Virus record (IMG/VR): IMGVR_UViG_3300013233_000093
Location: 158,907 to 222,906 of that record
Reading direction: 5' to 3' (one strand)
Length of the DNA stretch: 64,000 nt
How positions within the stretch are numbered: the stretch's first letter is position 1; every line of letters begins with the position of its first letter. A program made the translations under genes and the position numbers. The notes under the pieces were generated by a model. It was not told the DNA's origin, did no database searches, and worked only from the letters and a program-made list of their open reading frames with translations. Below are positions 1-64,000 of the stretch, one piece after another.

Positions 1-5
1 CACAC

Positions 6-50
6 CTACCCACTGGCATTGCCAGTGGGTAGTATGCAGGTTTTATTTTT
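6..50. terminator. Stem-loop followed by TATGC and T-run
   Basis: CTACCCACTGGC-att-GCCAGTGGGTAG, then TATGCAGGTTTTATTTTT. Confidence 0.7.
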
Positions 51-95
51 ACCATCGCCACTGTACTATGAACCTATTATAGAAGGATTAATAAA

Positions 96-1028
96 ATGTC
101 AGATTTAACCACAGCAATACAAGTTAAGCATGAACGACACTACGGCAATTACCCATTCAAGGCACGGGGATTTATTGTTAAGTTCGAAAATGACTGCATC
201 GTAGTATCAACAGATGACAGTTATGCGGATGATCCTAAAATAGAGGTATGGGGCGTATCAAGCCTTTGCGAAGACAGCACATTAATCAGGGTCAATGTCT
301 GTAACCCCGACGGCAGAAATTCGTTCACTAGCGAGTGGGTTATGCCAAACAGCCTTTATCCAGAGGGGTTTCGTAACCCTAACGATCTTTGGGCAGATGA
401 TGCGAATTACTGGGAAGTGCATTACCAGGCAGGCCACCAATTAGCCGTCGGGATTGAGTTTCAAGATAACGTTAAGCTTATTGATGCTACAAACACTAAC
501 CCGCTCTACAAGTTATTGACTTGCATTGCTAACGGTGATTTTAGCATAGCACCTTTAGACGAGGATGTCGCTACACATGCAAGGCTATTAGCCACGTATC
601 ACGCATTATCTGATAAAACACGGTCTATGGTTAAAGAAGAGTTAGTTACGCTGGGTATACCTTGCATGGCGGCGCTAGATGAGTTTGACATCCACGCTCT
701 TTCTACCTACGACGATCATTACGAAGCCATACGTAAAGTAGTATCGAAGGGCAAGCAAGATGGCGTCCTTCTATCTGATAACGATTCGACGAAGGTGAAA
801 ATGCAAACGTTTCGTTATATGACGGAAGGACTTGCGCTTATCGCCCTATACCCTTCCGTAAGCAATGATTTATACAAACTGTTGCGTACTCATAACAAAA
901 CACGTCTATGTGATTTGTCAGAAGCCCGCACCGAGTACGTTTTACAGGAAGCGATGGCGTTATGCAACTGGCTTATGAAATACAATCCACTAATCCAACA
1001 AGTATCAGGAGATGCTAATAATGTTTAA
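96..1028 (+). CDS. Hypothetical protein
   Basis: 310-aa ORF, AAGGA RBS upstream, no recognisable motif. Confidence 0.8.
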   Translation: MSDLTTAIQVKHERHYGNYPFKARGFIVKFENDCIVVSTDDSYADDPKIEVWGVSSLCEDSTLIRVNVCNPDGRNSFTSEWVMPNSLYPEGFRNPNDLWADDANYWEVHYQAGHQLAVGIEFQDNVKLIDATNTNPLYKLLTCIANGDFSIAPLDEDVATHARLLATYHALSDKTRSMVKEELVTLGIPCMAALDEFDIHALSTYDDHYEAIRKVVSKGKQDGVLLSDNDSTKVKMQTFRYMTEGLALIALYPSVSNDLYKLLRTHNKTRLCDLSEARTEYVLQEAMALCNWLMKYNPLIQQVSGDANNV

Positions 1029-1081
1029 CTTATTTGACATGCCTTAATGCACCACTGGGCCGTCGTCAGTGATCGTCGGTT

Positions 1082-1107
1082 ATTCAAAACTATATCACTA
1101 TTATGAT
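1082..1107 (+). promoter_or_regulatory. Early promoter motif (vRNAP type)
   Basis: ATTCAAAACTATATCACTATTATGAT, identical at 5038, 8061, 55215; core resembles phiKZ early TATATTAC. Confidence 0.8.
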
Positions 1108-1153
1108 AACGATCGTGTTATCTAACCTTTAAACAACCAAAGAGATTCGAACT

Positions 1154-1810
1154 ATGAGTACCGATTTAAACGCGTTTGTTGTTATGCATGATACGATTGA
1201 CCGTCTCGTAAAGTTCGGTCTGGAAGGCCGTGATGGCACCATCAAACGGATGGTGGAACGCAACGAAGACTTTTGGCGCTATGCACTTGTTGAGGAATGT
1301 GCGGAGGTGTTGAACGAACTGGGATACAAGCCTTGGAAGTCCGCCGACGTTATCAAGGCCATGCTGGAGCTGGGTGACGTGTGGTACTACGTCGTAGTAG
1401 GCTTTGGCAGGGATAGTCGTGACGACAAAATGCCTGGGGAGTTGACTGAGCTTATGCTTGGAGACGTACGTCCACGTGAAAAGACATTGCCGGATGCAGC
1501 CGTAGAGCTTATTTCGTACGCGGCGCGAAAGAAGTTACCGGAAGTGGTAACGCAAATGCGTTGCATGGTGAAGATGATGGGGTATTCCACGAACGAGTTC
1601 TTTAAGATGCAGATGTGGAAATCTGCGTTGGTAGAGCGTCGTTACGCGTACACCGACACTCACGCCGCTAAACAGGTAACTTATCGTGGCAACGAGATGA
1701 CGGATGACGCGGCACTTGCCAGTTGGCTTGGAGAGGGCACCTGGCGTGAGTCAGATGCAGAGATGGACAAGACTGAAATGCGCGACTTTCTCATGAGTAT
1801 CATGAGCTAG
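1154..1810 (+). CDS. All-alpha dimeric dUTPase/dCTPase (MazG-like fold)
   Basis: EECAEVLNELGYKPWK and ELGDVWYY motifs. Confidence 0.75.
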   Translation: MSTDLNAFVVMHDTIDRLVKFGLEGRDGTIKRMVERNEDFWRYALVEECAEVLNELGYKPWKSADVIKAMLELGDVWYYVVVGFGRDSRDDKMPGELTELMLGDVRPREKTLPDAAVELISYAARKKLPEVVTQMRCMVKMMGYSTNEFFKMQMWKSALVERRYAYTDTHAAKQVTYRGNEMTDDAALASWLGEGTWRESDAEMDKTEMRDFLMSIMS

Positions 1811-1884
1811 TCGTAAAATTACATCAACGCACAGACACTCCGTTTGTGCGTTTACATTAGAACCACCCATAGAAGGATAGAAAT

Positions 1885-2694
1885 ATGTACATTCAAACCA
1901 TGTTTACAGAGTACAAGATCACCAAGAAATTCGCTGCGGAAGCTGCTGCCATTATTGGCCGTGACCCAGTGTGGTTATTAAACGTGCTGAAGCGCAAAAC
2001 CGACCTGCCAAAGAACGTGCTGACAACCACGATTGACGAGCTAGGCACTATCGCGGGACTGGGCAATTTTTCACGGGCATTTATCACCAATGAACAGGCG
2101 GCGACCGCAACGCATCAGTTGCTGGCATGGCTACGCTTTAACGGCATTTCTATCACCCAGCTGTCAGTTGCATTGGAGTGCTCGCGAAACGCGCTTTATA
2201 AGGCTTTTCAAGACTCCAAGTTATCTGTGTCAATGCTCGGTAAGCTAGAGGAGTTTCTGACAAACATCCCCAAGTTACAATGCAGTACACAGGGGTTTCG
2301 TTTGTTACGTTCGATGAAAAACACCACGCCGCAAGGACGTGCACACACCTCTGCATCAAGGCGGTTAAACCGCACAACCTTGTCGGATTACTTCGACGAT
2401 GTAATTCCATGGTGTGAGGTCCGGCATGCCGCAGGCAAGGCAGATACATCCATGCACCAGTATCGCAGCGGTGCCGTAGCGCTGGTAGGCAAGTCCGCCG
2501 CAAGGGCACGTGCAATGGTGGAACAGTTAAACCCCGATTGCCTAGAAGAGTTTGACCGACTGCTTGTAATCCGCGATCGTGGTCATACATCGAGACGCGT
2601 ATCAGAAATGTCTGTATTAACCCGGGAGCTCTCCACGTTAGACGACGAGGAATTTGAGCGCGTGTTAGCCAAGTGTCTTGCGTCTTTTAGCTAG
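1885..2694 (+). CDS. Multi-HTH (XRE-like) DNA-binding protein
   Basis: WLRFNGISITQLSVALECSRNALY plus two further HTH-like segments; paralog of 2753. Confidence 0.6.
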   Translation: MYIQTMFTEYKITKKFAAEAAAIIGRDPVWLLNVLKRKTDLPKNVLTTTIDELGTIAGLGNFSRAFITNEQAATATHQLLAWLRFNGISITQLSVALECSRNALYKAFQDSKLSVSMLGKLEEFLTNIPKLQCSTQGFRLLRSMKNTTPQGRAHTSASRRLNRTTLSDYFDDVIPWCEVRHAAGKADTSMHQYRSGAVALVGKSAARARAMVEQLNPDCLEEFDRLLVIRDRGHTSRRVSEMSVLTRELSTLDDEEFERVLAKCLASFS

Positions 2695-2752
2695 GCCATA
2701 ACTTACAGCGACGGTTCATGTGAACCGTCGTAATTACCAAAGGATCGTTTTT

Positions 2753-3535
2753 ATGTATTTACAACTGAAGTACGTTACACAGACACTGCCTGATTATAAG
2801 GCCATTGCACGCACCACGGGTCGTGATGCATTTTGGTGCAAGGGGGTTATGAATGGCCTCTCCATACCAGTGGGTATCGCCAGAGAGTTCGTACGTGAGC
2901 TGGCTACCTGTGATCCGATATACAAGAAAGCATATCTCTCTATAGGAGAGCGTATGACGTTAGGCGAGGAAGTCCGTGCCTGGATGAAAGCCTATGGAGT
3001 CACACGCAAGGAGTTTGGTCGTCTGTGTGGGCATAGCGGTCCATGGGTGGGTAAGGTACTCATGGGTGAGTACATCGACCCTCTGGCATCACAGGCGGCA
3101 GTAAGGCTTATCAACAAACTTAACCCACAGAACAAGTCTTTAATGCAAAGACTTATCTCCGCTTCTAGCAAGAAGCGGAGCAACAAACATATGTATCCCT
3201 TCCGGGACAGCTGGTGTTTGTTTATTGAGAAAGTTATGCATGAGGAGGGTTTGTCGTGCGCTGATGTAGAACGTATCTGTGATAAAGCTACGGGTTGGCT
3301 GCATCCCCGATTGTCTGGGAGAGAAGTGGGGTCTGCTATCATGATGCGTGATTTAGAAGACATTATTCCAGAACGTCACATGCGTCCATACCGGACACAT
3401 TGCGTTAATCGACTCAAGCGGTTCTCACCGGAACGACTTGAGACATGGAGCGAAAGCTCGTCCTTATTATTCAATCTGGATGATGATAAAATGAAAGACG
3501 TATTGAAACAACTGCGATTTGACTTAAGGAGTTAA
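2753..3535 (+). CDS. Multi-HTH (XRE-like) DNA-binding protein
   Basis: WMKAYGVTRKEFGRLCGHSGPWVGKV; MHEEGLSCADVERIC; start moved to ATG 2753 after AAGGA; hairpin at 2709-2730. Confidence 0.6.
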   Translation: MYLQLKYVTQTLPDYKAIARTTGRDAFWCKGVMNGLSIPVGIAREFVRELATCDPIYKKAYLSIGERMTLGEEVRAWMKAYGVTRKEFGRLCGHSGPWVGKVLMGEYIDPLASQAAVRLINKLNPQNKSLMQRLISASSKKRSNKHMYPFRDSWCLFIEKVMHEEGLSCADVERICDKATGWLHPRLSGREVGSAIMMRDLEDIIPERHMRPYRTHCVNRLKRFSPERLETWSESSSLLFNLDDDKMKDVLKQLRFDLRS

Positions 3536-3539
3536 AAAC

Positions 3540-3809
3540 ATGCGACCAGAAACAACTTTCGGAATCAACCTCCGAGCTTGGAGAAAGAAACACGGCATTA
3601 CCCCACGTACAGTGGCGTTTAAAACCGACATCAGTCTAGGGCATTACCGTCACATTGAGCAATCAAAACGACGCTTTAGTGAAGACTGGGCTAACGCGTT
3701 AATGGTATACATGACGGGCGTCGATGCGTCAGTGAGCACCAAGTACTTCGGTGGCACCCTAGAAGGGGCTGTAACGTACGAACGCACTGCACGAGGAGGA
3801 AACCCATGA
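3540..3809 (+). CDS. XRE-family HTH protein
   Basis: FGINLRAWRKKHGITPRTVAFKTDISLGHYRHIEQ. Confidence 0.75.
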   Translation: MRPETTFGINLRAWRKKHGITPRTVAFKTDISLGHYRHIEQSKRRFSEDWANALMVYMTGVDASVSTKYFGGTLEGAVTYERTARGGNP

Positions 3810-4282
3810 AGTCATTTAGCAATCAGCTCCGTGGCCTCTTTGGCGGGAACACAGAGACACGCGACGAGTTAGACGATCTCATTGATCTGCTGGAACCGTT
3901 GAACGTGTTGCCGGGCGATGTCACCGACCTGCATTTAATGCAGCCGATGGTGCAGCAGATTGTCCGCGATCGAATCCGTCCCATTTCCATGGCGCGCTGT
4001 GATAGTTCAGAGGTGTGTAATATCACCGCTGGCGTCATGCATGTGGTGGACAACCATCGTAATAAACAAGACATGGCTGTGTCTACTGTAGAGATGATAC
4101 TGGGCATGACCATCTCCATGCAAGAGGATTTAATCGCCTCTTTCTTAGAGCGGTCAAATCCTCGCATTCACACATATGTACGTGCCACTGCGTACGACGC
4201 GAAGCATTTAGTCAACGTGCCATTACACGCGCTGACCGAAGATAACAACTACGTGAAAGAGTTCATCTCTAATCGCAGTTAA
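3806..4282 (+). CDS. Hypothetical protein
   Basis: ATGA overlap, GGAGG RBS. Confidence 0.75.
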   Translation: MKSFSNQLRGLFGGNTETRDELDDLIDLLEPLNVLPGDVTDLHLMQPMVQQIVRDRIRPISMARCDSSEVCNITAGVMHVVDNHRNKQDMAVSTVEMILGMTISMQEDLIASFLERSNPRIHTYVRATAYDAKHLVNVPLHALTEDNNYVKEFISNRS

Positions 4283-4292
4283 CCACTAACTA

Positions 4293-4340
4293 CACCATGC
4301 CTAATTTAGGCATGGTGCTCTATACCACTTTTTATTTTTA
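4293..4340 (+). terminator. Stem-loop with downstream T-run
   Basis: CACCATGCCTAA-t-TTAGGCATGGTG then T-rich tract. Confidence 0.6.
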
Positions 4341-4353
4341 TAGGATTTTTAGC

Positions 4354-5007
4354 ATGTGGAACAATCTTAAATACCACCTTGGGTTTGCGAGCGAGGCTTA
4401 TCTCAGGGATAGACTATCTGCGATACACGCCGAAGTTAAGGAATACTACGACCCTGTGGACGCGTTAGAATACATCTATCCGTATATGAAGAAGGGCCGT
4501 ACCACGGTATCTGATGTCAAGGCAGTCGAAGAACGGCAGTGTATATGGAAGCTCAAAGTCTCAGTTATAATGGAGATTGTAGCAGACGTCGCGTGCATGC
4601 GTCATGAGTGGCGCGATACGCTAAACACTGCGTTACAGGAAGAACACCTCTTTGTAGCGGATAAGTTATACGACCATGACCGTGCGTTTATATTGTCAGA
4701 CCTACATATACTGGAGGAAATCAAGTCGGTTGTAAAACACGTACGGCTTTTAGAACACAACTCGCCCAAAGCCTTCACGCCATCGCCGACCAAAAAGACG
4801 GCGTCTAAAAAGAATAACGCGGAACTACGTGGGTTTATTGCAGGGACGCTAACGGATAGGCAGCTTAATATGCCATGCCTCGCTTCCGGTGCGATAAAAA
4901 ACCTTGCGGGGTTGTTACACCATGAGACGGAGTTTAACAATGCCTGTAACTCATTAAAGCATTACAACGAAGTTTACATCGAGGCGAAGGTGTATTTCAT
5001 GCGATGA
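4354..5007 (+). CDS. Hypothetical protein
   Basis: Start moved to MWNNLK after AGGA; the longer start lies in the hairpin. Confidence 0.7.
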   Translation: MWNNLKYHLGFASEAYLRDRLSAIHAEVKEYYDPVDALEYIYPYMKKGRTTVSDVKAVEERQCIWKLKVSVIMEIVADVACMRHEWRDTLNTALQEEHLFVADKLYDHDRAFILSDLHILEEIKSVVKHVRLLEHNSPKAFTPSPTKKTASKKNNAELRGFIAGTLTDRQLNMPCLASGAIKNLAGLLHHETEFNNACNSLKHYNEVYIEAKVYFMR

Positions 5008-5037
5008 GGCTGTACTCAGTTTCTGTGTTTACCAAAT

Positions 5038-5063
5038 ATTCAAAACTATATCACTATTATGAT
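5038..5063 (+). promoter_or_regulatory. Early promoter motif
   Basis: Exact 26-nt copy of the 1082 motif. Confidence 0.8.
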
Positions 5064-5109
5064 GGACAACGTGTTGTTGTCTTTACTTTAACCAAAGAGA
5101 AATAGAACT

Positions 5110-5757
5110 ATGAACATCGCACAAATCGACAGCAGCGCAGAGCATCCACATCACAGCATTCCGGTGCTAACAACACTGCACTACGTGCTGTCTAAAATGA
5201 AAGACGGTGAAACAATGACCGCTAAGAAGCTGCATTTAGTAACCGGTATTACAGTTACTGGATGGGGTGCGCTAGCGAATGATGTAGAAAAGGTGACACA
5301 GGAAGAGATCTACAATGTGGCACGTAATTGGCGGCAAGCAACCGACCTGGATGCGGGACGGTGCGTTACAGCAGTGCCCGTAGGTCAGAACCAGTTATAC
5401 CTGCAGGTGGATACAAAATCCACCAGCGGCGGGAGCGTCGTGCACTTCGGCCACGAAAGCTGTGATGACATGGGCGAGTTCCTTGGCATCATGACAAACG
5501 AGGACGTGTTAGTGGTAATGTATGAAAACGGCATTACAGTACTACGTATGTTGCAAGGCGGGTTCCGTAAAGTTTGCGCCGCTATCTCTAAAGACACTCA
5601 CCGTATGGAGATGCTCTATAACATGATCGTCACCGACGGCGGCGTTGTGATTTACTATTACGCTTCTGGTGAGCGTATGTTGATACTTATCCCAAATGAG
5701 GATATTGCCGCCACGGGCGTCGTGCACGAGATGCCCGACACTGCCGTGATGCATTAA
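5110..5757 (+). CDS. Hypothetical early protein
   Basis: Between promoter and terminator. Confidence 0.8.
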   Translation: MNIAQIDSSAEHPHHSIPVLTTLHYVLSKMKDGETMTAKKLHLVTGITVTGWGALANDVEKVTQEEIYNVARNWRQATDLDAGRCVTAVPVGQNQLYLQVDTKSTSGGSVVHFGHESCDDMGEFLGIMTNEDVLVVMYENGITVLRMLQGGFRKVCAAISKDTHRMEMLYNMIVTDGGVVIYYYASGERMLILIPNEDIAATGVVHEMPDTAVMH

Positions 5758-5766
5758 CAGTTGAAC

Positions 5767-5802
5767 AGGGAGTCCTCGATGGAGGACGCCTTTTTCTTTT
5801 TT
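5767..5802 (+). terminator. Intrinsic terminator
   Basis: GTCCTC-gatg-GAGGAC stem followed by long T-run. Confidence 0.65.
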
Positions 5803-5849
5803 ATTATATCGAACAGTATTACTTGACTATAACTACGAGAGCTTATAAC

Positions 5850-6374
5850 ATGCAAAACGAAAAACAGATCCGTGCTACGTTACGCGGTATTATCAGAGAC
5901 CACTTAAAATCCGTAAAGCATCTTAAGTGTGACCCCATGTACTTTACATCAGATATACTGATCTCAAAACTTGGACTGGATCTACTGGTCAATGGCCGCA
6001 GTCACGATCTGCAAATGAAGATGAACGCATTGGACACTAAGTCGTTGCAGTCACTGGCGACGCAGTTACATTGGTGTGTTACTAATTACAACATGAAGCT
6101 TAAACTCATTGCCATTACGAGATCCATGGTAATGTGCAGCACTAAGTTTAGTAGCGATGCTGTCATCGACTTTGATGCGGAACGACAAGCGTTGTATTTA
6201 AACGCTACGGGCGTATTGTTAAAGATGCCGTTATTGTTACTGCGCACCGACTTCCACGTAGCAAAACGTTGTATCTCCGGCGCATGTCACCAAATCATCT
6301 TTGGTAAAGAGTTTACACCGTGCACAGAGGAAGACTTCAACACGCCGTGGGCACGTGAGTGGAGTGTCCAATGA
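5850..6374 (+). CDS. Hypothetical protein
   Basis: ATG start MQNEK, operon continuity. Confidence 0.7.
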   Translation: MQNEKQIRATLRGIIRDHLKSVKHLKCDPMYFTSDILISKLGLDLLVNGRSHDLQMKMNALDTKSLQSLATQLHWCVTNYNMKLKLIAITRSMVMCSTKFSSDAVIDFDAERQALYLNATGVLLKMPLLLLRTDFHVAKRCISGACHQIIFGKEFTPCTEEDFNTPWAREWSVQ

Positions 6375-6493
6375 ACCTTCGAACGCTGTTGTTACTGACG
6401 TGTCTTGGCACTGCGTGGCTGTACGGATCCAATCACAACTGGTTTACTGACGGTGAGATTAAGCCCATGAGTTCGTTGTTCTACGGAGAATAG
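6371..6493 (+). CDS. Small secreted or membrane peptide (40 aa)
   Basis: MNLRTLLLLTCLGTAWLYG...; GGAG RBS, ATGA overlap; below ORF-track cutoff. Confidence 0.65.
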   Translation: MNLRTLLLLTCLGTAWLYGSNHNWFTDGEIKPMSSLFYGE

Positions 6494-6495
6494 CC

Positions 6496-6912
6496 ATGCA
6501 CAGCAAAGACGGGGTAGAAATGGCCATTAACGTTATAATGAGAATAATGTTAGTTGGTGTTGGATGGGTTATTCACGCAGCACACATGTCGGACGCACAA
6601 GCGCTGACGTTCACTGTTTGCGCGGTGTTGGTTACGTCCATGCCGGACATACTCGCATACACATTTACCGTGATGCCCGAACTGCGTAAGCGCAGGCGCA
6701 GTGAGCGGTTGAAGGGGATGTTCACTATGGCCACGTTGATGCACAACGCAGGTAAGCGCAGTAAGTGCCTCGGCTATCAGTTTGCAAAAGACGCGGGGTT
6801 TCAAAGACCCTCGTTCACACACAGTTTTAGAGATTTTGACGACGATGAACTGAAAGAACAGCACGCGCTTCTTAAAGACGTCGTTAACAAATTGGGGATT
6901 ACGGTAAAATGA
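6496..6912 (+). CDS. Membrane protein (2 TM)
   Basis: Two N-terminal hydrophobic segments. Confidence 0.7.
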   Translation: MHSKDGVEMAINVIMRIMLVGVGWVIHAAHMSDAQALTFTVCAVLVTSMPDILAYTFTVMPELRKRRRSERLKGMFTMATLMHNAGKRSKCLGYQFAKDAGFQRPSFTHSFRDFDDDELKEQHALLKDVVNKLGITVK

Positions 6913-7097
6913 ACGACTATATTAACAACGAGTTTGCTAATGCTACTTCGTGGACTAAGCTAAAACTATTATACAAACTTATCAGTACAATGCCTGCGTT
7001 AAAGTGGACGCTGGTGGTTTTTGTGGTACCCAGTCTGCTGGGCACCATCATGGGCGTTGCAGGGTTAATCGGCGTCATAGGGAGTATACTACCATGA
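6909..7097 (+). CDS. Small membrane protein
   Basis: C-terminal hydrophobic stretch; overlaps both neighbours. Confidence 0.7.
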   Translation: MNDYINNEFANATSWTKLKLLYKLISTMPALKWTLVVFVVPSLLGTIMGVAGLIGVIGSILP

Positions 7098-7375
7098 TCG
7101 ACTTTATATTAGCGGCGGTAATTGGAGCGGCCACCGTGTATGCATGTCCCATAATGCTTCACGTCAGCATGGTGCCCGTCGTGATATACCGTACATTGAG
7201 ATTGTTAGTAACACCATTATCAGTGGCCTTTGTGGCCTTTGTCGCATTTAGTAATTACCAAGGACTATACAAGATGACAAGATACGAAACCAGCGTCTTA
7301 GCCATAGCGACGATCGCGTTCGCTGTAATCAACATTGTTATTTGGCTTGTTGTAAAATCCAAGAAGGATGAGTAA
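7094..7375 (+). CDS. Small membrane protein (3 TM)
   Basis: Start MIDFIL after GGAG, ATGA overlap. Confidence 0.7.
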   Translation: MIDFILAAVIGAATVYACPIMLHVSMVPVVIYRTLRLLVTPLSVAFVAFVAFSNYQGLYKMTRYETSVLAIATIAFAVINIVIWLVVKSKKDE

Positions 7376-7377
7376 CT

Positions 7378-8010
7378 ATGTTTATCGTAGTAGAAGGATC
7401 TGACGGCTCCGGTAAATCCACCGTATGCCAATACATTGTGAAGTACCTTACCGCGAATAAGATACCTTGCATATCGGTATCCGACTTAGACGGTAATCGA
7501 TACGGTGCTATGTTTAGAGATATGCTGGAAAATCCGAGGGTACCGCCACCCTCGCTGATTACCAAGACATTGTTGTTACTAACGTCCCGCTCTGAAAACG
7601 TTAATAACACTATCTTACCCGCGTTAGACGACGGCAAGGTCGTTGTATCAGATCGTTATATAGACAGCACTGTTGTGTATCAAGGAGCAGAAGGGCTGGA
7701 TGTGGGCACCTTACGCACACTAAACTCGTTTGCAACCGATAACCTGGTGCCGGATTTGACCATCCTATTACAAGTGGAACCTGATATAGCCAAGGCTAGA
7801 ATACTATCGAGCGGGGCACCCGATGAGATGGAAGCCAGTATGATGAGTCGGATATCTGAACTCAACGATCGGTATGTTAACGAGATACGACACACTACGG
7901 TATTGATTGACGCTAATCAACCCGTGACACAGGTGCTGGAAACGATACGGGAAGTGTTGGTGTCTGCGCTAGCTGACCATGTACTGGGCGACGTGATGGA
8001 TTCGCAATAA
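7378..8010 (+). CDS. tmk: Thymidylate kinase
   Basis: FIVVEGSDGSGKST P-loop, VVSDRYIDSTVVYQG, PDLTILL. Confidence 0.95.
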   Translation: MFIVVEGSDGSGKSTVCQYIVKYLTANKIPCISVSDLDGNRYGAMFRDMLENPRVPPPSLITKTLLLLTSRSENVNNTILPALDDGKVVVSDRYIDSTVVYQGAEGLDVGTLRTLNSFATDNLVPDLTILLQVEPDIAKARILSSGAPDEMEASMMSRISELNDRYVNEIRHTTVLIDANQPVTQVLETIREVLVSALADHVLGDVMDSQ

Positions 8011-8013
8011 CTA

Positions 8014-8048
8014 TAATGACTGCTGCTTGTGTGGCGGTCATTATGCTG
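8014..8048. terminator. Stem-loop ending in TATGCTG
   Basis: ATAATGACTGC...GCGGTCATTAT-GCTG. Confidence 0.6.
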
Positions 8049-8060
8049 TTCTCCAGATTT

Positions 8061-8086
8061 ATTCAAAACTATATCACTATTATGAT
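8061..8086 (+). promoter_or_regulatory. Early promoter motif
   Basis: Exact 26-nt copy. Confidence 0.8.
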
Positions 8087-8103
8087 ACTTAGGTAATGTA
8101 TTG

Positions 8104-8211
8104 ATGGTGTATTTAGTTGTAACGGCGTTTGTGTTGTGGGTACTTGCACTCGCAGTAGGCGTGGTATTCGAGGCGTTTATGTGGGCGTACGATAAGTTAA
8201 CAAATCGTTAA
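8104..8211 (+). CDS. Single-TM micropeptide (35 aa)
   Basis: MVYLVVTAFVLWVLALAVGVVFEAFMWAYDKLTNR directly after promoter. Confidence 0.6.
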   Translation: MVYLVVTAFVLWVLALAVGVVFEAFMWAYDKLTNR

Positions 8212-8261
8212 CGTGTAATCAACCAGCGACAATCATGTCGCTAAACAGAAGGTATGAAAAA

Positions 8262-8357
8262 ATGAACGAAGTGGTTTTTGGCGTGGTAATAATTGTGATG
8301 GCTTTGTCCATCATATCACTGGCCGGTATTGCTTATAAGGCGAGTGATGATGTTTAA
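8262..8357 (+). CDS. Single-TM micropeptide (31 aa)
   Basis: MNEVVFGVVIIVMALSIISLAGIAYKASDDV; AAGG RBS. Confidence 0.6.
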   Translation: MNEVVFGVVIIVMALSIISLAGIAYKASDDV

Positions 8358-9018
8358 TCCAAGATGTGAGTTTGGGCGGGCGTGCGCCACAGTAGTGCTG
8401 GAAGAAGGTATTTCCTTCATCGTGTTAACGGCCAAGCTTGAGATGGCCAACGATGTACGTTATACGTACGGGGGCAATCACACACAGTTGCCCACCAACA
8501 TGGCGGGTAGGATCATTAGATCTGATTTGTCAGACCGCAGTAAGCGCGTCCTGTATCTGGCATACATGTTAGAATGTCCAGCACCCATCCTTCATCTAGC
8601 AGGGCTGTCTGTGGAAGGCAGGAGACGTTTGGCTTCTGTGTATGCACCGGTGTCCTACACGCACCGTGTACCGTCCGCACGGAAATTGATTGCTGGTAGA
8701 AACATAAGTCTGCCTAGCAAGGCGCCGTTTAACACATTCCACAATGCCATTACCGAGCACCGTGTTAAAATGGGCGTGACCGTCACCCATTTAGCGGAAC
8801 GCGTTGGCTATAGTCGTCGTCACTTTGATAAGCTGATGCATTTATCCCACGGCTTTAAACTCGATATCTGCAGTGTGCTTGCCGATCTCATGCATCTTGA
8901 CGTAGATCAAGATCATGATCTGGTGCACTGTTACTTCGAGTCTACTGATGTGCCGGTGGTTACGTTGCCGGTGTTCGAAGAAGTGGTGGACCTATTACTA
9001 GAGGAGCATGCTAAATGA
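8347..9018 (+). CDS. XRE-HTH protein
   Basis: HRVKMGVTVTHLAERVGYSRRHFDKL; paralog of 9015. Confidence 0.7.
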   Translation: MMFNPRCEFGRACATVVLEEGISFIVLTAKLEMANDVRYTYGGNHTQLPTNMAGRIIRSDLSDRSKRVLYLAYMLECPAPILHLAGLSVEGRRRLASVYAPVSYTHRVPSARKLIAGRNISLPSKAPFNTFHNAITEHRVKMGVTVTHLAERVGYSRRHFDKLMHLSHGFKLDICSVLADLMHLDVDQDHDLVHCYFESTDVPVVTLPVFEEVVDLLLEEHAK

Positions 9019-9581
9019 ACGTCAATTATGTAATGTCATTGTTCATATCGGACATCATAAAGCCGTGTGCGGGTAAAGCTGTTTTACGCTGTGACGAGGT
9101 AGACAAGCCCAGTACCGTGCGCATGTACGAGGCTTACCTTTTGCAGTGCAAAAGTCCAATGATTGACATTGGTCATTTGAACAGCGAGCAGAAGAAGTTA
9201 CTTGCGGACGTATACAGTTCATGTAACATGCATCATGCGCTTGGTAAATACCCCTTGGCATTAGGGGACACGCATTATGCGAGATCAAAAACACCGTTTG
9301 GTGAGATGGTCAATCGTATCCGCATTAGCAATAACGTGGATATACATGAGTTTGTAAAGGGACTTAGCATCAGTCGGTCTCACTTCCGCGGGGTTTGTCA
9401 AGGCACATACACACCTCGCGTCGATTATGCCACGCGCATTGCCACCATGATGCGCCTGGGTGATGACGAGTACAAGGCCCTAGTGCGGACGTATTTTGAT
9501 TCATACGATCGATTAGCAGTACGCCCTAACACTGGCTTTGCTGCTTACGCCGCCGAGTTGATCGTGAACGCATACGACTAA
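9015..9581 (+). CDS. XRE-HTH protein
   Basis: TPFGEMVNRIRISNNVDIHEFVKGLSISRSHFRGVCQG. Confidence 0.7.
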   Translation: MNVNYVMSLFISDIIKPCAGKAVLRCDEVDKPSTVRMYEAYLLQCKSPMIDIGHLNSEQKKLLADVYSSCNMHHALGKYPLALGDTHYARSKTPFGEMVNRIRISNNVDIHEFVKGLSISRSHFRGVCQGTYTPRVDYATRIATMMRLGDDEYKALVRTYFDSYDRLAVRPNTGFAAYAAELIVNAYD

Positions 9582-9587
9582 CCACTT

Positions 9588-9645
9588 ACAGCATATACTG
9601 CATGGCTATGTGCCATGCAGTATATGTATCTTTTTTTATTTTTTA
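9588..9645. terminator. Bidirectional stem-loop between convergent genes
   Basis: CATATACTGCATGGC-tatgt-GCCATGCAGTATATG. Confidence 0.75.
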
Positions 9646-9881
9646 TTGTAAAGCCATTTATACAACACCGCTTTGAAGTCACTGTCTAATAGTAACGAAT
9701 CGTGATGCTTGCCCTTTAATGGCGCAGACAGTCCGTTATAATCAAGACCGCGCAGCCATCGTTCTCGTATCGTAGCTATGCTCAACACGCCATACGATTC
9801 CAGGTGTATCTGGTTAGGCGTGGTGTATTTACCATCATTGTCTTTTATCTTGCTGTGTATGCTAAACGAAGTGCGTCTCAT
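9636..9881 (-). CDS. Small basic protein, possibly a DNA-binding remnant of an HNH endonuclease
   Basis: LSIATIRERWLRG resembles HNH-associated C-terminal domains; AGGA RBS. Confidence 0.5.
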   Translation of the reverse strand: MRRTSFSIHSKIKDNDGKYTTPNQIHLESYGVLSIATIRERWLRGLDYNGLSAPLKGKHHDSLLLDSDFKAVLYKWLYNKK

Positions 9882-9924
9882 AATAAGTCCTATTGTAAGT
9901 CACACAATAACATTCTCAATGATT

Positions 9925-9950
9925 AATCAAGACTATATTACTACTATGAT
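9925..9950 (+). promoter_or_regulatory. Early promoter variant
   Basis: AATCAAGACTATATTACTACTATGAT. Confidence 0.7.
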
Positions 9951-9990
9951 AACACTTTTGTTATTGTTACGGATAAAGGTTTGAAGTAAT

Positions 9991-10416
9991 ATGCTGAACT
10001 CAGACGACATTACCGCCTTGATGTTAGAGGTCATTACACATCTTGGTATTCGCCAGGATGAATTGTGGGTTGGTGCGGGGAGCGCCATGTGTCTAGCAGA
10101 CTCAAGTCTGCGAAAGGAAACTGCAGACGTGGACACGGGTTGTTTGCCTGAACTGTACGATCGTATCGCCAAGTCTTCCCTGGTGACCGATAGTCACATT
10201 GACAAGCGGTATAGCGAGTATCCCATCGTAACGTTACTGGATTACGTCGACGTGCATCGCGAGGAAGAAAAGCCTGACGACTTGGTATCTACTGGGAGCG
10301 TTACATACGCTTCTATGGAAAGCGTGCTGGAGTTTAAACGCGGGTTAAACCGTTCAAAAGACCAGCGCGACATTCGCGCGTTGGAAGTCTACATTGCATT
10401 GAAAGGAAGGATTTAA
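9991..10416 (+). CDS. Minimal nucleotidyltransferase (Pol-beta superfamily)
   Basis: GAGSAM...RKETADVD, later VDV, C-terminal K..LNRSKDQRD. Confidence 0.7.
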   Translation: MLNSDDITALMLEVITHLGIRQDELWVGAGSAMCLADSSLRKETADVDTGCLPELYDRIAKSSLVTDSHIDKRYSEYPIVTLLDYVDVHREEEKPDDLVSTGSVTYASMESVLEFKRGLNRSKDQRDIRALEVYIALKGRI

Positions 10417-10505
10417 AGGACCGGCGCCGATTAATCCTTAGTATCGCGGCGATATTATACAGTGATGCAACCGTATCACTGTAACAACCAAAGAGAGTAA
10501 CTATT

Positions 10506-11504
10506 ATGAACATCAGTATGATGGACAACGTGTTGGCACTTAAGATGTTTGATGAATGTGAGTTCATCGTGCATCTGGAATCCGATGAGGATAACAATCC
10601 CACAAGCATTGGCTTTAGCTACTACGGGGAAAACATTTTAATCAATGCGTATAAGAAACAGTTGAACATGACGGAGTCGTGTATCGAATGGCGGTATGAC
10701 AGCAAGTACGACTTTGAATCGGTGACACGCACCACCAAAGGATTATTCGATCTAATCCACATCACCAAGGAAGCACACGCTTTATTTTTGAAGCTTGTGT
10801 CTCAACAGCTTGTGGTATTACGTACCATTACACCCTTGCTGAAGAACGTCACTAGCCTGGTAAAGAATAATGTCGGGAGCGGTGACAATAAGGTCGGTGA
10901 TGTACTGGCGCTAGCCGCGCTCATTGCTTTGGAGGCCTCTGAAGAAGATCTGTTAGCAATCGATCACAACCCGTCCACTGTAAAGGATACAGTGACCATG
11001 GGACGGGTTATCACCGCATCAGGTAATAACCGCGATATGCTGACTCGCTGTGTGGGCAAGCCGTGGTTGTTTGACACTACCACGTTTGATGCCGCATGCA
11101 TGACAACCACGCACACGGACAGAGGCATCGCAGTGTCTCTGATCGAAAGCAGTCCTGGTGAGATGTCTGCACACATTCTTTCGTACGACAAGATTGACGA
11201 CAGCGTTATCTTGACGCGAGAGTTTGAGTCGGCACTGTTGAAGGCGGGTGGTGTGGACACACGTCTCACTGCGGTATCTGTGTTAATCTACGCCATGTCA
11301 AAAGTGGGCATGGATACTGTAACATACGAGATGTATGTAGACGAAGTAAATCGAATGGTGTCGATTGCAGCGTGTACAGAAGACTTCATTCCTCTGTACG
11401 ACGACATCGAATCGCTGGAAGGCATTAACAAGGAGTCGTTCCGGTTAAACCACGAGCTGTATCCCTTGGCACTACACGATGTTAAGATGGCGGTATTGGG
11501 TTAA
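10506..11504 (+). CDS. Hypothetical protein
   Basis: 332-aa ORF with AACCAAAGAGA leader. Confidence 0.8.
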   Translation: MNISMMDNVLALKMFDECEFIVHLESDEDNNPTSIGFSYYGENILINAYKKQLNMTESCIEWRYDSKYDFESVTRTTKGLFDLIHITKEAHALFLKLVSQQLVVLRTITPLLKNVTSLVKNNVGSGDNKVGDVLALAALIALEASEEDLLAIDHNPSTVKDTVTMGRVITASGNNRDMLTRCVGKPWLFDTTTFDAACMTTTHTDRGIAVSLIESSPGEMSAHILSYDKIDDSVILTREFESALLKAGGVDTRLTAVSVLIYAMSKVGMDTVTYEMYVDEVNRMVSIAACTEDFIPLYDDIESLEGINKESFRLNHELYPLALHDVKMAVLG

Positions 11505-11539
11505 ACTTGTTTTACCAACAAACATAAGAGGTAACATTT

Positions 11540-12226
11540 GTGAAGAAGACAAAGCTCGCGCTAGAGTCATGGCATCCCACCGCTATGCGTCGTCGGTCGG
11601 TCGTAGCGAACGTAGGGGAGGGCTATCCTGTCCCAGGCATACTGGGTGTGCTAGGCCTGTACATCCAATCGTTTTGTGATGCGCAGGGTGTTTCCATTCG
11701 ATCGTTCACCACACGGGTGGGCATCGCGCCGCCAAGGATGTGTAAGATCTTGGAAGGCAAAGTGGTGGTAAGCCGTACACACTTGGGACTTATCCATGAC
11801 TACATGCGATCCAGGGCAGGGGATGACTTTGACCAGCGTGACTGGAGAAAGATGGTCGCGGTGATAACGGGCAAGGAGGAACATCCGGTAGGCAAGTTGG
11901 TACGCAGTCTATTAGCGCCCACCGAGGCCGACATGCGGAAGCTCGCGAGCTATATGATGATTACCACAGGTTATCTGCATCGCATATGCGCTGGATCAGA
12001 GGCGTTGAATTACAGCAACTCGGTGAAGATCCGTCGCTATGCGAAATCGATAGGTGTGGATAGCGCAGAGTTAACAGAGGTGTTGCAGGTTAACACCTCT
12101 CAGTTATCAGCCAGCTCCATGGAAGACCGGTTTAAAGCCCTGTCTTCTGATCAACAAGCCACGATCGTTAAGATCATGGCTTGTATGGAGGTGGATAACG
12201 ATGCCCCAGTACACAAACGTACGTAA
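11540..12226 (+). CDS. Double XRE-HTH protein
   Basis: QGVSIRSFTTRVGIAPPRMCKILEG and MRKLASYMMITTGYLHRICAG. Confidence 0.65.
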   Translation: MKKTKLALESWHPTAMRRRSVVANVGEGYPVPGILGVLGLYIQSFCDAQGVSIRSFTTRVGIAPPRMCKILEGKVVVSRTHLGLIHDYMRSRAGDDFDQRDWRKMVAVITGKEEHPVGKLVRSLLAPTEADMRKLASYMMITTGYLHRICAGSEALNYSNSVKIRRYAKSIGVDSAELTEVLQVNTSQLSASSMEDRFKALSSDQQATIVKIMACMEVDNDAPVHKRT

Positions 12227-12479
12227 GCCGTTTAGGGACTTCGCTATTGACAACTGCAGCATCATCATCATCGTCGACGGTGTACGGTGTAACATCGGAT
12301 ACCAGGAGATGACAATGACCACGTTAAACGCCAACGTGACTCATGCGTACAAGGTAACTGATGGATATGTGGACATATGCTTGTTTACGCTTACACACCG
12401 TACGAGGATTGTATCACAGCGTAATGCAGATCGGTATTACGTAACCCACTCACTCATTTCGGAACAGGAAAGATCCTAA
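12201..12479 (+). CDS. Hypothetical protein
   Basis: GGAGG RBS, operon continuity. Confidence 0.65.
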   Translation: MPQYTNVRKPFRDFAIDNCSIIIIVDGVRCNIGYQEMTMTTLNANVTHAYKVTDGYVDICLFTLTHRTRIVSQRNADRYYVTHSLISEQERS

Positions 12480-13270
12480 TGAATACAAAAGGTTTTATCA
12501 CTTGCAATGCCCACTCCATGTGGTCTGAAAACGACATACGCGGTGCCTTAGAGCCGTATCTAAATGTGGCAGTAACGCATACGAATGCTCTGCGGTCTAC
12601 CGTCATGCTGTGTGTGTTTCGCACAGACGGCACTATCCTAGCACGACAGTCGTTGAGTACCGGCACTGTATCCTACACACCAGAGTCAAAAATCTGGTCT
12701 AAGTACATGCTGGACACGTCTACCGACGTAATGGCAGTGACCAGTTCTGTACGGAGTCTACGTGCGTTACTGAAACCGGTTAGTCCTGATGGGTTAAACA
12801 GCTTGGCGTTTTTAAAGATCAGTACCTTTCGCATGAGGGGCAGTGTATCTGAACGTGCGTTAAGTCAGTTGCAATCCATCGTCATTAATGGTGATGGTGA
12901 TGGTGGCAATCCGGATTGCGGTAAGTTGACGACGGACGTGGATAGCAGTGGCGCCATGACTGTTACGTCAAGTTCTGCTCAAGCTGGGTTTGAAACGCCC
13001 GGGCGTACGCGAAAGGGAGAATACATAATCGTCTCTTCGTCGGACAGTCACGTCATCACCGCTTCTAACATTGTCAATGCTAAGCACAAGTGTAGCTTAC
13101 ACATGACAGTCGTGTCAAACGGCAAATGTCCTACCGGTACGTGGACGTATGGCATTGGTACGTACCGAGCTGATTTATCAACTCCGTGCGGATTTGATGA
13201 GATAGTCTCTCAAGTAACTCCGATAGCAGGACAGCTCTCTAATTGGGCAGATCGCTATCTAGGAAAATAA
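12479..13270 (+). CDS. Hypothetical beta-rich protein, probable paralog of 16727
   Basis: SENDIRGALEPYL vs SEGDVSVALSPSL; VFRTDG vs VFTRDG; similar length. Confidence 0.65.
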   Translation: MNTKGFITCNAHSMWSENDIRGALEPYLNVAVTHTNALRSTVMLCVFRTDGTILARQSLSTGTVSYTPESKIWSKYMLDTSTDVMAVTSSVRSLRALLKPVSPDGLNSLAFLKISTFRMRGSVSERALSQLQSIVINGDGDGGNPDCGKLTTDVDSSGAMTVTSSSAQAGFETPGRTRKGEYIIVSSSDSHVITASNIVNAKHKCSLHMTVVSNGKCPTGTWTYGIGTYRADLSTPCGFDEIVSQVTPIAGQLSNWADRYLGK

Positions 13271-13271
13271 T

Positions 13272-13302
13272 AACCCTTCAACCCTTCAACCCTTCAACCT
13301 TC
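13272..13302 (+). repeat. AACCCTTC tandem repeat (3 copies plus a partial)
   Basis: Read directly, just upstream of an AGGAG RBS. Confidence 0.9.
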
Positions 13303-13317
13303 TCTAGGAGAGAAACA

Positions 13318-13464
13318 ATGTTTAACTGTTTAACTGAGTATCGCGTAGCGTCATCCCGTATTGCATTGGGCTTCTTTGTATTTGGCGTGGCAAGCGTCGT
13401 GTATAAATACCGTTATCCCGTGGCAATCATTGCGGCATACGCCGCGTTATACCAGTTGGTTTAA
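13318..13464 (+). CDS. Small membrane protein (48 aa)
   Basis: AGGAG RBS, two hydrophobic segments; hairpin 13476-13500 follows. Confidence 0.65.
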   Translation: MFNCLTEYRVASSRIALGFFVFGVASVVYKYRYPVAIIAAYAALYQLV

Positions 13465-13520
13465 CAACCCCTTTAGCAGTCGGCGTTTTACGCCGACTGC
13501 CTTTATACAGGATTATCAAA

Positions 13521-13703
13521 ATGAGATTACACATATTGCTGCTTATCGCGCTGGCAGTCGCCACGGGCATTTGGATAAACGCGCTTTTGGCCAGTCACAG
13601 CGTATCCATAAGCGGGTACCAAGATCCACACAAAGACTTCAAGCCGGGTCTATGTCAGGCATGTCACCCACTGCCACCACGGTACCCTGGACGCGTAACA
13701 TGA
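13521..13703 (+). CDS. Membrane-anchored or secreted peptide with CxxCH heme-c motif
   Basis: Hydrophobic residues 1-24, then DPHKDFKPGLCQACH; AGGA RBS; stop overlaps next ATG. Confidence 0.7.
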   Translation: MRLHILLLIALAVATGIWINALLASHSVSISGYQDPHKDFKPGLCQACHPLPPRYPGRVT

Positions 13704-14179
13704 TTATGACACCGGATGCACACAGTGTACGAGAATCACACGGAGCTGATGTAATAGCAATCATTGGAATGGCGGGGTTTGTGGTGTTCGACATCACATG
13801 GATACAGTCGCATCTAACCGCTATGATGGTGCCCGTGGTTGTGCTCGCGTCGCTGATCGCAGCGGCATTGATTAACAAAGCTTCCTCTCATATACTTATG
13901 GATGGGTTAATCCGTGGCAATGAGCAAAGAGCTTACTGGGCAGTAGCACGATCTGTGTCACACGATCACGGACTGCTTGCCACCTTATACGCCGCAGTGG
14001 GTTTGGTCGTGGGCTGTAACATTTACTTCTACTCCATAGACGCGACGTTTATGTCTGACGTGTTTATAGGGACGTGTGTGTATGCGAGTATCATGCACGG
14101 CAGGTACGCAGCTGTGCGATCGGTACAGCCTTACTTTATCGTTAGCACGGAACAGGAGCAGTCATGCGATACACTATGA
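13700..14179 (+). CDS. Four-TM membrane protein 1
   Basis: Start 13700 (ATGA overlap), 159 aa, two TM hairpins. Confidence 0.75.
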   Translation: MIMTPDAHSVRESHGADVIAIIGMAGFVVFDITWIQSHLTAMMVPVVVLASLIAAALINKASSHILMDGLIRGNEQRAYWAVARSVSHDHGLLATLYAAVGLVVGCNIYFYSIDATFMSDVFIGTCVYASIMHGRYAAVRSVQPYFIVSTEQEQSCDTL

Positions 14180-14604
14180 AGCGGCAAGATTTGGAGTATG
14201 CTAAAAAGGACGTGGTGATGGCAGGTGTATACAACGCATCCGGCATTACGGCATTTACCCTGGTGGACATATTGATGCACGCGGGCGGGTATACGTACCA
14301 CTTGATGGCGATCGCGGCATTGGTGATACTTACCATGGTTATCGTAGATTATTATGCCAGTCAGTTACATGACCTTGTGTCTGTCGACGATATCGCCACC
14401 TTCGATACCGACATCCTTGTGCATTACGTTAAGTTTGTCATTTATGCGTGCACTGCTATAAGCGGTTTCTGCTTCTTATGGCTTACGTTACAACCAAACC
14501 ATTTTGCGCCGCCGCTGGTGGCGATCGTTTACTTTACACACATGCGTCTATTCTGGATGGTGTGGTTTGTAAAAATAAAAAAGGAGTCTTCTGATGAATC
14601 TTAA
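14164..14604 (+). CDS. Four-TM membrane protein 2
   Basis: Same architecture; alternative start 14176. Confidence 0.75.
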   Translation: MRYTMKRQDLEYAKKDVVMAGVYNASGITAFTLVDILMHAGGYTYHLMAIAALVILTMVIVDYYASQLHDLVSVDDIATFDTDILVHYVKFVIYACTAISGFCFLWLTLQPNHFAPPLVAIVYFTHMRLFWMVWFVKIKKESSDES

Positions 14605-14628
14605 AGAGCTTAAAGAGGATTGTGCACT

Positions 14629-15048
14629 ATGTACACCGACGAAAGCTTAGAAGATAGGGCTGCGTTTCTACACAACTTTACACAGGCGTATGTAATGGGA
14701 ATGGCTATTTATACGACATTTTATTACATCATATCAGGATCTGCAATGGCATTGCTCCCGCTTGCTTGCTTAACTGCACCAAGCTTTGTCGTAATATGGT
14801 GGAAGGCGGAGGTGCGGCGACAGCCGCTTATTACGGATGGGTATAAAAAACGTGTGAGTATTGCAAGAAGTATATTCGACATTAGCTTACATTGCGTGTT
14901 AGCGTACTACGCGATCGCAGCGGTGCGTGCAGGATTTACGCCAGAGTCGTTTACGCACGTGGTTATAATGGCGTTAACTTACACTGTGGCTGCAGGGGCG
15001 TCTGAGATATCGCTGCCGGGCGACGACTTGACGTCTACGCCGAAATAA
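14629..15048 (+). CDS. Four-TM membrane protein 3
   Basis: GAGG RBS, same architecture. Confidence 0.75.
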   Translation: MYTDESLEDRAAFLHNFTQAYVMGMAIYTTFYYIISGSAMALLPLACLTAPSFVVIWWKAEVRRQPLITDGYKKRVSIARSIFDISLHCVLAYYAIAAVRAGFTPESFTHVVIMALTYTVAAGASEISLPGDDLTSTPK

Positions 15049-15107
15049 AGGTTTGCGGTAACTAAGCAAGTAATGTCACATGCTTATCATTAATGAGGAA
15101 TGGTGTT

Positions 15108-15533
15108 ATGAGTAAAACAGATCCATTACGAGGCTATACCGGACTTGGGTTTCAGGACGTTATTTGGTTCGCGTATACCGTGTACACGGTAAATACAATG
15201 ACGACTGATATACCCATAATAATGTCGTGGGCGTTTGCCACTGCATTAACTGGATGGGTTTTTGGCTTGCACTACAGCACAGCTGCATACACGAGTCGGA
15301 TTAACCTTCACGCCGCGCGTCAGGCAACGGATAGGAATATGGCGATGACTGTAAAGGCGTGCGTCATAACACACGCCATATTTTTACTGTCTGCATTGGC
15401 GACCTCCGTACTCGTTATCGGATACGCAGACGACATTAACAAAATGCATATCGGTTACCTAATCGTATCAGGTATTTACATGCTACTTAACGCACTCTTT
15501 GCCGTGCTAATCATGGGGGACGTTAAGCGATGA
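15108..15533 (+). CDS. Four-TM membrane protein 4
   Basis: GAGG RBS, same architecture. Confidence 0.75.
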   Translation: MSKTDPLRGYTGLGFQDVIWFAYTVYTVNTMTTDIPIIMSWAFATALTGWVFGLHYSTAAYTSRINLHAARQATDRNMAMTVKACVITHAIFLLSALATSVLVIGYADDINKMHIGYLIVSGIYMLLNALFAVLIMGDVKR

Positions 15534-15961
15534 ATAAACCATTTGCGGTGATTGCCAAGTTCGTGTTTATTTGGATGATCTTGACGTGGTTTACCCATGA
15601 GACTGTCGTGCCCATAGTAAAGGCGGGTTTAGAAGTGAGTGGGGATCAGCTGCTCGTGTTTGGATTTATGTTAGTCTACATGACCATAGCGTATATTCTA
15701 ACACACCGCTGCAGCACACTCGTCTATTTAATGGAAGACCGTCCGTGTGTTGATGTACGTAAATCCTTGATTAGAACTATGTCAGTGGATGTGATTGTAC
15801 AAGTGTTGTTTATAGTAACTGCGTGGTACCTGCTTCCGTCTACACCTGTAGAAGTATTGTTACTTACTTGTGGTCTACTTATCGTGTACGTATCAGTGCT
15901 TTACATTAACATACGCCGCATGGACAAAGCTAGGGTGTCGTTGCAAGGAGACGTCAAATAA
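15530..15961 (+). CDS. Four-TM membrane protein 5
   Basis: ATGA overlap, same architecture. Confidence 0.75.
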   Translation: MNKPFAVIAKFVFIWMILTWFTHETVVPIVKAGLEVSGDQLLVFGFMLVYMTIAYILTHRCSTLVYLMEDRPCVDVRKSLIRTMSVDVIVQVLFIVTAWYLLPSTPVEVLLLTCGLLIVYVSVLYINIRRMDKARVSLQGDVK

Positions 15962-15962
15962 A

Positions 15963-16439
15963 ATGGATACACCAGGTATGGTGGTGATAGAATGTGAGTC
16001 AGTGGTGCTGGATGCTATGACAGGACTGTCATTTGGCATAATGTGCATGGCAATGGCTAACTACCTATTCGTGGGTAGCTGGCACCTGACGTTCCTTTTA
16101 GTAGTCGGGGTACTGATAAGTAATTACCGGCTACGTGGCGTCTTATCTCGATACCGTTGTTTGTTACAGCAAGATTATACATCAAGCATGGACTACATGA
16201 CAAGCAACGTTGTGTCATCCACCTCTTCAATTGCACTGCTGTTCATACTGTTTAGCGTGGCCACTGCGTACACAGCAGTGCATACAGTCATGTGGCCTGC
16301 GTTACTCATTACTTATATAGTGACTGCATTACTATACTGGAAGGTCAACAACGCACTGAGTTATTACACACTCTCGGTGAATCACCACAGATCCCAGTTT
16401 ATACGTAATACAGTCACGGGTAGGTACGAACGTGTGTAA
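15963..16439 (+). CDS. Four-TM membrane protein 6
   Basis: Start MDTPG after AGGAG, same architecture. Confidence 0.75.
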   Translation: MDTPGMVVIECESVVLDAMTGLSFGIMCMAMANYLFVGSWHLTFLLVVGVLISNYRLRGVLSRYRCLLQQDYTSSMDYMTSNVVSSTSSIALLFILFSVATAYTAVHTVMWPALLITYIVTALLYWKVNNALSYYTLSVNHHRSQFIRNTVTGRYERV

Positions 16440-16456
16440 TTTGCGTTCGTCTGTAT

Positions 16457-16480
16457 GATAACGCTATATTACCTTAGTGA
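16457..16480 (+). promoter_or_regulatory. Early promoter variant
   Basis: CTATATTACCTTAGTGA, like 23563 CTATATTACTTTAGTGA. Confidence 0.6.
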
Positions 16481-16541
16481 GGCATGCGACCTTGCATGTT
16501 GTAACCATAGGTGCCATAACCTACAAAGATAGGTATGGTAA

Positions 16542-16724
16542 GTGAAGAGTATGAAATTAGATGTAGAGTCTCTACTGATCGCCGTTGTGGCGGTCGTTGT
16601 TCTTGTCGGGTGTTTTGCACCTGACGCTTCCACAGGTCGTACTTATAAAGAGTACGGCCCTTCTGAAACAGAAGCGGCGCAGTTGCGTCGCGATTATGGG
16701 CCTGCGAGGCCCAAAGGATATTAA
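16542..16724 (+). CDS. Small predicted lipoprotein
   Basis: Hydrophobic leader ending in LVGC lipobox. Confidence 0.65.
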   Translation: MKSMKLDVESLLIAVVAVVVLVGCFAPDASTGRTYKEYGPSETEAAQLRRDYGPARPKGY

Positions 16725-16726
16725 AA

Positions 16727-17536
16727 ATGTTTGTTGCCCGTAACTACAACGCCAAGGCTAGCATTAGCCTTGGCGTATTAACCAGTGAGGGGGATGTGTC
16801 TGTTGCACTGTCCCCCTCACTGAGAGGAGTGGAACACGGCTACGCAGTGATCGCCACTCTGCGGGGAGGTGCCATGAAAGCACTAGCCCCAGCTGGCCGT
16901 GTGCTGGAAGCCTGCACAGGTTTCCAGGTATTTACCAGAGATGGTAAATACCTTGTTCTAGGCACTGCTGTCGGTGACGACAGTGCTTATATCCGTCTCT
17001 TCAACCGCTATGGTAAAAACATAGCGGCCGTGTTCGAGGCGGGAGACGTAGATTCTTTTACGTTCTCCTCCTCATTTCTGGAGTCCATTATTAATGGACT
17101 CTTGGTGGCCTCTGGGAATTTTCCCAGAGAGTCACAGTGGGGGCGCAAGTCCTTCTCTTCCAAGACCAGCGATGGCTTGGATCCATGCATGCCCAAACTG
17201 GGCACCCAGAGCACCCAGGCGGGTACAATGCAGGTAAACGGTGATATGAAGAATATCACCATCGACATCACCACCCGTGAGGGGAAAGTGATGGCGTTGA
17301 AAGCGCTTAAGAAGCACACCCGCACCGCCTACAGTGTGTCCGACGATCTGTCCATGGTAGTATGTGCACAGCAAAACGCTGCGGGAGATCATTTCCGCAG
17401 TAAACTGTCAGTCTACACCTTCGGTGATGGAGAGTATCTCCACACCGCTACGGTGTGGCTGCCCGTCGATCACGACGGGGTTATGGGTCACACAGAAATG
17501 TGTGACCGGGTCGGCCACATGTTAAGAGGAGGCTAA
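16727..17536 (+). CDS. Hypothetical beta-rich protein, probable paralog of 12479
   Basis: AAGGA RBS; blade-like FTRDG and SVSDDL. Confidence 0.7.
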   Translation: MFVARNYNAKASISLGVLTSEGDVSVALSPSLRGVEHGYAVIATLRGGAMKALAPAGRVLEACTGFQVFTRDGKYLVLGTAVGDDSAYIRLFNRYGKNIAAVFEAGDVDSFTFSSSFLESIINGLLVASGNFPRESQWGRKSFSSKTSDGLDPCMPKLGTQSTQAGTMQVNGDMKNITIDITTREGKVMALKALKKHTRTAYSVSDDLSMVVCAQQNAAGDHFRSKLSVYTFGDGEYLHTATVWLPVDHDGVMGHTEMCDRVGHMLRGG

Positions 17537-17554
17537 ATATTGATGTTGGTTAGA

Positions 17555-17607
17555 TAGGTTGACGTTACATACGTCAACCTAGCCTATGTCTTTATTTTTT
17601 ATTTTTT
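17555..17607 (+). terminator. Stem-loop with TATG and T-run
   Basis: TAGGTTGACGT-tacat-ACGTCAACCTA. Confidence 0.7.
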
Positions 17608-18690
17608 ATGAGTACATACTTACAAGGCATCATAGACGGGGAACCTGCGAAGTTCTTTACGTCTGCATCTAAAAACGGTGACTGTGTTGTAACCTACGAT
17701 AACACAAGTGTCGGCGTATTGCACACTAAGTGCATCGTAAATTCCAGTTGGACTGCGTTACCTGATGTCACTGTCCCGACCGTTACGGGTGATAAGTTCA
17801 GTGGGCTGTTTGCAATAAGCGGAGACGGGCAGCGACTATTCACTGCGGGATACGCCGCGACAGGCACTGTAAACATTTACGTGCGTCAGAGAATCACGGC
17901 AGGTTGGGCATCTCCAATAAGCGTAATAACCACGGTTACTGCGTATGATTTACACACACAGCTTATTGTTTCTTATGACGGATCGTTAGTCGTTATCAAC
18001 AGCATAGACAATCTGACAAAGGCGTCTGAGTTCTATCTGTTTAAAGCCACTACGGCATGGCCTGCGATACCACACGTTATCACAGCAGATAGGATAAGTT
18101 GTAGTAACGATGGCACCCGTGTCGTCTGTGGCACTGCATGCGGGTTAACTGCTCGAGGTAAGGCAGACTTGCTTTACTACGATAATGGAACATGGCTTCC
18201 TCCTGTAAGTCTCGATGCCAAGCTCACTGGGCGATCGTCCACGCGGGACGGTTTAGTGACGATATCAGGGGACGGACTCACTGTGGTGTGCGCTGCGCTG
18301 TTAAACCCACCCAGGGGATCCACAGTAGGGACTTATTCACTTGTGCGATATCAACTGGCTGAAATCGGGAACGTCGCTTACGCGGGCGTTATAGGCGCCA
18401 GAACGGGATGCGGTATACAAGAGCTACCAGCAATCATCCAGAACATTGTGATCTGCACTCGCGGGGAGAACGTCCTTGTGTATGGAGTAGATGCTGCAGG
18501 CGGGATGGTCTCTGATCTGTACACGATGAAAGACGCGTTATGGCGGGTGATAAAAGCACCTGCTACCGTGGAACTTATTACCCTGCAATCTGTATCTGCA
18601 CCCAGAGCTTACGTATGCAATAACGCCGATGCGTACATGATTACCTATGCCACACCGAATGGTGTAGAACGATCCAGTATACTAAAGTGA
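17608..18690 (+). CDS. Stand-alone beta-propeller, degenerate FG-GAP-like
   Basis: AISGDG, IVSYDG, SCSNDG, TISGDG blade turns. Confidence 0.7.
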   Translation: MSTYLQGIIDGEPAKFFTSASKNGDCVVTYDNTSVGVLHTKCIVNSSWTALPDVTVPTVTGDKFSGLFAISGDGQRLFTAGYAATGTVNIYVRQRITAGWASPISVITTVTAYDLHTQLIVSYDGSLVVINSIDNLTKASEFYLFKATTAWPAIPHVITADRISCSNDGTRVVCGTACGLTARGKADLLYYDNGTWLPPVSLDAKLTGRSSTRDGLVTISGDGLTVVCAALLNPPRGSTVGTYSLVRYQLAEIGNVAYAGVIGARTGCGIQELPAIIQNIVICTRGENVLVYGVDAAGGMVSDLYTMKDALWRVIKAPATVELITLQSVSAPRAYVCNNADAYMITYATPNGVERSSILK

Positions 18691-18701
18691 GGTAAATAAG
18701 A

Positions 18702-19853
18702 ATGAGTATCTTTTATAAGCACCAAGTGTTTGAAGGTAATGCTGAAGTACAGGACATGGCCGTCTCCACCGACGGCACAATGTTGGTGATTGGTCGACCT
18801 GACCTGTCCAGTGTATCCATTTATGAGAAACTGGCTACTGTACCGACCTTTGATGTCCCTGTATCATTAGACATGCCTGAAAGAAGAAACTTCGGCTATG
18901 CAGTGGCGCTATCAGGTGATCTTAATACCATTGCAGTGGGTTACTCAGAAATAGCCGTAGAGGACACCTACATGGCTCCTGAGTTCACCCACGTGGTTAT
19001 GTTTATCCGCAATGATCTCGGCAACTGGATTGAAGACGGTGAGGTATCGGTAGGCTTAAACGGAGTAACTCCCGATACGATACGACTGTCGTTCGACGGA
19101 CTTACGTTAACCGTGGGCGGCAGTGACCTTGTGTATACACTTATAAAGGATCCCGTGAACGGCGATGTGTTGGATACGGAAGATCTTCCGCTTACCGCTC
19201 AGTTGTTTGAGCGATCGTTGGCTGATCCTTGGCATGCCGTAAAGGCGGTGCGGGCAGGCAACATAGACGGGCTACAGCAAGCGTTTGGCGGGAATGCGTG
19301 GACAGTGAATAACGTCGCTGGTGCAGTGGATGAGATGATGGTCTCTACTGAATGGCGTCATGGACCTGTGGCAGGCTGTCGTATGTACAGAGTAACGAAG
19401 AAAGCCGGTATTTGGACCGCGCCGGTTTTGGATGTATCCGCTATGGGCAGCGACATTGTTATGTCAGACGACATGACTGTAATGATCGTGTCTGTCACGT
19501 CTAACGTGCCACAGGCCGGTTTGTTTCATATGTACGCACGCACTCCAGGCGGTGCGTGGAGTGTGCCTACCGTGATCCTAAAGCCTCCTCTGGCAGATGA
19601 CCTGTTGTTTGCCCTTAACCTAGGAATGAGTTCTGATGGATTATGGCAGTCCGCTACAGCAAGGCATTACGATGCGCCATCAGGTAACGTATACGTATAT
19701 AAAGCAGGTGTGTATAACGGACGCATTGTAACCGGAGATGTCACGCGGACTTCGTTTGGTAAAATTACCAGATTGCCCTCATTACCACAGCCCGTAGTCT
19801 ACGTGTCGGACGGTTCTAATGTAAACCAGTATACTACTGTATTACCATTATAA
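18702..19853 (+). CDS. Stand-alone FG-GAP-like beta-propeller
   Basis: NFGYAVALSGDLNTIAVG, AVSTDG, LSFDG, GMSSDG, SGNVYVY. Confidence 0.75.
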   Translation: MSIFYKHQVFEGNAEVQDMAVSTDGTMLVIGRPDLSSVSIYEKLATVPTFDVPVSLDMPERRNFGYAVALSGDLNTIAVGYSEIAVEDTYMAPEFTHVVMFIRNDLGNWIEDGEVSVGLNGVTPDTIRLSFDGLTLTVGGSDLVYTLIKDPVNGDVLDTEDLPLTAQLFERSLADPWHAVKAVRAGNIDGLQQAFGGNAWTVNNVAGAVDEMMVSTEWRHGPVAGCRMYRVTKKAGIWTAPVLDVSAMGSDIVMSDDMTVMIVSVTSNVPQAGLFHMYARTPGGAWSVPTVILKPPLADDLLFALNLGMSSDGLWQSATARHYDAPSGNVYVYKAGVYNGRIVTGDVTRTSFGKITRLPSLPQPVVYVSDGSNVNQYTTVLPL

Positions 19854-19874
19854 CAATATAAAATCGGAGAGAAG

Positions 19875-20990
19875 ATGACTTACGCAGACAACGTCCGCAA
19901 ATGCATAGACATGGACATGAGCGCAGACGGACGCAGTTGCGTTACGCTGGACAGAGTGATGGATAATAAAGACGCCATCGGTACCCTACATCACCACACT
20001 TTGTTGGGCGGTGAATGGCACAACACCCGTACCTTTCAAATACCCACGTTGTTCAAGACATCTGTGTCGTATGAAACGGTACAGGCCGTGTGTATATCAG
20101 GAGACGGTAACGTAATGGCTGTGACGACCAATTTCAGTTATCGTGTATACGTCAAATCCTTATACGACGGCAACATTTGGATGCCTGTTATAACGCACTC
20201 TTATCGATACGATAAGATCGCCACGACACGAGGCGCCAGACCTACGCTAAGTTATACGGGCAACAAGCTTATGCTTTCCCCGATAGGACATACTCCTAAA
20301 CGATGTAGGTTAAAACTGGTATACCTCACGGCTAAGTTTGATTACAACCAAGTAGGTAAGTATAATGACTTATCCATAAACCCCACGTTTTACTGGGATG
20401 TAACTAACGTGGCCGTGAGTGAGATAAGTACGAGTTACATCGTCGGGATTATCACAGAAGCCACTGTACGTCAGGCGCGACATAAGGGCAATGGCGTGTT
20501 GCGTGTAGAGGACATCACAGGTCACCTGCAGAAAAAGATCCGTGATGTACGTCTGTACGGACTGTATGTGGAACCACGCAACATTTGCCATCATCAAGAT
20601 GAACGTGAAATGGCGTACATCAATGGCTTAGAAGGTGCGTTACACGTACTGCCATATGACACACAGAAGCAAGTCATCGTGACAGACATGCCGGACAATA
20701 CTGTCGCCACAGGCACGGTGTCTTCCAGCTTAGACGGTGATATCATCGCAGTGAGTGTGTGCAGATCCGGTACATACGGTTTACTCATATTTAAACGACG
20801 CGGTAGGGTATACGATGTGGCAAGGTTTGTGGATACCAATTCCAACGACGCCATTAACCCGATCGCTGTCTATAAGGTAAGTCCTTGTGGTAATCACTTG
20901 GACTACAGCGTCCCCACTAAAATAGACCCTGCTACAGGGGAACGTGGGGACTGGACACGCTTACAACTTAACATTGTTGAAAAGGATTAA
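19875..20990 (+). CDS. Stand-alone degenerate beta-propeller
   Basis: DMSADG, CISGDGNVMAV, SSLDGDIIAV. Confidence 0.7.
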   Translation: MTYADNVRKCIDMDMSADGRSCVTLDRVMDNKDAIGTLHHHTLLGGEWHNTRTFQIPTLFKTSVSYETVQAVCISGDGNVMAVTTNFSYRVYVKSLYDGNIWMPVITHSYRYDKIATTRGARPTLSYTGNKLMLSPIGHTPKRCRLKLVYLTAKFDYNQVGKYNDLSINPTFYWDVTNVAVSEISTSYIVGIITEATVRQARHKGNGVLRVEDITGHLQKKIRDVRLYGLYVEPRNICHHQDEREMAYINGLEGALHVLPYDTQKQVIVTDMPDNTVATGTVSSSLDGDIIAVSVCRSGTYGLLIFKRRGRVYDVARFVDTNSNDAINPIAVYKVSPCGNHLDYSVPTKIDPATGERGDWTRLQLNIVEKD

Positions 20991-20992
20991 AC

Positions 20993-21985
20993 ATGCATAC
21001 AGAATCAATTCGCATTACCGAGTTAGCTGAGTTCGCAAGTGATACGTTCAGCAGTAATGCAATGGATTTATCCAGTGACGGTAAAACCGTGGTGACGATT
21101 ACACCCGACCAGAAACACGCGGTTGTATTGGTTGTGATGAATAAGCACAGGCGTAAATGGTCTAAGGTCGCAGAAGTGACACTGCACGGATGTAACTATG
21201 ACGATGCCAGTGTAAGCATCAGTCCGGATGGATTGCGTGTTGCGGTGGGTCTACCTGGAGATGACGTTGTGTATGTCTATCGCTTATACGTGCACGGCGT
21301 GAAACCACTTACATGCATATGTCGTCTACATCGTCCGAACTCCATGATCGTACACGGATTTGGTTGCGTCGTAGCCATTCGATTGGTTAACGAAAAGTAT
21401 CGTTTGTTTACGACTGCGTACTGCATGCAAATGCATGCGTATGAATTCGATGATAAAGATGCCGCTAAGTGCGTTCGTACTGGGACGCTGCAAGCACCTA
21501 TGACACCTAACGCGTACTACGACATCTTTGCCAATCATGACGGGTCACGTGTCACAGTTATAACAGGATCTACTGCTACCGTGATGACCGGCGAATTGAT
21601 GACATTGGAGATGATTGCGTTACCATCGACTGTGGATCGTGCGTGTGCAGCAGACAGTGACGTGGCCGTGGTCTCTTCTGGAGATAACCTGTATCATACA
21701 CGCTATAATGCAGAGAGCAAGGAGGCCAAGGAGGTGCTAGACGATCCACTGGCCATCAGTGTGGATGTGTCTGCCAACTACGATGGCACGGTCTTAATAA
21801 ACGCCATGCGCAGTAAGATGGTGGTGTACGATTATAAAGCCGATCTCGTCACCCATGTGGGGTTGTTACGCCCAGATGTGAACGGGATGACGGGTAGATG
21901 TACTATGGCAGGTGCATCACGTGCATGTGCTGGCATGCATCAGTTACGTGCTGGCGGAAGTGTGTTATCAATAGCGGAATGGTGA
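20993..21985 (+). CDS. Stand-alone degenerate beta-propeller
   Basis: DLSSDG, SISPDGLRVAVGLP, FGCVVAI, ANYDG. Confidence 0.7.
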   Translation: MHTESIRITELAEFASDTFSSNAMDLSSDGKTVVTITPDQKHAVVLVVMNKHRRKWSKVAEVTLHGCNYDDASVSISPDGLRVAVGLPGDDVVYVYRLYVHGVKPLTCICRLHRPNSMIVHGFGCVVAIRLVNEKYRLFTTAYCMQMHAYEFDDKDAAKCVRTGTLQAPMTPNAYYDIFANHDGSRVTVITGSTATVMTGELMTLEMIALPSTVDRACAADSDVAVVSSGDNLYHTRYNAESKEAKEVLDDPLAISVDVSANYDGTVLINAMRSKMVVYDYKADLVTHVGLLRPDVNGMTGRCTMAGASRACAGMHQLRAGGSVLSIAEW

Positions 21986-21986
21986 T

Positions 21987-22904
21987 ATGGATTCTCAAGT
22001 AAGACGCAAGTCCCTTGCTGTGGTGGCGATGAACAAAAAGTTATCGTCTAACATCATCGAGTGCTCCCCCGTAGAACAGATCCGTCTTATGGACGGTGAG
22101 TTAGACGTGGGCACGGAAGATGTGGTCAGCAGTGGGATCGACCGGGATAACAATGTATACACTGCCAGTATAAAGATGGGTGTGACTGTGGAGGCGGAAT
22201 GGTGGCCTGAGACCAACCGTCCCACACCGCCTGACGTCCGCCGTGGAGAGACTGTATGGCTATGGCATACCGGAGACAGTAATAAGTTTTACTGGGAGTC
22301 TACGGGAGCCTATGACGACCTCAGACGTCTAGAGACCATCGTCTTTCGCTTATCTGGATTACCCGATAACGCAGATGAGAAGTTAGATGCCAGTAATACG
22401 TACTGGATAGAATGGTCTACTCATAAGAAGATGGTGACGTTACATACTTCTATGCGTAACGGTGAGAAGGCAGGTTACACATTACAACTTAACACGGGTG
22501 ATGGTCAGGCTACGCTGGAGGATAATGAAGGTAATATAGTTCAGTTGGATACAGCAGCCACACACATCTGGGCGCGTAACATAAAAGACAGCATCTTTGA
22601 GTTACTTAAAGGTGATATACGCGCGTCCGTCCCAGGCGGGTCGGAGATCTTTATGAAGGACGGAGACATCCTTACTCATAACGGCCATGGCGTAGAGTTT
22701 AACATGGTAGGTGGAAACACAATCCACAAGATGCCAGGTAACTACATCATAAACGCGACGAACATGATCGTGAATGCAAAGACCATGCACAACAAACCTG
22801 TAATTGGCGGAAAGGCCACTTACGGTAAGATCAGTGTAGGAAGCATCTCTGGTGGTAAGGGGTCATTTGGCCTGTTGCTTGCTGGTAAGTTTAACTATCC
22901 ATAG
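21987..22904 (+). CDS. Baseplate central spike (phiKZ gp164-like)
   Basis: NRPTPPDVRRGETVWLW...FYW and RRLET motifs; beta-helix-like C-terminus. Confidence 0.7.
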   Translation: MDSQVRRKSLAVVAMNKKLSSNIIECSPVEQIRLMDGELDVGTEDVVSSGIDRDNNVYTASIKMGVTVEAEWWPETNRPTPPDVRRGETVWLWHTGDSNKFYWESTGAYDDLRRLETIVFRLSGLPDNADEKLDASNTYWIEWSTHKKMVTLHTSMRNGEKAGYTLQLNTGDGQATLEDNEGNIVQLDTAATHIWARNIKDSIFELLKGDIRASVPGGSEIFMKDGDILTHNGHGVEFNMVGGNTIHKMPGNYIINATNMIVNAKTMHNKPVIGGKATYGKISVGSISGGKGSFGLLLAGKFNYP

Positions 22905-22948
22905 ACGGCATACACAGTACCGCATTGCGGTACTGTGTCTTATGCCGT
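22905..22948. terminator. Bidirectional stem-loop with ACGGCATA/TATGCCGT outer arms
   Basis: CACAGTACCGC-att-GCGGTACTGTG between convergent genes. Confidence 0.8.
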
Positions 22949-22956
22949 GTATTGTA

Positions 22957-23493
22957 CTACTGTGATATATGCGCCATCAGTTCTTCCAGCTCTTCCGGAT
23001 GGTGTATGTTAAACACCGGGATCTTAGCATGATTGGCGACTCGCATCTCTAAGAAGGTGATTGTAGGACTGTACGCGACCACGAATTCAGAACGTGACTG
23101 TGCGCCTACTAACTCTTCATCTCCTAATACAGATAACGTTTTAGCTACTGACTTAAGACGATCTTCTTTAGACCCCCGTAGCAGATTACTGTCAAGCTTG
23201 TTGCTGTCCAAGTGTCGGACTACTTGATGTTCTTCTGTTGTGGTGGGCACCCAGCAATGTGCATTGTGTTGATTCTTGATTCGAGGCGCTGTCTTAGAAT
23301 AACTCCATATCTCGTGACTGCCGTTGGCCATTAATGCGCCGTTGACAAACTCCTCTGCGACGCCTTCTGTGCCGTTATGTCTAAGAGTGTAACCCATCTT
23401 AGCCAACCGACTTGAAATGCCGTGTATGGCCTCTGTGATGTGCTTAGGGGCAGACGTCGCGCATCCTGCACCTGTATAGAATTTTTCACTCAT
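22957..23493 (-). CDS. DprA/Smf (SLOG)-like protein, degenerate
   Basis: YTGAG...P, LAKMGYTLR, SEFVVAYS, A...KIPVFNI. Confidence 0.65.
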   Translation of the reverse strand: MSEKFYTGAGCATSAPKHITEAIHGISSRLAKMGYTLRHNGTEGVAEEFVNGALMANGSHEIWSYSKTAPRIKNQHNAHCWVPTTTEEHQVVRHLDSNKLDSNLLRGSKEDRLKSVAKTLSVLGDEELVGAQSRSEFVVAYSPTITFLEMRVANHAKIPVFNIHHPEELEELMAHISQ

Positions 23494-23562
23494 TTACTGC
23501 GTGCTCCATATGTGGATTTATTAGACATACGATACTTAACTGTGTTCGCTACTATCTACTAT

Positions 23563-23646
23563 CTATATTACTTTAGTGATACTTAGGTAATAATACTTAG
23601 GTGCACTGTTATAACTAATAGATCTCTTACTAGAGATCAAAGGATA
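23563..23646 (+). promoter_or_regulatory. Early promoter plus 70-bp leader duplicated at 40036-40105
   Basis: 23577-23646 equals 40036-40105 except a 4-nt hairpin loop. Confidence 0.85.
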
Positions 23647-23652
23647 AAGATT

Positions 23653-24522
23653 ATGTTTAAAATGATTAAAAGGTTGTTTGCCTGGATTAAGAAACTTCCA
23701 GTAATTGTACAAATTATGGTATTGGTTGTAGCCCTGCCCCTGGCTGCCGCGGCAGCTGTGGCATATGCAGTAACAATTGCAATGGTTTTAGTTTGGACAT
23801 GCACGGTTACACTCGCACAATTGTGTGCGAGTGTAACTGCCAAGGGACACCTCTACAGAGTAACCACACCAGACGGCATGGTCGGGTACATCGGAGGTAC
23901 CGTCCACAGTATGGTGCAGGCGCCGATGAAGTATATCCGCGCCGTCCGCGCAACTGGTAATTTGCTGGTGGAATACCGGGGATGTTGGGTTAAGGAAAAC
24001 GCTGTCGAAATTGCGGGGCTTAAGCAGAAGTTCTCTCCGGAGATTCCGGTCGAGCATTTGGTTGAAATGGAGGTAGAGAATGCTATTGCCCCTTTAACCC
24101 AGCTCCTGTTTGGCGGGTTGTTGACAATGGAGCGTACCCTTGAACGACATGCTGATAGCAAGTCGGCTGAGGTAGAGGACTTGCCTTCTATGGCCATGCA
24201 CTTGGATAGCATCCAGTGCCTAACGCCGCTGTACGCGGCGCGTACAGCGGCCATCGGCGCGTTTGCGAGCACAGCGGCGTTTGTAAAGACGGCGTATGCC
24301 ATTACGTACAAGGGCACAACGCCATTAGGCACCCATCTTTGTATGGGTGAGTCGTACGGCCTTAACAGCCGCAGCGCCATTCAGGCGCTGCGGCTGATGG
24401 ACGAGCTGGATGCCGGCCGTCCAGCCACTTTGATGGTCGGCGTGCTCCACCTGTACGCAGGAGGCCCATTCGCCTGCCTTGAGGTCTTAAAAGACAGAGG
24501 CTGCAAAATCGAACGCATGTAA
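23653..24522 (+). CDS. Membrane-anchored TraB/GumN (Tiki-like) family protein
   Basis: LYRVTTPDG..GYIGGTVH, LLVE, MVGVLHL..G, LKDRGCKIERM; hydrophobic N-terminus. Confidence 0.7.
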   Translation: MFKMIKRLFAWIKKLPVIVQIMVLVVALPLAAAAAVAYAVTIAMVLVWTCTVTLAQLCASVTAKGHLYRVTTPDGMVGYIGGTVHSMVQAPMKYIRAVRATGNLLVEYRGCWVKENAVEIAGLKQKFSPEIPVEHLVEMEVENAIAPLTQLLFGGLLTMERTLERHADSKSAEVEDLPSMAMHLDSIQCLTPLYAARTAAIGAFASTAAFVKTAYAITYKGTTPLGTHLCMGESYGLNSRSAIQALRLMDELDAGRPATLMVGVLHLYAGGPFACLEVLKDRGCKIERM

Positions 24523-24532
24523 GTGCGTTCGT

Positions 24533-24573
24533 AGATCTCCTCCGTTTAGGCGGGGGAGATCTTTTTTTTTTTT
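24533..24573 (+). terminator. Intrinsic terminator
   Basis: AGATCTCCTCCG...CGGGGGAGATCT plus long T-run. Confidence 0.85.
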
Positions 24574-24637
24574 GCGTTTACAGCATAGACTCCTATACAC
24601 AAGCGATCGCTTGTGTATAGATGACGTATACTTATAT

Positions 24638-25900
24638 TTACAAGACTCCGCAATCCACAGGTCCGACGTATATCGTGTCGGGGTATACCGGTGGTGCACG
24701 GTTTGGATCTATTGGCAAACAGTTTACAATGTCGCTGTCTACGAATGGGAATCCGCCGATAACGCTGCTGCTGTCTGTAACGTCTCCGCTATCTGTGCTG
24801 TCGCCTGAGCTATCGTCGGTGCTGTCGGTGGTGTCTACCACCACAGAGTCATCACTGATAACGCTGCTGCTGTCACTCTCGGTAGCTGTGTCTGCGACGA
24901 CCGTGTCGTCCACACCGGCCTCTACCAGGATGTCGTCTCCAGATACAACCTCGGCAGTACCGCTAGTTGTGTCTGTGGAGGTGCTGTCCGTAGAAGTACT
25001 GTCTGTGCTATCTGTACTGTCACTTGACGTACTATCGGTACTATCCGTAGTGTCAGTAGTGGTGTTATCTGTAACCGTTTCCACCGTGTTATCGGACGTC
25101 TCTACTGTGTCAGTGGTCACTGTAGAAGAACCGTCTGCCTCCACCACCGTGGTTACGGTCTCTGTGGTATACACAGTAGTGACTGGATGATTTGCCAAAT
25201 GCGCTGCCAGTGATTCTTCAGCAGCGATCACCCTAGCAGTAAGCTTAACGTTCTCTTCCACACATGCATGGATGGCAGAAAACATCTGACTCATGTCTTC
25301 CCGCAACCGTCCCATAATTTTTATGGTTCTGCTGTCCTGCTCTTTAAGGGCAAGTCCAGCTAGATTTAACGGGCGTGACTCCACAAGCGATTGCTGCAGT
25401 CCCAACACACTGTCCCGTAACGGATTAAGGTGCGTGATTTGCGATAGTGGATGCGTGTGATCCTCTGGTGTAAACCCGCCGGGTATCTCAGTTAGATTGT
25501 TAAACGAGACGGACGTGGTTTTAACCGCATCGATCGTGGCACGCAGATCCATGATCAGTTGGTTACTGCGACCTTCCACACCACCGACTGCCTGATAGGT
25601 TAACAGTACTTTACTGTATACTCCGGGGTTTGTGATGTGGATTGCCGTGGCGGTTTCTATGCCAGTGGCCAAGGTGATGTCTGCATCTATGCTGTAAAAG
25701 TCATAGTCCGTACCAAGTAACAGAGGGACGCTAACGCCTTCTGCTCGCAGTATCAACCCTGGCGTGTACATGAGACCGTGGTTGGCCACGATAATGTACG
25801 CCGTAGTGGCAGATACCTCATGTAACTCATCTACGATGTAGTTGGAGGGGTTAGCCGCCGTACCATCGTATCTGTATTTTAAGGCGTTTACGACAGACAT
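24638..25900 (-). CDS. Virion structural (tail/baseplate) protein with Ser/Thr/Asp-rich tail
   Basis: YRYDGTAANPSNYIVDELH, TYQAVGG, FTPEDHTH; N-terminus shared with 35966 and 37692 (phiKZ-type tail family). Confidence 0.75.
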   Translation of the reverse strand: MSVVNALKYRYDGTAANPSNYIVDELHEVSATTAYIIVANHGLMYTPGLILRAEGVSVPLLLGTDYDFYSIDADITLATGIETATAIHITNPGVYSKVLLTYQAVGGVEGRSNQLIMDLRATIDAVKTTSVSFNNLTEIPGGFTPEDHTHPLSQITHLNPLRDSVLGLQQSLVESRPLNLAGLALKEQDSRTIKIMGRLREDMSQMFSAIHACVEENVKLTARVIAAEESLAAHLANHPVTTVYTTETVTTVVEADGSSTVTTDTVETSDNTVETVTDNTTTDTTDSTDSTSSDSTDSTDSTSTDSTSTDTTSGTAEVVSGDDILVEAGVDDTVVADTATESDSSSVISDDSVVVDTTDSTDDSSGDSTDSGDVTDSSSVIGGFPFVDSDIVNCLPIDPNRAPPVYPDTIYVGPVDCGVL

Positions 25901-25915
25901 TGTATCGTGCCCTCA

Positions 25916-26293
25916 TTAAATAATATCGTCAAAGAAATGCGTACGTATGTACCCGTATACCCTCGTGCCTAATTGCATGGCGGATGCTCTACGAGGCTTC
26001 ACCTCGCAAGCAGCCAGTGCCATTTTAAAGTGTTCGTTAGCCACTGTCCAACCGTGCCCGTTTACCAATAGCCAGTCGTGAACTACTGCAGCAAGAAAGT
26101 ACTTATCTACAGGAGGGTAAAGTCCCCACAGCCATCTTGGCACTGAAGCGCCGTCCGTCACAAACCCTGCTTCTATATCGTAACCCAAGATCGTAATCTT
26201 ATCGCGCAGTCGATAGCGCACCGTCGGGTTATCCACAGAAGGGAGTAAGATGTCGACAGCGACGCATTTGATGTCTTTAAGCGTGGATTGCAT
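25916..26293 (-). CDS. DUF1353 family protein
   Basis: GFVTDGASVPRWLW...AAVVHDWL. Confidence 0.85.
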   Translation of the reverse strand: MQSTLKDIKCVAVDILLPSVDNPTVRYRLRDKITILGYDIEAGFVTDGASVPRWLWGLYPPVDKYFLAAVVHDWLLVNGHGWTVANEHFKMALAACEVKPRRASAMQLGTRVYGYIRTHFFDDII

Positions 26294-26479
26294 TACCTAC
26301 TCCTTTTTAAAACCGCCGAGCACTCTTATAAAAGAACCCGGTAAATAAATTAGCCATCCGTGGTATACTCACGCTAACATGAGCTCCCTTTCCCTCTAAA
26401 CGCGATGTGACCGTGCGGCTAGGCACAGCCCCTACACCATGCCTTTGCCGCAGCAAGCGGATGGCATCGCGTTCCTCCT

Positions 26480-28213
26480 TTAACCCAGCACGTGTACTAA
26501 GCCGGTGTTCAAACCAGCCGCGTCGTTCCCTGTGCTACCGGCCAACCCACGAATGCCAGACAAGTCAACAGACACGTCGTGTCCGAAACTGTCCCCGCTC
26601 AGTGAACTGGCTGATACGATAGACGCAGTGTTGCCCCAGACAGAAGCTGTATTTAGATACACTAAAACCATGCCTGTTTCAACGGCTGCGTTATCTTGAA
26701 ACGGAGCGCCAACAAGTAACGTCAAACCGTCACCTGATAGTGCCACCGAGGTCCCAAAGTTTGCACCCAGCTCAACGGTGGGCGCTTCTATCTTTGTAAC
26801 TGCAGTCCATACGGACGTTGTGTTACTGTAAATGTACACACCACCGGCACCGGCCAGTGTAGCGTCATCTGCATTAGCGCCAATGGCACACGTAAGCCCG
26901 TCGTTTGAGATGGACACCGCAAAGCCAAAGTGATCGTTAGCGGTTACGCTTAGATCTGTCAATTCAGACGTAAGGCTCCATGCACCAGCAGCCAGTGTGT
27001 ATACTTCCGCTTTACCTGCACCTACTCCTGCAGTAGAGTCATAGGGAGACCCCACTACCAGATTGTTGGCGAGGCCGTCGACGTCGACTGCGTGACCAAA
27101 GTACCCGTCAGCGATAGCCACTGGCGGTGCAATACCTGCGGTCTGTGTCCACACACCTAAGGCGTCTTTCGTGAACACGTACACATAGCCCGCCGTCGTG
27201 ACCGGGATCACGCCCACTGTTTTAGTAGGTGATCCAATTACCACGCAGTTACCTGCGGTGTTTACACTCACACTGTAGCCGAACCATCCGATGTCTGTGT
27301 GATCCAATGGCACCAGTGATGTATCCAGTGTCCAGACACTGCCTGTGCGTTTATACACATGTACCGCACCAGCACCGACTACGTTATTGACATTACTGTT
27401 ACCATACGCACCCACGGTTAAAACATCGCCCGTTTCGTTAAGAGACACGTCACAACCAAAGTATGCGCTGGCTTGTCCAAGCGGATGCATGAGTTTTTCT
27501 TTCTCTACCCAAATACCTGCGACTTGTTCATAAAGAAACACGGCGCCTGAGTCTAGTCCGAGTGTGTCGTCCAGATACATACCTACAGCTGCGTACACGC
27601 CGTTTCCAGAGATAGCAGTGGCATTGCCATACTGACCGCCTAAAGACGGCGTAGAGGGCACCAGCGTCCCTACAGTGCCTGTGATGTCCAACGCTTCCAC
27701 GGTGAACGACGTCACAGGACCAAACTCAGAGACCACGCCGTTACTGCCTTCGTAACTTACACGAGCAAAGTATTGAGTGGTGGCGTTTAGTGTAACGCCC
27801 AGCGCACCCAAATCCACTGTGTTACTGGTACTCACGGTTCTACCACTGTCGTACACTACGTTGGTAAATGTAACGTCTAACGCAAGCACCAGGCGATAAG
27901 CCACTTGGGTGTCTGAGTTATAGTTTACATCCACGCCCGTAAAGGAAGACAGTGTGATGATTGGAGAGGGCACTACGTTTAACGCACCGTTAACTGGCAC
28001 CGTTACCTTGGGAGGCGCCACGCCTGTTAAGATAGACGAGGTAATCGCCTGACCACCGGGTGTACTGCCGTCGTGAATGTGAATCACGGGCGCCGCTGTA
28101 TCGGTATAATCAATCACCATTTCATTTAGAGGACCTGTGTAGGCGCCGTTAGCGCCTGCCGTAAACGTGCGTTTCCACAGCCACGGCTCGGTCATTTGTT
28201 TTTCGCCAGCCAT
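26480..28213 (-). CDS. Tail fibre/adhesin: Mtd_N-like + FN3-like + FG-GAP propeller
   Basis: YTGPLNEMVID...IHDGSTPGG; QYFARVSY; seven (F/Y)G..V.lS..G...vGA blades. Confidence 0.85.
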   Translation of the reverse strand: MAGEKQMTEPWLWKRTFTAGANGAYTGPLNEMVIDYTDTAAPVIHIHDGSTPGGQAITSSILTGVAPPKVTVPVNGALNVVPSPIITLSSFTGVDVNYNSDTQVAYRLVLALDVTFTNVVYDSGRTVSTSNTVDLGALGVTLNATTQYFARVSYEGSNGVVSEFGPVTSFTVEALDITGTVGTLVPSTPSLGGQYGNATAISGNGVYAAVGMYLDDTLGLDSGAVFLYEQVAGIWVEKEKLMHPLGQASAYFGCDVSLNETGDVLTVGAYGNSNVNNVVGAGAVHVYKRTGSVWTLDTSLVPLDHTDIGWFGYSVSVNTAGNCVVIGSPTKTVGVIPVTTAGYVYVFTKDALGVWTQTAGIAPPVAIADGYFGHAVDVDGLANNLVVGSPYDSTAGVGAGKAEVYTLAAGAWSLTSELTDLSVTANDHFGFAVSISNDGLTCAIGANADDATLAGAGGVYIYSNTTSVWTAVTKIEAPTVELGANFGTSVALSGDGLTLLVGAPFQDNAAVETGMVLVYLNTASVWGNTASIVSASSLSGDSFGHDVSVDLSGIRGLAGSTGNDAAGLNTGLVHVLG

Positions 28214-28222
28214 TAACCTCTC

Positions 28223-29902
28223 CTAAGCGTATGTGTATACCGCACCGGCTTCGTTACCGTTAGTGCCTTCACCGAAAGCACCCACTGCACCGACAGAACC
28301 GTCTGCTGATAATGATGTTGAAATACCCACGTAATCGTAGGACGTTGCGTTACTTGCGGAAACAGAGGTGCCAGCTTGCACCCACGTGCCTGTGGCTTTA
28401 GAGAAAATACTAAAGTCACCTGCGTACACGTTAGCCCCATACGCACCTGCAATGATTAACAGCCCGTCACCTGAGATGGCAACCGAACGACCAAACGCAT
28501 CGCTTGCAGATAACCCGGAAGGCACCAGTCGTGTACCACTGTCCCATGCACCGTTAACGGTATCGTAAGTGAATACGTATATCGCGCCTGCAGAAGTCGC
28601 AGTGGCATCTTCACCGTACGCACCGATTACAACAGTATTACCGTCAGTAGACGAATCCACCGAGTAACCAAAGTATCCGTAAAGCTCGGGAGTGGGTGGG
28701 TAGAGTACATCGTCTTCGTTATAACCACCACCGCCATCGGGTGAGAATACGAACACGGCACCTGCGTCGGTTTGACCTGCATCGTCGGACAAATAAGCGC
28801 CCACGAACAAGCGTGACGCATCCCCCGCCATAGACACAGACGTCCCAAAGCGATCGCCGGTAGTGGTGTTATTAGCCAACACTTCGTTTTCTTTGCCGTC
28901 TGTAAAATCGCGGTTATCGGGATCCCACGTATAAACAGCACCGCTGGAGTTACCATTAGCTGGATTAAGGTCGGAACCTGCTGCTAACCATAAACCGTCA
29001 TCAGAGATGGATACTGAAATGCCTAACTGGTCATCTTGATTACCCGTAGCCAGCATTTTTACATCTTCACTCCAGTTGTTCCCGCCGCCGCCGTCTAGGA
29101 AGATATAGATAGCGCCTTCTGCGGGAGCATTACCGCCATCGTGCATATAAGCACCAACCGCCAGTACATCACCCACGTCGTTCAACGACACAGAGTAACC
29201 AAAGAAATCGCCAGATTGTGTATCGCTGCCTGTAAATGCCGCGTCCTCGATCCATTTCAAGGTAGGTGCATCCCATTTATAGATATACACCTTACCGCCG
29301 TCAGTACCAGCATCAGTTTGCAAGTACGAACCTACGGCTAATGTCAGTCCATCGGCAGACAATGCCACCGACTGTCCAAAGCGATCGCCGCCAGCAGCAT
29401 CACTGGCGTAAACGATGTCTGTCTCTGTAGACAAGACATCTGCCAATGTGCTAAAGGAAATCACAGGTGACCATGAGGACAACGGTGCAAGGTTGGATTC
29501 ATAGCGCACTTGGATGTAGTACGTAGTACCTTGGATTAACGTAAGTCCTAACGAGGTTAAATCCAACGACGTTAGGTTCGCGGTATCACGGGACGTATCC
29601 ACGACTAACGTGGACATGGCTGCGTCTGTAGCCACTCGCCAGTAAGAGGCCACGTGCGTGCCGTCTCCTGACATTGTACTTGCGGTTACAACAGGAGCAG
29701 TGGTAAACCCACCAGCACCGTCCAGTGGGGAAGTCACGGAAGGAGCTGTAATGGCAAACCCTACTGGGTCTAACGAGACACCACCCGCCACTGTATTTTG
29801 AATCAACAACTGTCCCTTGCCTTCCCGAACAAGCAACTCGCCATACTCGCCTGCTTTAGCGGGCGCTTCTAAGGCAGTCAACGGATGTAGTTTTACTCGC
29901 AT
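28223..29902 (-). CDS. Tail fibre/adhesin: Mtd_N-like + FN3-like + FG-GAP propeller
   Basis: GELLV; TTYYIQVRY...SSWS; repeated FG.SV.LS.DG..L.VGA. Confidence 0.85.
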   Translation of the reverse strand: MRVKLHPLTALEAPAKAGEYGELLVREGKGQLLIQNTVAGGVSLDPVGFAITAPSVTSPLDGAGGFTTAPVVTASTMSGDGTHVASYWRVATDAAMSTLVVDTSRDTANLTSLDLTSLGLTLIQGTTYYIQVRYESNLAPLSSWSPVISFSTLADVLSTETDIVYASDAAGGDRFGQSVALSADGLTLAVGSYLQTDAGTDGGKVYIYKWDAPTLKWIEDAAFTGSDTQSGDFFGYSVSLNDVGDVLAVGAYMHDGGNAPAEGAIYIFLDGGGGNNWSEDVKMLATGNQDDQLGISVSISDDGLWLAAGSDLNPANGNSSGAVYTWDPDNRDFTDGKENEVLANNTTTGDRFGTSVSMAGDASRLFVGAYLSDDAGQTDAGAVFVFSPDGGGGYNEDDVLYPPTPELYGYFGYSVDSSTDGNTVVIGAYGEDATATSAGAIYVFTYDTVNGAWDSGTRLVPSGLSASDAFGRSVAISGDGLLIIAGAYGANVYAGDFSIFSKATGTWVQAGTSVSASNATSYDYVGISTSLSADGSVGAVGAFGEGTNGNEAGAVYTYA

Positions 29903-29912
29903 GACATCTCCC

Positions 29913-30623
29913 CTAAAGCGCTAAAGCATCTGCAATAGCTGTGGTAAAACGCTGTGATACGTTAATGTCTTGTAACGCAGGAAGATCTCCTGTGGAGACC
30001 GCCAAGTTCATCTGGATCTCCAACTCACCACGCACCTTATAACCCAGTGCGTAACGAGTAAGGATCGCACGATACAGCTCAGTAGCCGCAGTGCTGTCCG
30101 CGATGTCCAAAGAAGCAGATGCATTACGATCCGCCAGATGTCCTGGTGTGTTTAGATTGACTACTGCTTTGGCACGCCAAGTAGTGGCGGCTGCCCAGCC
30201 TGCAGTAAAGGCATCCATCAGATCTTTCGCGTCAGACTTAGCCGCGCCGTCGTGTGAGATCATCACTCCGCTGTAAGGCAGTCGAGTGGTGATGTACCGT
30301 TTATGCACGGCTTTCAACTCACGCAGTTTTACGTCCAACAACTCTTCGGCAGTCATATCCACTGCACTGTAGTTGATTGTAATGGTTGAATCGTTTTCTT
30401 CTCTACCGATCACCCGTAGACGTTGGTTTGGGCTTACAGGCGGCTTATTAGCCACGACCTGTTTTACAACCAGATGGTCTCCGATGGCAGCGCCACCGTG
30501 GATGGATCCTGGCACCAGGTTAGGGTCAATGCCGTTTCGTGCAGCCAGGTCACGCACTGCGATGGGATCGTATTCCACAGGACCCATAACACGTTTACCA
30601 CTTCTAAAAATTTCGCACAACAC
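29913..30623 (-). CDS. Probable tail fibre assembly protein (DUF4376-like)
   Basis: Between fibre genes; LLDVKLRELKA...TWR helical C-half. Confidence 0.5.
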   Translation of the reverse strand: MLCEIFRSGKRVMGPVEYDPIAVRDLAARNGIDPNLVPGSIHGGAAIGDHLVVKQVVANKPPVSPNQRLRVIGREENDSTITINYSAVDMTAEELLDVKLRELKAVHKRYITTRLPYSGVMISHDGAAKSDAKDLMDAFTAGWAAATTWRAKAVVNLNTPGHLADRNASASLDIADSTAATELYRAILTRYALGYKVRGELEIQMNLAVSTGDLPALQDINVSQRFTTAIADALAL

Positions 30624-30635
30624 GTTATACCACTC

Positions 30636-32354
30636 CTATCCGAATAAAATAACACCGCCGCCGTTTACAACGACGCTTGCATCTGATGCAGCACCTGCTG
30701 CTAATGTATCGCCACGATCGCTTACCGCCAGAGAACTGCCCAGCTTACCGCTGGCACCTACTGTGGTGCTGGTTAAGGTCACGGTCTCTATCCAGTTATT
30801 GGACAGATCTTTACTGAACATATAGATACTGCCCGCATCCACGCCGCCTGCTACTGTGTCTTTAAGACGCGCAGATACGAAGAGTTGGTCGCTGGTGGAT
30901 GTGAACACAAGCGCACCGCCAAAGGCATCGCCGAGTACGGTGGTCGCGGGCTTTAACAATCCATATTCTGTCCAGACACTGTTAATGTCCTTTCTATACA
31001 AATGCACTGTCCCTGTCTCTGTGCCGATCCCGCCTTCAGTGGGTGCGCCTACAGCGATCACACTGGCATCCGGACTGATGCAGACACTAAGGCCAAACTG
31101 TCCGTCTGCTTGTGGTGTAGACGATGTCAACGCGACTTCCGTCCACACACCTAAGACTTGCTCAAACACATACGCATCACCGGTCTTACCGGATGCTGCT
31201 CCGTGATATGTACCAATCACAATTACTTTCTTGTCATCCGACACACTTAGAGAGTACCCGAACTGTGCGGCTGTGACTTGTACCGCAGGCGTTAACACAC
31301 CTTTGTTATACCAGTCGTTTGCAGCATCCACTTCAAAGATTTGTGCAGTGCCCAGGGCGGTTGAATTACGCTCACCCACCACGACCATTGTGCCGTCAGA
31401 AGACACAGTCAGTGAACTGCCAAATAACGCAGATGCCACAGGAGTGTTAGACACCACTGTTTTCTCTAGTGTGTATGCGCCGTTTACTCTACGGTAGATA
31501 TGCACTTGTCCTGCGTTAGTGACCACGGAGCCGTTTACCACTGGATCTCCCAGTGCTTCAGATATAACAAGTACTTGTCCGTCATTAGACATGGCCATGG
31601 CCTGTCCAAAGTAACTGTATGTTACACCGGCGGGTGAGAAGATGCGTTGTGTCTCCACGTAAGCGTTGTTTACCAATTCACTGATATAGACAGATCCAGT
31701 ATCAATGATGGCGTTACCGTCTTCGTATGGCGCTCCTGTGGCCATAATGCTGCCATCGCCAGAGAGGGCTACTGAAGAACCAAAGAAATCATCTGCTGCT
31801 GCATCGGACGCCACAACGTGTGCTAATTCAGCTGTGGGATACGCCAACGCTACGGTAAAGCTTACAGGCGCACTCCAGTCAGACATTACCCCTGCAATAG
31901 AAGTATACCGCACTCTAGCGTAATACGTACCTACTGATAGTGGCGAGTTAAGACTGGCTACATCGAACTGCGTTAAAGCAGTATAAGACTCTGGTATATT
32001 AGCTACCAGGTTTTTCATTGTTACGTCGGTGGCGATTTCCCAAAAGGCAGTGGCTTGCTGTGCTACAGATTTATCACTGTTGATTCCTTCGAAAGGAACT
32101 GCAGATAACATAGGTTCTGGATGCACGCCTGTACTGCCTTCCACAGGCGTCACCATGATGGGTGTTACTACACCACCAATGCCAGTGCCCATCGCCGGAT
32201 AACCGCCTGGTGTAACGCCGTCACCCAAGCGTAAGCGAGGGGTGATATCACGACGATCTACAAACAACTCATCCTTTAACTGGATGTTGTTGAATAAGTC
32301 CGTCGCGTTAAACGAGTTTAAAACTACCGGCTGTGTTAAGAATACAGTAGGCAT
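30636..32354 (-). CDS. Tail fibre/adhesin: Mtd_N-like + FN3-like + FG-GAP propeller
   Basis: LRLGDGVTPGG; GTYYARVRY...SDWS; FFGSSVALSGDG...GAP repeats. Confidence 0.85.
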   Translation of the reverse strand: MPTVFLTQPVVLNSFNATDLFNNIQLKDELFVDRRDITPRLRLGDGVTPGGYPAMGTGIGGVVTPIMVTPVEGSTGVHPEPMLSAVPFEGINSDKSVAQQATAFWEIATDVTMKNLVANIPESYTALTQFDVASLNSPLSVGTYYARVRYTSIAGVMSDWSAPVSFTVALAYPTAELAHVVASDAAADDFFGSSVALSGDGSIMATGAPYEDGNAIIDTGSVYISELVNNAYVETQRIFSPAGVTYSYFGQAMAMSNDGQVLVISEALGDPVVNGSVVTNAGQVHIYRRVNGAYTLEKTVVSNTPVASALFGSSLTVSSDGTMVVVGERNSTALGTAQIFEVDAANDWYNKGVLTPAVQVTAAQFGYSLSVSDDKKVIVIGTYHGAASGKTGDAYVFEQVLGVWTEVALTSSTPQADGQFGLSVCISPDASVIAVGAPTEGGIGTETGTVHLYRKDINSVWTEYGLLKPATTVLGDAFGGALVFTSTSDQLFVSARLKDTVAGGVDAGSIYMFSKDLSNNWIETVTLTSTTVGASGKLGSSLAVSDRGDTLAAGAASDASVVVNGGGVILFG

Positions 32355-32364
32355 GACTACTCCT

Positions 32365-32571
32365 TTACTTAGGTTTACCGCCCCCTACAAAAAAGGCAGT
32401 GCCGTTACAAAATTTCTGCACTGAGCTAACAAAGCCGTACAGCTGAGAGATCGTTAACGCTCTTTCCTTAGGCGGTAAGCCGTTAAGCCGATCTGTCAAT
32501 TTAGACATGTAATCCGCACCTTTATAGAAGTGATCGGAAAAGGCCTCTCGTGTTCTGTTGGCGGGCATCAT
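32365..32571 (-). CDS. Hypothetical protein
   Basis: ATGA overlap with upstream ORF. Confidence 0.5.
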   Translation of the reverse strand: MMPANRTREAFSDHFYKGADYMSKLTDRLNGLPPKERALTISQLYGFVSSVQKFCNGTAFFVGGGKPK

Positions 32572-32774
32572 ACGATTTGCTCCAGCTTCACATAGTAGGG
32601 CTGTAAGAATTTGGTTTGTTCGGAAAACCACCGCAACGTGTCTTTATCGGTTATTTCTGCATCCGATAGTGCAGCGGCAGCGTCACCCAACAGGTATAAT
32701 ACTCTGGCTATCTCGTCTATTAGTGCAGTCGGGGTATTTAAACTGCCGAGATCTTTAAATCCAATATTAGTCAT
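32568..32774 (-). CDS. Hypothetical protein
   Basis: Fills the gap after the terminator; weak RBS. Confidence 0.45.
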   Translation of the reverse strand: MTNIGFKDLGSLNTPTALIDEIARVLYLLGDAAAALSDAEITDKDTLRWFSEQTKFLQPYYVKLEQIV

Positions 32775-32776
32775 AA

Positions 32777-32810
32777 GCATAAAAAAGCCGGGGGGCGTTA
32801 GCCCCCCGAC
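32777..32810 (-). terminator. Intrinsic terminator
   Basis: CGGGGGGC-4nt-GCCCCCCG then TTTTTTATGC on - strand. Confidence 0.85.
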
Positions 32811-32837
32811 CCTCCTCAATTAATACTCAATTGATGG

Positions 32838-33851
32838 TTACGCCAAGGCGTCTTTCTCTTCAACGATGATACGGGCGCGCAGAGGCTCGCCCAACACCAA
32901 AGTTGCAGACTTAGCAGTAGGGTCCATTTCAACCTGCACATAGTCGTTCAACCATTTGCCGGTCACTGCGTCTTGGAAGAGCGCATCGACAGACAGGTAG
33001 TTGCCAGACAAGTTATGTGCGAAGCTATGGGTGACCATAGGTGTAGCAGAATCGTACAATGCAACACGGCTGTTCAAGCTGTCTTTCAACACAGCAGCAC
33101 CAGCACCGGCTTCTGCTTTCAGCTCGTTCACAGCACCAACCAAGTCACTGGCAGATGTTTGAAGATCTGCAACAGTACCGATTTCGTTTTCGAGATAAGT
33201 CATGCCATCGCTTAACGCTTGATCGGCAGCGGTGAAGCCATCGGACACAACAGTGCTGAGATCAGAGATCGCAGTAGCGTTGGTTTTGTTGTTAGCATCA
33301 ACTTCGTTAATCGCAGCAACCAGGCTGGATTTGTTAACGGTCGTCAGTGTAGCCAAATCACCGATAGCGGTGGTGATGGTGGTAAGCTTAGCTTCCACTT
33401 CACCCAACGTATCCATCGCAGTCGTAGCAGTACCAAGGATCTGTTGATCCAAGCTGGCGATGCTGGTGTTTACCAATGTTTCCAGGGTGGTAGCGATGTT
33501 AGGATCGTTGTTGATGGCAGCGGCCAGTGTTTCCAGAGTCGCCAGAGCGGTAGGTGCATTACCCACAACGTCAGCGATCACTTTACGGAAAGAACCAGCA
33601 GTGACATCATCGCCATTAATGACGTTGACCACAGATTCCAGAGCCAGTACATCAGCTTCGGTAGCGAAGGTTTGGACGACGATAGCGCCAGCGCTGTCCA
33701 GAGAGCTCAAACGCATGACTTTATCAGTGTCGTTATACCAAATACGACCTGCTACCACAGGGGTAGGATCGGCCGCTAAGCGTTCGACGTTCAGGTTGTT
33801 GATGGTTTCAGAACCGATAATTTCCATGCCGTGCATACGTGCATAAGCCAT
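32838..33851 (-). CDS. Coiled-coil fibre/whisker protein
   Basis: ALATLETLAAAINNDPN and IGDLATLTTVNKSSLVAAINEV fibre motifs; own terminator. Confidence 0.75.
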   Translation of the reverse strand: MAYARMHGMEIIGSETINNLNVERLAADPTPVVAGRIWYNDTDKVMRLSSLDSAGAIVVQTFATEADVLALESVVNVINGDDVTAGSFRKVIADVVGNAPTALATLETLAAAINNDPNIATTLETLVNTSIASLDQQILGTATTAMDTLGEVEAKLTTITTAIGDLATLTTVNKSSLVAAINEVDANNKTNATAISDLSTVVSDGFTAADQALSDGMTYLENEIGTVADLQTSASDLVGAVNELKAEAGAGAAVLKDSLNSRVALYDSATPMVTHSFAHNLSGNYLSVDALFQDAVTGKWLNDYVQVEMDPTAKSATLVLGEPLRARIIVEEKDALA

Positions 33852-33922
33852 AGGTAAATCCTTGAAGTGTTTGAAGCAAAAAGAAGATTACTCCCACTCC
33901 GCGGCCTCTCCACAGGGTGACG

Positions 33923-34144
33923 TTAGCCCCCCTTTACGATACTCTTCAATCCCAACAAGTTGATGTCCACACGTCTAGACTTAGAGTTAGCGTGCAAGAT
34001 CACCCACTTGGATTTTGAGATAGGAGACTCGAAAATGAAATTCGGATCTTTGTAATCCACAAACACCGTTTCCGGATGTTCATTGATGTACGCAGCCAAA
34101 TGCATATTCCGAGAAGGTATCACGATTCGATGTAAATCACTCAT
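33923..34144 (-). CDS. Small hypothetical protein (DUF5659-like)
   Basis: NMHLAAYI motif; GGAG RBS before MSDLH. Confidence 0.6.
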   Translation of the reverse strand: MSDLHRIVIPSRNMHLAAYINEHPETVFVDYKDPNFIFESPISKSKWVILHANSKSRRVDINLLGLKSIVKGG

Positions 34145-34244
34145 GATGGAACTCCACATATTATTAAACAAAACCTCACCGAATATGTGACCGTTTCATA
34201 ATTATCTCCATGTACGAAACAACCTTTACGTCCAGCTAAGGGTT

Positions 34245-35963
34245 TTACGGTAATGTACCGCAGTCTATGATGTCATTAATCGTCATCAAGTCTGCGACGT
34301 TTACCGCACCAAGCACCGTCGTTGCCGCCAGTGCATCAGTTAGTGCCTGAGGCAGAAGCGCTGTCACAGCTGCAGTAGCAGCGGGTGCTAATTTAGCGTC
34401 CACCTCGGCGGTTACAGCAGCAGGTAAGTCTGCAGCAAGTTGCGTGGTAATCAAACCTGGCAATGTCAATGCTACAGTGTCTGCTACTTGTGTGCCAATG
34501 ACTGCTTGAATGGCTCCGGGCAACTGTACAGTCACCTCTGCCGTCACAGCCGCTGGCATGTTTGCGTTCAACAGATTTACCAACTCAGTCGTGAGCTGTC
34601 GCGTTACTTCAGCAGTCACCGCTGTGGATAACTGTAAAGTAACTTCTGTTTGAATGCTGTTGCTGATTTGATTCGTTACTTCCGTGCCCACCAGTGTAGC
34701 CAGGTTCAAAGCCAGGTAATCGGACACTGCAGTGGCCACAGACGAGCCAATCGTGTTTGTGATTACCGTGGTGATGTTAGCAAGATCCAATACCATTGCT
34801 GGTGTGATGTCTTGTAACTGCTGGGGTAAGTTGGTTGCGATGTTCAACGTAGTAATTGCGTCGTTTACCGCTGTGATTGCGGCGGCGCTCATTAGCGGCG
34901 GCAGATCAGTCAACTTAAACGTCGTCATAGACTGCGTTACGGTTGTGTTGATCGCATCCGGTATGGTCGTGGCCATAATGGGCGTCAACGCAACAGACAA
35001 TGCAGCGGACACTTCGTTTGTTACCGTAGACGCCAGCGCCTGTAAGTTGGTGACGTCTGTAGGCGTAATCAACTCAATGTGTGCAGGGATGTTAATTGGC
35101 GGGATGTACGTCGTTAACGCGGCTTGTACTGCAGTGTTAACCTGGTTAGGTATAGTGACGTCAAAGTTAAGTGCGGTCAATGCCGCGTTTACCGTTGTAT
35201 TCACCGCACCCGTAATGTCAGCTGCAACCAAAGAAGCAGAAACCGCGTTAGCGACTTGCGAAGGCAATGTAACATTGACAATGTCGTTCGTGGCTAATAA
35301 AATCTTATCCGCGATAGACGAATCAATACCTGCAGCGGCGATGGCCAAAGAAACTTGTGCCACAACCTTACCCGCTAAGTCTTCCGCAAGTAACTGTGCA
35401 GTCACCTCTGTTGTAACTGCTGGTGTAATGGCGGTAGCAAGAACACCCGTCAGTACACGGTTTACTTCAGCCGTTACCTTAGCGGGGATATCTTGCAGTA
35501 CAACAGTGTCTGTAACCATTCCTGGTAGATTGGCCAGTGCCAGAGTCGTGGTGACCTTTGTGCCAATCGCAACATCGATTTCATTCGCCAACGCCAACTG
35601 CAAAGACGATGTTACATTAGCAGTCACTGCCGCTGTAATCAACGCATTGAGGTTGGCCAGGTCTGCTGCTTGCGCGACCGTAATAGCACCGATGTGTGTG
35701 GGTAGGATTGTCGTTAAGTCAATCAGTCCCATCGCAGTAGCGACTGCTGTATCCACCGTGGTGGCGATACCGGCTAAGGCATTAACCACATCTACAGATA
35801 ACAGGCCTAGGTTAATCCAGGTCTTGCCTGCAACGGCAGGATTATACCACAACTCGCCAGTTACTGTAATGAGCGCAGGCAGTGCAGGGTCTGTCGTGGG
35901 CACTGCTGGATAATCCGGCAGTGAAAATGGAGCTTGAAACTCCAGTGGTGATAAAACTAACAT
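34245..35963 (-). CDS. Ala/Val/Thr/Leu-rich long helical fibre protein
   Basis: AVTAEVTxQL repeats; C-terminal IDCG; AGGAG RBS. Confidence 0.75.
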   Translation of the reverse strand: MLVLSPLEFQAPFSLPDYPAVPTTDPALPALITVTGELWYNPAVAGKTWINLGLLSVDVVNALAGIATTVDTAVATAMGLIDLTTILPTHIGAITVAQAADLANLNALITAAVTANVTSSLQLALANEIDVAIGTKVTTTLALANLPGMVTDTVVLQDIPAKVTAEVNRVLTGVLATAITPAVTTEVTAQLLAEDLAGKVVAQVSLAIAAAGIDSSIADKILLATNDIVNVTLPSQVANAVSASLVAADITGAVNTTVNAALTALNFDVTIPNQVNTAVQAALTTYIPPINIPAHIELITPTDVTNLQALASTVTNEVSAALSVALTPIMATTIPDAINTTVTQSMTTFKLTDLPPLMSAAAITAVNDAITTLNIATNLPQQLQDITPAMVLDLANITTVITNTIGSSVATAVSDYLALNLATLVGTEVTNQISNSIQTEVTLQLSTAVTAEVTRQLTTELVNLLNANMPAAVTAEVTVQLPGAIQAVIGTQVADTVALTLPGLITTQLAADLPAAVTAEVDAKLAPAATAAVTALLPQALTDALAATTVLGAVNVADLMTINDIIDCGTLP

Positions 35964-35965
35964 GT

Positions 35966-37690
35966 CTAGCTCCTACTTACGCGTGCGCGTACATTGCCTG
36001 CTGCAGAAAGAACAATCTGCATGTTGTTGGCGTCTACGTTCTCCACGCCTAATACATCACGTCTCCATTTACCTGTGGCATCCTGCACCCAAATAATGAC
36101 ATCACAGAAATCATCATTTAAGTTGTGCGGTAGATTGTGAATCGTGGTGGGTGTGGTGGATATGTAATCCCAGGTAGCGCCCTGTAAAGCGGTCACGTAG
36201 TTGTGCACTAACGTAAGTTCGTTTTGCAACTCCGTTATAAGTAATGTCAGACCATCTTGACGATCTGAGACATTGACTACCGATTGAGATAAGTCACTGG
36301 CCACAGAAGCAGCTGCCCAAGTACTGGGCTGCACCACCACTTTAACGGTAGGTGTGGTATTATCAAATCTCAACAAGAATGCATTTAACCCGTCCAACTC
36401 AATGTCCACCAGATCACGTCTGTAACGTCCTGGAGAGACTTCCATCCATAAAGTAATGGATAGGTACGACGAGTTCAGTCTGTGTGTAACAAACTGTTCT
36501 GGCTGTGCTGAGTTGTACTTTGCGATATACGAGTTAGGCAAGGGCTGTTGTAACACCACCATCATTAACTGCGCCGCGTCCATTGTGATACGAACGACGT
36601 TGTTGGATATGGTTTCTGCTTCGTACACCGTCTGTGTCCAGATACCATTGATATCCACCCACACACAGATCGAAAGAAAACCCGTCGATAAGTTATGGTT
36701 TATATCCACCGTAGTCGCAGGCACAATGTTTTCATACACATGCCCACCTGCCGTGACCTTTCTGATCACCGCGCGTATGCGGATAGGTGTACTGGAGTTC
36801 ACAATAACCGTGTTAGCATCCAACATCATCGCGTCATGCAATGGTACAGACCACCGACCGTTATCGTCCTCTGCCCAGATTTGTACATCGAGAGAAAACG
36901 AGTTAAGTCCATGAGTGATCGTGTGCGTGGCAATCGCAGTAGGCGAGTTATACGCAAAGCTGTCCACTGTAGGAACCGGCAACTGAAAGCCAGTTTCAAT
37001 GGTGGTGTTCAGTGTATCGAACAACTCCATCGCGTCTAAATAAGACTGCTTTACACCACCGAAGTTAGACTCCACCGTGTTCTGTCTGTCTTCCACATAG
37101 CCCTGACGTATCTCTACACCAGTGACTTGTTGTAACGTGGCGACATCGCTGCCAGGAGACAGTCTGTTTGCACCTACTGTCAACTCACCCACGCCTGCAA
37201 TCAATGCAGTACAGAACTCATCGTTGTTTAAAAGAGGTCTTTTAAACCGTGTGTTATACCCATCGCTGCCACGGAAGTTCAACCATTCTGCTGTAGAGAG
37301 CGGGTTAAACGTAGCCGAACGAATCGAGTCTAAAAGACCTTTATCTTCGTATACGTCTACTTGCACTCCATCAACAACATGATGTCCGACTGCCTGGTAA
37401 ACCAAACGTATGTACAGACCCTGTCGTTCTATGACAAGATACGTATACGCCTCTTCGCCTGTATCGGCTGTAATGGCCAGAAACAAAGGAGAGAATTGAT
37501 AATCTACATTGGCCACCAATGGTGTCCACTGAGGACTTGCCAGTGATACAGTCCCTTCCACAATCAAACCGTGTCGGTAGAATGCACCTGCTGTGGGAAA
37601 CACAGCCACAGATGAATTTGTGGAATGCACTTCGTCTTGTATTAAGTTATCCGCCGAAATGGCGGTATGGTCAAAAGCATACGTCGCCAT
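35966..37690 (-). CDS. Tail protein: phiKZ-type N-domain plus four HxL beta-domains
   Basis: YAFDHTAISADNLIQDEVH; THGL, NHNL, THRL, PHNL repeats. Confidence 0.75.
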   Translation of the reverse strand: MATYAFDHTAISADNLIQDEVHSTNSSVAVFPTAGAFYRHGLIVEGTVSLASPQWTPLVANVDYQFSPLFLAITADTGEEAYTYLVIERQGLYIRLVYQAVGHHVVDGVQVDVYEDKGLLDSIRSATFNPLSTAEWLNFRGSDGYNTRFKRPLLNNDEFCTALIAGVGELTVGANRLSPGSDVATLQQVTGVEIRQGYVEDRQNTVESNFGGVKQSYLDAMELFDTLNTTIETGFQLPVPTVDSFAYNSPTAIATHTITHGLNSFSLDVQIWAEDDNGRWSVPLHDAMMLDANTVIVNSSTPIRIRAVIRKVTAGGHVYENIVPATTVDINHNLSTGFLSICVWVDINGIWTQTVYEAETISNNVVRITMDAAQLMMVVLQQPLPNSYIAKYNSAQPEQFVTHRLNSSYLSITLWMEVSPGRYRRDLVDIELDGLNAFLLRFDNTTPTVKVVVQPSTWAAASVASDLSQSVVNVSDRQDGLTLLITELQNELTLVHNYVTALQGATWDYISTTPTTIHNLPHNLNDDFCDVIIWVQDATGKWRRDVLGVENVDANNMQIVLSAAGNVRARVSRS

Positions 37691-37691
37691 T

Positions 37692-38678
37692 TTAATCACT
37701 CACTTTAAGTAACGTCAGCGCACAAGACACGTTAATGTCTGCGACGACAATGGATTCCACAGTAGCGTCAGGGATACGGATCTGCATGGTTATAACACGA
37801 CCTGCTGTAATGCCCACTGGACTTACGCCCAATGTAGAAGCAGAAACCGCATAGCCGTCTATCAAGTACCGAAACTCGTAATGTTGCCGTACACCGTTTA
37901 ACAGCGCTCTTGGATTACCTGATAAAAACACCAGATAGTTGCCTGTGTATTTTACCAACACACTGACACCTACGTCTACCCATTCATTCATAGTGACCAA
38001 TGGAAGCTGTTTTAACACCGTGCCGGTAGAACCGCCTGTGTGATAAAACGCAGTCGCTGCTGCTAACTGTCCAATGGCCAATGAAACGTTTTTCATGGAG
38101 TCTACAATAGGCGCTACTAACGTCGTATCCAGATCCACTATATCACTCATTGTAATATGACGGTCTGGTGATCTTACTGCTAATGACAACGTTTCAAAGG
38201 CAGCCAATATTTCTGGCACACCTGTGATGGTGGTCAGGGGTGTATTGTGGGGTGTAGGGGGGAAGGTCGCAGGGATGTCTGTCAGACTGCTCCAAGGTGT
38301 GTTTATCAACTCACCTAATGTACTAAGACCGTCTGCTAATGCAGTGGTCATGGCATTGACGTAATCGCCGCCCAGCGTCCGATAAACCAACCGATATGAC
38401 CCCGTGGCCGCTAGGTTGTAAAAACCTATGGCACCGTAAATAGGGAATCCCGTCTCTATTGAAGCCTCTTCAAAGGGGTAAGCAAAGAAGAAATCACTGC
38501 CTTCGGAAATAGGCATACCTGACTCTGCATCTACCACCACCATGCTGCTTGCAAAGAAGGGTGCTGCGTCTGGAATAAGGTAATTATATTGCGTTCCGTT
38601 TATGGCCGTGATTGTATGAAGTTCATTAGGGATTTTGTTACCCGGTATTACCCCCAATGGATCGAAGTCATATGGCAT
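37692..38678 (-). CDS. Virion structural (tail) protein, phiKZ-type family
   Basis: YDFDPLG..PGNKIPNELH, PDAAPFFA, YRTLGG, FPPTPH. Confidence 0.8.
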   Translation of the reverse strand: MPYDFDPLGVIPGNKIPNELHTITAINGTQYNYLIPDAAPFFASSMVVVDAESGMPISEGSDFFFAYPFEEASIETGFPIYGAIGFYNLAATGSYRLVYRTLGGDYVNAMTTALADGLSTLGELINTPWSSLTDIPATFPPTPHNTPLTTITGVPEILAAFETLSLAVRSPDRHITMSDIVDLDTTLVAPIVDSMKNVSLAIGQLAAATAFYHTGGSTGTVLKQLPLVTMNEWVDVGVSVLVKYTGNYLVFLSGNPRALLNGVRQHYEFRYLIDGYAVSASTLGVSPVGITAGRVITMQIRIPDATVESIVVADINVSCALTLLKVSD

Positions 38679-38739
38679 CTTGTTATCCTCTTGGGTGCTG
38701 ATCATATAATTATAGAGTGCACACGTATAGGGGCAAAAA

Positions 38740-39954
38740 ATGTATAACGTGGTGTCGGTATTGGTAAGAAATAACCGTGAATGGTACGAATTGGATTACA
38801 CAGACTTGTTGTTATCTGACCTGGTGTCTGTGAATCACACGGTGCACGTCACTGTGCATGACGGTGAGCAAAGTGAGAATACGTTTAACTTACGAAGTGC
38901 GTTACAGGAGTTACGCGTACGGACGGATAACAAGACATTAGACGAGTGGGTCGCGACGCTCGAACTGCTGCCTTGGAAGTCACTGGTCAATCAACAGCCA
39001 CTGGATAACGTAAGAAAGATGCACGTCACTGATATCTATCACTGGGATGTGAAATATGAGATCGGTAACTACGAATACGGTCGTGGTCAATCCGTGCCTT
39101 TGGGATCCAGTACGGATTTGATGATCTATAACAAAGGTGATGTGGATGTCATCAGTTGGATGCAGCGGCATTGCTTGTTTAGCATTAACGGTTTCGTGCA
39201 CCGCAGTGAAGTCGTGGGAGATGCATTGGTAGTGCGTCATGCATTAGCGTACCTACGGGCATCCGGTACACAAGCTGCTATTATCCGTGTGATCGATTTA
39301 TCTGAGTTAGGCGAATGGTCTTGGCACGTCATGGACTCGGCTGAGTTAAAGGTGTTAGAACCTACGGATAACGATCGTAACCGAAACGAGACTCGTGTGA
39401 CGTATGAACATGCAGGACTGTCTGGTAAATCCATTGCAGGTGTATTGGACGCACATCCACATTTGTTTGACGGTGTGTTTACCATGCACGATGCGGATCA
39501 CGTGATGATTACACTGAACCGTAAGGCGATGGTGCAACACGAGTCTAAGAATCCAGTACCCAGTCATGCAGACGGTCTTGTGGACGGTGTGTTGTCTCTG
39601 AGTAACTTTGATGCAGTCCAGTATCTTAATCACGGGGTGAGTGGGATTATCATTTTCGAGAATCCAGATGTGAACGTAAAACGTACGCTGATGGGTCGTA
39701 CGGACATCCCTGGGTTATATACGTCCCATCGCACGCACAGTGGGATCATGGTGGACAGTAAGGGATGGGTGGTGGATTACACGTTAGAAGGTCTGTCAAC
39801 CGACATGATGGTCTACAGTACCACTGCTGGATATCGACGTGCATACTTGTCTGATATGTACGGCCAGCGCTCATACCTGAGTCATGGTGAATACGCAGTA
39901 AGCGCGATAGCGGATGATGTATACGCAATCGACTTATACGCAACGATGGATTAA
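38740..39954 (+). CDS. Conserved phiKZ-like virion structural protein
   Basis: CLFSINGFVH and PGLY motifs, divergent from tail cluster. Confidence 0.6.
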   Translation: MYNVVSVLVRNNREWYELDYTDLLLSDLVSVNHTVHVTVHDGEQSENTFNLRSALQELRVRTDNKTLDEWVATLELLPWKSLVNQQPLDNVRKMHVTDIYHWDVKYEIGNYEYGRGQSVPLGSSTDLMIYNKGDVDVISWMQRHCLFSINGFVHRSEVVGDALVVRHALAYLRASGTQAAIIRVIDLSELGEWSWHVMDSAELKVLEPTDNDRNRNETRVTYEHAGLSGKSIAGVLDAHPHLFDGVFTMHDADHVMITLNRKAMVQHESKNPVPSHADGLVDGVLSLSNFDAVQYLNHGVSGIIIFENPDVNVKRTLMGRTDIPGLYTSHRTHSGIMVDSKGWVVDYTLEGLSTDMMVYSTTAGYRRAYLSDMYGQRSYLSHGEYAVSAIADDVYAIDLYATMD

Positions 39955-39956
39955 CT

Positions 39957-39991
39957 ATATAGACTATCCCGTAGTGGGATAGTCTATATGC
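39957..39991. terminator. Stem-loop ending TATGC
   Basis: ATATAGACTATCCC-gtagt-GGGATAGTCTATAT. Confidence 0.75.
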
Positions 39992-40013
39992 TCTATTTAT
40001 GTGTCCGCTAAAT

Positions 40014-40105
40014 AAACAAAACTATATCACTATTATGATACTTAGGTAATAATACTTAGGTGCACTGTTATAACTAATAGATCTCTAGTAAGAGATCAAA
40101 GGATA
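40014..40105 (+). promoter_or_regulatory. Early promoter plus duplicated 70-bp leader
   Basis: CAAAACTATATCACTATTATGAT then leader shared with 23577-23646. Confidence 0.85.
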
Positions 40106-40110
40106 TTGTT

Positions 40111-40515
40111 ATGTTGAATGCTAAATTGATGGTTCGTTCTGCTAAGAAATTTTCTTTCTGGTACGCACGCCAAATGCGTGCGGTTAGTAAGTACATTGTC
40201 GTGAAAAATAAGATGTTAAAACTCACCCTTGGCTTAGGGATTTCCCAAACTCAGATAAACAAAATAACCGGTCACCGATACGAGCTGCACGCACGCCCGC
40301 TCGGTGGGCATGGTTGGGTGTTCGTAGCCCGAGAATGGTCTGCAAGCAAGGGGGGTACGCGTACCCTCCTGCGGGAGAAAACGGTTTGTGGTAACAAACC
40401 GATTGAGGTGGGTTACCACAACATTATCCATTCGTCTACCGTGATAGACGAAGGCATAGAGCGTGTCGAGAAGTACCGATTCAACATCGAGAGTAACTCG
40501 CTTATTAGTGTGTAA
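40111..40515 (+). CDS. Basic hypothetical early protein
   Basis: Own promoter, RBS and terminator. Confidence 0.75.
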   Translation: MLNAKLMVRSAKKFSFWYARQMRAVSKYIVVKNKMLKLTLGLGISQTQINKITGHRYELHARPLGGHGWVFVAREWSASKGGTRTLLREKTVCGNKPIEVGYHNIIHSSTVIDEGIERVEKYRFNIESNSLISV

Positions 40516-40522
40516 CCCTCTA

Positions 40523-40578
40523 CAGCATACATCCCCTGCAAATGCAGGGGATGTATGACTTACTTTCTTTTTTCTTTT
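40523..40578. terminator. Bidirectional stem-loop
   Basis: CATACATCCCCTGCA-aa-TGCAGGGGATGTATG. Confidence 0.8.
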
Positions 40579-40647
40579 TACATCGTCTAGACTTTTATAC
40601 GTCGTCGTGTTACCTAGAGGATCTGTAGATGCATATATCACATATGC

Positions 40648-42096
40648 CTAGCTTGCGTCACCGCCCACATGTTTGTTTACTTGAGTCGCTATAAACAACT
40701 GCGTATCTGTCCAATGCTTTAAGACCTTCACGCCTAATGCATACGACGATGTATAACTACTTATGATGCCAGTGATTGCACTGGCGACTCGGTCGTTTTT
40801 GCCGATCTTGGTGAGGCGGGCGGTCTTAGCATAACCGGGCTCATGGAGAGACCCGTCTCGCAATGAATCTTCATTGCTTTCATGCGCCTTCTTTATTTCT
40901 TTATGCATCTCCTTGACCTTCCCCGACATGACCTTGGCCGTAACTTCCGAAAGCTCTACCAACTTAGCGACATTACCATGACGATTTATACGCTTATCTG
41001 TGGGGTCGTCAGGTATAACGTAATCGACCGGAATGTATATATGGTCGTGTTTATACGTATCGGGTAGGTAATCGAAGCTCCACGTCGGTATGGACTGGAC
41101 GTAGTCCACCTTCGTCCTCACCCGGCCACCTATTAACTGATCGTGGATAAGCGGTTCCTTGGTGTTAATTAATTCACCTGGCATAGCGATGCCTTGCTCC
41201 TCTAACCGCTCAGATAGATATGTGAGTGGCGGGGATATAAAACCCGACGTCTCAAAATAGTTGCGACTAATTGCATCGAGGTACCTTTCTTCTGCATCAG
41301 ACAAGGAGAAGCCACTGTCAAAATATGAGGACATGCGCTTTACTAACGCACCCGTGTTATTTAAGGTCGTGCGTGCCACTGTATTGTTGATCGCAGCGTA
41401 CGCGGTTCGGGCACAAACATCTCCGTTCACACCTATGTGATCTTTGTGATAGTCTATGTATTCGCCATCTTTATTAAAGAATCCCCATTTTAAAACGTGG
41501 TCTAGTTCCTTGTCACGTTTTCCACGAGGACATGGTACTGAGAAGAACCCCTCTTTGTCAGTAGGTGGTAAAAAAGGTTGCGCGTCTTCGTCGCGCTTCG
41601 AGGCTTCCTCTCTACGCGCGTCTTCGTCGCGCTTCGAGGCTTCCTTCTCACCGGAGATTATTTTGCGGGTATCTGTGTTTATCCTGTCTTCCCTTGCTTG
41701 GATTTTGCCTATGACGCCTCCCACGGGAGTAGGCTTCTCTTCATACACACTTCCAGGAGTATCAGGGTTAGTGCTGCCCTTACCTCCGGTAAGCCACTCC
41801 CAGAGTCTTTTAAGGCCGTTTACCACTGCCATGACTGCTTTTACTATAAGCTTCCACACAGCCTTAAAAGCACGTCCTATAAACTGCATGCCTGCCACAG
41901 TGTCTGCGCCTATGGAGTCGCCAGACACCCACTTCACACGGTCTTTGTCTAGGCAAAGCATACCGGCAATACTATCAGACTCCTCATAGATCTTAATAAC
42001 ACGACCACTAAGCACCCCATCCAACACCAACTCAGCATACTCCAACTCACTCACCACACTACTATCCATTACTGTTCTCCAGGTAATATACGACAT
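40648..42096 (-). CDS. Internal head protein paralog
   Basis: Acidic leader, AGMQ, amphipathic helix VWKLIVKAV...WLTGG. Confidence 0.7.
   Translation of the reverse strand: MSYITWRTVMDSSVVSELEYAELVLDGVLSGRVIKIYEESDSIAGMLCLDKDRVKWVSGDSIGADTVAGMQFIGRAFKAVWKLIVKAVMAVVNGLKRLWEWLTGGKGSTNPDTPGSVYEEKPTPVGGVIGKIQAREDRINTDTRKIISGEKEASKRDEDARREEASKRDEDAQPFLPPTDKEGFFSVPCPRGKRDKELDHVLKWGFFNKDGEYIDYHKDHIGVNGDVCARTAYAAINNTVARTTLNNTGALVKRMSSYFDSGFSLSDAEERYLDAISRNYFETSGFISPPLTYLSERLEEQGIAMPGELINTKEPLIHDQLIGGRVRTKVDYVQSIPTWSFDYLPDTYKHDHIYIPVDYVIPDDPTDKRINRHGNVAKLVELSEVTAKVMSGKVKEMHKEIKKAHESNEDSLRDGSLHEPGYAKTARLTKIGKNDRVASAITGIISSYTSSYALGVKVLKHWTDTQLFIATQVNKHVGGDAS
41580..41645. repeat. 30-bp direct repeat, 36-bp period, in frame
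   Basis: Encodes EASKRDEDA twice. Confidence 0.9.
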
Positions 42097-42097
42097 A

Positions 42098-42123
42098 AGA
42101 TCAGCTCCTTAAGGAGCTGATCT
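42098..42123. promoter_or_regulatory. Perfect 26-bp palindrome containing the RBS of 40648..42096
   Basis: AGATCAGCTCCTTAAGGAGCTGATCT. Confidence 0.75.
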
Positions 42124-42136
42124 GTATGTGGTTTAG

Positions 42137-43345
42137 TTACATAATCCCGGCAAGCAAAATCTTACGTTTAAGCTCTGTGTCATATGCAATCGTGGCCGTC
42201 AGCGATTTAACAGTTTTAGACAGTATTCCTAACGATGCAGTTTCCTCGCTTAGGTACGCTGAAAAAACGCGCGCGCGCGCAGTGGCTTCGGTTTCGTGGT
42301 CTTCTTCTTTTGATAAGGCACCTTCGACCAGTCTTCTACTGACCGTCACGCCCTTTGTAAGTGTGGCATGTGCCTTCTCCGTCGCATTCACGACGGCGGC
42401 AATCGCAGCATGGGTTTCCTTAACAACATCAGCATTTAATTCGCCGTTTTCGACAACAAGGGTGGTTAAGGATTGTGCTTGACCTGCGATCAAAGTCATC
42501 TTAAGCGACGTCCCCTTTTTTAGCATTGCAATTGACTTGCCTCCACCCATTAGCATCCCTGTAACCCATTCACCGTCTTTAAGGGCTCTAGGATCATCCT
42601 TTATACCCAGAGCGCCCAAAGCATTCTTTTTACGCGTGTGCACAATATCTACAAAACCGGCAAGGTTAAACTTGCCCTTAATGTCCAGTACCACGTGTTT
42701 AGCGGCGGTCAGCATCGCCTTCCCCCCGGTCTTCGCGTAAAGTGCCATGTATGAGTTAAGCATTTTGTATGTGGCCGCGGTGGCTTTGCTGTCAAGCCTT
42801 CCATCAGGCGAAACGATGCCGTTATCTTCTATCTTCTTAATTAAGTCGCTGAACTTTTTACGTACATCGCCGGTAAGTTTAATCTCGAAATCGAGGTCAA
42901 CAGTTGACGTAGGCGCGTACATGCCTTCCGGCAGTGCGGCGCGTGCCCAGTCTACGCCGTCCGAGATTGCCTTATTAATTTGGGCGGCGTGTCCGCGAAT
43001 CTTGGTGGCTGCCTTGTCTTGAGCCGCCATGGCCTTACCGATCACACCTCCTACTGGAGTATCGGTCTTTTCATAAGTGGCGCTGACAGTACCTTTATTG
43101 TTAGACTTCTTACCACCTGTGAGCCATTCCATCAGCTTTTTCAAGCCATTCACTACTGCCGTGACTGCTTTGACGATCATGTCCCATACAAACTTAAAGG
43201 ACTTCTTGATAAACTGCATGCCAGGTTGTTTGGCTTCCAATCCTCCAGCAATGCTATCGCCGTCGTACGGCATCTCGGTAACACTTCCATCGGTGACAGC
43301 GTCTAACAAAGAGATCGCTTCGCCTAATTCTACATATGCTTGCAT
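42137..43345 (-). CDS. Internal head protein paralog
   Basis: PGMQ-FIKKSFKFVWDMIVKAV...WLTGG. Confidence 0.7.
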   Translation of the reverse strand: MQAYVELGEAISLLDAVTDGSVTEMPYDGDSIAGGLEAKQPGMQFIKKSFKFVWDMIVKAVTAVVNGLKKLMEWLTGGKKSNNKGTVSATYEKTDTPVGGVIGKAMAAQDKAATKIRGHAAQINKAISDGVDWARAALPEGMYAPTSTVDLDFEIKLTGDVRKKFSDLIKKIEDNGIVSPDGRLDSKATAATYKMLNSYMALYAKTGGKAMLTAAKHVVLDIKGKFNLAGFVDIVHTRKKNALGALGIKDDPRALKDGEWVTGMLMGGGKSIAMLKKGTSLKMTLIAGQAQSLTTLVVENGELNADVVKETHAAIAAVVNATEKAHATLTKGVTVSRRLVEGALSKEEDHETEATARARVFSAYLSEETASLGILSKTVKSLTATIAYDTELKRKILLAGIM

Positions 43346-43358
43346 CGGTCACGTGTCC

Positions 43359-43958
43359 TTATTTAAGGTTAAGTAGTAAGGCTTCAAGTACGTCTACTTG
43401 GGCCTGAGTGTCGGCTGTACGTCCGATCCAGTGCTTTAACTCCGCATAAGCGGTGCGTCTGTCTGTGATCGCCGCTAGCCTATTGCGTTCCAGTAATGCA
43501 GCTTGTGCAGGGGTCACTGGAACCGTAATGGGATATCGATGTATCTGTACCTGTGGCATGACGCCAATAATGTCTGAACAGTAATCCTTAAACCCGTCTG
43601 TAATGGCGGTGATGTCCAGCTTGTCTGGAATCAATCCAAGGTCTGCGGATAAGATTACATTTGTGTAATCTGAAGTCTGTGCAGGTGGTGCAGCTACTAT
43701 ATATGATTCGGGTAAGTTTATCGCATTACCCGATGTCGTGCTGATAAGCGTGACTATTTTTCCACCTGTGGCTAGGTCTGCCGCGTAGACTGTGGCAGGT
43801 AATCCAAGCGGTTTGTAATGTGCGTTATACACATCCACGCCTGAAAGCTGTAAGGATTCAAAGGTCTCTATCGCACTGCATTTTAATACCTCTCCAGGAG
43901 CCACTGTGAAGGGCGCAGAGAGTTCGTATACACCAACCGCATCAATTGACGGTAACAC
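43359..43958 (-). CDS. Conserved phiKZ-like hypothetical/virion protein
   Basis: GVYELSAPF, YKPLGL, LPESYI, LSADLGLIP. Confidence 0.6.
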   Translation of the reverse strand: MLPSIDAVGVYELSAPFTVAPGEVLKCSAIETFESLQLSGVDVYNAHYKPLGLPATVYAADLATGGKIVTLISTTSGNAINLPESYIVAAPPAQTSDYTNVILSADLGLIPDKLDITAITDGFKDYCSDIIGVMPQVQIHRYPITVPVTPAQAALLERNRLAAITDRRTAYAELKHWIGRTADTQAQVDVLEALLLNLK

Positions 43959-45234
43959 TGTTTACCACCTCCAGATAGCTCTTACGGGTCACCAGCAGTT
44001 GCGATGTACCGTCTACGATAAACGTAAGGTAGTCTAGACGATTATCCGATAACCGAGACACATGTAACGGTAAATCTTGCGTACCGTCGTCAACTTCAGC
44101 TAATCGTATGACCTCTTCTATAGTAGCGACTGCATCGCGAGTGATGGACGTCAGTCTTCCTAAGTTCACGTCGTTAAGAGGAATGACAGCGTAATCAGGA
44201 TACAGTGTACGGAACGGAGTCCGATCGCCAATGCCCATGGGTACTGCTACAAAGCCAATGGACTTATAATGCGTGGTGGCGTGTATTGCACTGCTAAGGT
44301 AGTCTACTGCGTCTGTGGGGAACACAATACCAAGTGCATCCAGAATATCCCCTGGTGATGTCACAGGTGAATACTGATAATCCGTGGTGCCACTGGAACG
44401 AATGGACACATTATCCCATCTTGGAATAATCGTCAGTGTGTTTCTGACAATGATGTCAGGTACACGTTCTTGCCAGTAGTCTGGTGTAAGTCCCGTGGTT
44501 TCCAACAGATACTTACGAATCGCATCCAGTTGGTTTTGCGCATCACTGGCTTGTTTGCCGTAACACACCAACGCCCACGTGAGCATAATGGATTCCAGGG
44601 AGACAGGATCGATCCATTTCAACTCCATGGTCTCGACTGTGGTTTCTGGATCTCCGTCCTTGGCTAACTCTAATGCCTTATAATGCGTAGCCACATTGAT
44701 CTGTGACAACGACCAGCGCAAATCAGCAGCAGTCCCTTTAAGGTCGTTTACATTTGGTACGGGTGGCACAACACGGACGTCGTACTCGTCGTAGGTCTCT
44801 TGGAAACTGGTGTCTGATAACCAGATCTTTACATCGCAAGACACCGTCCCGTAAACGACACTCCACGCTACCCAAGCGGGTAGCGTAACGCTTCCACTGA
44901 CCATTGATGGTCCAGCGGAGATGTTACTCAGTTGGTTGTTTCTGGTAGATAGCTGATCTGCGAAATCTGAATCCGGTGTGGCATGGATTACAAAGTCGTT
45001 TAGCACGGCCAATGTGGTCAGGTCAAAGCCATCTGGTACGTGCGTGGACACACTGTCCAGCTTAGAACTGAAAACCACCAGTGAGACTTCAGGATATAGC
45101 TTATCCGCTAAGTTGGTTTTACTGGTGCTGTATGTGCGACTGATGGGCGATAGCTCACCAAAGCCCGCTGTGTTACCTGTAACGCTATCAAGCTCTTTGT
45201 TGATGTTACAGAAACCCTTTAAAGAATATCCCAT
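43942..45234 (-). CDS. Virion structural protein (phiKZ gp157-like)
   Basis: YSLKGF, FGELSPISRTYS, KIWLSDTSF..YDEY, IIPRW. Confidence 0.65.
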   Translation of the reverse strand: MGYSLKGFCNINKELDSVTGNTAGFGELSPISRTYSTSKTNLADKLYPEVSLVVFSSKLDSVSTHVPDGFDLTTLAVLNDFVIHATPDSDFADQLSTRNNQLSNISAGPSMVSGSVTLPAWVAWSVVYGTVSCDVKIWLSDTSFQETYDEYDVRVVPPVPNVNDLKGTAADLRWSLSQINVATHYKALELAKDGDPETTVETMELKWIDPVSLESIMLTWALVCYGKQASDAQNQLDAIRKYLLETTGLTPDYWQERVPDIIVRNTLTIIPRWDNVSIRSSGTTDYQYSPVTSPGDILDALGIVFPTDAVDYLSSAIHATTHYKSIGFVAVPMGIGDRTPFRTLYPDYAVIPLNDVNLGRLTSITRDAVATIEEVIRLAEVDDGTQDLPLHVSRLSDNRLDYLTFIVDGTSQLLVTRKSYLEVVNSVTVN

Positions 45235-45296
45235 GGTGACCTCCCAGCGGTCATTTAATTATTAACGATGCATAAATTTAATGGACGGATGATCCG

Positions 45297-45551
45297 ATGA
45301 CTTACGACGAACCTAGCTTTTTAAATTACTTGTGGTCTGCGCGTCCTGATTGGATTCGCTTAGATGCAAAAACCTTGCTGATTACTCTGGTTTCGATTGT
45401 ACTCATTGGATTGTTCATCGGTGTGGCATTGTCTGCTGGCGACACTGACTCTGTCAGAACCGTCATAGAAAAAACCGCTACATTGGATACATACGCTTTA
45501 GACGAGTTACGTAACTACAATTCCCTGTTGGATTCACTTAGGAGACATTAA
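45297..45551 (+). CDS. Putative inner-membrane spanin (Rz-like)
   Basis: One TM then helical domain; directly upstream of lipoprotein. Confidence 0.45.
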   Translation: MTYDEPSFLNYLWSARPDWIRLDAKTLLITLVSIVLIGLFIGVALSAGDTDSVRTVIEKTATLDTYALDELRNYNSLLDSLRRH

Positions 45552-45994
45552 TGCGATACATTATGTTACCACTTCTTGTGCTGCTGTCTGGCTGTGCACA
45601 TACCGTAAGACCCCCTATCGAGGTAAACGTACCGCCTGCTATGGCACCGAACATCATTGTTAATGTCACCCCCACTCCACAGTCGTGTCCTGAGCAAAAA
45701 ATACACGTGGTGCTAAAGGACAAGATTGTCTATCGTGATAAGAAATGTCCTGTGTTACACAAGCCAGTTGCGTTAAGTCCCGTGAGTAAGGACGACTGTA
45801 CCATGTCAAAATCCGATTATCTGGCATTGAAGACGTATCCCGACTACGAACTGCCGCCAGCAGCTACGGATAAAAAACCCTCACTTGGCCTCGTGATTAA
45901 TCACTACCGTACGACATTACATGAGGCAGTAACTGCTTTACGTAAACTGGAAGACACAAACAAGGGGATTGTGAATCGTGTTAAGTGCAATTGA
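45551..45994 (+). CDS. Lipoprotein, putative o-spanin (Rz1-like)
   Basis: LSGC lipobox, Pro- and Cys-rich. Confidence 0.6.
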   Translation: MRYIMLPLLVLLSGCAHTVRPPIEVNVPPAMAPNIIVNVTPTPQSCPEQKIHVVLKDKIVYRDKKCPVLHKPVALSPVSKDDCTMSKSDYLALKTYPDYELPPAATDKKPSLGLVINHYRTTLHEAVTALRKLEDTNKGIVNRVKCN

Positions 45995-47327
45995 GGTACC
46001 TGAGGTAGCGGCGGAGTCGTGTGAAGTGTATGTGGATGGTGGATCTGCACCTACTAATCCTGGACCAGGGTCTTGGGGGTTTTACGGGAAGTCCAGTGAT
46101 GGACTGGAGTATAATGCATGCGGTCACTGTGGGGATCACGTGACGAACAACCGTGCTGAGTTAACTGGGTATATCCGTGTATTGGAGACGGCGATTCATC
46201 AACGCTGGAAACAAGTACACGTTATCTTTGACAGCATGTACGTTTTGAAGGGTTCTTCTGAATGGATGGCTAAGTGGATCAAAGCCGGTTGGAAGAAGTC
46301 TTCGGGCGACGCCATATCGAATCGTGATGGCTGGGAGCGTGTGAATCAACTTCAGATCCATTTGAAGTCAGAAGGCGTTAAGGTGACACGGCAATGGGTG
46401 AAGGGTCACAGTGGCGTAGAAGGTAACGAGATCGCGGATCAGCTTGTGCATAAGGCAAGACAGGCTGCTAAGAACGGCGAGAAGCGTGACGTTATTACCA
46501 TGAAGACCGAGAAGGAAGTCAAACGTAAACCTAAGGCGTCTGTGTACAACAAGTTGCTGGCTGGTAAGACGATGTTGTTTTACACCAATGCACCTCGTAT
46601 AATGGAAGACGGCTACCACGTATACACAATGAACAGTTACTACGGAAAGAATCCGCTAGGTGAACTGCATGGCGTAGACAGCGTAGATGCACATTACTCT
46701 GTGATTATGACCAAAGATCCTGTAACGCAGATAGACGACATTATGCGGGTGCAAGATAAAGTCACTCCTGATGACTTCGTACATCCAGTAGCTGCTATTA
46801 TGTCCAGTATCGTGAAGCCTGTAAACTGGGAAGTGTTGACTGAAACTAAGGGCGTCCATTTAAAGCACCGTAGGCTATCCCTAGAGACGATGGAAGGAGA
46901 ACCCATCACCAACTACATCCGACCGCCTAGAACCGCTTACATGGCAATGGACAAGCTCTCATTCATGATCGGACAGCTCACGTCGATACGTGAAGACAGT
47001 ATTGGTAAAGATAAACTGCACGACGTCACAGACTTGTTCTACGAAAAGGATAAGAAAGGCAATCTAAAGATCACAGAAGGTCTAAAGTCACAGTCGATTA
47101 AGATACCCGTAAAGATGTGCGGTAAAACCGTATCACTTACGCTATCCCTAGGCATTGACATTCCACCACGTAATAACTTTACCGCCATAGGTAAGGCAAC
47201 AAAAGACATAAAGATTCAGATCTATACGTACGATGCAATGAAGAATAACTTTCGTTACGGATTAGTAATAACCACAGATGATGATTACGCGCTCTATCGG
47301 AGCTCTGCCAATTTAAAGATGGTGTAA
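45978..47327 (+). CDS. rnhA: Ribonuclease HI with phiKZ-type C-terminal extension
   Basis: YVDGG..NPGPG, TNNRAEL, DSMYV, WVKGHSGVEGNEIAD. Confidence 0.93.
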   Translation: MLSAIEVPEVAAESCEVYVDGGSAPTNPGPGSWGFYGKSSDGLEYNACGHCGDHVTNNRAELTGYIRVLETAIHQRWKQVHVIFDSMYVLKGSSEWMAKWIKAGWKKSSGDAISNRDGWERVNQLQIHLKSEGVKVTRQWVKGHSGVEGNEIADQLVHKARQAAKNGEKRDVITMKTEKEVKRKPKASVYNKLLAGKTMLFYTNAPRIMEDGYHVYTMNSYYGKNPLGELHGVDSVDAHYSVIMTKDPVTQIDDIMRVQDKVTPDDFVHPVAAIMSSIVKPVNWEVLTETKGVHLKHRRLSLETMEGEPITNYIRPPRTAYMAMDKLSFMIGQLTSIREDSIGKDKLHDVTDLFYEKDKKGNLKITEGLKSQSIKIPVKMCGKTVSLTLSLGIDIPPRNNFTAIGKATKDIKIQIYTYDAMKNNFRYGLVITTDDDYALYRSSANLKMV

Positions 47328-47335
47328 AAGCCATC

Positions 47336-47365
47336 CATCCACTGACTCCTAGGAGTCAGTGGATG
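47336..47365. terminator. Perfect 30-bp palindrome between convergent genes
   Basis: CATCCACTGACTCCTAGGAGTCAGTGGATG. Confidence 0.8.
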
Positions 47366-47374
47366 TTGTGCTGT

Positions 47375-48748
47375 TTAGTCGGTAGCGCCTAAGACGTCGG
47401 TTAGAATCTCCTCCGTCATTTTGGAGTAAATAGTCAATGCGTTATTGGCGCGTGATATGATAATCAAGAACTCTTTAATGAACAACAAGAGGACTTTATT
47501 AATCGTAAGGTACATACGTCGTAACTTACTCATCTCAGCGACCACTGTGGTTTTCTTGTTGTTTTTCCACCCGCCGTTTACCATCTTCACCGCTTCATCA
47601 CGGAAACCACCAACAAGCTTCCATGCGTCCTTTACAGACTTCTCTGTCTTAGCCATTAACACATCAAAGCTTTTAGCCTTCCACGCAATCTGTCCTTTAC
47701 TTTGTATGAACAAAGAAGTAGGTTCACTGGCATGCGTTGTTACGCGCATCACGTCAACCGTGCCGTCATCGTGATACAGGAGACGGATGCGTTTCTTTGC
47801 CATCAGCAATTCGGTGTCGTATGCGTTGCCCTGTACATGGGTTGCTTCGTGCATTCTAAAGATCGCAGGCAGTTCTTCGGTTAACGCCGTTTGCAACAAC
47901 TCTTGATGCTCGACTAGGCCACCCAGTACTTCATCTTCATCGTCACTAGAGAAGCTGCCTTTCTTTTTGAACTCTGCTAGAAACTTAGTCGCGGCGATAT
48001 CTGCTTGTCGAACTGACGCAAACAGTTTAGAAAGTCCTTCGATTGCCCGTGTGTTAATCGCGGCCTTTAACGTGCGCTCTGCTTCTGCCGTGTTCATACG
48101 GTTAATGTCGTCTTCCGTAGCAGGATAGCTGGTAGCCAACACACCGAGCTGTTGTTTGTACTTGTCAGTCAATGACTTGTACAGCTTTATCTCAGTGATT
48201 GCGACGGCTACTGCATCACGAGGTTCTGACTTTTCCTTATTGGGTTCGGACGCAGACGTATCTTGTCCAGCAGAACCTGCCTTAGAGACAGTCTCTGTTG
48301 TATCCTTAGCACGGACTTTCTCTTCTGTGTTGACTTCCTGCACCTTTTTAGCAGTGACTTCGTCTAACACATTAGAACCTGCCTTCTTACCTACCGCAGC
48401 TGCTTTTGGAATGGCCTTGGCGTCTGCCTTATCCCGGGCACCCATGTCCCCACCGACCTTGCCTTTAGTCTTCGGCGATTTCTTTTTATACTCACCACCA
48501 GCGACGTTATGTGGTGGGAATGTGGTACCACTAAACAACCAGTCGAAGAACTTTGTAATCCACGATCCCACTTTGCGTATGGCTGCGATAATGGCGTCCC
48601 ACACGGCTTTGACCATACGGCCAAATGCCTGTGTACCTGCCATTACACGTTCTATGTCAGCATGCATGGAATCGCCCTCGCTGGTGCGATGTCCCATCAA
48701 TCTATCCAACTCAGCACACGCGCTTTCTAATGAAGCTTCGATGGTCAT
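47375..48748 (-). CDS. Internal head protein paralog
   Basis: AGTQ-AFGRMVKAVWDAII...WLFSG. Confidence 0.7.
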   Translation of the reverse strand: MTIEASLESACAELDRLMGHRTSEGDSMHADIERVMAGTQAFGRMVKAVWDAIIAAIRKVGSWITKFFDWLFSGTTFPPHNVAGGEYKKKSPKTKGKVGGDMGARDKADAKAIPKAAAVGKKAGSNVLDEVTAKKVQEVNTEEKVRAKDTTETVSKAGSAGQDTSASEPNKEKSEPRDAVAVAITEIKLYKSLTDKYKQQLGVLATSYPATEDDINRMNTAEAERTLKAAINTRAIEGLSKLFASVRQADIAATKFLAEFKKKGSFSSDDEDEVLGGLVEHQELLQTALTEELPAIFRMHEATHVQGNAYDTELLMAKKRIRLLYHDDGTVDVMRVTTHASEPTSLFIQSKGQIAWKAKSFDVLMAKTEKSVKDAWKLVGGFRDEAVKMVNGGWKNNKKTTVVAEMSKLRRMYLTINKVLLLFIKEFLIIISRANNALTIYSKMTEEILTDVLGATD

Positions 48749-49575
48749 AGTACGTCCTCCAATACATCCACAGTACGGTTATGCGCTGCGATGGCTGCAC
48801 GGGTGTTATACACCAGTACACCTAACAGCTCGGTTTCTTTTGCAGCGGTCTCTACCATGGCGACCAGTAACCGGATTGTGTTTTTATTCTTAGACGCAAT
48901 GCCGGGTTCTTCTTCTACCACTTCCACATACTCGCGAATGGCTTCGGACAGCATTAACTCTGACTTAGCCAGGTCTTTAAGATCAAGGTCATCAATGAGA
49001 TCGTAAAGATCTTCGATTAACTGATTGGCTGTTTCGAAGTCTCTGCCTGACCGATAGACCTTATCAAACCGTGCAGTACCGTTGCCCTCACTACGACGGA
49101 CATCTGTGTTGTACGCGACACCAAGTGACTTGACGATTTTACTCACGTCCCGGACTTCCACGTCCTTAGGTGCCCACAGTTCATTTTGTTCGCGAGTCGT
49201 GGTGACTGCATGCTCGAAGTATTTACGTAACGGGATATACACGCGTTGTTCTATGTCTTGGATTTCCCGCACAGCGGAGATCATAGCTTCGTAATGCGGC
49301 ACGACTTCTCCCACCATATCCAGTGGCACACTGATTGCCAGATCTTCGTACATAGACGGGCTGATCGTCTGCATCACACGCGCAGCCGACTTCCCGTTTT
49401 TAGGTTTGGTGCGCAAGGGCACAAACAACAGCGCGACGTCATTAGCTATGGAACGCAGTGCCTTGCCAATCGCCTTAAAGCCATTTACAACGCTGTCCCA
49501 AATCTTACCCTGTCCGCCGAACACTGACGCATCCTGCGTACGATCCAGGTACGCTTTCATTTCATAAGAACGCAT
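48745..49575 (-). CDS. Virion/head protein (phiKZ gp153-like position)
   Basis: GAGGAGG RBS before ATG 49575; FGGQ-GKIWDSVV helix. Confidence 0.65.
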   Translation of the reverse strand: MRSYEMKAYLDRTQDASVFGGQGKIWDSVVNGFKAIGKALRSIANDVALLFVPLRTKPKNGKSAARVMQTISPSMYEDLAISVPLDMVGEVVPHYEAMISAVREIQDIEQRVYIPLRKYFEHAVTTTREQNELWAPKDVEVRDVSKIVKSLGVAYNTDVRRSEGNGTARFDKVYRSGRDFETANQLIEDLYDLIDDLDLKDLAKSELMLSEAIREYVEVVEEEPGIASKNKNTIRLLVAMVETAAKETELLGVLVYNTRAAIAAHNRTVDVLEDVL

Positions 49576-49886
49576 TACACGCCCTCCTCTCTTAGTTAGT
49601 AAGTCCAGTCGGACAATTAAATCGTCTATACCGCGCACTACCCAGTCTGTAAAAACCCTGCTTAAGTGCATCATTGGCGTTTGTGTCGCATACAAGAACG
49701 AAGTAGCATTCCATGCGATAAACGCATCGGTGTTCTTTAGCTTGTTATAAACGCATTCCGTGCGACGGAGACCATCTTACATAGTCCATGCCCCACCTCG
49801 CGTCAATCACTCTTCCGGGATAGGCAATCCATCCAAGGCGCCTTCGTAATCAGTATGCATGCGCTTCTCCACAAGTGGCCGCTGGG

Positions 49887-51116
49887 CTAACTTTCGGTTC
49901 TGTTTTCATACACATCCACGATTTGTTTAAGCAGTTTGTACCGGATCTCTAATTCTCGTGCGTACGCAGATCCAACTTTAACTATATAATTGGAAAGGTT
50001 CTTCACCAGAGTAAGCTCCCCCAGGTAATACTTGATAAGCATCGAAATAAACACAACGTCTTCGTCTGCTGCGTTGGGATTACCTGCCCTTGCCATAACC
50101 AGTTCGTCCACGATCTTGCTGAATGCCAGTCCCCACGCGTCTAGCACGGCACATATGTCACCGGCTTTAAGCCAAGCGCTTCCCCAGTCCTTGTCAGTGA
50201 ACTCTTTACCAAAAACGAATCGTGATACCTCCGGTTCGTTAGAAAAGTCATTATCTGGAGCAATCGTTATACCAGGTGTTGCCTTCCCTCTAACATAATC
50301 TACCTTTATGGCGACGGACGCACCAGTTCCTGGCAACTTGAAGTTTGTTTCAAACTTAATATCTTCACCAGACGTCGTGCGGTGCGTGGTTCCTGCAGCA
50401 TTGTCCCAGTCACGATGCCTTTGTTTCAAGTGCCACTCGAATTGTTCCGACGCTATTACTGCACCATCCGCGCCACTCGGCTGGTACTTCTGTAGAGTGT
50501 CGCTCTTATTAAATATGTCTCCGTATGCAAGTAACGCCTGCACCCCCCTACCGTCCCACGGACCCCAGTCTACGGCGCCGTCTTTTATAATTAACGTTTT
50601 CTCGATCTCTAGCCTAGAAAAGGTACCAAAGGACTCTATTTCATCAATCACACTTGATTCAGGATACGCTGGCTCAACTACCATATTCAACCCAGCGACG
50701 TCTAAGATGGTTTTCTTAGATATCTTACCCGGACCTACAAGTGACGCCGCCTTGGGTAAGATGTTCAAGCATTTATGCCGATACGTATCGATCATGTTAA
50801 CCACCGCGCCCGCCTTGCCGCCAACCTTTACATATTTGTCTTCGTACACAGACCCGGGTACGCCGTTCTTACCAGACTTCTTACCACCTGTAAGCCATGC
50901 AAAGAAACGTTTTACTTGTTTCTTTACAAAATCCACTGCGCGCATCACCGCTTTCCAAATGGACGATGCAATTTTCTTAATGCCCTGCGTTCCTATTTGG
51001 GAAGCATATGGGATGTTGTTTACTGAGCCAAGTTGCGTCAACAATACAGTAGCGTCTGCAATGCTGGTGTCGAAACTCTCTGATAGTTCATCTTCGTAAA
51101 GCGTATAAGCAGTCAC
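49887..51116 (-). CDS. Internal head protein paralog
   Basis: IGTQ-GIKKIASSIWKAV...WLTGGKKS..PGSVYE. Confidence 0.7.
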   Translation of the reverse strand: MTAYTLYEDELSESFDTSIADATVLLTQLGSVNNIPYASQIGTQGIKKIASSIWKAVMRAVDFVKKQVKRFFAWLTGGKKSGKNGVPGSVYEDKYVKVGGKAGAVVNMIDTYRHKCLNILPKAASLVGPGKISKKTILDVAGLNMVVEPAYPESSVIDEIESFGTFSRLEIEKTLIIKDGAVDWGPWDGRGVQALLAYGDIFNKSDTLQKYQPSGADGAVIASEQFEWHLKQRHRDWDNAAGTTHRTTSGEDIKFETNFKLPGTGASVAIKVDYVRGKATPGITIAPDNDFSNEPEVSRFVFGKEFTDKDWGSAWLKAGDICAVLDAWGLAFSKIVDELVMARAGNPNAADEDVVFISMLIKYYLGELTLVKNLSNYIVKVGSAYARELEIRYKLLKQIVDVYENRTES

Positions 51117-51198
51117 GATCTTTCCTTTATTTGTAGGGTATTTGGTATCTCATGAAGAGCGGTCACCCGCATGACATATTATCAAATAGGAGAAACAT

Positions 51199-52620
51199 AT
51201 GTACGAGGATTTTTCACCGGCTCCGCGCACAGTACCAATGCCAAACCTTGGCTGTCTGTTAGACGTGCCCACTGGGAGTTTCGTAGAAGGTCTAAGGGGG
51301 GAGATGATCCTAAACGGCGGGATGCCCGCCATCAGTTCTTTGGCAGGTCCAGGTAACGCAGGTAAGTCTGAAATCGCCTTTTACATCTGCGCGACTATCC
51401 TTGGTCGTTATAAGAACAGTCATTGGCATTACTATGACACCGAGTGCAGCACCACTTACGGACGTATCGAACGTTTGTTGGCACGTTATCCTGAGTTTGA
51501 TGACATCGACATTTCCGAACCTAATAAACGTTTTATTATGGTGAAGTCAGATCAAGTCATGGGCGACGTATGGTTTGATAAGATCCAGAAGTTCTTATTA
51601 GGTCGTATTAAGGACAAGAAGAAGCATCAAGTGGCCATGCCCTTTAAGACGCCTTCTGGTGGACCGCTAATGGGCTATCAGCCACTGGCCTTACTGGTAG
51701 ACTCGCTCACTGAGTTTAAGGTGTCTGCGGTACAGACAAAGCTTGTGGATAAAAACAACGTGGGTGATTCAGGCCAGAACATGGTCTTTATGTTAGACGG
51801 CAAAGCTAAGACGATCTTTATGTCACAACTGCCTAACATCGCAGCACGGTCTGGCACCCAGTGGTTGCTCGTGGCACACATTGGCATGAAGCATGAGTTA
51901 GATCCTTACGCACCTAAGGCACCTACACTGACGCATGCACGTGCAGGTCGTAAAGCTAAAGGTGTTCCTGAGAAGTTCAGTCTCATCAACGGACATCTGG
52001 TCGAAATCAGTAACTCTGTAGTGCTGAAGAACAGCAGTAAAGACACCTCGGCTAAATACCCACTCACAGCTACGGATAGAGAGCAAGACTGTAAAGACCT
52101 GATGGCCATCAACTCCATCAGCACTCGCAACAAAACAGGTCCGTCTGGTGTTGGGTATCAGTTCTTGACGACGCAGTCTGGTGGTGTGGACGCGGCACTG
52201 TCTGAGTTTAACTACTTACGTGAGCATAACGAGAACACAGCCGCTTGGGGCATGTCTGGTAATGTACAGAACTACCACCTAGACTTGCTTCCAGAAGTGA
52301 CCGTATCCCGTACCACGGTACGTAAAGTCATCGACGAGAACGCGAAGTTCCGCAGAGCACTTACGCTGACCACGGATCTACATCAGATCATTTCTTTGTG
52401 GGGTGGCGACCAGACCAAGTTTGACCACACACTTATTGTCCCACTGTCGCAACTGCACACCGATCTTAAAGAGATGGGATACGACTGGGATGATTTACTT
52501 AACACACGCCCTTACTGGCTTCCTGTAGACGAAGAAGAAGGCGAGCTACCTTACATTAGCATCTACGATTTGTTTCGTATGCGTGCTAAACTATACGTGC
52601 CTTACTGGCACGATAAATAA
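51199..52620 (+). CDS. uvsX: UvsX/RecA-like recombinase (phiKZ type)
   Basis: NLGCLLDVPTG, GPGNAGKS Walker A, YDTE, LLVDSL Walker B, RNKTGPSG. Confidence 0.88.
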   Translation: MYEDFSPAPRTVPMPNLGCLLDVPTGSFVEGLRGEMILNGGMPAISSLAGPGNAGKSEIAFYICATILGRYKNSHWHYYDTECSTTYGRIERLLARYPEFDDIDISEPNKRFIMVKSDQVMGDVWFDKIQKFLLGRIKDKKKHQVAMPFKTPSGGPLMGYQPLALLVDSLTEFKVSAVQTKLVDKNNVGDSGQNMVFMLDGKAKTIFMSQLPNIAARSGTQWLLVAHIGMKHELDPYAPKAPTLTHARAGRKAKGVPEKFSLINGHLVEISNSVVLKNSSKDTSAKYPLTATDREQDCKDLMAINSISTRNKTGPSGVGYQFLTTQSGGVDAALSEFNYLREHNENTAAWGMSGNVQNYHLDLLPEVTVSRTTVRKVIDENAKFRRALTLTTDLHQIISLWGGDQTKFDHTLIVPLSQLHTDLKEMGYDWDDLLNTRPYWLPVDEEEGELPYISIYDLFRMRAKLYVPYWHDK

Positions 52621-52630
52621 TGGAGGATTT

Positions 52631-52984
52631 ATGAGCATTCTCGTAAACCAGATACACATGAACTTGTTGTCCCATGTGGACAATGACTCGGCGGAGATCT
52701 TTATGGCAGACGTTACGTTTGCCCTGGGCGACATGGACACCATCAGCACGCGTTATCACGCTGGTTTAGTACGTACATGGCTTGGCAGTTACTGGATATC
52801 TCAGATCAACGCCATTGGCCTAGATACGACGCACGTCTCACACGCACTCTTATACGGAGGTAACAACGAGACGTTTATCTCCATCTTCACCACCAGTGTT
52901 TTGCCCATGATTATGGAAGTGGGGTTATCTCCCATGCAAATGCCGTTACCTATGGAGGTGCGTCATGAGCAGGCAAGCTGCTGA
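52631..52984 (+). CDS. Hypothetical protein
   Basis: GGAGG RBS. Confidence 0.75.
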   Translation: MSILVNQIHMNLLSHVDNDSAEIFMADVTFALGDMDTISTRYHAGLVRTWLGSYWISQINAIGLDTTHVSHALLYGGNNETFISIFTTSVLPMIMEVGLSPMQMPLPMEVRHEQASC

Positions 52985-53633
52985 GAAGCTTATCATCAAG
53001 TGGGTGAGTGAGTTGGAGAACGGCACTGAAAACGCCGCTCGCTACAAGGAGCTGTTTAAAGGCATGTCCAACAGTGCCTTTGAGACACTGATGATCTCCT
53101 TCCGTGACAAGAAAGCGTACGTAGGGATGGTGGTACCTAACTCGGGTAAGATAAAGTTATCCGCTAAGCGCTCGCAGGACGTGTGTGCTAAGTTAGGCGT
53201 TAAGTTATTCCAACGCATCATTTACACCGATGTGTCCAGTGGTGAGAAGCTACTGACGCCACGTAAGTACATGGTGTATCACCTTACCCAACGCAGACAG
53301 AACCAACATCTTGTGAAGAAGAAGTCCATACCTAAATCGGATACGGTTATCGACAACATGACGGGGCAGGTGACTGGCGGCGATAAAGGTTCTCGCATGT
53401 CCATGCCCGAGACACTGGTGCTTAGTGGTAAGGGCATAGAGCACGGGCTAGTGGAAATGCTTAAAGTCCGCGGCGGCGACCGGGAAGCCAGTTATGCAAT
53501 GAAGAAGTCGCTGCGTGAAACAGGTGGCTTTAGTCTGGCACCTATTGTAGACGCAGGCACGAAACCCACTTCGGTTAAAACACTGGCGGCTTTACTGAAG
53601 GCAATGCATCTTGATAACACATTGGGGAAATAG
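52965..53633 (+). CDS. Virion RNA polymerase beta subunit C-terminal part (phiKZ gp149-like)
   Basis: RRQNQHLVKKKSIP, TGQVTG..KGSRMSMPE, EMLKVRGGD. Confidence 0.85.
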   Translation: MSRQAAEKLIIKWVSELENGTENAARYKELFKGMSNSAFETLMISFRDKKAYVGMVVPNSGKIKLSAKRSQDVCAKLGVKLFQRIIYTDVSSGEKLLTPRKYMVYHLTQRRQNQHLVKKKSIPKSDTVIDNMTGQVTGGDKGSRMSMPETLVLSGKGIEHGLVEMLKVRGGDREASYAMKKSLRETGGFSLAPIVDAGTKPTSVKTLAALLKAMHLDNTLGK

Positions 53634-53636
53634 CAC

Positions 53637-54089
53637 ATGTCCATAGTAGATCTAGCAAGAGATGTACTGAGTCAAGTGTACAGTAGTTTACACATGCATG
53701 ATAAACATTTACGGTCTGCTGGTCGTAGTAAAACGTTTCGGCAGTTGTACGATTATGCCATAAGTACGATCGAGCCGGTAACTGTGATCGGTGACATCGA
53801 TGCGCAGAATGCGATTTACGAAAGTATGGGGGACGTGTCGGACGGTTACATGTTGATATGGGGTAACATGATGACTGTCTCTCCTGAGTTACGCGGCAAG
53901 GTGAAGGTTCTGGCGGATGCCCTTGCAGTCACAGCACCGCTGTATTACGGCACTGATGTAGAAGATGTGGCGGTGGCTGTAGCAAGCGAGTTTAAAGGGT
54001 TTCCCCAGTTGATGGTAATTGCGTTAACCAGATTACTTACACCAGACCACATGCAGGACATAATGCGAGGACAATCTACAGATGAATAA
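53637..54089 (+). CDS. Hypothetical protein
   Basis: Operon continuity. Confidence 0.7.
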   Translation: MSIVDLARDVLSQVYSSLHMHDKHLRSAGRSKTFRQLYDYAISTIEPVTVIGDIDAQNAIYESMGDVSDGYMLIWGNMMTVSPELRGKVKVLADALAVTAPLYYGTDVEDVAVAVASEFKGFPQLMVIALTRLLTPDHMQDIMRGQSTDE

Positions 54090-54798
54090 GACCGCTACGT
54101 TTCTTGTAAGTATGGATTCGCTAATGGATACATTTCTTGGTACAATCGCAGGCATTAACTACGATCATGCAGAAGCGTTACTAGCCAGTGGTAAGTATCA
54201 CACACGTGCCTCTAACAAGGTGGAGATGTTTGTCCCAGAGATCGACGGTGAACTGGTGCGTAAGGTCTACAAGATACGCGACCGCAGTACGCTGTTTTAC
54301 AGCGGCATGACCAACATGGTAGGTGTATTGCGCGAGAGCGTCACCACAGCCGTGACCGGCGAGCAGACAAAGCCAGGAAACACAAAGGTGCATTTAGTGA
54401 TTAATACCTGGCCGTACGACCTAAGCGCAGACGAGATAAAAGAACAGGAGATCGTCATATCCGGGCACACCTGCGCATCAAAGGTAACCAGTATTTACCG
54501 ATCACCGGAGGATCTTACCCCGGACTATATATCCGAGTTCGATGCGTTTACATGGCACGAGTTAGACGGCTGGCTTTCGATGCATCTGGATGCGTTGAAA
54601 ACGGGTGTAATGAAGGAAGTCAATTGTTACTTCCCGGTGATCGCGGTGGTGGATGAAGAGGAAGCTGAAGAGATGCATGACGGATACATAGCACACCACG
54701 TCACGCATGCGCTCGGACAGTACTTCGTTTACAATGGCATGCCGTTGCATTACTTTTCCTTGTTTATGCCCACGGAGCATAATGACCAGGCACAATAA
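54082..54798 (+). CDS. Conserved phiKZ-like hypothetical protein
   Basis: DSLMDTFLGTI and INTWPYDLS motifs. Confidence 0.7.
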   Translation: MNKTATFLVSMDSLMDTFLGTIAGINYDHAEALLASGKYHTRASNKVEMFVPEIDGELVRKVYKIRDRSTLFYSGMTNMVGVLRESVTTAVTGEQTKPGNTKVHLVINTWPYDLSADEIKEQEIVISGHTCASKVTSIYRSPEDLTPDYISEFDAFTWHELDGWLSMHLDALKTGVMKEVNCYFPVIAVVDEEEAEEMHDGYIAHHVTHALGQYFVYNGMPLHYFSLFMPTEHNDQAQ

Positions 54799-54814
54799 GC
54801 CTGGTCATATTGAG

Positions 54815-55168
54815 TTAATCCTCACCCATGATTTCTTCATAGGTTATGTTGTCTGCGCCTGTATGGGTTTCACCCTCGCCGACCTCATACGCCTCGAGTA
54901 ACGAATCGTCTACCTCAACGGATCGTGCCACAGGGTTTATCACCTTGACATCCTCTCTTGTCTCGCGCAGCACCGACACCAGGGCTGCTGCGATTTCTTT
55001 AACCGTATCGTCTGCTTTTTCGGCAGACGTTATGCGCATTTGCCCAAGGGACGTATTAGACATCGAGGTCATAAGTGTAACCTTCGCCTTGTCTATAACG
55101 TCATCGGAGTTTAGCATCTGTAAACGCTGCCGCTGTAATTCATCTAACATCTCTTCAGGGGATAACAT
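54815..55168 (-). CDS. Conserved acidic hypothetical protein
   Basis: AGGAG RBS. Confidence 0.7.
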   Translation of the reverse strand: MLSPEEMLDELQRQRLQMLNSDDVIDKAKVTLMTSMSNTSLGQMRITSAEKADDTVKEIAAALVSVLRETREDVKVINPVARSVEVDDSLLEAYEVGEGETHTGADNITYEEIMGED

Positions 55169-55214
55169 AATCCGTCTCCTATGTAAATCGACATAGCATT
55201 AAGCCTCGATGATT

Positions 55215-55240
55215 ATTCAAAACTATATCACTATTATGAT
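55215..55240 (+). promoter_or_regulatory. Early promoter motif
   Basis: Exact 26-nt copy. Confidence 0.8.
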
Positions 55241-55262
55241 ATTCTACTTAGGAAATGTATTG

Positions 55263-55544
55263 ATGTGTGAGATTCGCGTTTACCGTTACAAGACGACTAT
55301 GTCTAAAATGCAGAGTCAGATTCTGCACCAACTAAAGCGTTTGGTTCCAGACGACGAGGTTATCGAGGTACCCAGTTGCATGTACGTTTGGAACGGCAAC
55401 TCATTGATGTTTGGCGGGGAGGATGTAATTCGGCTTGGTGCAGACGTGCCTCAAGAAGAGCCGATAAAGCTGGAGGCCGTTTGTAAGAACGGTGAGTTGG
55501 ATGTAAGTGTACATGCACGGTATCGAGAGGAAATACCATGGTGA
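55263..55544 (+). CDS. Hypothetical protein
   Basis: Start moved downstream of promoter (MCEIRV). Confidence 0.65.
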   Translation: MCEIRVYRYKTTMSKMQSQILHQLKRLVPDDEVIEVPSCMYVWNGNSLMFGGEDVIRLGADVPQEEPIKLEAVCKNGELDVSVHARYREEIPW

Positions 55545-56050
55545 GGGAATGGCTTAACGGTTTAAGGATTGCTCATAAGAAGTATGTACTGCGCGTCTTA
55601 CTTAGTAAGGGCGCAAGCATATCCCATCCACAAGTTGTGGCTGTGTACTGTGAACTGCTTTCGTTAACGCCGGTAGCGGACGTTAACTATAACCGTGTAA
55701 ACAAACTGGAAATAAACACATCTGTGAGGTCGTTGGATCATCTTGCCACGGCGCTGATGGAATCACTGAGATCCTTAAAGGATAGTGGGCGTATTGCATC
55801 TAATGCCAGACATTACTACACAGACGTCACAGAGGTAAACGCGGCCACTTGGCTGCAGACAGAATCGGGAGGAGCGGGAGACGCACGAGGTCTAGTGGAC
55901 CTTGTCGTTTTACGCCTCACCCTTATTTACCAACAGATTAAAAAGAACAACGAAGTATCTATGCACTCGTATGCCTATCGTCAAATGACGTCACTGGCTG
56001 AATGCAATCGTGCTTTGTTGGATCTGTTGGAGCGTATGAATGAACCATAA
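55538..56050 (+). CDS. Hypothetical protein
   Basis: GAGG RBS. Confidence 0.75.
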   Translation: MVREWLNGLRIAHKKYVLRVLLSKGASISHPQVVAVYCELLSLTPVADVNYNRVNKLEINTSVRSLDHLATALMESLRSLKDSGRIASNARHYYTDVTEVNAATWLQTESGGAGDARGLVDLVVLRLTLIYQQIKKNNEVSMHSYAYRQMTSLAECNRALLDLLERMNEP

Positions 56051-56067
56051 AGGAGCTGAGAAGCGAA

Positions 56068-56694
56068 ATGAGTTCAAAAGAAACGTCAAAAATGGGCGTC
56101 TTTATAGACAGCCTAAAATTACCTCAACAGGTAAACCGCAGCACACCTGCTAAACTTTGGCATAGATCGTTACTTGCCGTTAAGATGAAGCCGGATGTCT
56201 GGAACCGTTTAATCAACGAATGGAGGGAGGTGCAGGCTAAGTTGCTTGGTAATTCTAAAGCTATTAGCTTGAAGACCAATACGGGCGACGCGTTAGCGGG
56301 TGACCGCATGACGTGGATGCACTTCGAGCGTGGCGTATCCATCATCAATGCGGACGGTCGATTTAAACGGGTGACTGTGACGATCGAGTACGAGGAGTTC
56401 GACGGAGATGTTATTGTCTGTAAGGAGGACATTTACAACGCGTCTTCCACACGTGCCATGACACCTGTGGGGCATGCTAAGTACACCACGCTCACGCCAG
56501 GTGGCAAAGCGGTGCCAGGTAACGCATACCTTATAGACGGGTTCTCTTCTAAGGTAAATGGTAAGGTGTTACGATTCAACGGTGTGACGCCACTCACGGT
56601 TCCGGCGGGAACATTTGATACCCTGACTGTTGTGGGTAACTACGTACTGGATGCGAACAGCTATCCTTCTAACTTATGGGCGGGTGTAAGATGA
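56068..56694 (+). CDS. phiKZ-like hypothetical protein with beta-rich C-terminal extension
   Basis: LW...W..LI..W, MTW..F..G motifs; AGGAG RBS. Confidence 0.7.
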   Translation: MSSKETSKMGVFIDSLKLPQQVNRSTPAKLWHRSLLAVKMKPDVWNRLINEWREVQAKLLGNSKAISLKTNTGDALAGDRMTWMHFERGVSIINADGRFKRVTVTIEYEEFDGDVIVCKEDIYNASSTRAMTPVGHAKYTTLTPGGKAVPGNAYLIDGFSSKVNGKVLRFNGVTPLTVPAGTFDTLTVVGNYVLDANSYPSNLWAGVR

Positions 56695-57158
56695 ACGAAG
56701 TAACTGGCGATATTTTCGAGTTGTTGGAAAGTGGCAAGTACGACTGTATGTTGTACATAAAGAACTGTGCAGGCATTCCCATACCGTCGATTGGGGTTGC
56801 GGTGCATAAACGGTACGCACTTGACACTGGCGATGTGGGGATCAAATACGCGCACGAGTTATTAGGCACTTGTGATTACACAATCGTTCATACCACAGCA
56901 GGCAGTGTCACAATAGCGGGTTCTTACGCATGCTTGTTGCCGGGCAAACCGAACGATCGCAGATTCGATTATGCTGCATTTGAGTCCAGCCTGGTTAAAC
57001 TTAGAGAGCAGTTGATCCTGACTGGTTCTAAATCGCTGATTTTTCCAAAGATCGCCACTGGCTGTCAGGGTGGACGATGGAGAAAGGCTAAGAATATTAT
57101 GGAGCAAACGCTTCACGACATTGATCTTACTCTGGTTAGGAGACCCGTTCCAGATTAA
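56691..57158 (+). CDS. Macro domain (ADP-ribose binding) protein, divergent
   Basis: EVTGDIFE, FDYAAFESSL, IFPKIATGCQGGRW. Confidence 0.75.
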   Translation: MNEVTGDIFELLESGKYDCMLYIKNCAGIPIPSIGVAVHKRYALDTGDVGIKYAHELLGTCDYTIVHTTAGSVTIAGSYACLLPGKPNDRRFDYAAFESSLVKLREQLILTGSKSLIFPKIATGCQGGRWRKAKNIMEQTLHDIDLTLVRRPVPD

Positions 57159-57171
57159 CCTTTGTTGTTTT

Positions 57172-57203
57172 AGGATGCCCCTCGCGGGTATCCTTTTTTT
57201 TTA
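57172..57203 (+). terminator. Intrinsic terminator
   Basis: AGGATGCCC-ctcgc-GGGTATCCT plus T-run. Confidence 0.85.
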
Positions 57204-57229
57204 TTTGTTTTTTATAAAAGGCAACGGCC

Positions 57230-58414
57230 ATGGCAGCATTAATAAAACCAAGTATTTTTGAATCGGGTGCAGACGATGCACTCACAGTGGTCGATGTCTA
57301 TAACGGCGCTAATGTATTAGACCTTAGTGGTCTTGGCATAGAACTGCCCAGCCTACCGTCACTTGGGTTTGACTTCAGTACTGCTACGCTGGATGACTAT
57401 CTGGCACTTGGAGGCACATTACTGGCAGGTATTACATTAAGTCAGCTGCTGAAGGGCAAGTTAAACGACGGGCAACTGCGCAGACTTATACCCACGTTAT
57501 CCCGAGATATACTACCGCGTGCCATGTTGAAATGGCTTAGTGCGTATACACTCGGTGACGTAAACAGTGCGATGTCGAATTACATCAACTATCCAGGCAG
57601 TATAAATTTAGAATCACTTAGTGCAACAGACTTTACCCGATTAATGACGATCGTTGTTGCTGCATGGGTTTGGGATGTTAGTTTAACCGGTGGCAATGGA
57701 ATCGGCGGCGCAGGGTCTGTAACTTCTACTGCTGTGGGTGCACGCGTGGTGACAGGTGAGTATAGCGGTGCTGGCGCTATCGCTACTGCGATCTTTAGCT
57801 TATCGGGCACAACTGCAGTGCGTACTCCAGACGCCGCGAACGCACTTGTCCAAGCTGCGCTATCGCCACAAATAGACTACACGACCGACGACTATTCTAA
57901 TCGCGTGACTGTTTTTAGTGATTATGCTAATGTAAATGCGGCTGCAATATCGTTATACGAAGCGTTCTTAACTGCGGATAACCCAGTGACATACGCATCC
58001 GATTATATTATATCCAGCGTCATAAGGGAATTGGTAGATATGGGTGTTTTACAAACACCCGTTGCGCTTACTGCGTTGTTAGAAGTACCGTTATCTCCAG
58101 TCGAGCGGAAGCGCACGATTATTCAAATGCTTGGGCGATTTCAGCCTACGCCTGGGATGGATCCTACGGAGAACGCCAAGGTGTTTCTAGACGACCTTTA
58201 CACCATAGATCCCATGTGGGATAAGTTTATACGTAACGGTGTGGTGGAGCAGGATTTTACAATGTGGAAATGGAGTTATTATGCAGCGAGAAGCATATTG
58301 TTCCTAGACCCACGCACCAGGTCTGCTGCTGGTACTATCATGTTTTCATCCGTCAGTGCTAATCGACCAACACAGGTAATGACAAACACATATCCAAGAG
58401 TGTATTTCAAATAG
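57230..58414 (+). CDS. Virion structural protein (phiKZ-like)
   Basis: SIFESGADDALTVVDVY N-terminus; L..IDPMW, terminal YP. Confidence 0.6.
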   Translation: MAALIKPSIFESGADDALTVVDVYNGANVLDLSGLGIELPSLPSLGFDFSTATLDDYLALGGTLLAGITLSQLLKGKLNDGQLRRLIPTLSRDILPRAMLKWLSAYTLGDVNSAMSNYINYPGSINLESLSATDFTRLMTIVVAAWVWDVSLTGGNGIGGAGSVTSTAVGARVVTGEYSGAGAIATAIFSLSGTTAVRTPDAANALVQAALSPQIDYTTDDYSNRVTVFSDYANVNAAAISLYEAFLTADNPVTYASDYIISSVIRELVDMGVLQTPVALTALLEVPLSPVERKRTIIQMLGRFQPTPGMDPTENAKVFLDDLYTIDPMWDKFIRNGVVEQDFTMWKWSYYAARSILFLDPRTRSAAGTIMFSSVSANRPTQVMTNTYPRVYFK

Positions 58415-58416
58415 TC

Positions 58417-58465
58417 GGCATAGATCACTGTACTCGGTAATCCCGAGTACAGTGCGTTTATGCTG
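58417..58465. terminator. Bidirectional stem-loop with GGCATA/TATGCTG arms
   Basis: CACTGTACTCGG-taatc-CCGAGTACAGTG. Confidence 0.8.
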
Positions 58466-60565
58466 TTAAAGGCTGGGTGCGCCGCGATCACCGCCTGCAA
58501 AGACAATTGACATTATGTTTCCCGGACCCGTGCCCGAGAACCAGTTAGTGAATTTTTCAGGCGTTAACCATCTGTCAAAAGACGCCATCTGTTTGCGCCA
58601 TGCTAGTCTAAGTCGCGGAGACACAGCGGCGTACTGATCGTACAGAGTTACCCCGCCCAAGGACAACAGGTAGTCTGTTAACACGGTGTCTTCATCAAAC
58701 ATGGACAGGCTTAACAAATCCGTTAATCCGCCACTGGGTGAAATCGGAGCATGCATCGTCTTGGACAAGTCTATAACGCTGAACGTGACGTCTACCGAAG
58801 TGGGCAATTTATCCTTACTCCAGCCCGTATTACCAGTCCCGCGTGTAATGGTAACCTTGTCAATGATACCGGTTCTTACCATGTTACGTCCAGTGGATTC
58901 CAAGCGGCATAAGAACGGGCTTGTGTACGAGTTCTTACCTGTAGACAACGGTAATACACCTGCCAGTAACATACACAGTGGGATGTAAATGTTTAAGTAG
59001 ACAGACATCTTGTTGCCGTACGGAGTCGCTAATGTAATGGTGTAGTCATTAGACGGCAGACTGGCTGAGGCAGACTCCCAGAAATCGGGGATGTCCACGT
59101 ATGACGTGCCACCTAACCCGGCTAGACTGCCCAGTCCGATAGACGCCAGTCCGCCAGCCATGAGGTTCTTAATGCCTGAGAACGCACCCTCTATCACAGA
59201 GGCCACCGCGCCATCGCCGATGTTACCGTGGCCGAAGTCAAATAGAGTACTACGGACTTTACTGCTATTGGCGTTTAGCTTTTCTTCGATGCCGGACGAC
59301 TTCGTGGTGTTTGTAAAGCTTTCGCTCACGGTTTTCTGCGCGTCTACGTAGAACCCCACCCAATGAGTGCCCTGATTCATTTCTGCTTTAAACATGGCAG
59401 GAACACGATCCCATAATCCGGTGGTGTTTTTGCGCTTGTCGTCTTTCGGCGGCGTGGTGTCGTTGCCGTATGCAATAGCAGCATCTTTATCGCCCATGGT
59501 TACGTCAGGTATATTACCCTCTCCCTGCCCGATTGGGGAGTTTTGGAAATACTGCTTTGTGTACTTAAGGATGCTCGGTTCCGACGGGTCTCCCTGTAGC
59601 ATGAACGACTCTGGCGTAGGCGGATCCATTTTATCGTTTACGTACTTTCGTACCAGATCGTTGTATGTATACTTATCTGATTTCTCAGCCGCTTTGCCGA
59701 TGTCGTGCAGTATCTTGTTATGCTTGTTGGCCAAGCGCTGTGCCCTGCTTGTCATTGCGATTATGTCTATGCCGCCGTCAGCGGTCATTACGTCCGGCAG
59801 TAAGCGATTAAACACAGCTGCTTCCGAGGGAGATAATCCATTAGAGTAACTGATCCCTCTTTTATTTTTCTTCGCGTCTGCTTTGACCTCCGCGACCGTT
59901 TTACCGTTAATGTTCTCTACATCTGATCCCTGCACTAAACCTAAGTTTACACCGAGTCGGACAGCCAGCGTATTTACAGTCGATAGATACAAAGGCATGG
60001 TTGGTTTTAAGTAGAAGAACTTAGACTGCGGTCTATCTGCGATGAAATTCACCATGCGGGATACTAGGTTAGCCGCACCCACAATGGCTTGGAACGGCAA
60101 CGTCAGAATAAAGCCTATTGCGTTACCTACGTCGAATAAGAACCCTGTGGCCTTACCTGTGGTGGCCAGTGCGGCAAGTCTGGAGTCGTAGTAGCTTAGA
60201 AAGAACGTAGACAGTCCGTTATACTCAGGCACACCGAATTGCAGATTAATGAGTTGTGCGTGATCGTCGTAAGCCTCGCTATAATACTCGCCCATGCCGT
60301 CCATATAACTGTCGGGACCAATGCCCGGACGGACGATGTCTGCGTATTCAGTAAACTGTGGTTTTGGGTTTATGCCGAAATTACCCCCTGGAGAAGAATC
60401 TGTAAACTTAATATCGGCTGAAGCAAATTTATGTACGTTAAAGATCTCGCCCAATATGCTAAACTTATTTGAAAAATAGGCTGCACGTACCCACTGCGAG
60501 TCTTCTCGTATAAACGTGTTGTAATAATCAGCAGCACCTGCCATGATAAACTCCTTAAAAGACAT
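58466..60565 (-). CDS. Tail/baseplate structural protein (phiKZ gp182-like)
   Basis: KFTDSSPGGNFGINPKPQFT, GMGEYYSEA, FGVP, SYTSPFLC, ITRGTGN.GW. Confidence 0.75.
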   Translation of the reverse strand: MSFKEFIMAGAADYYNTFIREDSQWVRAAYFSNKFSILGEIFNVHKFASADIKFTDSSPGGNFGINPKPQFTEYADIVRPGIGPDSYMDGMGEYYSEAYDDHAQLINLQFGVPEYNGLSTFFLSYYDSRLAALATTGKATGFLFDVGNAIGFILTLPFQAIVGAANLVSRMVNFIADRPQSKFFYLKPTMPLYLSTVNTLAVRLGVNLGLVQGSDVENINGKTVAEVKADAKKNKRGISYSNGLSPSEAAVFNRLLPDVMTADGGIDIIAMTSRAQRLANKHNKILHDIGKAAEKSDKYTYNDLVRKYVNDKMDPPTPESFMLQGDPSEPSILKYTKQYFQNSPIGQGEGNIPDVTMGDKDAAIAYGNDTTPPKDDKRKNTTGLWDRVPAMFKAEMNQGTHWVGFYVDAQKTVSESFTNTTKSSGIEEKLNANSSKVRSTLFDFGHGNIGDGAVASVIEGAFSGIKNLMAGGLASIGLGSLAGLGGTSYVDIPDFWESASASLPSNDYTITLATPYGNKMSVYLNIYIPLCMLLAGVLPLSTGKNSYTSPFLCRLESTGRNMVRTGIIDKVTITRGTGNTGWSKDKLPTSVDVTFSVIDLSKTMHAPISPSGGLTDLLSLSMFDEDTVLTDYLLSLGGVTLYDQYAAVSPRLRLAWRKQMASFDRWLTPEKFTNWFSGTGPGNIMSIVFAGGDRGAPSL

Positions 60566-60595
60566 CGCCTGCCGTTAAGCAGGTGATGTAATGGG

Positions 60596-63500
60596 TTATG
60601 ATTTAAAGTTAACGACTGACCGCAAAGGTCTGGCGCTTTGGGTAAACGCACTTGGATCGTTCTTGCGTTGTGGATTGGGCGAACTTACGTTAACGTTCGT
60701 CGTAGCCACATGCACTTCTGTTGACTCACTCGCCACTGCAATCCGATCGAGTTGTTCGATCATCTTACCTTGGTTAGCGATCATTGTCTCACGCTGAGTC
60801 ACCGCTGTCTGTAACAGATTAACGCGTTGTATCTGATTGCGCATGCTGTCATCTGCCACAGCATTGGTAAACCGATTCTGACGAGCTTCCTTATAACCTC
60901 TTGCTACATCTGGAGATTGTAAGTATAGATCGTTACTGGTCAGTTCAGTGCGATGGTCGTTACGGGTTAACGTAGTCGTCTTATTCGTAACGGGAACATT
61001 CACTCGTTCTTGCACCACCGGAGCAGCTGTGGCGGTCACTGCCGGTGAAGGTGCAAAGTGGTTGAAGTTTATGTTCTCTTCACGGATAGAATCCGCCATA
61101 CCCCCTGTAACGCCCTGTGGTGCGTTATACGCCACTGCAGCACTTGCAGGGATGGCTGAGTATACCTCTTTAGATATCGGCTCACGTCCAAGCTGCGCTC
61201 GCGTAGCGTTGGCTGTGGTAATATCTTGTTGGTCGTACTTAACTACGGATTCTCCGCCGTCAGCAGCTAAACGATCTGTGCCGTACAACGACGCGTACCG
61301 CTTTCTGCTTAACGGACTTAGACCCAGGCCTGCACGATGCTCGTTGATCTCAGTGAACGTAAGCACATCTGATTTCACAGCACGTGTATCTGTACCAAGC
61401 AATTCCTTCATCTGACGTCGAGCCAGCTTAGATTGCTCTAAAGACAGGATCTTTGGCTTAGCGGGAGGCGTTACTGCGGCCAGCATTGCAGGTGGCGTGT
61501 CGTCTGCCGCCGCCAATTGTCTCCGACGCTTCTCCTCCTGTAATACAGACAGATCCATGCCAGTAGCACTTACTGCGTCGATCTTACTGGAGTCCACACC
61601 AGCTTGTGCACTCGGTGTGAGTTCAGCCAGATCCATTCCTGGATTGGCAACTTCTTTACCAGACTTAAACGTAGACGCTATGCCAGAAAATAAGTTACCT
61701 ACCACAGACTCATCCGCCGTGGCCGTTTCTGGAAGGAGGGTATTCACGCCCTCCAGCTTGGCATCGGGTGTAACGATCTTTTCCGCCTTGGCCATAACCT
61801 TAGCTTCTTTGATCGCGTTGACCACTGTGGTTTTATCTTCCGCGTTAAAACCAGTCATTGGATCAAACACTGGCGCAGACTGTCGCAAATCTTTTCTCCA
61901 TTCGAAATGGAGATGATCGCCGTCGGAGTGACCCGTGTCACCAACAAAGCCGATCAGCTGGCCCTGCTTCACGCGTGCACCGATGCCCGTGCCCGGTGCA
62001 AACCCTTGCATGTGCGCGTAACGCGTGCCCGTGCCGTCGCCGTGCTTCATGTAGATCACGTTGCCATATGTAGTACTTTTATACTGACGATAGATTTCAC
62101 CGTCAGCAGCAGCCATTATAGGCGATCCGTTAGGGGCGGCGATGTCAATGCCCTTGTGCATAGAACGGGTTTTTTCTATGGGGGCGATGCGCATCCCAAA
62201 AGGAGAGCTGATTATGCCCTTTACTGGCATCATCAACTTAGTCTTTCCGCCCGGCAACGGAGGATGTATCGCGTCCTCGTATAACTGACCTGCGACTAAA
62301 GCAGTGCCGACAGCAGCGGCCTTCGCTGTGTTACGTGCCACACGCTTCACAGTCTTAGCCATGTCGTGCGGATCTATTATGCCCTCTTGCTTGACCGCTC
62401 TATTTGGATCTGTGGATCCTGGGCGTGTGATCGTGCTGGTGCGCTGCTTAGCCTTTGACCTCACTGGCAGAGCGGGTAGCTTTGTATCAACGCCGTCTTT
62501 GTGGGTGTAGTAGTCCATCAGCTGGACGACGTAGTCTTCAGTCTCCTTACGCATTGAACTCATAGAGCGTCCACGCATGGGCTCTGCTATGACCGCGTAC
62601 GGATCCAGTCCTCTTGCAGCATCATCCGCATTAAACTGCGTGCGCATGATGTATGAGACCACATCGTCCTTATCCAGGTCATCGTCGACATCGTCTATAT
62701 CAGCACCGGAGTCTATCTTACGTAAGACAGAGATGTGTGTAAAGTACACTGGCATGAAACGACGTTTAAACCACACAGACCATTCAGTCAGATCGGCTTC
62801 GTTGTTTTTAAACCTGCCAAACCCTTCGTGCAACTCGTTAAAGAAGTACTCGGGTGGTTTGGACAACGTAGGCTTATCGTCCTTCCATGTCATGTTATCA
62901 TCGACAAGTTCTTCGAGTATGCGTAACTGGTACACAAAGTCTTTGTCAGACGGATAGACGCCGTATTGCATATACCGCATGGCTTCTAACCGGTCTACCT
63001 TTGCGCCGCGTTTAACGTGCTTATACAACAAGTACGCGCCGTAGCCCAAGGCACCTGCCACTGCAGCACCCAATAACACAGTACCTGCGCCAACCGCAGC
63101 CACAGTACTCGCAACGGTAGTTGCTGCAGTACCTGCTGCTGCCATCGCGGATGCGCCATACGTCATTGCCAACGGCACTGCCACTTTAGCAACGTTCACT
63201 ATTTTACCTCCTACATTCTTAACCGCATTAAACGCCTTAGAAAAGAACCCACCGCCGCCTCTTGGTGGCGTAGGCCGGTTTCCTGGTCCAGGACGCCCTC
63301 CCGGCATGTCGGGTATTGGCGGAGTCCCGCCGTCACCGCCCATACCGCCCATGCCGAACAATCCGGCTAGCTTAGCCATCATGCCGACTTGGTTTCGGTT
63401 TCCACGATTGCCGCGATTTCCTCTCCGCGATCCATTACGATTATCGTCGGCGTTATCATCGGCTTGTTCCTCGTCGCTACGTCCGCCTTGACCTCTAAAG

Positions 63501-64000
63501 CTGCCGTCCCGTAAGCCGTCACCGTCGACATCGCCTGCTGTAGACGCACCCTGGTCACGAATCTCTCGTAAGGCATCTAGTTGTGCCTGCAGGTATCCTC
63601 TAGAGGTCGTATCTGCAACGGTATCGTCGCCCGTTTCAATGTCGTCGCCGGTATTACCCTCACTATCCGCATCGCTTAAAGATGTATCTGGAGTTCTATC
63701 CAGAATCTCCGTAAGCGTAGCTAATATCTCAGCGGGGGTGTCTGTCGGAGGGACACCGTCGCCTGTGGGTGCCGGAGGCACCGGAGATGCTATCAGTGGC
63801 GACAGCGAAGCTGGGTCGCCCTGACGGATGTCAGATAACCCAACACGTGGACTCGCTGGCGCTCCCCCACCTGTGGGTGGAGCCGCATCACCTGTGGGTG
63901 CCGGAGGCACCGGAGATGCTATCAGTGGCGACAGCGAAGCTGGGTCGCCCTGACGGATGTCAGATAACCCAACACGTGGACTCGCTGGCGCTCCCCCACC
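60596..64000 (-). CDS. Giant tail-associated lysin/tape-measure-like protein (gp181-like) with M23 peptidase; 5' end outside window
   Basis: DVDGDG..DGS, RYMQYG, WF..RF.PVY; HKGID, YAHM and HLHFE M23 motifs; frame open to window edge. Confidence 0.85.
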   Translation of the reverse strand, partial: GGGAPASPRVGLSDIRQGDPASLSPLIASPVPPAPTGDAAPPTGGGAPASPRVGLSDIRQGDPASLSPLIASPVPPAPTGDGVPPTDTPAEILATLTEILDRTPDTSLSDADSEGNTGDDIETGDDTVADTTSRGYLQAQLDALREIRDQGASTAGDVDGDGLRDGSFRGQGGRSDEEQADDNADDNRNGSRRGNRGNRGNRNQVGMMAKLAGLFGMGGMGGDGGTPPIPDMPGGRPGPGNRPTPPRGGGGFFSKAFNAVKNVGGKIVNVAKVAVPLAMTYGASAMAAAGTAATTVASTVAAVGAGTVLLGAAVAGALGYGAYLLYKHVKRGAKVDRLEAMRYMQYGVYPSDKDFVYQLRILEELVDDNMTWKDDKPTLSKPPEYFFNELHEGFGRFKNNEADLTEWSVWFKRRFMPVYFTHISVLRKIDSGADIDDVDDDLDKDDVVSYIMRTQFNADDAARGLDPYAVIAEPMRGRSMSSMRKETEDYVVQLMDYYTHKDGVDTKLPALPVRSKAKQRTSTITRPGSTDPNRAVKQEGIIDPHDMAKTVKRVARNTAKAAAVGTALVAGQLYEDAIHPPLPGGKTKLMMPVKGIISSPFGMRIAPIEKTRSMHKGIDIAAPNGSPIMAAADGEIYRQYKSTTYGNVIYMKHGDGTGTRYAHMQGFAPGTGIGARVKQGQLIGFVGDTGHSDGDHLHFEWRKDLRQSAPVFDPMTGFNAEDKTTVVNAIKEAKVMAKAEKIVTPDAKLEGVNTLLPETATADESVVGNLFSGIASTFKSGKEVANPGMDLAELTPSAQAGVDSSKIDAVSATGMDLSVLQEEKRRRQLAAADDTPPAMLAAVTPPAKPKILSLEQSKLARRQMKELLGTDTRAVKSDVLTFTEINEHRAGLGLSPLSRKRYASLYGTDRLAADGGESVVKYDQQDITTANATRAQLGREPISKEVYSAIPASAAVAYNAPQGVTGGMADSIREENINFNHFAPSPAVTATAAPVVQERVNVPVTNKTTTLTRNDHRTELTSNDLYLQSPDVARGYKEARQNRFTNAVADDSMRNQIQRVNLLQTAVTQRETMIANQGKMIEQLDRIAVASESTEVHVATTNVNVSSPNPQRKNDPSAFTQSARPLRSVVNFKS
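63762..64000 (-). repeat. Exact 129-bp (43-aa) tandem repeat, truncated by window end
   Basis: Units begin at 63762 and 63891. Confidence 0.95.

What the first reader, a model, noticed from the sequence alone, without database searches (positions are those of the whole stretch)
26480..32354. Three fibres joining an Mtd_N-like anchor and FN3 to an integrin-alpha-type FG-GAP propeller
Seen: same three-part architecture (559-577 aa), diverged sequences, acidic loops (DDAGQTDAG, DDTLGLDSG). Known: Mtd_N anchors the Bordetella BPP-1 tropism protein, whose tip is a DGR-varied C-type lectin; FG-GAP propellers occur in integrins and bacterial adhesins/lectins. Inference: tropism breadth gained by paralogy of propeller heads instead of a DGR; possible binding to glycans, biofilm or animal surfaces.
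Basis: partly seen in the sequence, partly recalled or inferred. Interest (0 to 1): 0.7.

Follow-up and report, generated by a model that had tools for sequence, protein, structure and literature searches.

The report
Three propeller-headed jumbo-phage tail fibres
An uncultured phiKZ-like jumbo phage from a microbial mat carries three old, diverged copies of a probable tail-fibre tip protein built from a trimer-forming Mtd-like anchor, an FN3 spacer and an integrin-type seven-bladed propeller; the same gene trio is kept in related phages, and it is an undescribed variant of a known kind of phage host-recognition protein.

Summary
Three minus-strand genes, F1 26480-28213, F2 28223-29902 and F3 30636-32354, encode paralogs that are 27-30% identical. 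Each has three parts:
- an about 50-residue N-terminal domain that is a divergent Mtd_N. Pfam's own model misses it, but profile searches link it to Mtd and to 53 bona fide Mtd_N proteins;
- an FN3-fold sandwich;
- a seven-bladed FG-GAP propeller homologous to integrin alpha, but without the integrin Ca2+ motif.

The genome is a 222.9-kb phiKZ-like jumbo phage, and the genes lie inside its tail-fibre cluster. A DUF4376-like gene of the tail-fibre-assembly type sits between F3 and F2, and a DUF1353 gene follows F1. The N domain is predicted to form a trimer.

The genome has no reverse transcriptase, hence no DGR, and the paralogs differ most on the propeller's top face. However, the triplication is old. 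Two other jumbo-phage genomes of about 200 kb (three contigs) keep the same cassette with one-to-one orthologs. It is therefore a fixed three-head set, not a recent widening of host range.

At least 34 further metagenomic cluster representatives share the architecture, and no cultured phage record does. Presence in the virion and the ligand are both untested. My verdict is a new variant of a known kind.

The parts
30636..32354 (-). F3 (572 aa), first gene of the cassette ('position 1'): Mtd_N-like + FN3 + seven-bladed FG-GAP propeller
   Evidence: ORF. Pfam FG-GAP_2 E 5e-30. AF2 model pLDDT 90.3. Integrin alpha propellers are the top structural matches. Orthologs in L015 and L017 form a clade with support 99/95.
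32190..32333 (-). F3 residues 8-55: Mtd_N-like N-terminal domain, predicted to form the trimer
   Evidence: A profile of 7 family N-termini ranks Mtd (1yu0-1yu4) first in the PDB, E 0.02, aligned to Mtd residues 2-47. Of 64 remote hits of that profile, 53 are Pfam Mtd_N. The reciprocal HMM gives E 1.3e-7. Homotrimer test: ipSAE 0.67 against best control 0.00, with contacts only in residues 8-55.
31839..32180 (-). F3 residues 59-172: FN3-fold beta-sandwich spacer
   Evidence: Model pLDDT 93.7. Foldseek finds FN3-like modules at E 1e-4, TMt 0.70-0.76. VIA gives Z 9-11.6 to dozens of FN3 domains, including lambda gpJ. Pfam hits to Ig_Rha78A_N and Pur_ac_phosph_N are weak and below cut-off.
30639..31838 (-). 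F3 residues 173-572: seven-bladed FG-GAP propeller; strand 176-180 completes the last blade
   Evidence: DSSP shows 7 blades of 4 strands. VIA Z 37-41 to integrin alpha over model residues 171-572, against at most 33 for WD40 proteins.
29913..30623 (-). C (236 aa; the true start is probably the ATG at residue 13): DUF4376/XkdW-like protein of the tail-fibre-assembly type, kept between positions 1 and 2
   Evidence: No Pfam or PHROG hit. ESM Atlas feature score 0.92 (181 of 256 shared) and TM 0.58-0.62 to DUF4376 clusters. Homologs sit at the same position in L017 (E 4e-30) and L015 (E 4e-15).
28223..29902 (-). F2 (559 aa), 'position 2': same architecture with the most divergent and shortened N domain; the best-conserved ortholog group
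   Evidence: Pfam FG-GAP_2 E 2e-56, 7 stretches. Ortholog clade support 100/100, with 50% identity to L017. Its top-face loops are as conserved as its strands. The N domain is hit by the family profile at E 1e-8 but not by the reciprocal Mtd_N-type HMM.
26480..28213 (-). F1 (577 aa), 'position 3': same architecture
   Evidence: Pfam FG-GAP_2 E 1e-42. Reciprocal Mtd_N-type HMM E 3e-13. Ortholog clade support 100/100.
25916..26293 (-). B (125 aa): DUF1353 protein, in a PHROG annotated 'tail assembly chaperone', downstream of position 3
   Evidence: Pfam DUF1353 E 7e-17. phrog_1158 E 2e-20. The same neighbour follows the last FG-GAP gene in L015 and on the contig of P0127.
24638..25900 (-). A (420 aa): fibre protein with a phiKZ gp134/gp135-like N-terminal domain
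   Evidence: phrog_2163 E 5e-26. BLASTP to PhiPA3 gp153 and gp154 N-termini, E 1e-11.
32838..33851 (-). E (337 aa): tail-fibre-like protein upstream of the cassette
   Evidence: 12 PHROG tail-fibre families, best E 3.5e-14. Its C-terminal 60 aa resemble those of I.
34245..35963 (-). H (572 aa): unassigned protein within the fibre cluster
   Evidence: No family match. A syntenic gene of 566-576 aa is present in L016 and L017.
35966..37699 (-). I (577 aa): fibre protein with a gp131-family N-terminal domain
   Evidence: phrog_2163 E 1e-11. BLASTP to PhiPA3 gp153 N-terminus.
37692..38705 (-). J (337 aa): counterpart of phiKZ gp131 / PhiPA3 gp150 that lacks their C-terminal propeller
   Evidence: J residues 12-193 match PhiPA3 gp150 residues 10-191, E 5e-26, but J is 337 aa against 738 aa. 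Its N domain matches 234 phage records, almost all of phiKZ-like jumbo phages.

Best explanation
F1, F2 and F3 are three distinct receptor-binding tip or side proteins of the baseplate fibre network of a phiKZ-like jumbo phage.

Each chain forms a trimer through its roughly 50-residue Mtd_N-like N-terminal domain. As in Bordetella phage Mtd, that domain is also expected to dock the trimer onto another fibre protein. Here the likely docking partners are the gp131-family proteins J, I and A, or H and E. The FN3 domain acts as a spacer. Each trimer presents three seven-bladed FG-GAP propellers, and their top faces (the 2-3 and 4-1 loops) contact a host-surface ligand, most likely a polysaccharide or an outer-membrane protein.

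The three paralogs have different top faces, so they probably recognise three different ligands or play three different roles. The trio is an old, fixed part of the virion design in this phage clade. It takes the place of the propeller that phiKZ carries on gp131 itself. The DUF4376-like gene C and the DUF1353 gene B probably help fold or assemble these proteins.

Shown: the domain architecture, the homologies, the conserved gene order and the orthology. Predicted: trimer formation. Inferred: presence in the virion, the docking partner, the ligand and the binding face.
For: Architecture: FG-GAP_2 in all three proteins. Integrin alpha propellers are the best structural and sequence matches. The middle domain has the FN3 fold. 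The Mtd_N link rests.

Trimer: the homotrimer test on F3 residues 1-175 scored 0.67 against a best control of 0.00. This mark was reached by 20 of 30 proteins solved as pairs of one chain and by 1 of 23 proteins solved as single chains. Run-to-run contact agreement was at least 46% and the partner's pLDDT at least 76. All confident contacts lie in residues 8-55.

Context: the genes are tightly packed, with 9-12 nt gaps, on one strand inside a cluster of tail-fibre genes. Proteins with the gp131-family N domain flank them. Chaperone-like genes lie within and just after the cassette.

The Mtd_N-type domain retrieved by the family profile sits on proteins with typical fibre parts: collagen, Phage_fiber_2, Gp53-like_C and beta-helix. 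The same N+FN3 module carries Lcl_C-like heads in other metagenomic proteins, so the C-terminal domain behaves as an exchangeable head.

The gp131 counterpart J lacks the propeller that phiKZ and PhiPA3 carry at the fibre tip (PMC13250141).

Between paralogs the top-face loops are the most divergent parts: identity 0.18 and 0.21 against 0.30 for strands.

The cassette and one-to-one orthologs are conserved in L015 and in L016/L017. An FG-GAP protein of cyanophage S-TIM5 is annotated as a virion structural protein, and in LR797314 an FG-GAP gene lies among the genes just after the tape-measure gene.
Against: There is no proteomic or imaging evidence that these proteins are in the virion.

Pfam's Mtd_N model does not match them, even at E 10. 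F2's N domain is linked only through its paralogs.

The trimer is a model prediction. It was made with my own alignment and with three copies, which differs from the tool's calibration.

F2's top face is conserved across phages. That fits a structural partner or a conserved receptor better than a fast-evolving host-range determinant.

The conservation figures rest on only three sequences per ortholog group.

Propellers of this fold can also be enzymes: CylK scored Z 35.5.
Confidence: 0.6

Rival explanations
1. The three paralogs assemble with one another into a single heterotrimer (F1, F2, F3 at 1:1:1) through their Mtd_N-like domains. This would give one composite fibre tip with three different propellers, rather than three kinds of homotrimer.
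For: The three ortholog groups co-occur strictly, in fixed gene order, in three genomes. The N domains differ more between paralogs (identity 0.21) than within ortholog groups (0.37-0.49), which fits non-equivalent subunits. There is a precedent in the same phage group: the phiKZ fibre base is modelled as a candidate hetero-hexamer of gp131-family paralogs (PMC13250141).
Against: The F3 N-terminal part passes a homotrimer test on its own. Other lineages carry 2, 3 (independently duplicated) or 4 copies, which argues against a strict 1:1:1 requirement. No test run here separates hetero- from homo-oligomers.
Confidence: 0.15
2. They are virion-associated proteins, but not the primary receptor binders. 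They could be propeller-based enzymes that modify or cut surface polysaccharide. They could instead be adhesins that hold the particle in the extracellular matrix of the mat, much as Ig-like capsid decorations are proposed to do.
For: Enzymes with the same fold score high (CylK Z 35.5). Earlier authors raised an enzymatic role for the gp131C propeller (PMC4901313; PMC13250141). The source is a microbial mat rich in matrix. An acidic start to the top-face loops is conserved across the whole FG-GAP_2 family.
Against: No catalytic family or motif was detected. The best matches by a wide margin are the ligand-binding integrin alpha propellers. The position among fibre genes, the Mtd-type anchor and the swappable heads are the hallmarks of receptor-binding proteins.
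Confidence: 0.15
3. They are not virion components. They would be phage-encoded proteins made during infection, acting in or on the host cell, and lying among the fibre genes by chance.
For: There is no direct virion evidence. Most FG-GAP_2 proteins in the databases are bacterial, and some are lipoproteins, such as the Vibrio mimicus relatives.
Against: They have no signal peptide or lipobox. Their N domain is of a type found on proteins that carry tail-fibre domains. They are packed tightly with fibre and chaperone-like genes, and this gene order is conserved in three genomes.
Confidence: 0.05

Closest known systems
Bordetella phage BPP-1 major tropism determinant Mtd (PDB 1yu0-1yu4)
   Same: Homologous N-terminal domain: Mtd residues 2-47 are the top PDB hit of the family profile. 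The retrieved relatives are Pfam Mtd_N proteins. Both have the same three-part plan of a small N-terminal trimerising domain, a beta-sandwich and a ligand-binding head. From memory of McMahon et al. 2005, the Mtd domain boundaries are about 1-48, 49-170 and 171-381, close to 8-55, 59-172 and 173-572 here. The trimer is predicted to form through the N domain. Some proteins with the same N+FN3 module carry Lcl_C-like heads; from memory, Lcl_C has a C-type-lectin-like fold.
   Different: The head is a seven-bladed FG-GAP propeller, not a C-type lectin fold. The genome has no reverse transcriptase or DGR. Variation comes from three fixed paralogs rather than mutagenic retrohoming. Pfam's Mtd_N and mtd_2nd models do not match. 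The phage is a jumbo myovirus-type phage rather than a podovirus.
phiKZ gp131 and its paralogs gp132-135 (gp131C propeller, PDB 4GBF)
   Same: Same phage group and the same gene neighbourhood. Both are seven-bladed propellers proposed to sit at the distal end of baseplate fibres and to bind the host (PMC13250141). Both belong to sets of paralogs.
   Different: F1-F3 lack the gp131-type N domain. The propellers show no detectable relation: neither the sequence profiles of the F family nor the top 50 structural matches list 4GBF. Here the gp131 counterpart J has no propeller, and the propellers sit on separate chains with an Mtd-type anchor.
Integrin alpha-subunit beta-propeller (FG-GAP repeats)
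   Same: Homologous seven-bladed propeller: profile E 1e-13, Foldseek E 1e-16 with TM 0.70, VIA Z up to 41. In integrins the ligand-binding face is formed by the 2-3 and 4-1 loops (textbook knowledge). Those are the parts that differ most between the three paralogs here.
   Different: The Ca2+-binding DxDxDGxxD hairpins are replaced by short S-x-D-G hairpins. There is no I domain, thigh or calf domain, or beta-subunit partner. The protein is a predicted homotrimer with a phage anchor.
Staphylococcus phage phi11 receptor-binding protein Gp45
   Same: A homotrimeric phage receptor-binding protein in which each chain contributes one beta-propeller, so that three propellers form a platform facing the cell. 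The propeller cavity is proposed to bind a sugar (PMC4901313).
   Different: The phi11 propeller is five-bladed and unrelated. Its stem is helical and it carries C-terminal tower domains. The phage is a siphovirus of a Gram-positive host.
FG-GAP repeat proteins annotated in cultured phages (Vibrio phage nt-1, cyanophages S-TIM5 and S-MbCM6, Sinorhizobium phage Phosso)
   Same: The FG-GAP_2 propeller is 25-30% identical. S-TIM5 gp054 and the S-MbCM proteins are annotated as virion structural proteins.
   Different: None covers more than 71% of F2, and none matches the Mtd_N-like and FN3 parts. None belongs to a phiKZ-like phage. None has been characterised functionally, as far as the searched literature shows.

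Membership tests
Pfam Mtd_N (PF18454) | Match to the family's own HMM above its gathering score | tested here: not met
   No hit for the N-terminal 90-100 residues at E up to 10. No hit anywhere in the six-frame genome at E up to 10.
Pfam Mtd_N (PF18454) | Homology to Mtd and Mtd_N proteins detectable by profile searches | tested here: met
   The family profile ranks Mtd first in the PDB, E 0.02, N-terminus aligned to N-terminus. Of 64 remote hits at E up to 1.5e-5 among 1.84 billion proteins, 53 are Pfam Mtd_N, best E 1.4e-24. Two proteins retrieved as closer hits of the profile also match it; the one examined, P0222, has no detectable FG-GAP head. A reciprocal HMM built from those outside sequences hits F1 at E 3e-13 and F3 at E 1e-7, but not F2.
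Pfam Mtd_N (PF18454) | N-terminal position and trimer formation | tested here: met
   The domain lies at residues 8-55. The homotrimer test scored 0.67 against best control 0.00, with contacts confined to 8-55. This is a prediction only.
DGR-diversified tropism protein (Mtd type) | Reverse transcriptase and template repeat in the genome; C-type lectin variable head | tested here: not met
   No RVT_1 match in the complete 222.9-kb genome. The head is a propeller, not a C-type lectin fold.
FG-GAP_2 / integrin alpha-type propeller | Repeated FG-GAP units above the Pfam cut-off | tested here: met
   Scores of 104-188 bits against a cut-off of 23, with 3-7 stretches per protein.
FG-GAP_2 / integrin alpha-type propeller | Seven-bladed propeller fold closest to integrin alpha | tested here: met
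   Model pLDDT 90.3, with 7 blades of 4 strands. Integrin alpha gives Foldseek E 1e-16 and VIA Z 37-41, clearly above WD40 proteins at Z 33 or less.
FG-GAP_2 / integrin alpha-type propeller | Integrin-type Ca2+-binding hairpins (DxDxDGxxD) | tested here: not met
   No canonical or relaxed motif in F1-F3. In the alignment to integrin alpha-M, the Ca2+ loops face shorter S-x-D-G hairpins.
Fibronectin type III domain | Match to Pfam fn3 or a related family above its cut-off | tested here: not met
   Only sub-threshold hits to Ig_Rha78A_N (23.7 bits against 27.4) and Pur_ac_phosph_N (21.7 against 30). Eleven of 54 relatives match Ig_Rha78A_N at E up to 1e-3.
Fibronectin type III domain | FN3 beta-sandwich fold | tested here: met
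   Residues 59-172 have pLDDT above 90. Foldseek finds FN3-like modules at TMt 0.70-0.76. VIA gives Z 9-11.6 to many FN3 domains.
phiKZ gp131 fibre family | gp131-like N-terminal domain (phrog_2163) | tested here: not met
   No PHROG hit for F1-F3. No BLASTP similarity to J, I, A or to PhiPA3 gp150-154. The neighbours J, I and A do carry this domain.
phiKZ gp131 fibre family | C-terminal propeller related to gp131C (4GBF) | tested here: inconclusive
   The fold class is the same (seven blades). However, 4GBF is absent from the top 50 of both structural searches, and neither sequence-profile search of the PDB returned it. No direct pairwise structural comparison was possible.
Phage tail fibre / receptor-binding protein | Encoded in the tail-fibre module alongside chaperone genes | tested here: met
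   The gene order is conserved in L015, L016 and L017.
Phage tail fibre / receptor-binding protein | Present in the virion and binds the host surface | not testable with these tools
   The phage is known only from a metagenome. No proteome, image or host is available.

The most novel reading that the evidence does not exclude
In this clade of phiKZ-like phages the fibre-tip propeller has been moved off gp131 onto three separate, co-inherited chains. These chains assemble through an Mtd-type anchor, possibly as a heterotrimer with three different integrin-like propellers on one tip. The phage would then read three surface ligands at once with a fixed combinatorial head. That would be a third route to broad recognition, beside DGR mutagenesis and the swapping of single heads.
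Probability: 0.15. Interest if true: 0.7.

Novelty: new variant of a known kind. Interest (0 to 1): 0.5.

Why it matters
How jumbo phages recognise their hosts is poorly understood. Even for phiKZ, the fibre tips were only fitted with predicted models in 2026.

This locus gives a clear, testable design: an Mtd-type trimer anchor, an FN3 spacer and an integrin-type propeller, in three old paralogs with different top faces. The design is conserved across several uncultured phages of about 200 kb.

Three points follow:
- The Mtd anchor is a general adaptor that also carries non-lectin heads without a DGR.
- FG-GAP propellers, the integrin ligand-binding fold, are candidate phage receptor binders.
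- The propeller at the fibre tip can be supplied either in cis, as in phiKZ gp131, or on separate chains.

It also provides profiles that find Mtd_N-like anchors which Pfam's model misses.

Tried and rejected
- Pfam and NCBIfam scans of the N-termini found nothing. The Pfam Mtd_N model run over the whole genome found nothing. The link to Mtd_N appeared only with self-built profiles.
- A DNA search of the 5.9-kb region against cultured phages gave no match.
- The search for homologous proteins restricted to residues 1-175 returned only one multi-FN3 protein and was uninformative.
- The search for related loci with F3 in IMG/VR found no relative. With the position-2 ortholog group it found only the two contigs already known, plus one distant propeller.
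- I first suspected that the gene between F3 and F2 was the Peptidase_S80 gene seen at that place in L009. This was rejected: no similarity.
- A first tree suggested purely lineage-specific duplications. That picture changed once closer relatives were added.
- Literature searches for FG-GAP with phage tail fibres or with jumbo phages found nothing relevant. One search term, 'Mtd_N', collided with 'mtDNA' and was wasted.
- The metatranscriptome from the same sample is tiny (5 million letters) and shares no words with the region, so expression was not examined.
Such a test would not in any case have separated the two models.

Full report
WHAT IS THERE

The window is the last 64 kb of a complete 222,906-bp virus record with direct terminal repeats. 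On the minus strand lie three ORFs: F1 26480-28213 (577 aa), F2 28223-29902 (559 aa) and F3 30636-32354 (572 aa). They are full-length paralogs at 27-30% identity. Gaps between these genes are 9-12 nt, so they look like one transcription unit.

THE PROPELLER

Pfam FG-GAP_2 matches all three proteins far above its cut-off, at E 5e-30 to 2e-56. No other gene of the genome has this repeat. An AlphaFold2 model of F3 (pLDDT 90.3, pTM 0.81) shows seven four-stranded blades over residues 173-572, with strand 176-180 closing the last blade.

Integrin alpha propellers are the best matches by three methods:
- Foldseek: E 1e-16, TM 0.70.
- An independent all-against-all structural search: Z 37-41, against 33 or less for WD40 proteins.
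- Sequence profiles: E 1e-13.

The integrin Ca2+ hairpin motif is absent. In the alignment to integrin alpha-M, short S-x-D-G hairpins take its place. These lie on the top face by the standard propeller geometry known from integrins, which is established knowledge and was not tested here. An acidic start to this loop is part of the general FG-GAP_2 consensus.

THE MIDDLE DOMAIN

Pfam gives only sub-threshold hits to FN3-like families. A model of residues 1-175 (pLDDT 93.7) places residues 59-172 squarely in the FN3 fold. Foldseek finds FN3-like modules at TMt 0.70-0.76. The wide structural search gives Z 9-11.6 to dozens of FN3 domains, including one in the phage lambda tail tip protein.

THE N-TERMINUS

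Pfam's Mtd_N model does not match the proteins or any frame of the genome, even at E 10. NCBIfam also finds nothing. By that test the proteins are not members. The homology is nevertheless real, on four lines of evidence:
- A profile of seven N-termini from this family ranks Mtd (1yu0-1yu4) first among 177,635 distinct PDB sequences. The E-value is 0.02, and profile positions 7-54 align to Mtd residues 2-47.
- The same profile, run against 1.84 billion representative proteins, finds 664 proteins at E up to 1e-3.
- Of 64 of the more remote hits, 53 are bona fide Pfam Mtd_N proteins (best E 1.4e-24). They carry collagen, phage fibre repeats, beta-helix and other fibre parts.
- A reciprocal HMM built only from those outside sequences finds F1 (E 3e-13) and F3 (E 1e-7) and nothing else among 1,488 ORFs of the genome. 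F2, whose N domain is shortened, is linked only through its paralogs.

A homotrimer test on F3 residues 1-175 scored 0.67 against a best control of 0.00. That mark was reached by 20 of 30 proteins solved as pairs of one chain and by 1 of 23 solved as single chains. Contact agreement between runs was at least 46% and the partner's pLDDT at least 76. All confident contacts lie in residues 8-55. This is a prediction, made with my own alignment and three copies, so the calibration holds only roughly.

THE PHAGE AND THE NEIGHBOURHOOD

A 699-aa protein of the window matches 294 records of phiKZ-like jumbo phages. The nearest are Vibrio phages at 39% identity. The only sequencing run found to hold the region is labelled a microbial mat metagenome.

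The cassette lies in a minus-strand cluster of fibre genes. In order these are J, I, H, G, E, an 83-aa ORF, D, F3, C, F2, F1, B and A.
- J, I and A carry the gp131-family N-terminal domain.
- J is the counterpart of phiKZ gp131 / PhiPA3 gp150 (E 5e-26 over the N domain). However, it is 337 aa against 738 aa and lacks their C-terminal seven-bladed propeller.

According to the 2026 phiKZ atlas, the gp131 paralogs form the fibre base and the gp131 propeller sits at the distal tip (PMC13250141). F1-F3 have no gp131-type N domain. They also show no detectable similarity to gp131C. In this phage the propellers are therefore on separate chains with a different anchor.

Gene C resembles DUF4376/XkdW-type proteins, a type linked to tail-fibre assembly. 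The support is an Atlas feature score of 0.92 and TM 0.58-0.62, which is a lead rather than proof. Gene B is a DUF1353 protein in a PHROG annotated as tail assembly chaperone.

RELATIVES

The N-terminal profile retrieves at least 54 cluster representatives with the domain at residue 1. Of these, 37 match FG-GAP_2 (34 besides the window's own three), and the rest have similar length and repeat pattern.

Contexts of the relatives:
- Contig L015 (204 kb) has FG-GAP 561 aa, a 216-aa gene, FG-GAP 520 aa, FG-GAP 553 aa, DUF1353, and a 446-aa gene.
- Contigs L016 and L017 (197.5 and 176 kb) have the same order, together with the upstream fibre genes.
- The middle gene is homologous to C.

A maximum-likelihood tree groups the proteins by position, not by genome. 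Support is 99/95 for position 1, 100/100 for position 2 and 100/100 for position 3. The triplication therefore predates the divergence of these phages.

A more distant phiKZ-like fragment, L009, also has three copies. Two of them (positions 1 and 3) are close paralogs that group with each other rather than with any position group of the window's clade, so at least that duplication is lineage-specific. A prohead protease gene lies between two of them. Another 220-kb contig, L011, has four tandem FG-GAP genes with other N-termini. One 46-kb contig has two copies followed by DUF1353.

Among 50,697 cultured phage records, only 16 have any FG-GAP relative. None covers the N+FN3 part, and none is phiKZ-like. 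A pattern scan of IMG/VR with the position-2 group found only the L015 and L016 contigs. Literature searches found no description of FG-GAP fibres in jumbo phages.

WHAT VARIES

Between the three paralogs, the top-face loops are the least conserved parts. Identity is 0.18 for the 2-3 loops (with 16% gaps) and 0.21 for the 4-1 loops, against 0.30 for strands and 0.34 for the 1-2 hairpins.

Within ortholog groups the picture differs. Position 1 varies most in the 2-3 loops. Position 2 keeps its top loops at least as well as its strands (0.53 and 0.51 against 0.47). With three sequences per group this is only indicative.

The same N+FN3 module carries Lcl_C-like heads in three other metagenomic proteins. 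[quoted passage not shown]

INTERPRETATION

The best reading is that F1-F3 are three receptor-binding tip or side proteins of the fibre network. Each forms a trimer and docks through an Mtd-type anchor, and each presents propellers whose top faces bind host-surface ligands. The set is fixed and old, and it replaces the gp131 propeller.

The genome has no reverse transcriptase, so there is no DGR. The paralogy, however, is not a recent broadening of tropism.

Three rivals remain: a heterotrimer of the three paralogs; an enzymatic or matrix-adhesion role; and, least likely, a non-virion role. Virion membership, the docking partner and the ligand are all inferred, not shown.

NOVELTY

Propeller heads on phage receptor-binding proteins are known from phiKZ gp131C, phi11 Gp45 and PRD1 P2 (PMC4901313). 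The Mtd anchor is known, and FG-GAP proteins are already annotated in a few phages. What appears undescribed is the combination of Mtd_N-like anchor, FN3 and integrin-type propeller, and its conservation as a three-gene set in a clade of uncultured phiKZ-like phages. I rate it a new variant of a known kind, of moderate interest.

Noticed in passing
window 37692-38705 (-): J is the counterpart of phiKZ gp131 / PhiPA3 gp150 by its N domain (E 5e-26). [quoted passage not shown]
   Followed up: partly
window 29913-30623 (-): The 236-aa gene between F3 and F2 has no Pfam or PHROG family. It resembles DUF4376/XkdW-type proteins of the tail-fibre-assembly type in the ESM Atlas (0.92; TM 0.58-0.62). 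The Atlas record starts at residue 13, so the GTG start is probably wrong.
   Followed up: partly
window 60596-63910 (-): A 1104-aa protein combines a tail-fibre-like stretch (phrog_3201) with a metallo-endopeptidase/endolysin domain at residues 545-700. It is probably a virion-borne cell-wall hydrolase.
   Followed up: no
window 32838-33851 and 35966-37699 (-): E (a tail-fibre-like protein) and I (gp131-family N domain) share a C-terminal segment of about 60 residues at 37.5% identity.
   Followed up: no
L009:5939-11590: A more distant phiKZ-like contig also has three FG-GAP fibre genes, two of which (positions 1 and 3) are close paralogs that do not group with the window's position groups. 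A bona fide prohead protease gene (Peptidase_S80, E 6.5e-72) is wedged between the first and second.
   Followed up: partly
L011:10001-16442: A 220.6-kb metagenomic contig carries four tandem FG-GAP_2 genes (610, 386, 424 and 709 aa). At least the first of them has an N-terminus unlike the Mtd_N-like one; the other three were not examined. Tandem arrays of propeller genes therefore recur beyond this clade.
   Followed up: no
proteins P0133, P0136, P0156: The same Mtd_N-like + FN3 module is joined to Lcl_C-like heads instead of a propeller. From memory, Lcl_C has a C-type-lectin-like fold, which would be the Mtd arrangement.
   Followed up: partly
protein P0128 (859 aa): This protein has collagen repeats and three to four tandem Mtd_N units, including one near its C-terminus (residues 782-827). 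The domain is therefore not always N-terminal.
   Followed up: no
L021 (IMGVR_UViG_GVMAG-S-ERX556019-53_000001): A contig labelled as a giant-virus MAG encodes a propeller 32% identical to F2 over residues 173-559.
   Followed up: no
L016:6205-7611 versus L017:5905-7611: In two otherwise syntenic contigs the position-1 gene is called as 468 aa in one and 568 aa in the other. This is either a difference in start-codon choice or an N-terminal truncation in one population.
   Followed up: no
window 34732-35913 (+): A 393-aa open frame runs antisense inside gene H. It is most likely spurious.
   Followed up: no

Follow-up and report, generated by a model that had tools for sequence, protein, structure and literature searches.

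Head maturation proteases and their sites in related phages

Cleavage after Glu has been treated as a shared hallmark of T4 and all studied giant-phage prohead proteases (PMC5694885). The published enzymes of the phiKZ gp175 and SPN3US gp245 type (MEROPS/Pfam Peptidase_S80) all cut after this residue, at S/A/G-X-E in phiKZ, S/A/G/T-X-E in 201phi2-1 and A-X-E in SPN3US, as does T4 gp21 (PMC5694885). Their substrates include the capsid protein, portal, gp45-like, gp50-like and internal head proteins (PMC5694885, PMC10052503). The phiKZ-type internal head proteins (Pfam phiKZ_IP) and the SPN3US ejection proteins gp53 and gp54 form paralog families of packaged head proteins, with conserved N-terminal leaders that are removed by the prohead protease.

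The DNA region analyzed here (the window) is the last 64 kb of the 222,906-bp genome of an uncultured phiKZ/SPN3US-like giant phage (IMG/VR record IMGVR_UViG_3300013233_000093), which has direct terminal repeats and contains phiKZ-type genes. The predicted head protein cleavage sites of this phage, including the predicted self-cutting sites of its prohead protease, read G-x-Q, which suggests a change in what the maturation protease recognizes. In the literature searched, no report of a Gln-cutting S80 protease was found. Megablast of the 10.5-kb region carrying the genes described below against phage records gave no match.

Internal head protein genes of the window

Sequence analysis confirmed that five minus-strand genes of the window carry G-x-Q directly before a strongly amphipathic helix (Table 1). 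The 18-mer following each Gln has a hydrophobic moment of 0.58–0.74, which is in the top 1% of each protein (0.62, 99th percentile, for paralog 1), and an invariant Trp column of the helix is conserved across three phages.

Table 1. Location of the genes, predicted protease sites and amphipathic helices (arrow, inferred scissile bond).
Feature	Position	Coordinates	Strand	Description
Paralog 1	window	40648–42096	-	Internal head protein, 482 aa as ORF; likely true start Met10
Predicted site, paralog 1	window	41884–41892	-	G69-M-Q71 (P3–P1), AGMQ↓F
Helix, paralog 1	window	41791–41883	-	About residues 72–102
Paralog 2	window	42137–43345	-	Internal head protein, 402 aa
Predicted site, paralog 2	window	43214–43222	-	G42-M-Q44, PGMQ↓F
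Helix, paralog 2	window	43121–43213	-	
Paralog 3	window	47375–48748	-	Internal head protein, 457 aa
Predicted site, paralog 3	window	48629–48637	-	G38-T-Q40, AGTQ↓A
Helix, paralog 3	window	48536–48628	-	
Fourth gene	window	48745–49695	-	Divergent head protein, 316 aa, phrog_4682
Predicted site, fourth gene	window	49510–49518	-	G60-G-Q62, FGGQ↓G
Amphipathic segment, fourth gene	window	49417–49509	-	
Paralog 5	window	49887–51116	-	Internal head protein, 409 aa
Predicted site, paralog 5	window	50985–50993	-	G42-T-Q44, IGTQ↓G
Helix, paralog 5	window	50892–50984	-	
Prohead protease	genome	15341–16123		Peptidase_S80
phiKZ_IP paralog	genome	112126–113439		PF12699 member

The N-terminal module (leader, site and helix) is shared by a family of ten paralogs. 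None of the five window proteins matches the phiKZ_IP profile (PF12699), even at E up to 5, and they have no Pfam hit. However, one genome paralog is a phiKZ_IP member (79 bits) and shares the site-plus-helix module with the window genes (jackhmmer E 1e-14). The predicted leaders of the window proteins are short (about 40–70 residues with one site), compared to 125–137 residues with several sites in gp53 and gp54. The site of the fourth gene is the weakest of the five, and it was not placed in the motif column by the paralog alignment. It is supported instead by a low-identity alignment of orthologs from two related genomes (see below), in which FGGQ↓G shares a column with PGMQ↓G and VAME↓G.

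Enrichment of the Gln motif in the proteome

GMQ occurs 17 times in the predicted proteome of the phage, against 3.8 expected, and is the 3rd most enriched of 7410 tripeptides. Sixteen of the 17 copies lie in the N-terminal part of head-type proteins or in the protease tail. The extended motif G[MLTV]Q[SAF] was found 28 times, compared to 6.05±2.5 in 1000 shuffles (maximum 14), while the Glu counterpart, G[MLTV]E[SAF], is depleted (5 against 11.5±3.4). Four of the 28 hits are near-identical paralog copies, and G-x-Q with any middle residue is not enriched (134 against 119). Both Gln codons are used at P1 (CAG, 18; CAA, 8), and a codon or genetic-code artefact was therefore rejected.

The prohead protease and equivalence to mapped cleavage sites

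A search of the genome for Pfam S77 (T4 gp21) gave no match, and the protease gene was identified, outside the window, through SPN3US gp245. Its product matches PF20034 at 167.3 bits (cut-off 23.4) over residues 9–235, although protein identity is only 27%. It contains an intact His79/Ser154/Asp180 triad, corresponding to H77/S153/D178 of SPN3US (PMC5694885), and these columns are invariant in 147 aligned sequences. A single-sequence AF2 model was of no use (pLDDT 30), but the alignment-based model (pLDDT 81) had chains of T4 gp21 (PDB 5JBL) as its top PDB hits (E about 2e-4, probability 1.0), which supports a predicted gp21/herpesvirus-protease fold.

Two predicted sites in the C-terminal part of the protease (Q199 and Q229) read VGMQ↓S. 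These two columns are Glu in at least 90% of the sequences. Comparison with sites mapped by mass spectrometry in SPN3US (PMC10052503, Table 2; PMC5694885) revealed that the protease site AQE-203↓S aligns residue for residue with VGMQ-199↓S. The capsid propeptide carries AGMQ↓S, AGLQ↓Q and PGLQ↓A, the last of which is in the same column as the mapped ATE-130 site. The propeptides and the mapped ones are of similar length and carry several sites. The portal site AQE-254 maps within 9 residues of VGTQ-243↓S. In contrast, the gp45 site ASE-20↓S aligns residue for residue with AGME-9↓R, which keeps Glu. In total, P1 is Gln at about 23 unique predicted sites, at which P3 is always Gly.

Among 151 aligned S80 proteases (150 representatives plus SPN3US gp245), the aligned P1 residue is Glu in 143. 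Gln appears in two separate clades (in the protease described here and in the representatives P0003 and P0078), and one protease has Leu. No residue change is shared by all the Gln-type enzymes: position 186 is Gly in 143 of 143 Glu-types, Ala in the protease of this phage and Asp in P0003, but the independent Gln-type P0078 keeps Gly. The S1-pocket comparison was not resolved, and a complex prediction of the protease with a site peptide gave no answer.

Comparison with two related genomes

Word-indexed homolog searches with the protease, the paralog alignment and the capsid protein returned almost only proteins of the same genome. Scans of viral contigs with this protease and with P0078, as well as a metagenome scan with a capsid alignment, found nothing. 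However, two uncultured relatives, G001 (IMGVR_UViG_3300013233_000235) and G002 (IMGVR_UViG_3300009408_000001), were identified in IMG/VR. About half of their predicted proteins match the genome studied here, and the gene order around the protease is conserved.

Interestingly, GMQ is the single most enriched tripeptide in G001 (15 against 3.7), whereas in G002, whose protease is the closest to the one described here (40% identity), AME ranks 3rd (28 against 9.0) and GMQ is not enriched. Over 14 orthologous site columns, Gln is present in 12 in this phage and in 12 in G001, while G002 has Glu (A-M-E) in all 14. The column before the helix reads G[MT]Q in this phage, G[MVC]Q in G001 and AME in G002.

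These results support the proposal of the first-pass annotation that a Gln-specific prohead protease has co-evolved with its substrates, although “Gln-specific” is too strong, because G-M-E persists at two sites. Cleavage and the exact scissile bond are inferred from alignment, without proteomic or biochemical data for this phage. The most probable explanation is that the five genes encode packaged internal head (ejection or inner-body type) proteins, and that the P1 preference of the S80 protease has shifted from Glu to Gln and its P3 preference towards Gly. Its substrates would have changed with it, i.e. the capsid protein, portal, several head proteins, the internal head protein family and the C-terminal tail of the protease itself. 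The protease would cut after Gln during prohead maturation, remove the leader (a probable capsid-targeting signal) and leave the amphipathic helix at the new N-terminus. It probably still tolerates Glu, and perhaps Met or Leu, at P1.

Alternative interpretations

It is possible, though less likely, that the specificity is relaxed or dual rather than switched, the protease accepting Gln and Glu, and perhaps Met or Leu, after a Gly at P3, with Gln being simply the commonest residue in this lineage. G-M-E is kept at the gp45-like N-terminus and at capsid propeptide site 3 (IGME↓A), and the second tail site of the G001 protease is GLM↓S. Moreover, the leaders of five paralogs carry IAGML or IAGMM where G001 has AGLQ and G002 has ASME, and one S80 protease, P0018, has GLL↓S and GML↓S. 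On the other hand, the Glu motif is depleted proteome-wide, 12 of 14 orthologous columns are Gln in two phages that share under 40% identity, and the retained Glu sites may simply be uncut.

It is unlikely that the motif is recognized but that the scissile bond lies one residue earlier or later. A shifted register cannot be excluded from sequence alone, since P1′ is not very variable (Ser, Ala, Phe or Gly). However, Gln occupies the exact column of the mapped P1 Glu in the protease and capsid alignments, and the flanks match the SPN3US logo (a hydrophobic residue upstream and Ser at P1′; PMC10052503).

A structural or helix-capping motif inherited by gene duplication is very improbable. Nine of the ten paralogs do share G-x-Q and the following helix by common descent, and G-x-Q with any middle residue is not enriched. 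Nevertheless, the same extended motif occurs in unrelated head proteins (the capsid protein, portal, protease tail, the gp50-like protein and the genome 104290 protein), at or next to positions of mapped SPN3US cleavage sites, and the column switches in G002 to A-M-E, which is also the capsid and protease motif of that phage.

Equally improbable is a protease that is still Glu-specific, with G-x-Q sites as dead relics and processing at the few remaining Glu sites or downstream of the helix (S-V-Y-E or A-T-Y-Q): some Glu motifs remain and a conserved Y-E follows the helix, but the capsid maturation site and both protease tail sites are Gln in two divergent phages (with the exception of GLM↓S in G001), the enrichment of GMQ in both implies selection to keep it, and the Y-E position is Y-Q in two paralogs and lacks the P3 to P5 context.

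Implications for P1 specificity

The occurrence of a genome-wide set of Gln sites alongside a close Glu-type sister genome makes this phage suitable for finding what sets P1 specificity in this protease fold, and for studying how an enzyme and more than 20 substrate sites can change together without loss of viability. Maturation sites in uncultured giant phages should be predicted from the C-terminal motif of each protease, and not from a fixed X-X-E rule.

A more speculative and rather unlikely possibility is that P1 specificity in gp175/gp21-type prohead proteases is evolutionarily plastic, having moved from Glu to Gln at least twice and to Leu once, each time with dozens of substrate sites. 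For the Leu-type and the second Gln-type lineage this rests on the protease tails alone, since a scan with P0018 found only Glu-type relatives. One possible driver is escape from host defences that detect prohead protease activity through decoy cleavage loops, as recently reported for CBASS CD-NTases (PMC12991175).

Identification of the G-x-Q motif in the window proteins

The five ORFs described in the first-pass annotation were confirmed, and translation of the motif codons yielded the five predicted sites listed in the table below (↓ marks the mapped or predicted point of cleavage). In each case the segment following the Gln residue is strongly amphipathic, with an 18-residue hydrophobic moment of 0.58-0.74, which is in the top 1% of each protein. 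The viral genome (222,906 bp, of which the window covers bases 158907-222906) has direct terminal repeats, and its conserved genes resemble those of phiKZ/SPN3US-type giant phages at only 25-32% identity. No near-identical DNA was found in the phage collection searched.

Location of the features considered in this analysis (window or genome positions, as indicated).
Feature	Position	Strand	Remarks
Window ORF	40648-42096	-	leader nearly identical to those of four other paralogs
Predicted site	window 41884-41892	-	AGMQ↓F
Window ORF	42137-43345	-	
Predicted site	window 43214-43222	-	PGMQ↓F
Window ORF (paralog 3)	47375-48748	-	ASLE↓S in residues 4-9
Predicted site	window 48629-48637	-	AGTQ↓A
Window ORF	48745-49695	-	316 residues; most divergent
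Predicted site	window 49510-49518	-	FGGQ↓G
Window ORF	49887-51116	-	
Predicted site	window 50985-50993	-	IGTQ↓G
Paralog outside the window	genome 36765-38366		leader nearly identical
Paralog outside the window	genome 66926-68527		leader nearly identical
Paralog outside the window	genome 68622-70121		leader nearly identical
Paralog outside the window	genome 91497-93053		leader nearly identical
Paralog outside the window	genome 112126		Pfam phiKZ_IP internal head protein
Protease (gp245 homolog)	genome 15341-16123		
gp45-like protein	genome 102225-103496		
gp50-like protein	genome 109419-110615		
Capsid protein	genome 122422-124683		
Portal	genome 134755-137169		
Gln/Pro-rich repeat protein	genome 129086-130549	+	487 aa; outside the window
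Possible spanin-like or other envelope-acting pair	window 45297-45551 and 45551-45994	+	84 aa and 147 aa
RNase H-type ribonuclease (phrog_3265 and phrog_531) and UvsX-like recombinase (phrog_97)	window 45978-47327 and 51199-52620	+	between and beside the head-protein genes
S80 protease P0018	locus L022:10001-10783		GLL↓S and GML↓S
S80 protease P0078	locus L020:640-1422		TMQ↓S and SMQ↓S

The module composed of the leader, G-x-Q and the helix occurs in ten proteins of the genome, five of which are encoded within the window and five elsewhere. Interestingly, the protein encoded at genome position 112126 carries five G-[LMV]-Q↓[SA] copies in its first 125 residues, while the window proteins themselves have no Pfam hit. 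The FGGQ of the most divergent window protein was not placed by MAFFT in the common column.

Analysis of the whole proteome revealed that the motif is not confined to this family. GMQ occurs 17 times against 3.8 expected and ranks 3rd of 7410 tripeptides (the two most enriched are accounted for by a long QQP and PQQ repeat in a single Gln/Pro-rich protein). G[MLTV]Q[SAF] occurs 28 times, compared to 6.05 +/- 2.5 in 1000 within-protein shuffles (maximum 14), whereas its Glu counterpart occurs 5 times against 11.5 +/- 3.4. However, plain G-x-Q is not enriched (134 against 119), and the signal therefore lies in the extended motif. The preferences derived from 23 unique sites are Val at P5, Ala or Pro at P4, Gly at P3, Met (then Leu, Thr, Val) at P2, Gln at P1 and Ser (then Ala, Phe, Gly) at P1′. 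Both Gln codons are used (CAG 18 times and CAA 8 times).

Comparison with the cleavage sites mapped in SPN3US

Homologs of the SPN3US head genes were located elsewhere in the genome. The SPN3US sites were mapped by mass spectrometry and all follow A-X-E (PMC10052503 Table 2; PMC5694885). The protease autocleavage site AQE-203↓S aligns residue for residue with VGMQ-199↓S of the analyzed phage, in which a second VGMQ↓S follows at residue 229. The capsid maturation site ATE-130↓ is in the same alignment column as PGLQ↓A, and two further propeptide sites read AGMQ↓S and AGLQ↓Q. The longest capsid ORF probably starts 26 codons too early, since orthologs begin at its Met27. Portal AQE-254 maps within nine residues of VGTQ-243↓S, and a YGMQ↓S lies at residue 186. 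The gp45 site ASE-20↓S aligns exactly with AGME-9↓R, which retains Glu.

The leader of window paralog 3 begins with a phiKZ-type S-X-E motif (ASLE↓S), resembling the sites at positions 12-15 of SPN3US gp53/gp54 and phiKZ gp93. However, it lacks the Gly at P3 that is found at every predicted site of this phage.

The S80 protease and its homologs

The protease matches Peptidase_S80 at 167 bits. Residues His79, Ser154 and Asp180 are invariant in an alignment of 147 family members, in which the two tail-site columns are Glu in at least 90% of sequences. A model built with this alignment has a mean pLDDT of 81, and its only significant PDB matches are the T4 gp21 chains of 5JBL.

An exhaustive profile search gave 657 homologs, the best 150 of which were aligned together with SPN3US gp245 (151 sequences). 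The aligned P1 residue is Glu in 143 of the 151 sequences. Gln was found in the protease of the analyzed phage and in two metagenomic homologs, P0003 (GMQ↓S, then GLM↓S) and P0078, while the homolog P0018 has Leu. A tree of the catalytic domain placed the protease of the analyzed phage next to the Glu-type P0002 (support 0.89), with P0003 as their sister (0.92), whereas P0078 and P0018 fall in other clades beside Glu-type neighbours. Gln at P1 therefore arose at least twice, P0078 representing a second and independent Gln type. Within the clade of the analyzed phage, this may reflect either one gain followed by a reversal or two gains.

Comparison of Glu-type and variant proteases indicated three candidate positions for residues that may set the P1 preference. 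Position 186 is Gly in 143 of 143 Glu-type proteases, but Ala in the analyzed phage and Asp in P0003, although Gly is kept in P0078. Position 106 is His in 83% of the Glu-type enzymes, Lys in the analyzed phage, Arg in P0003 and Phe in P0078, but the Glu-type P0002 has Val. Position 153 is Phe in 84% of the Glu-type enzymes and Val in the analyzed phage.

By profile, triad and fold (the latter predicted), the enzyme is a member of Peptidase_S80, but its predicted sites do not conform to the published specificity rule of this family, i.e. cleavage after Glu. No report of a Gln-cutting member was found in the literature searched.

Comparison of three related genomes

The strongest evidence was provided by the IMG/VR genomes encoding P0003 and P0002, designated G001 (204 kb) and G002 (197.5 kb), respectively. 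About half of their predicted proteins match the analyzed genome. In G001, GMQ is the single most enriched tripeptide (15 against 3.7). In G002, AME ranks third (28 against 9.0) and GMQ is not enriched.

In total, 14 orthologous site columns were compared: protease (2), capsid (4), portal (2), gp45-like, gp50-like, the protein encoded at genome position 104290 (2), the ortholog of the window gene for the 316-residue protein, and the site-plus-helix module. The P1 residue is Gln in 12 columns of the analyzed phage, the exceptions being capsid IGME↓A and gp45-like AGME↓R, which keep Glu (the latter site is GLQ in G001). In G001 it is Gln in 12 columns, the exceptions being capsid GRE and the second protease site (GLM↓S), while in G002 it is Glu in all 14.

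The column directly preceding the amphipathic helix reads G[MT]Q in the analyzed phage, G[MVC]Q in G001 and AME in G002, and the conserved Trp-containing helix follows in all three. For the 316-residue window protein, whose site is the weakest of the five, the ortholog column reads FGGQ↓G, PGMQ↓G (G001) and VAME↓G (G002). This co-variation identifies the position before the helix as a predicted protease site, and shows that enzyme and substrates changed together.

Predicted processing of the window proteins

Since the enriched motif occupies positions equivalent to mapped Glu sites and co-varies with the tail motif of the protease, we infer that the S80 protease cuts after Gln. In the window proteins such cutting would remove a leader of 40-70 residues, which is probably a capsid-targeting signal, like the T4 and SPN3US leaders discussed in PMC5694885, and the amphipathic helix would become the mature N-terminus. 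Membrane or inner-body interactions of this helix are possible. Interestingly, the leader (first 50-60 residues) is nearly identical in five dispersed paralogs, although the rest of each protein has diverged.

The specificity of the enzyme is probably relaxed rather than absolute, since Glu persists at two sites and G001 has Met at one tail site. Moreover, the leaders of the five paralogs carry IAGML or IAGMM at a position where G001 has AGLQ and G002 has ASME, which may represent a degenerate upstream site with Leu or Met at P1. A recent preprint shows that bacterial CBASS enzymes are activated when phage prohead proteases cleave them (PMC12991175). This suggests a possible selective reason for changing specificity, although such a link is speculative.

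Other genes located among the head-protein genes

The genes for the RNase H-type ribonuclease and the UvsX-like recombinase are placed on the opposite strand to the neighbouring head-protein genes. The plus strand also encodes an 84-aa protein with one hydrophobic segment, followed, with overlapping stop and start, by a 147-aa protein that has a lipoprotein-type signal (LLSGC).
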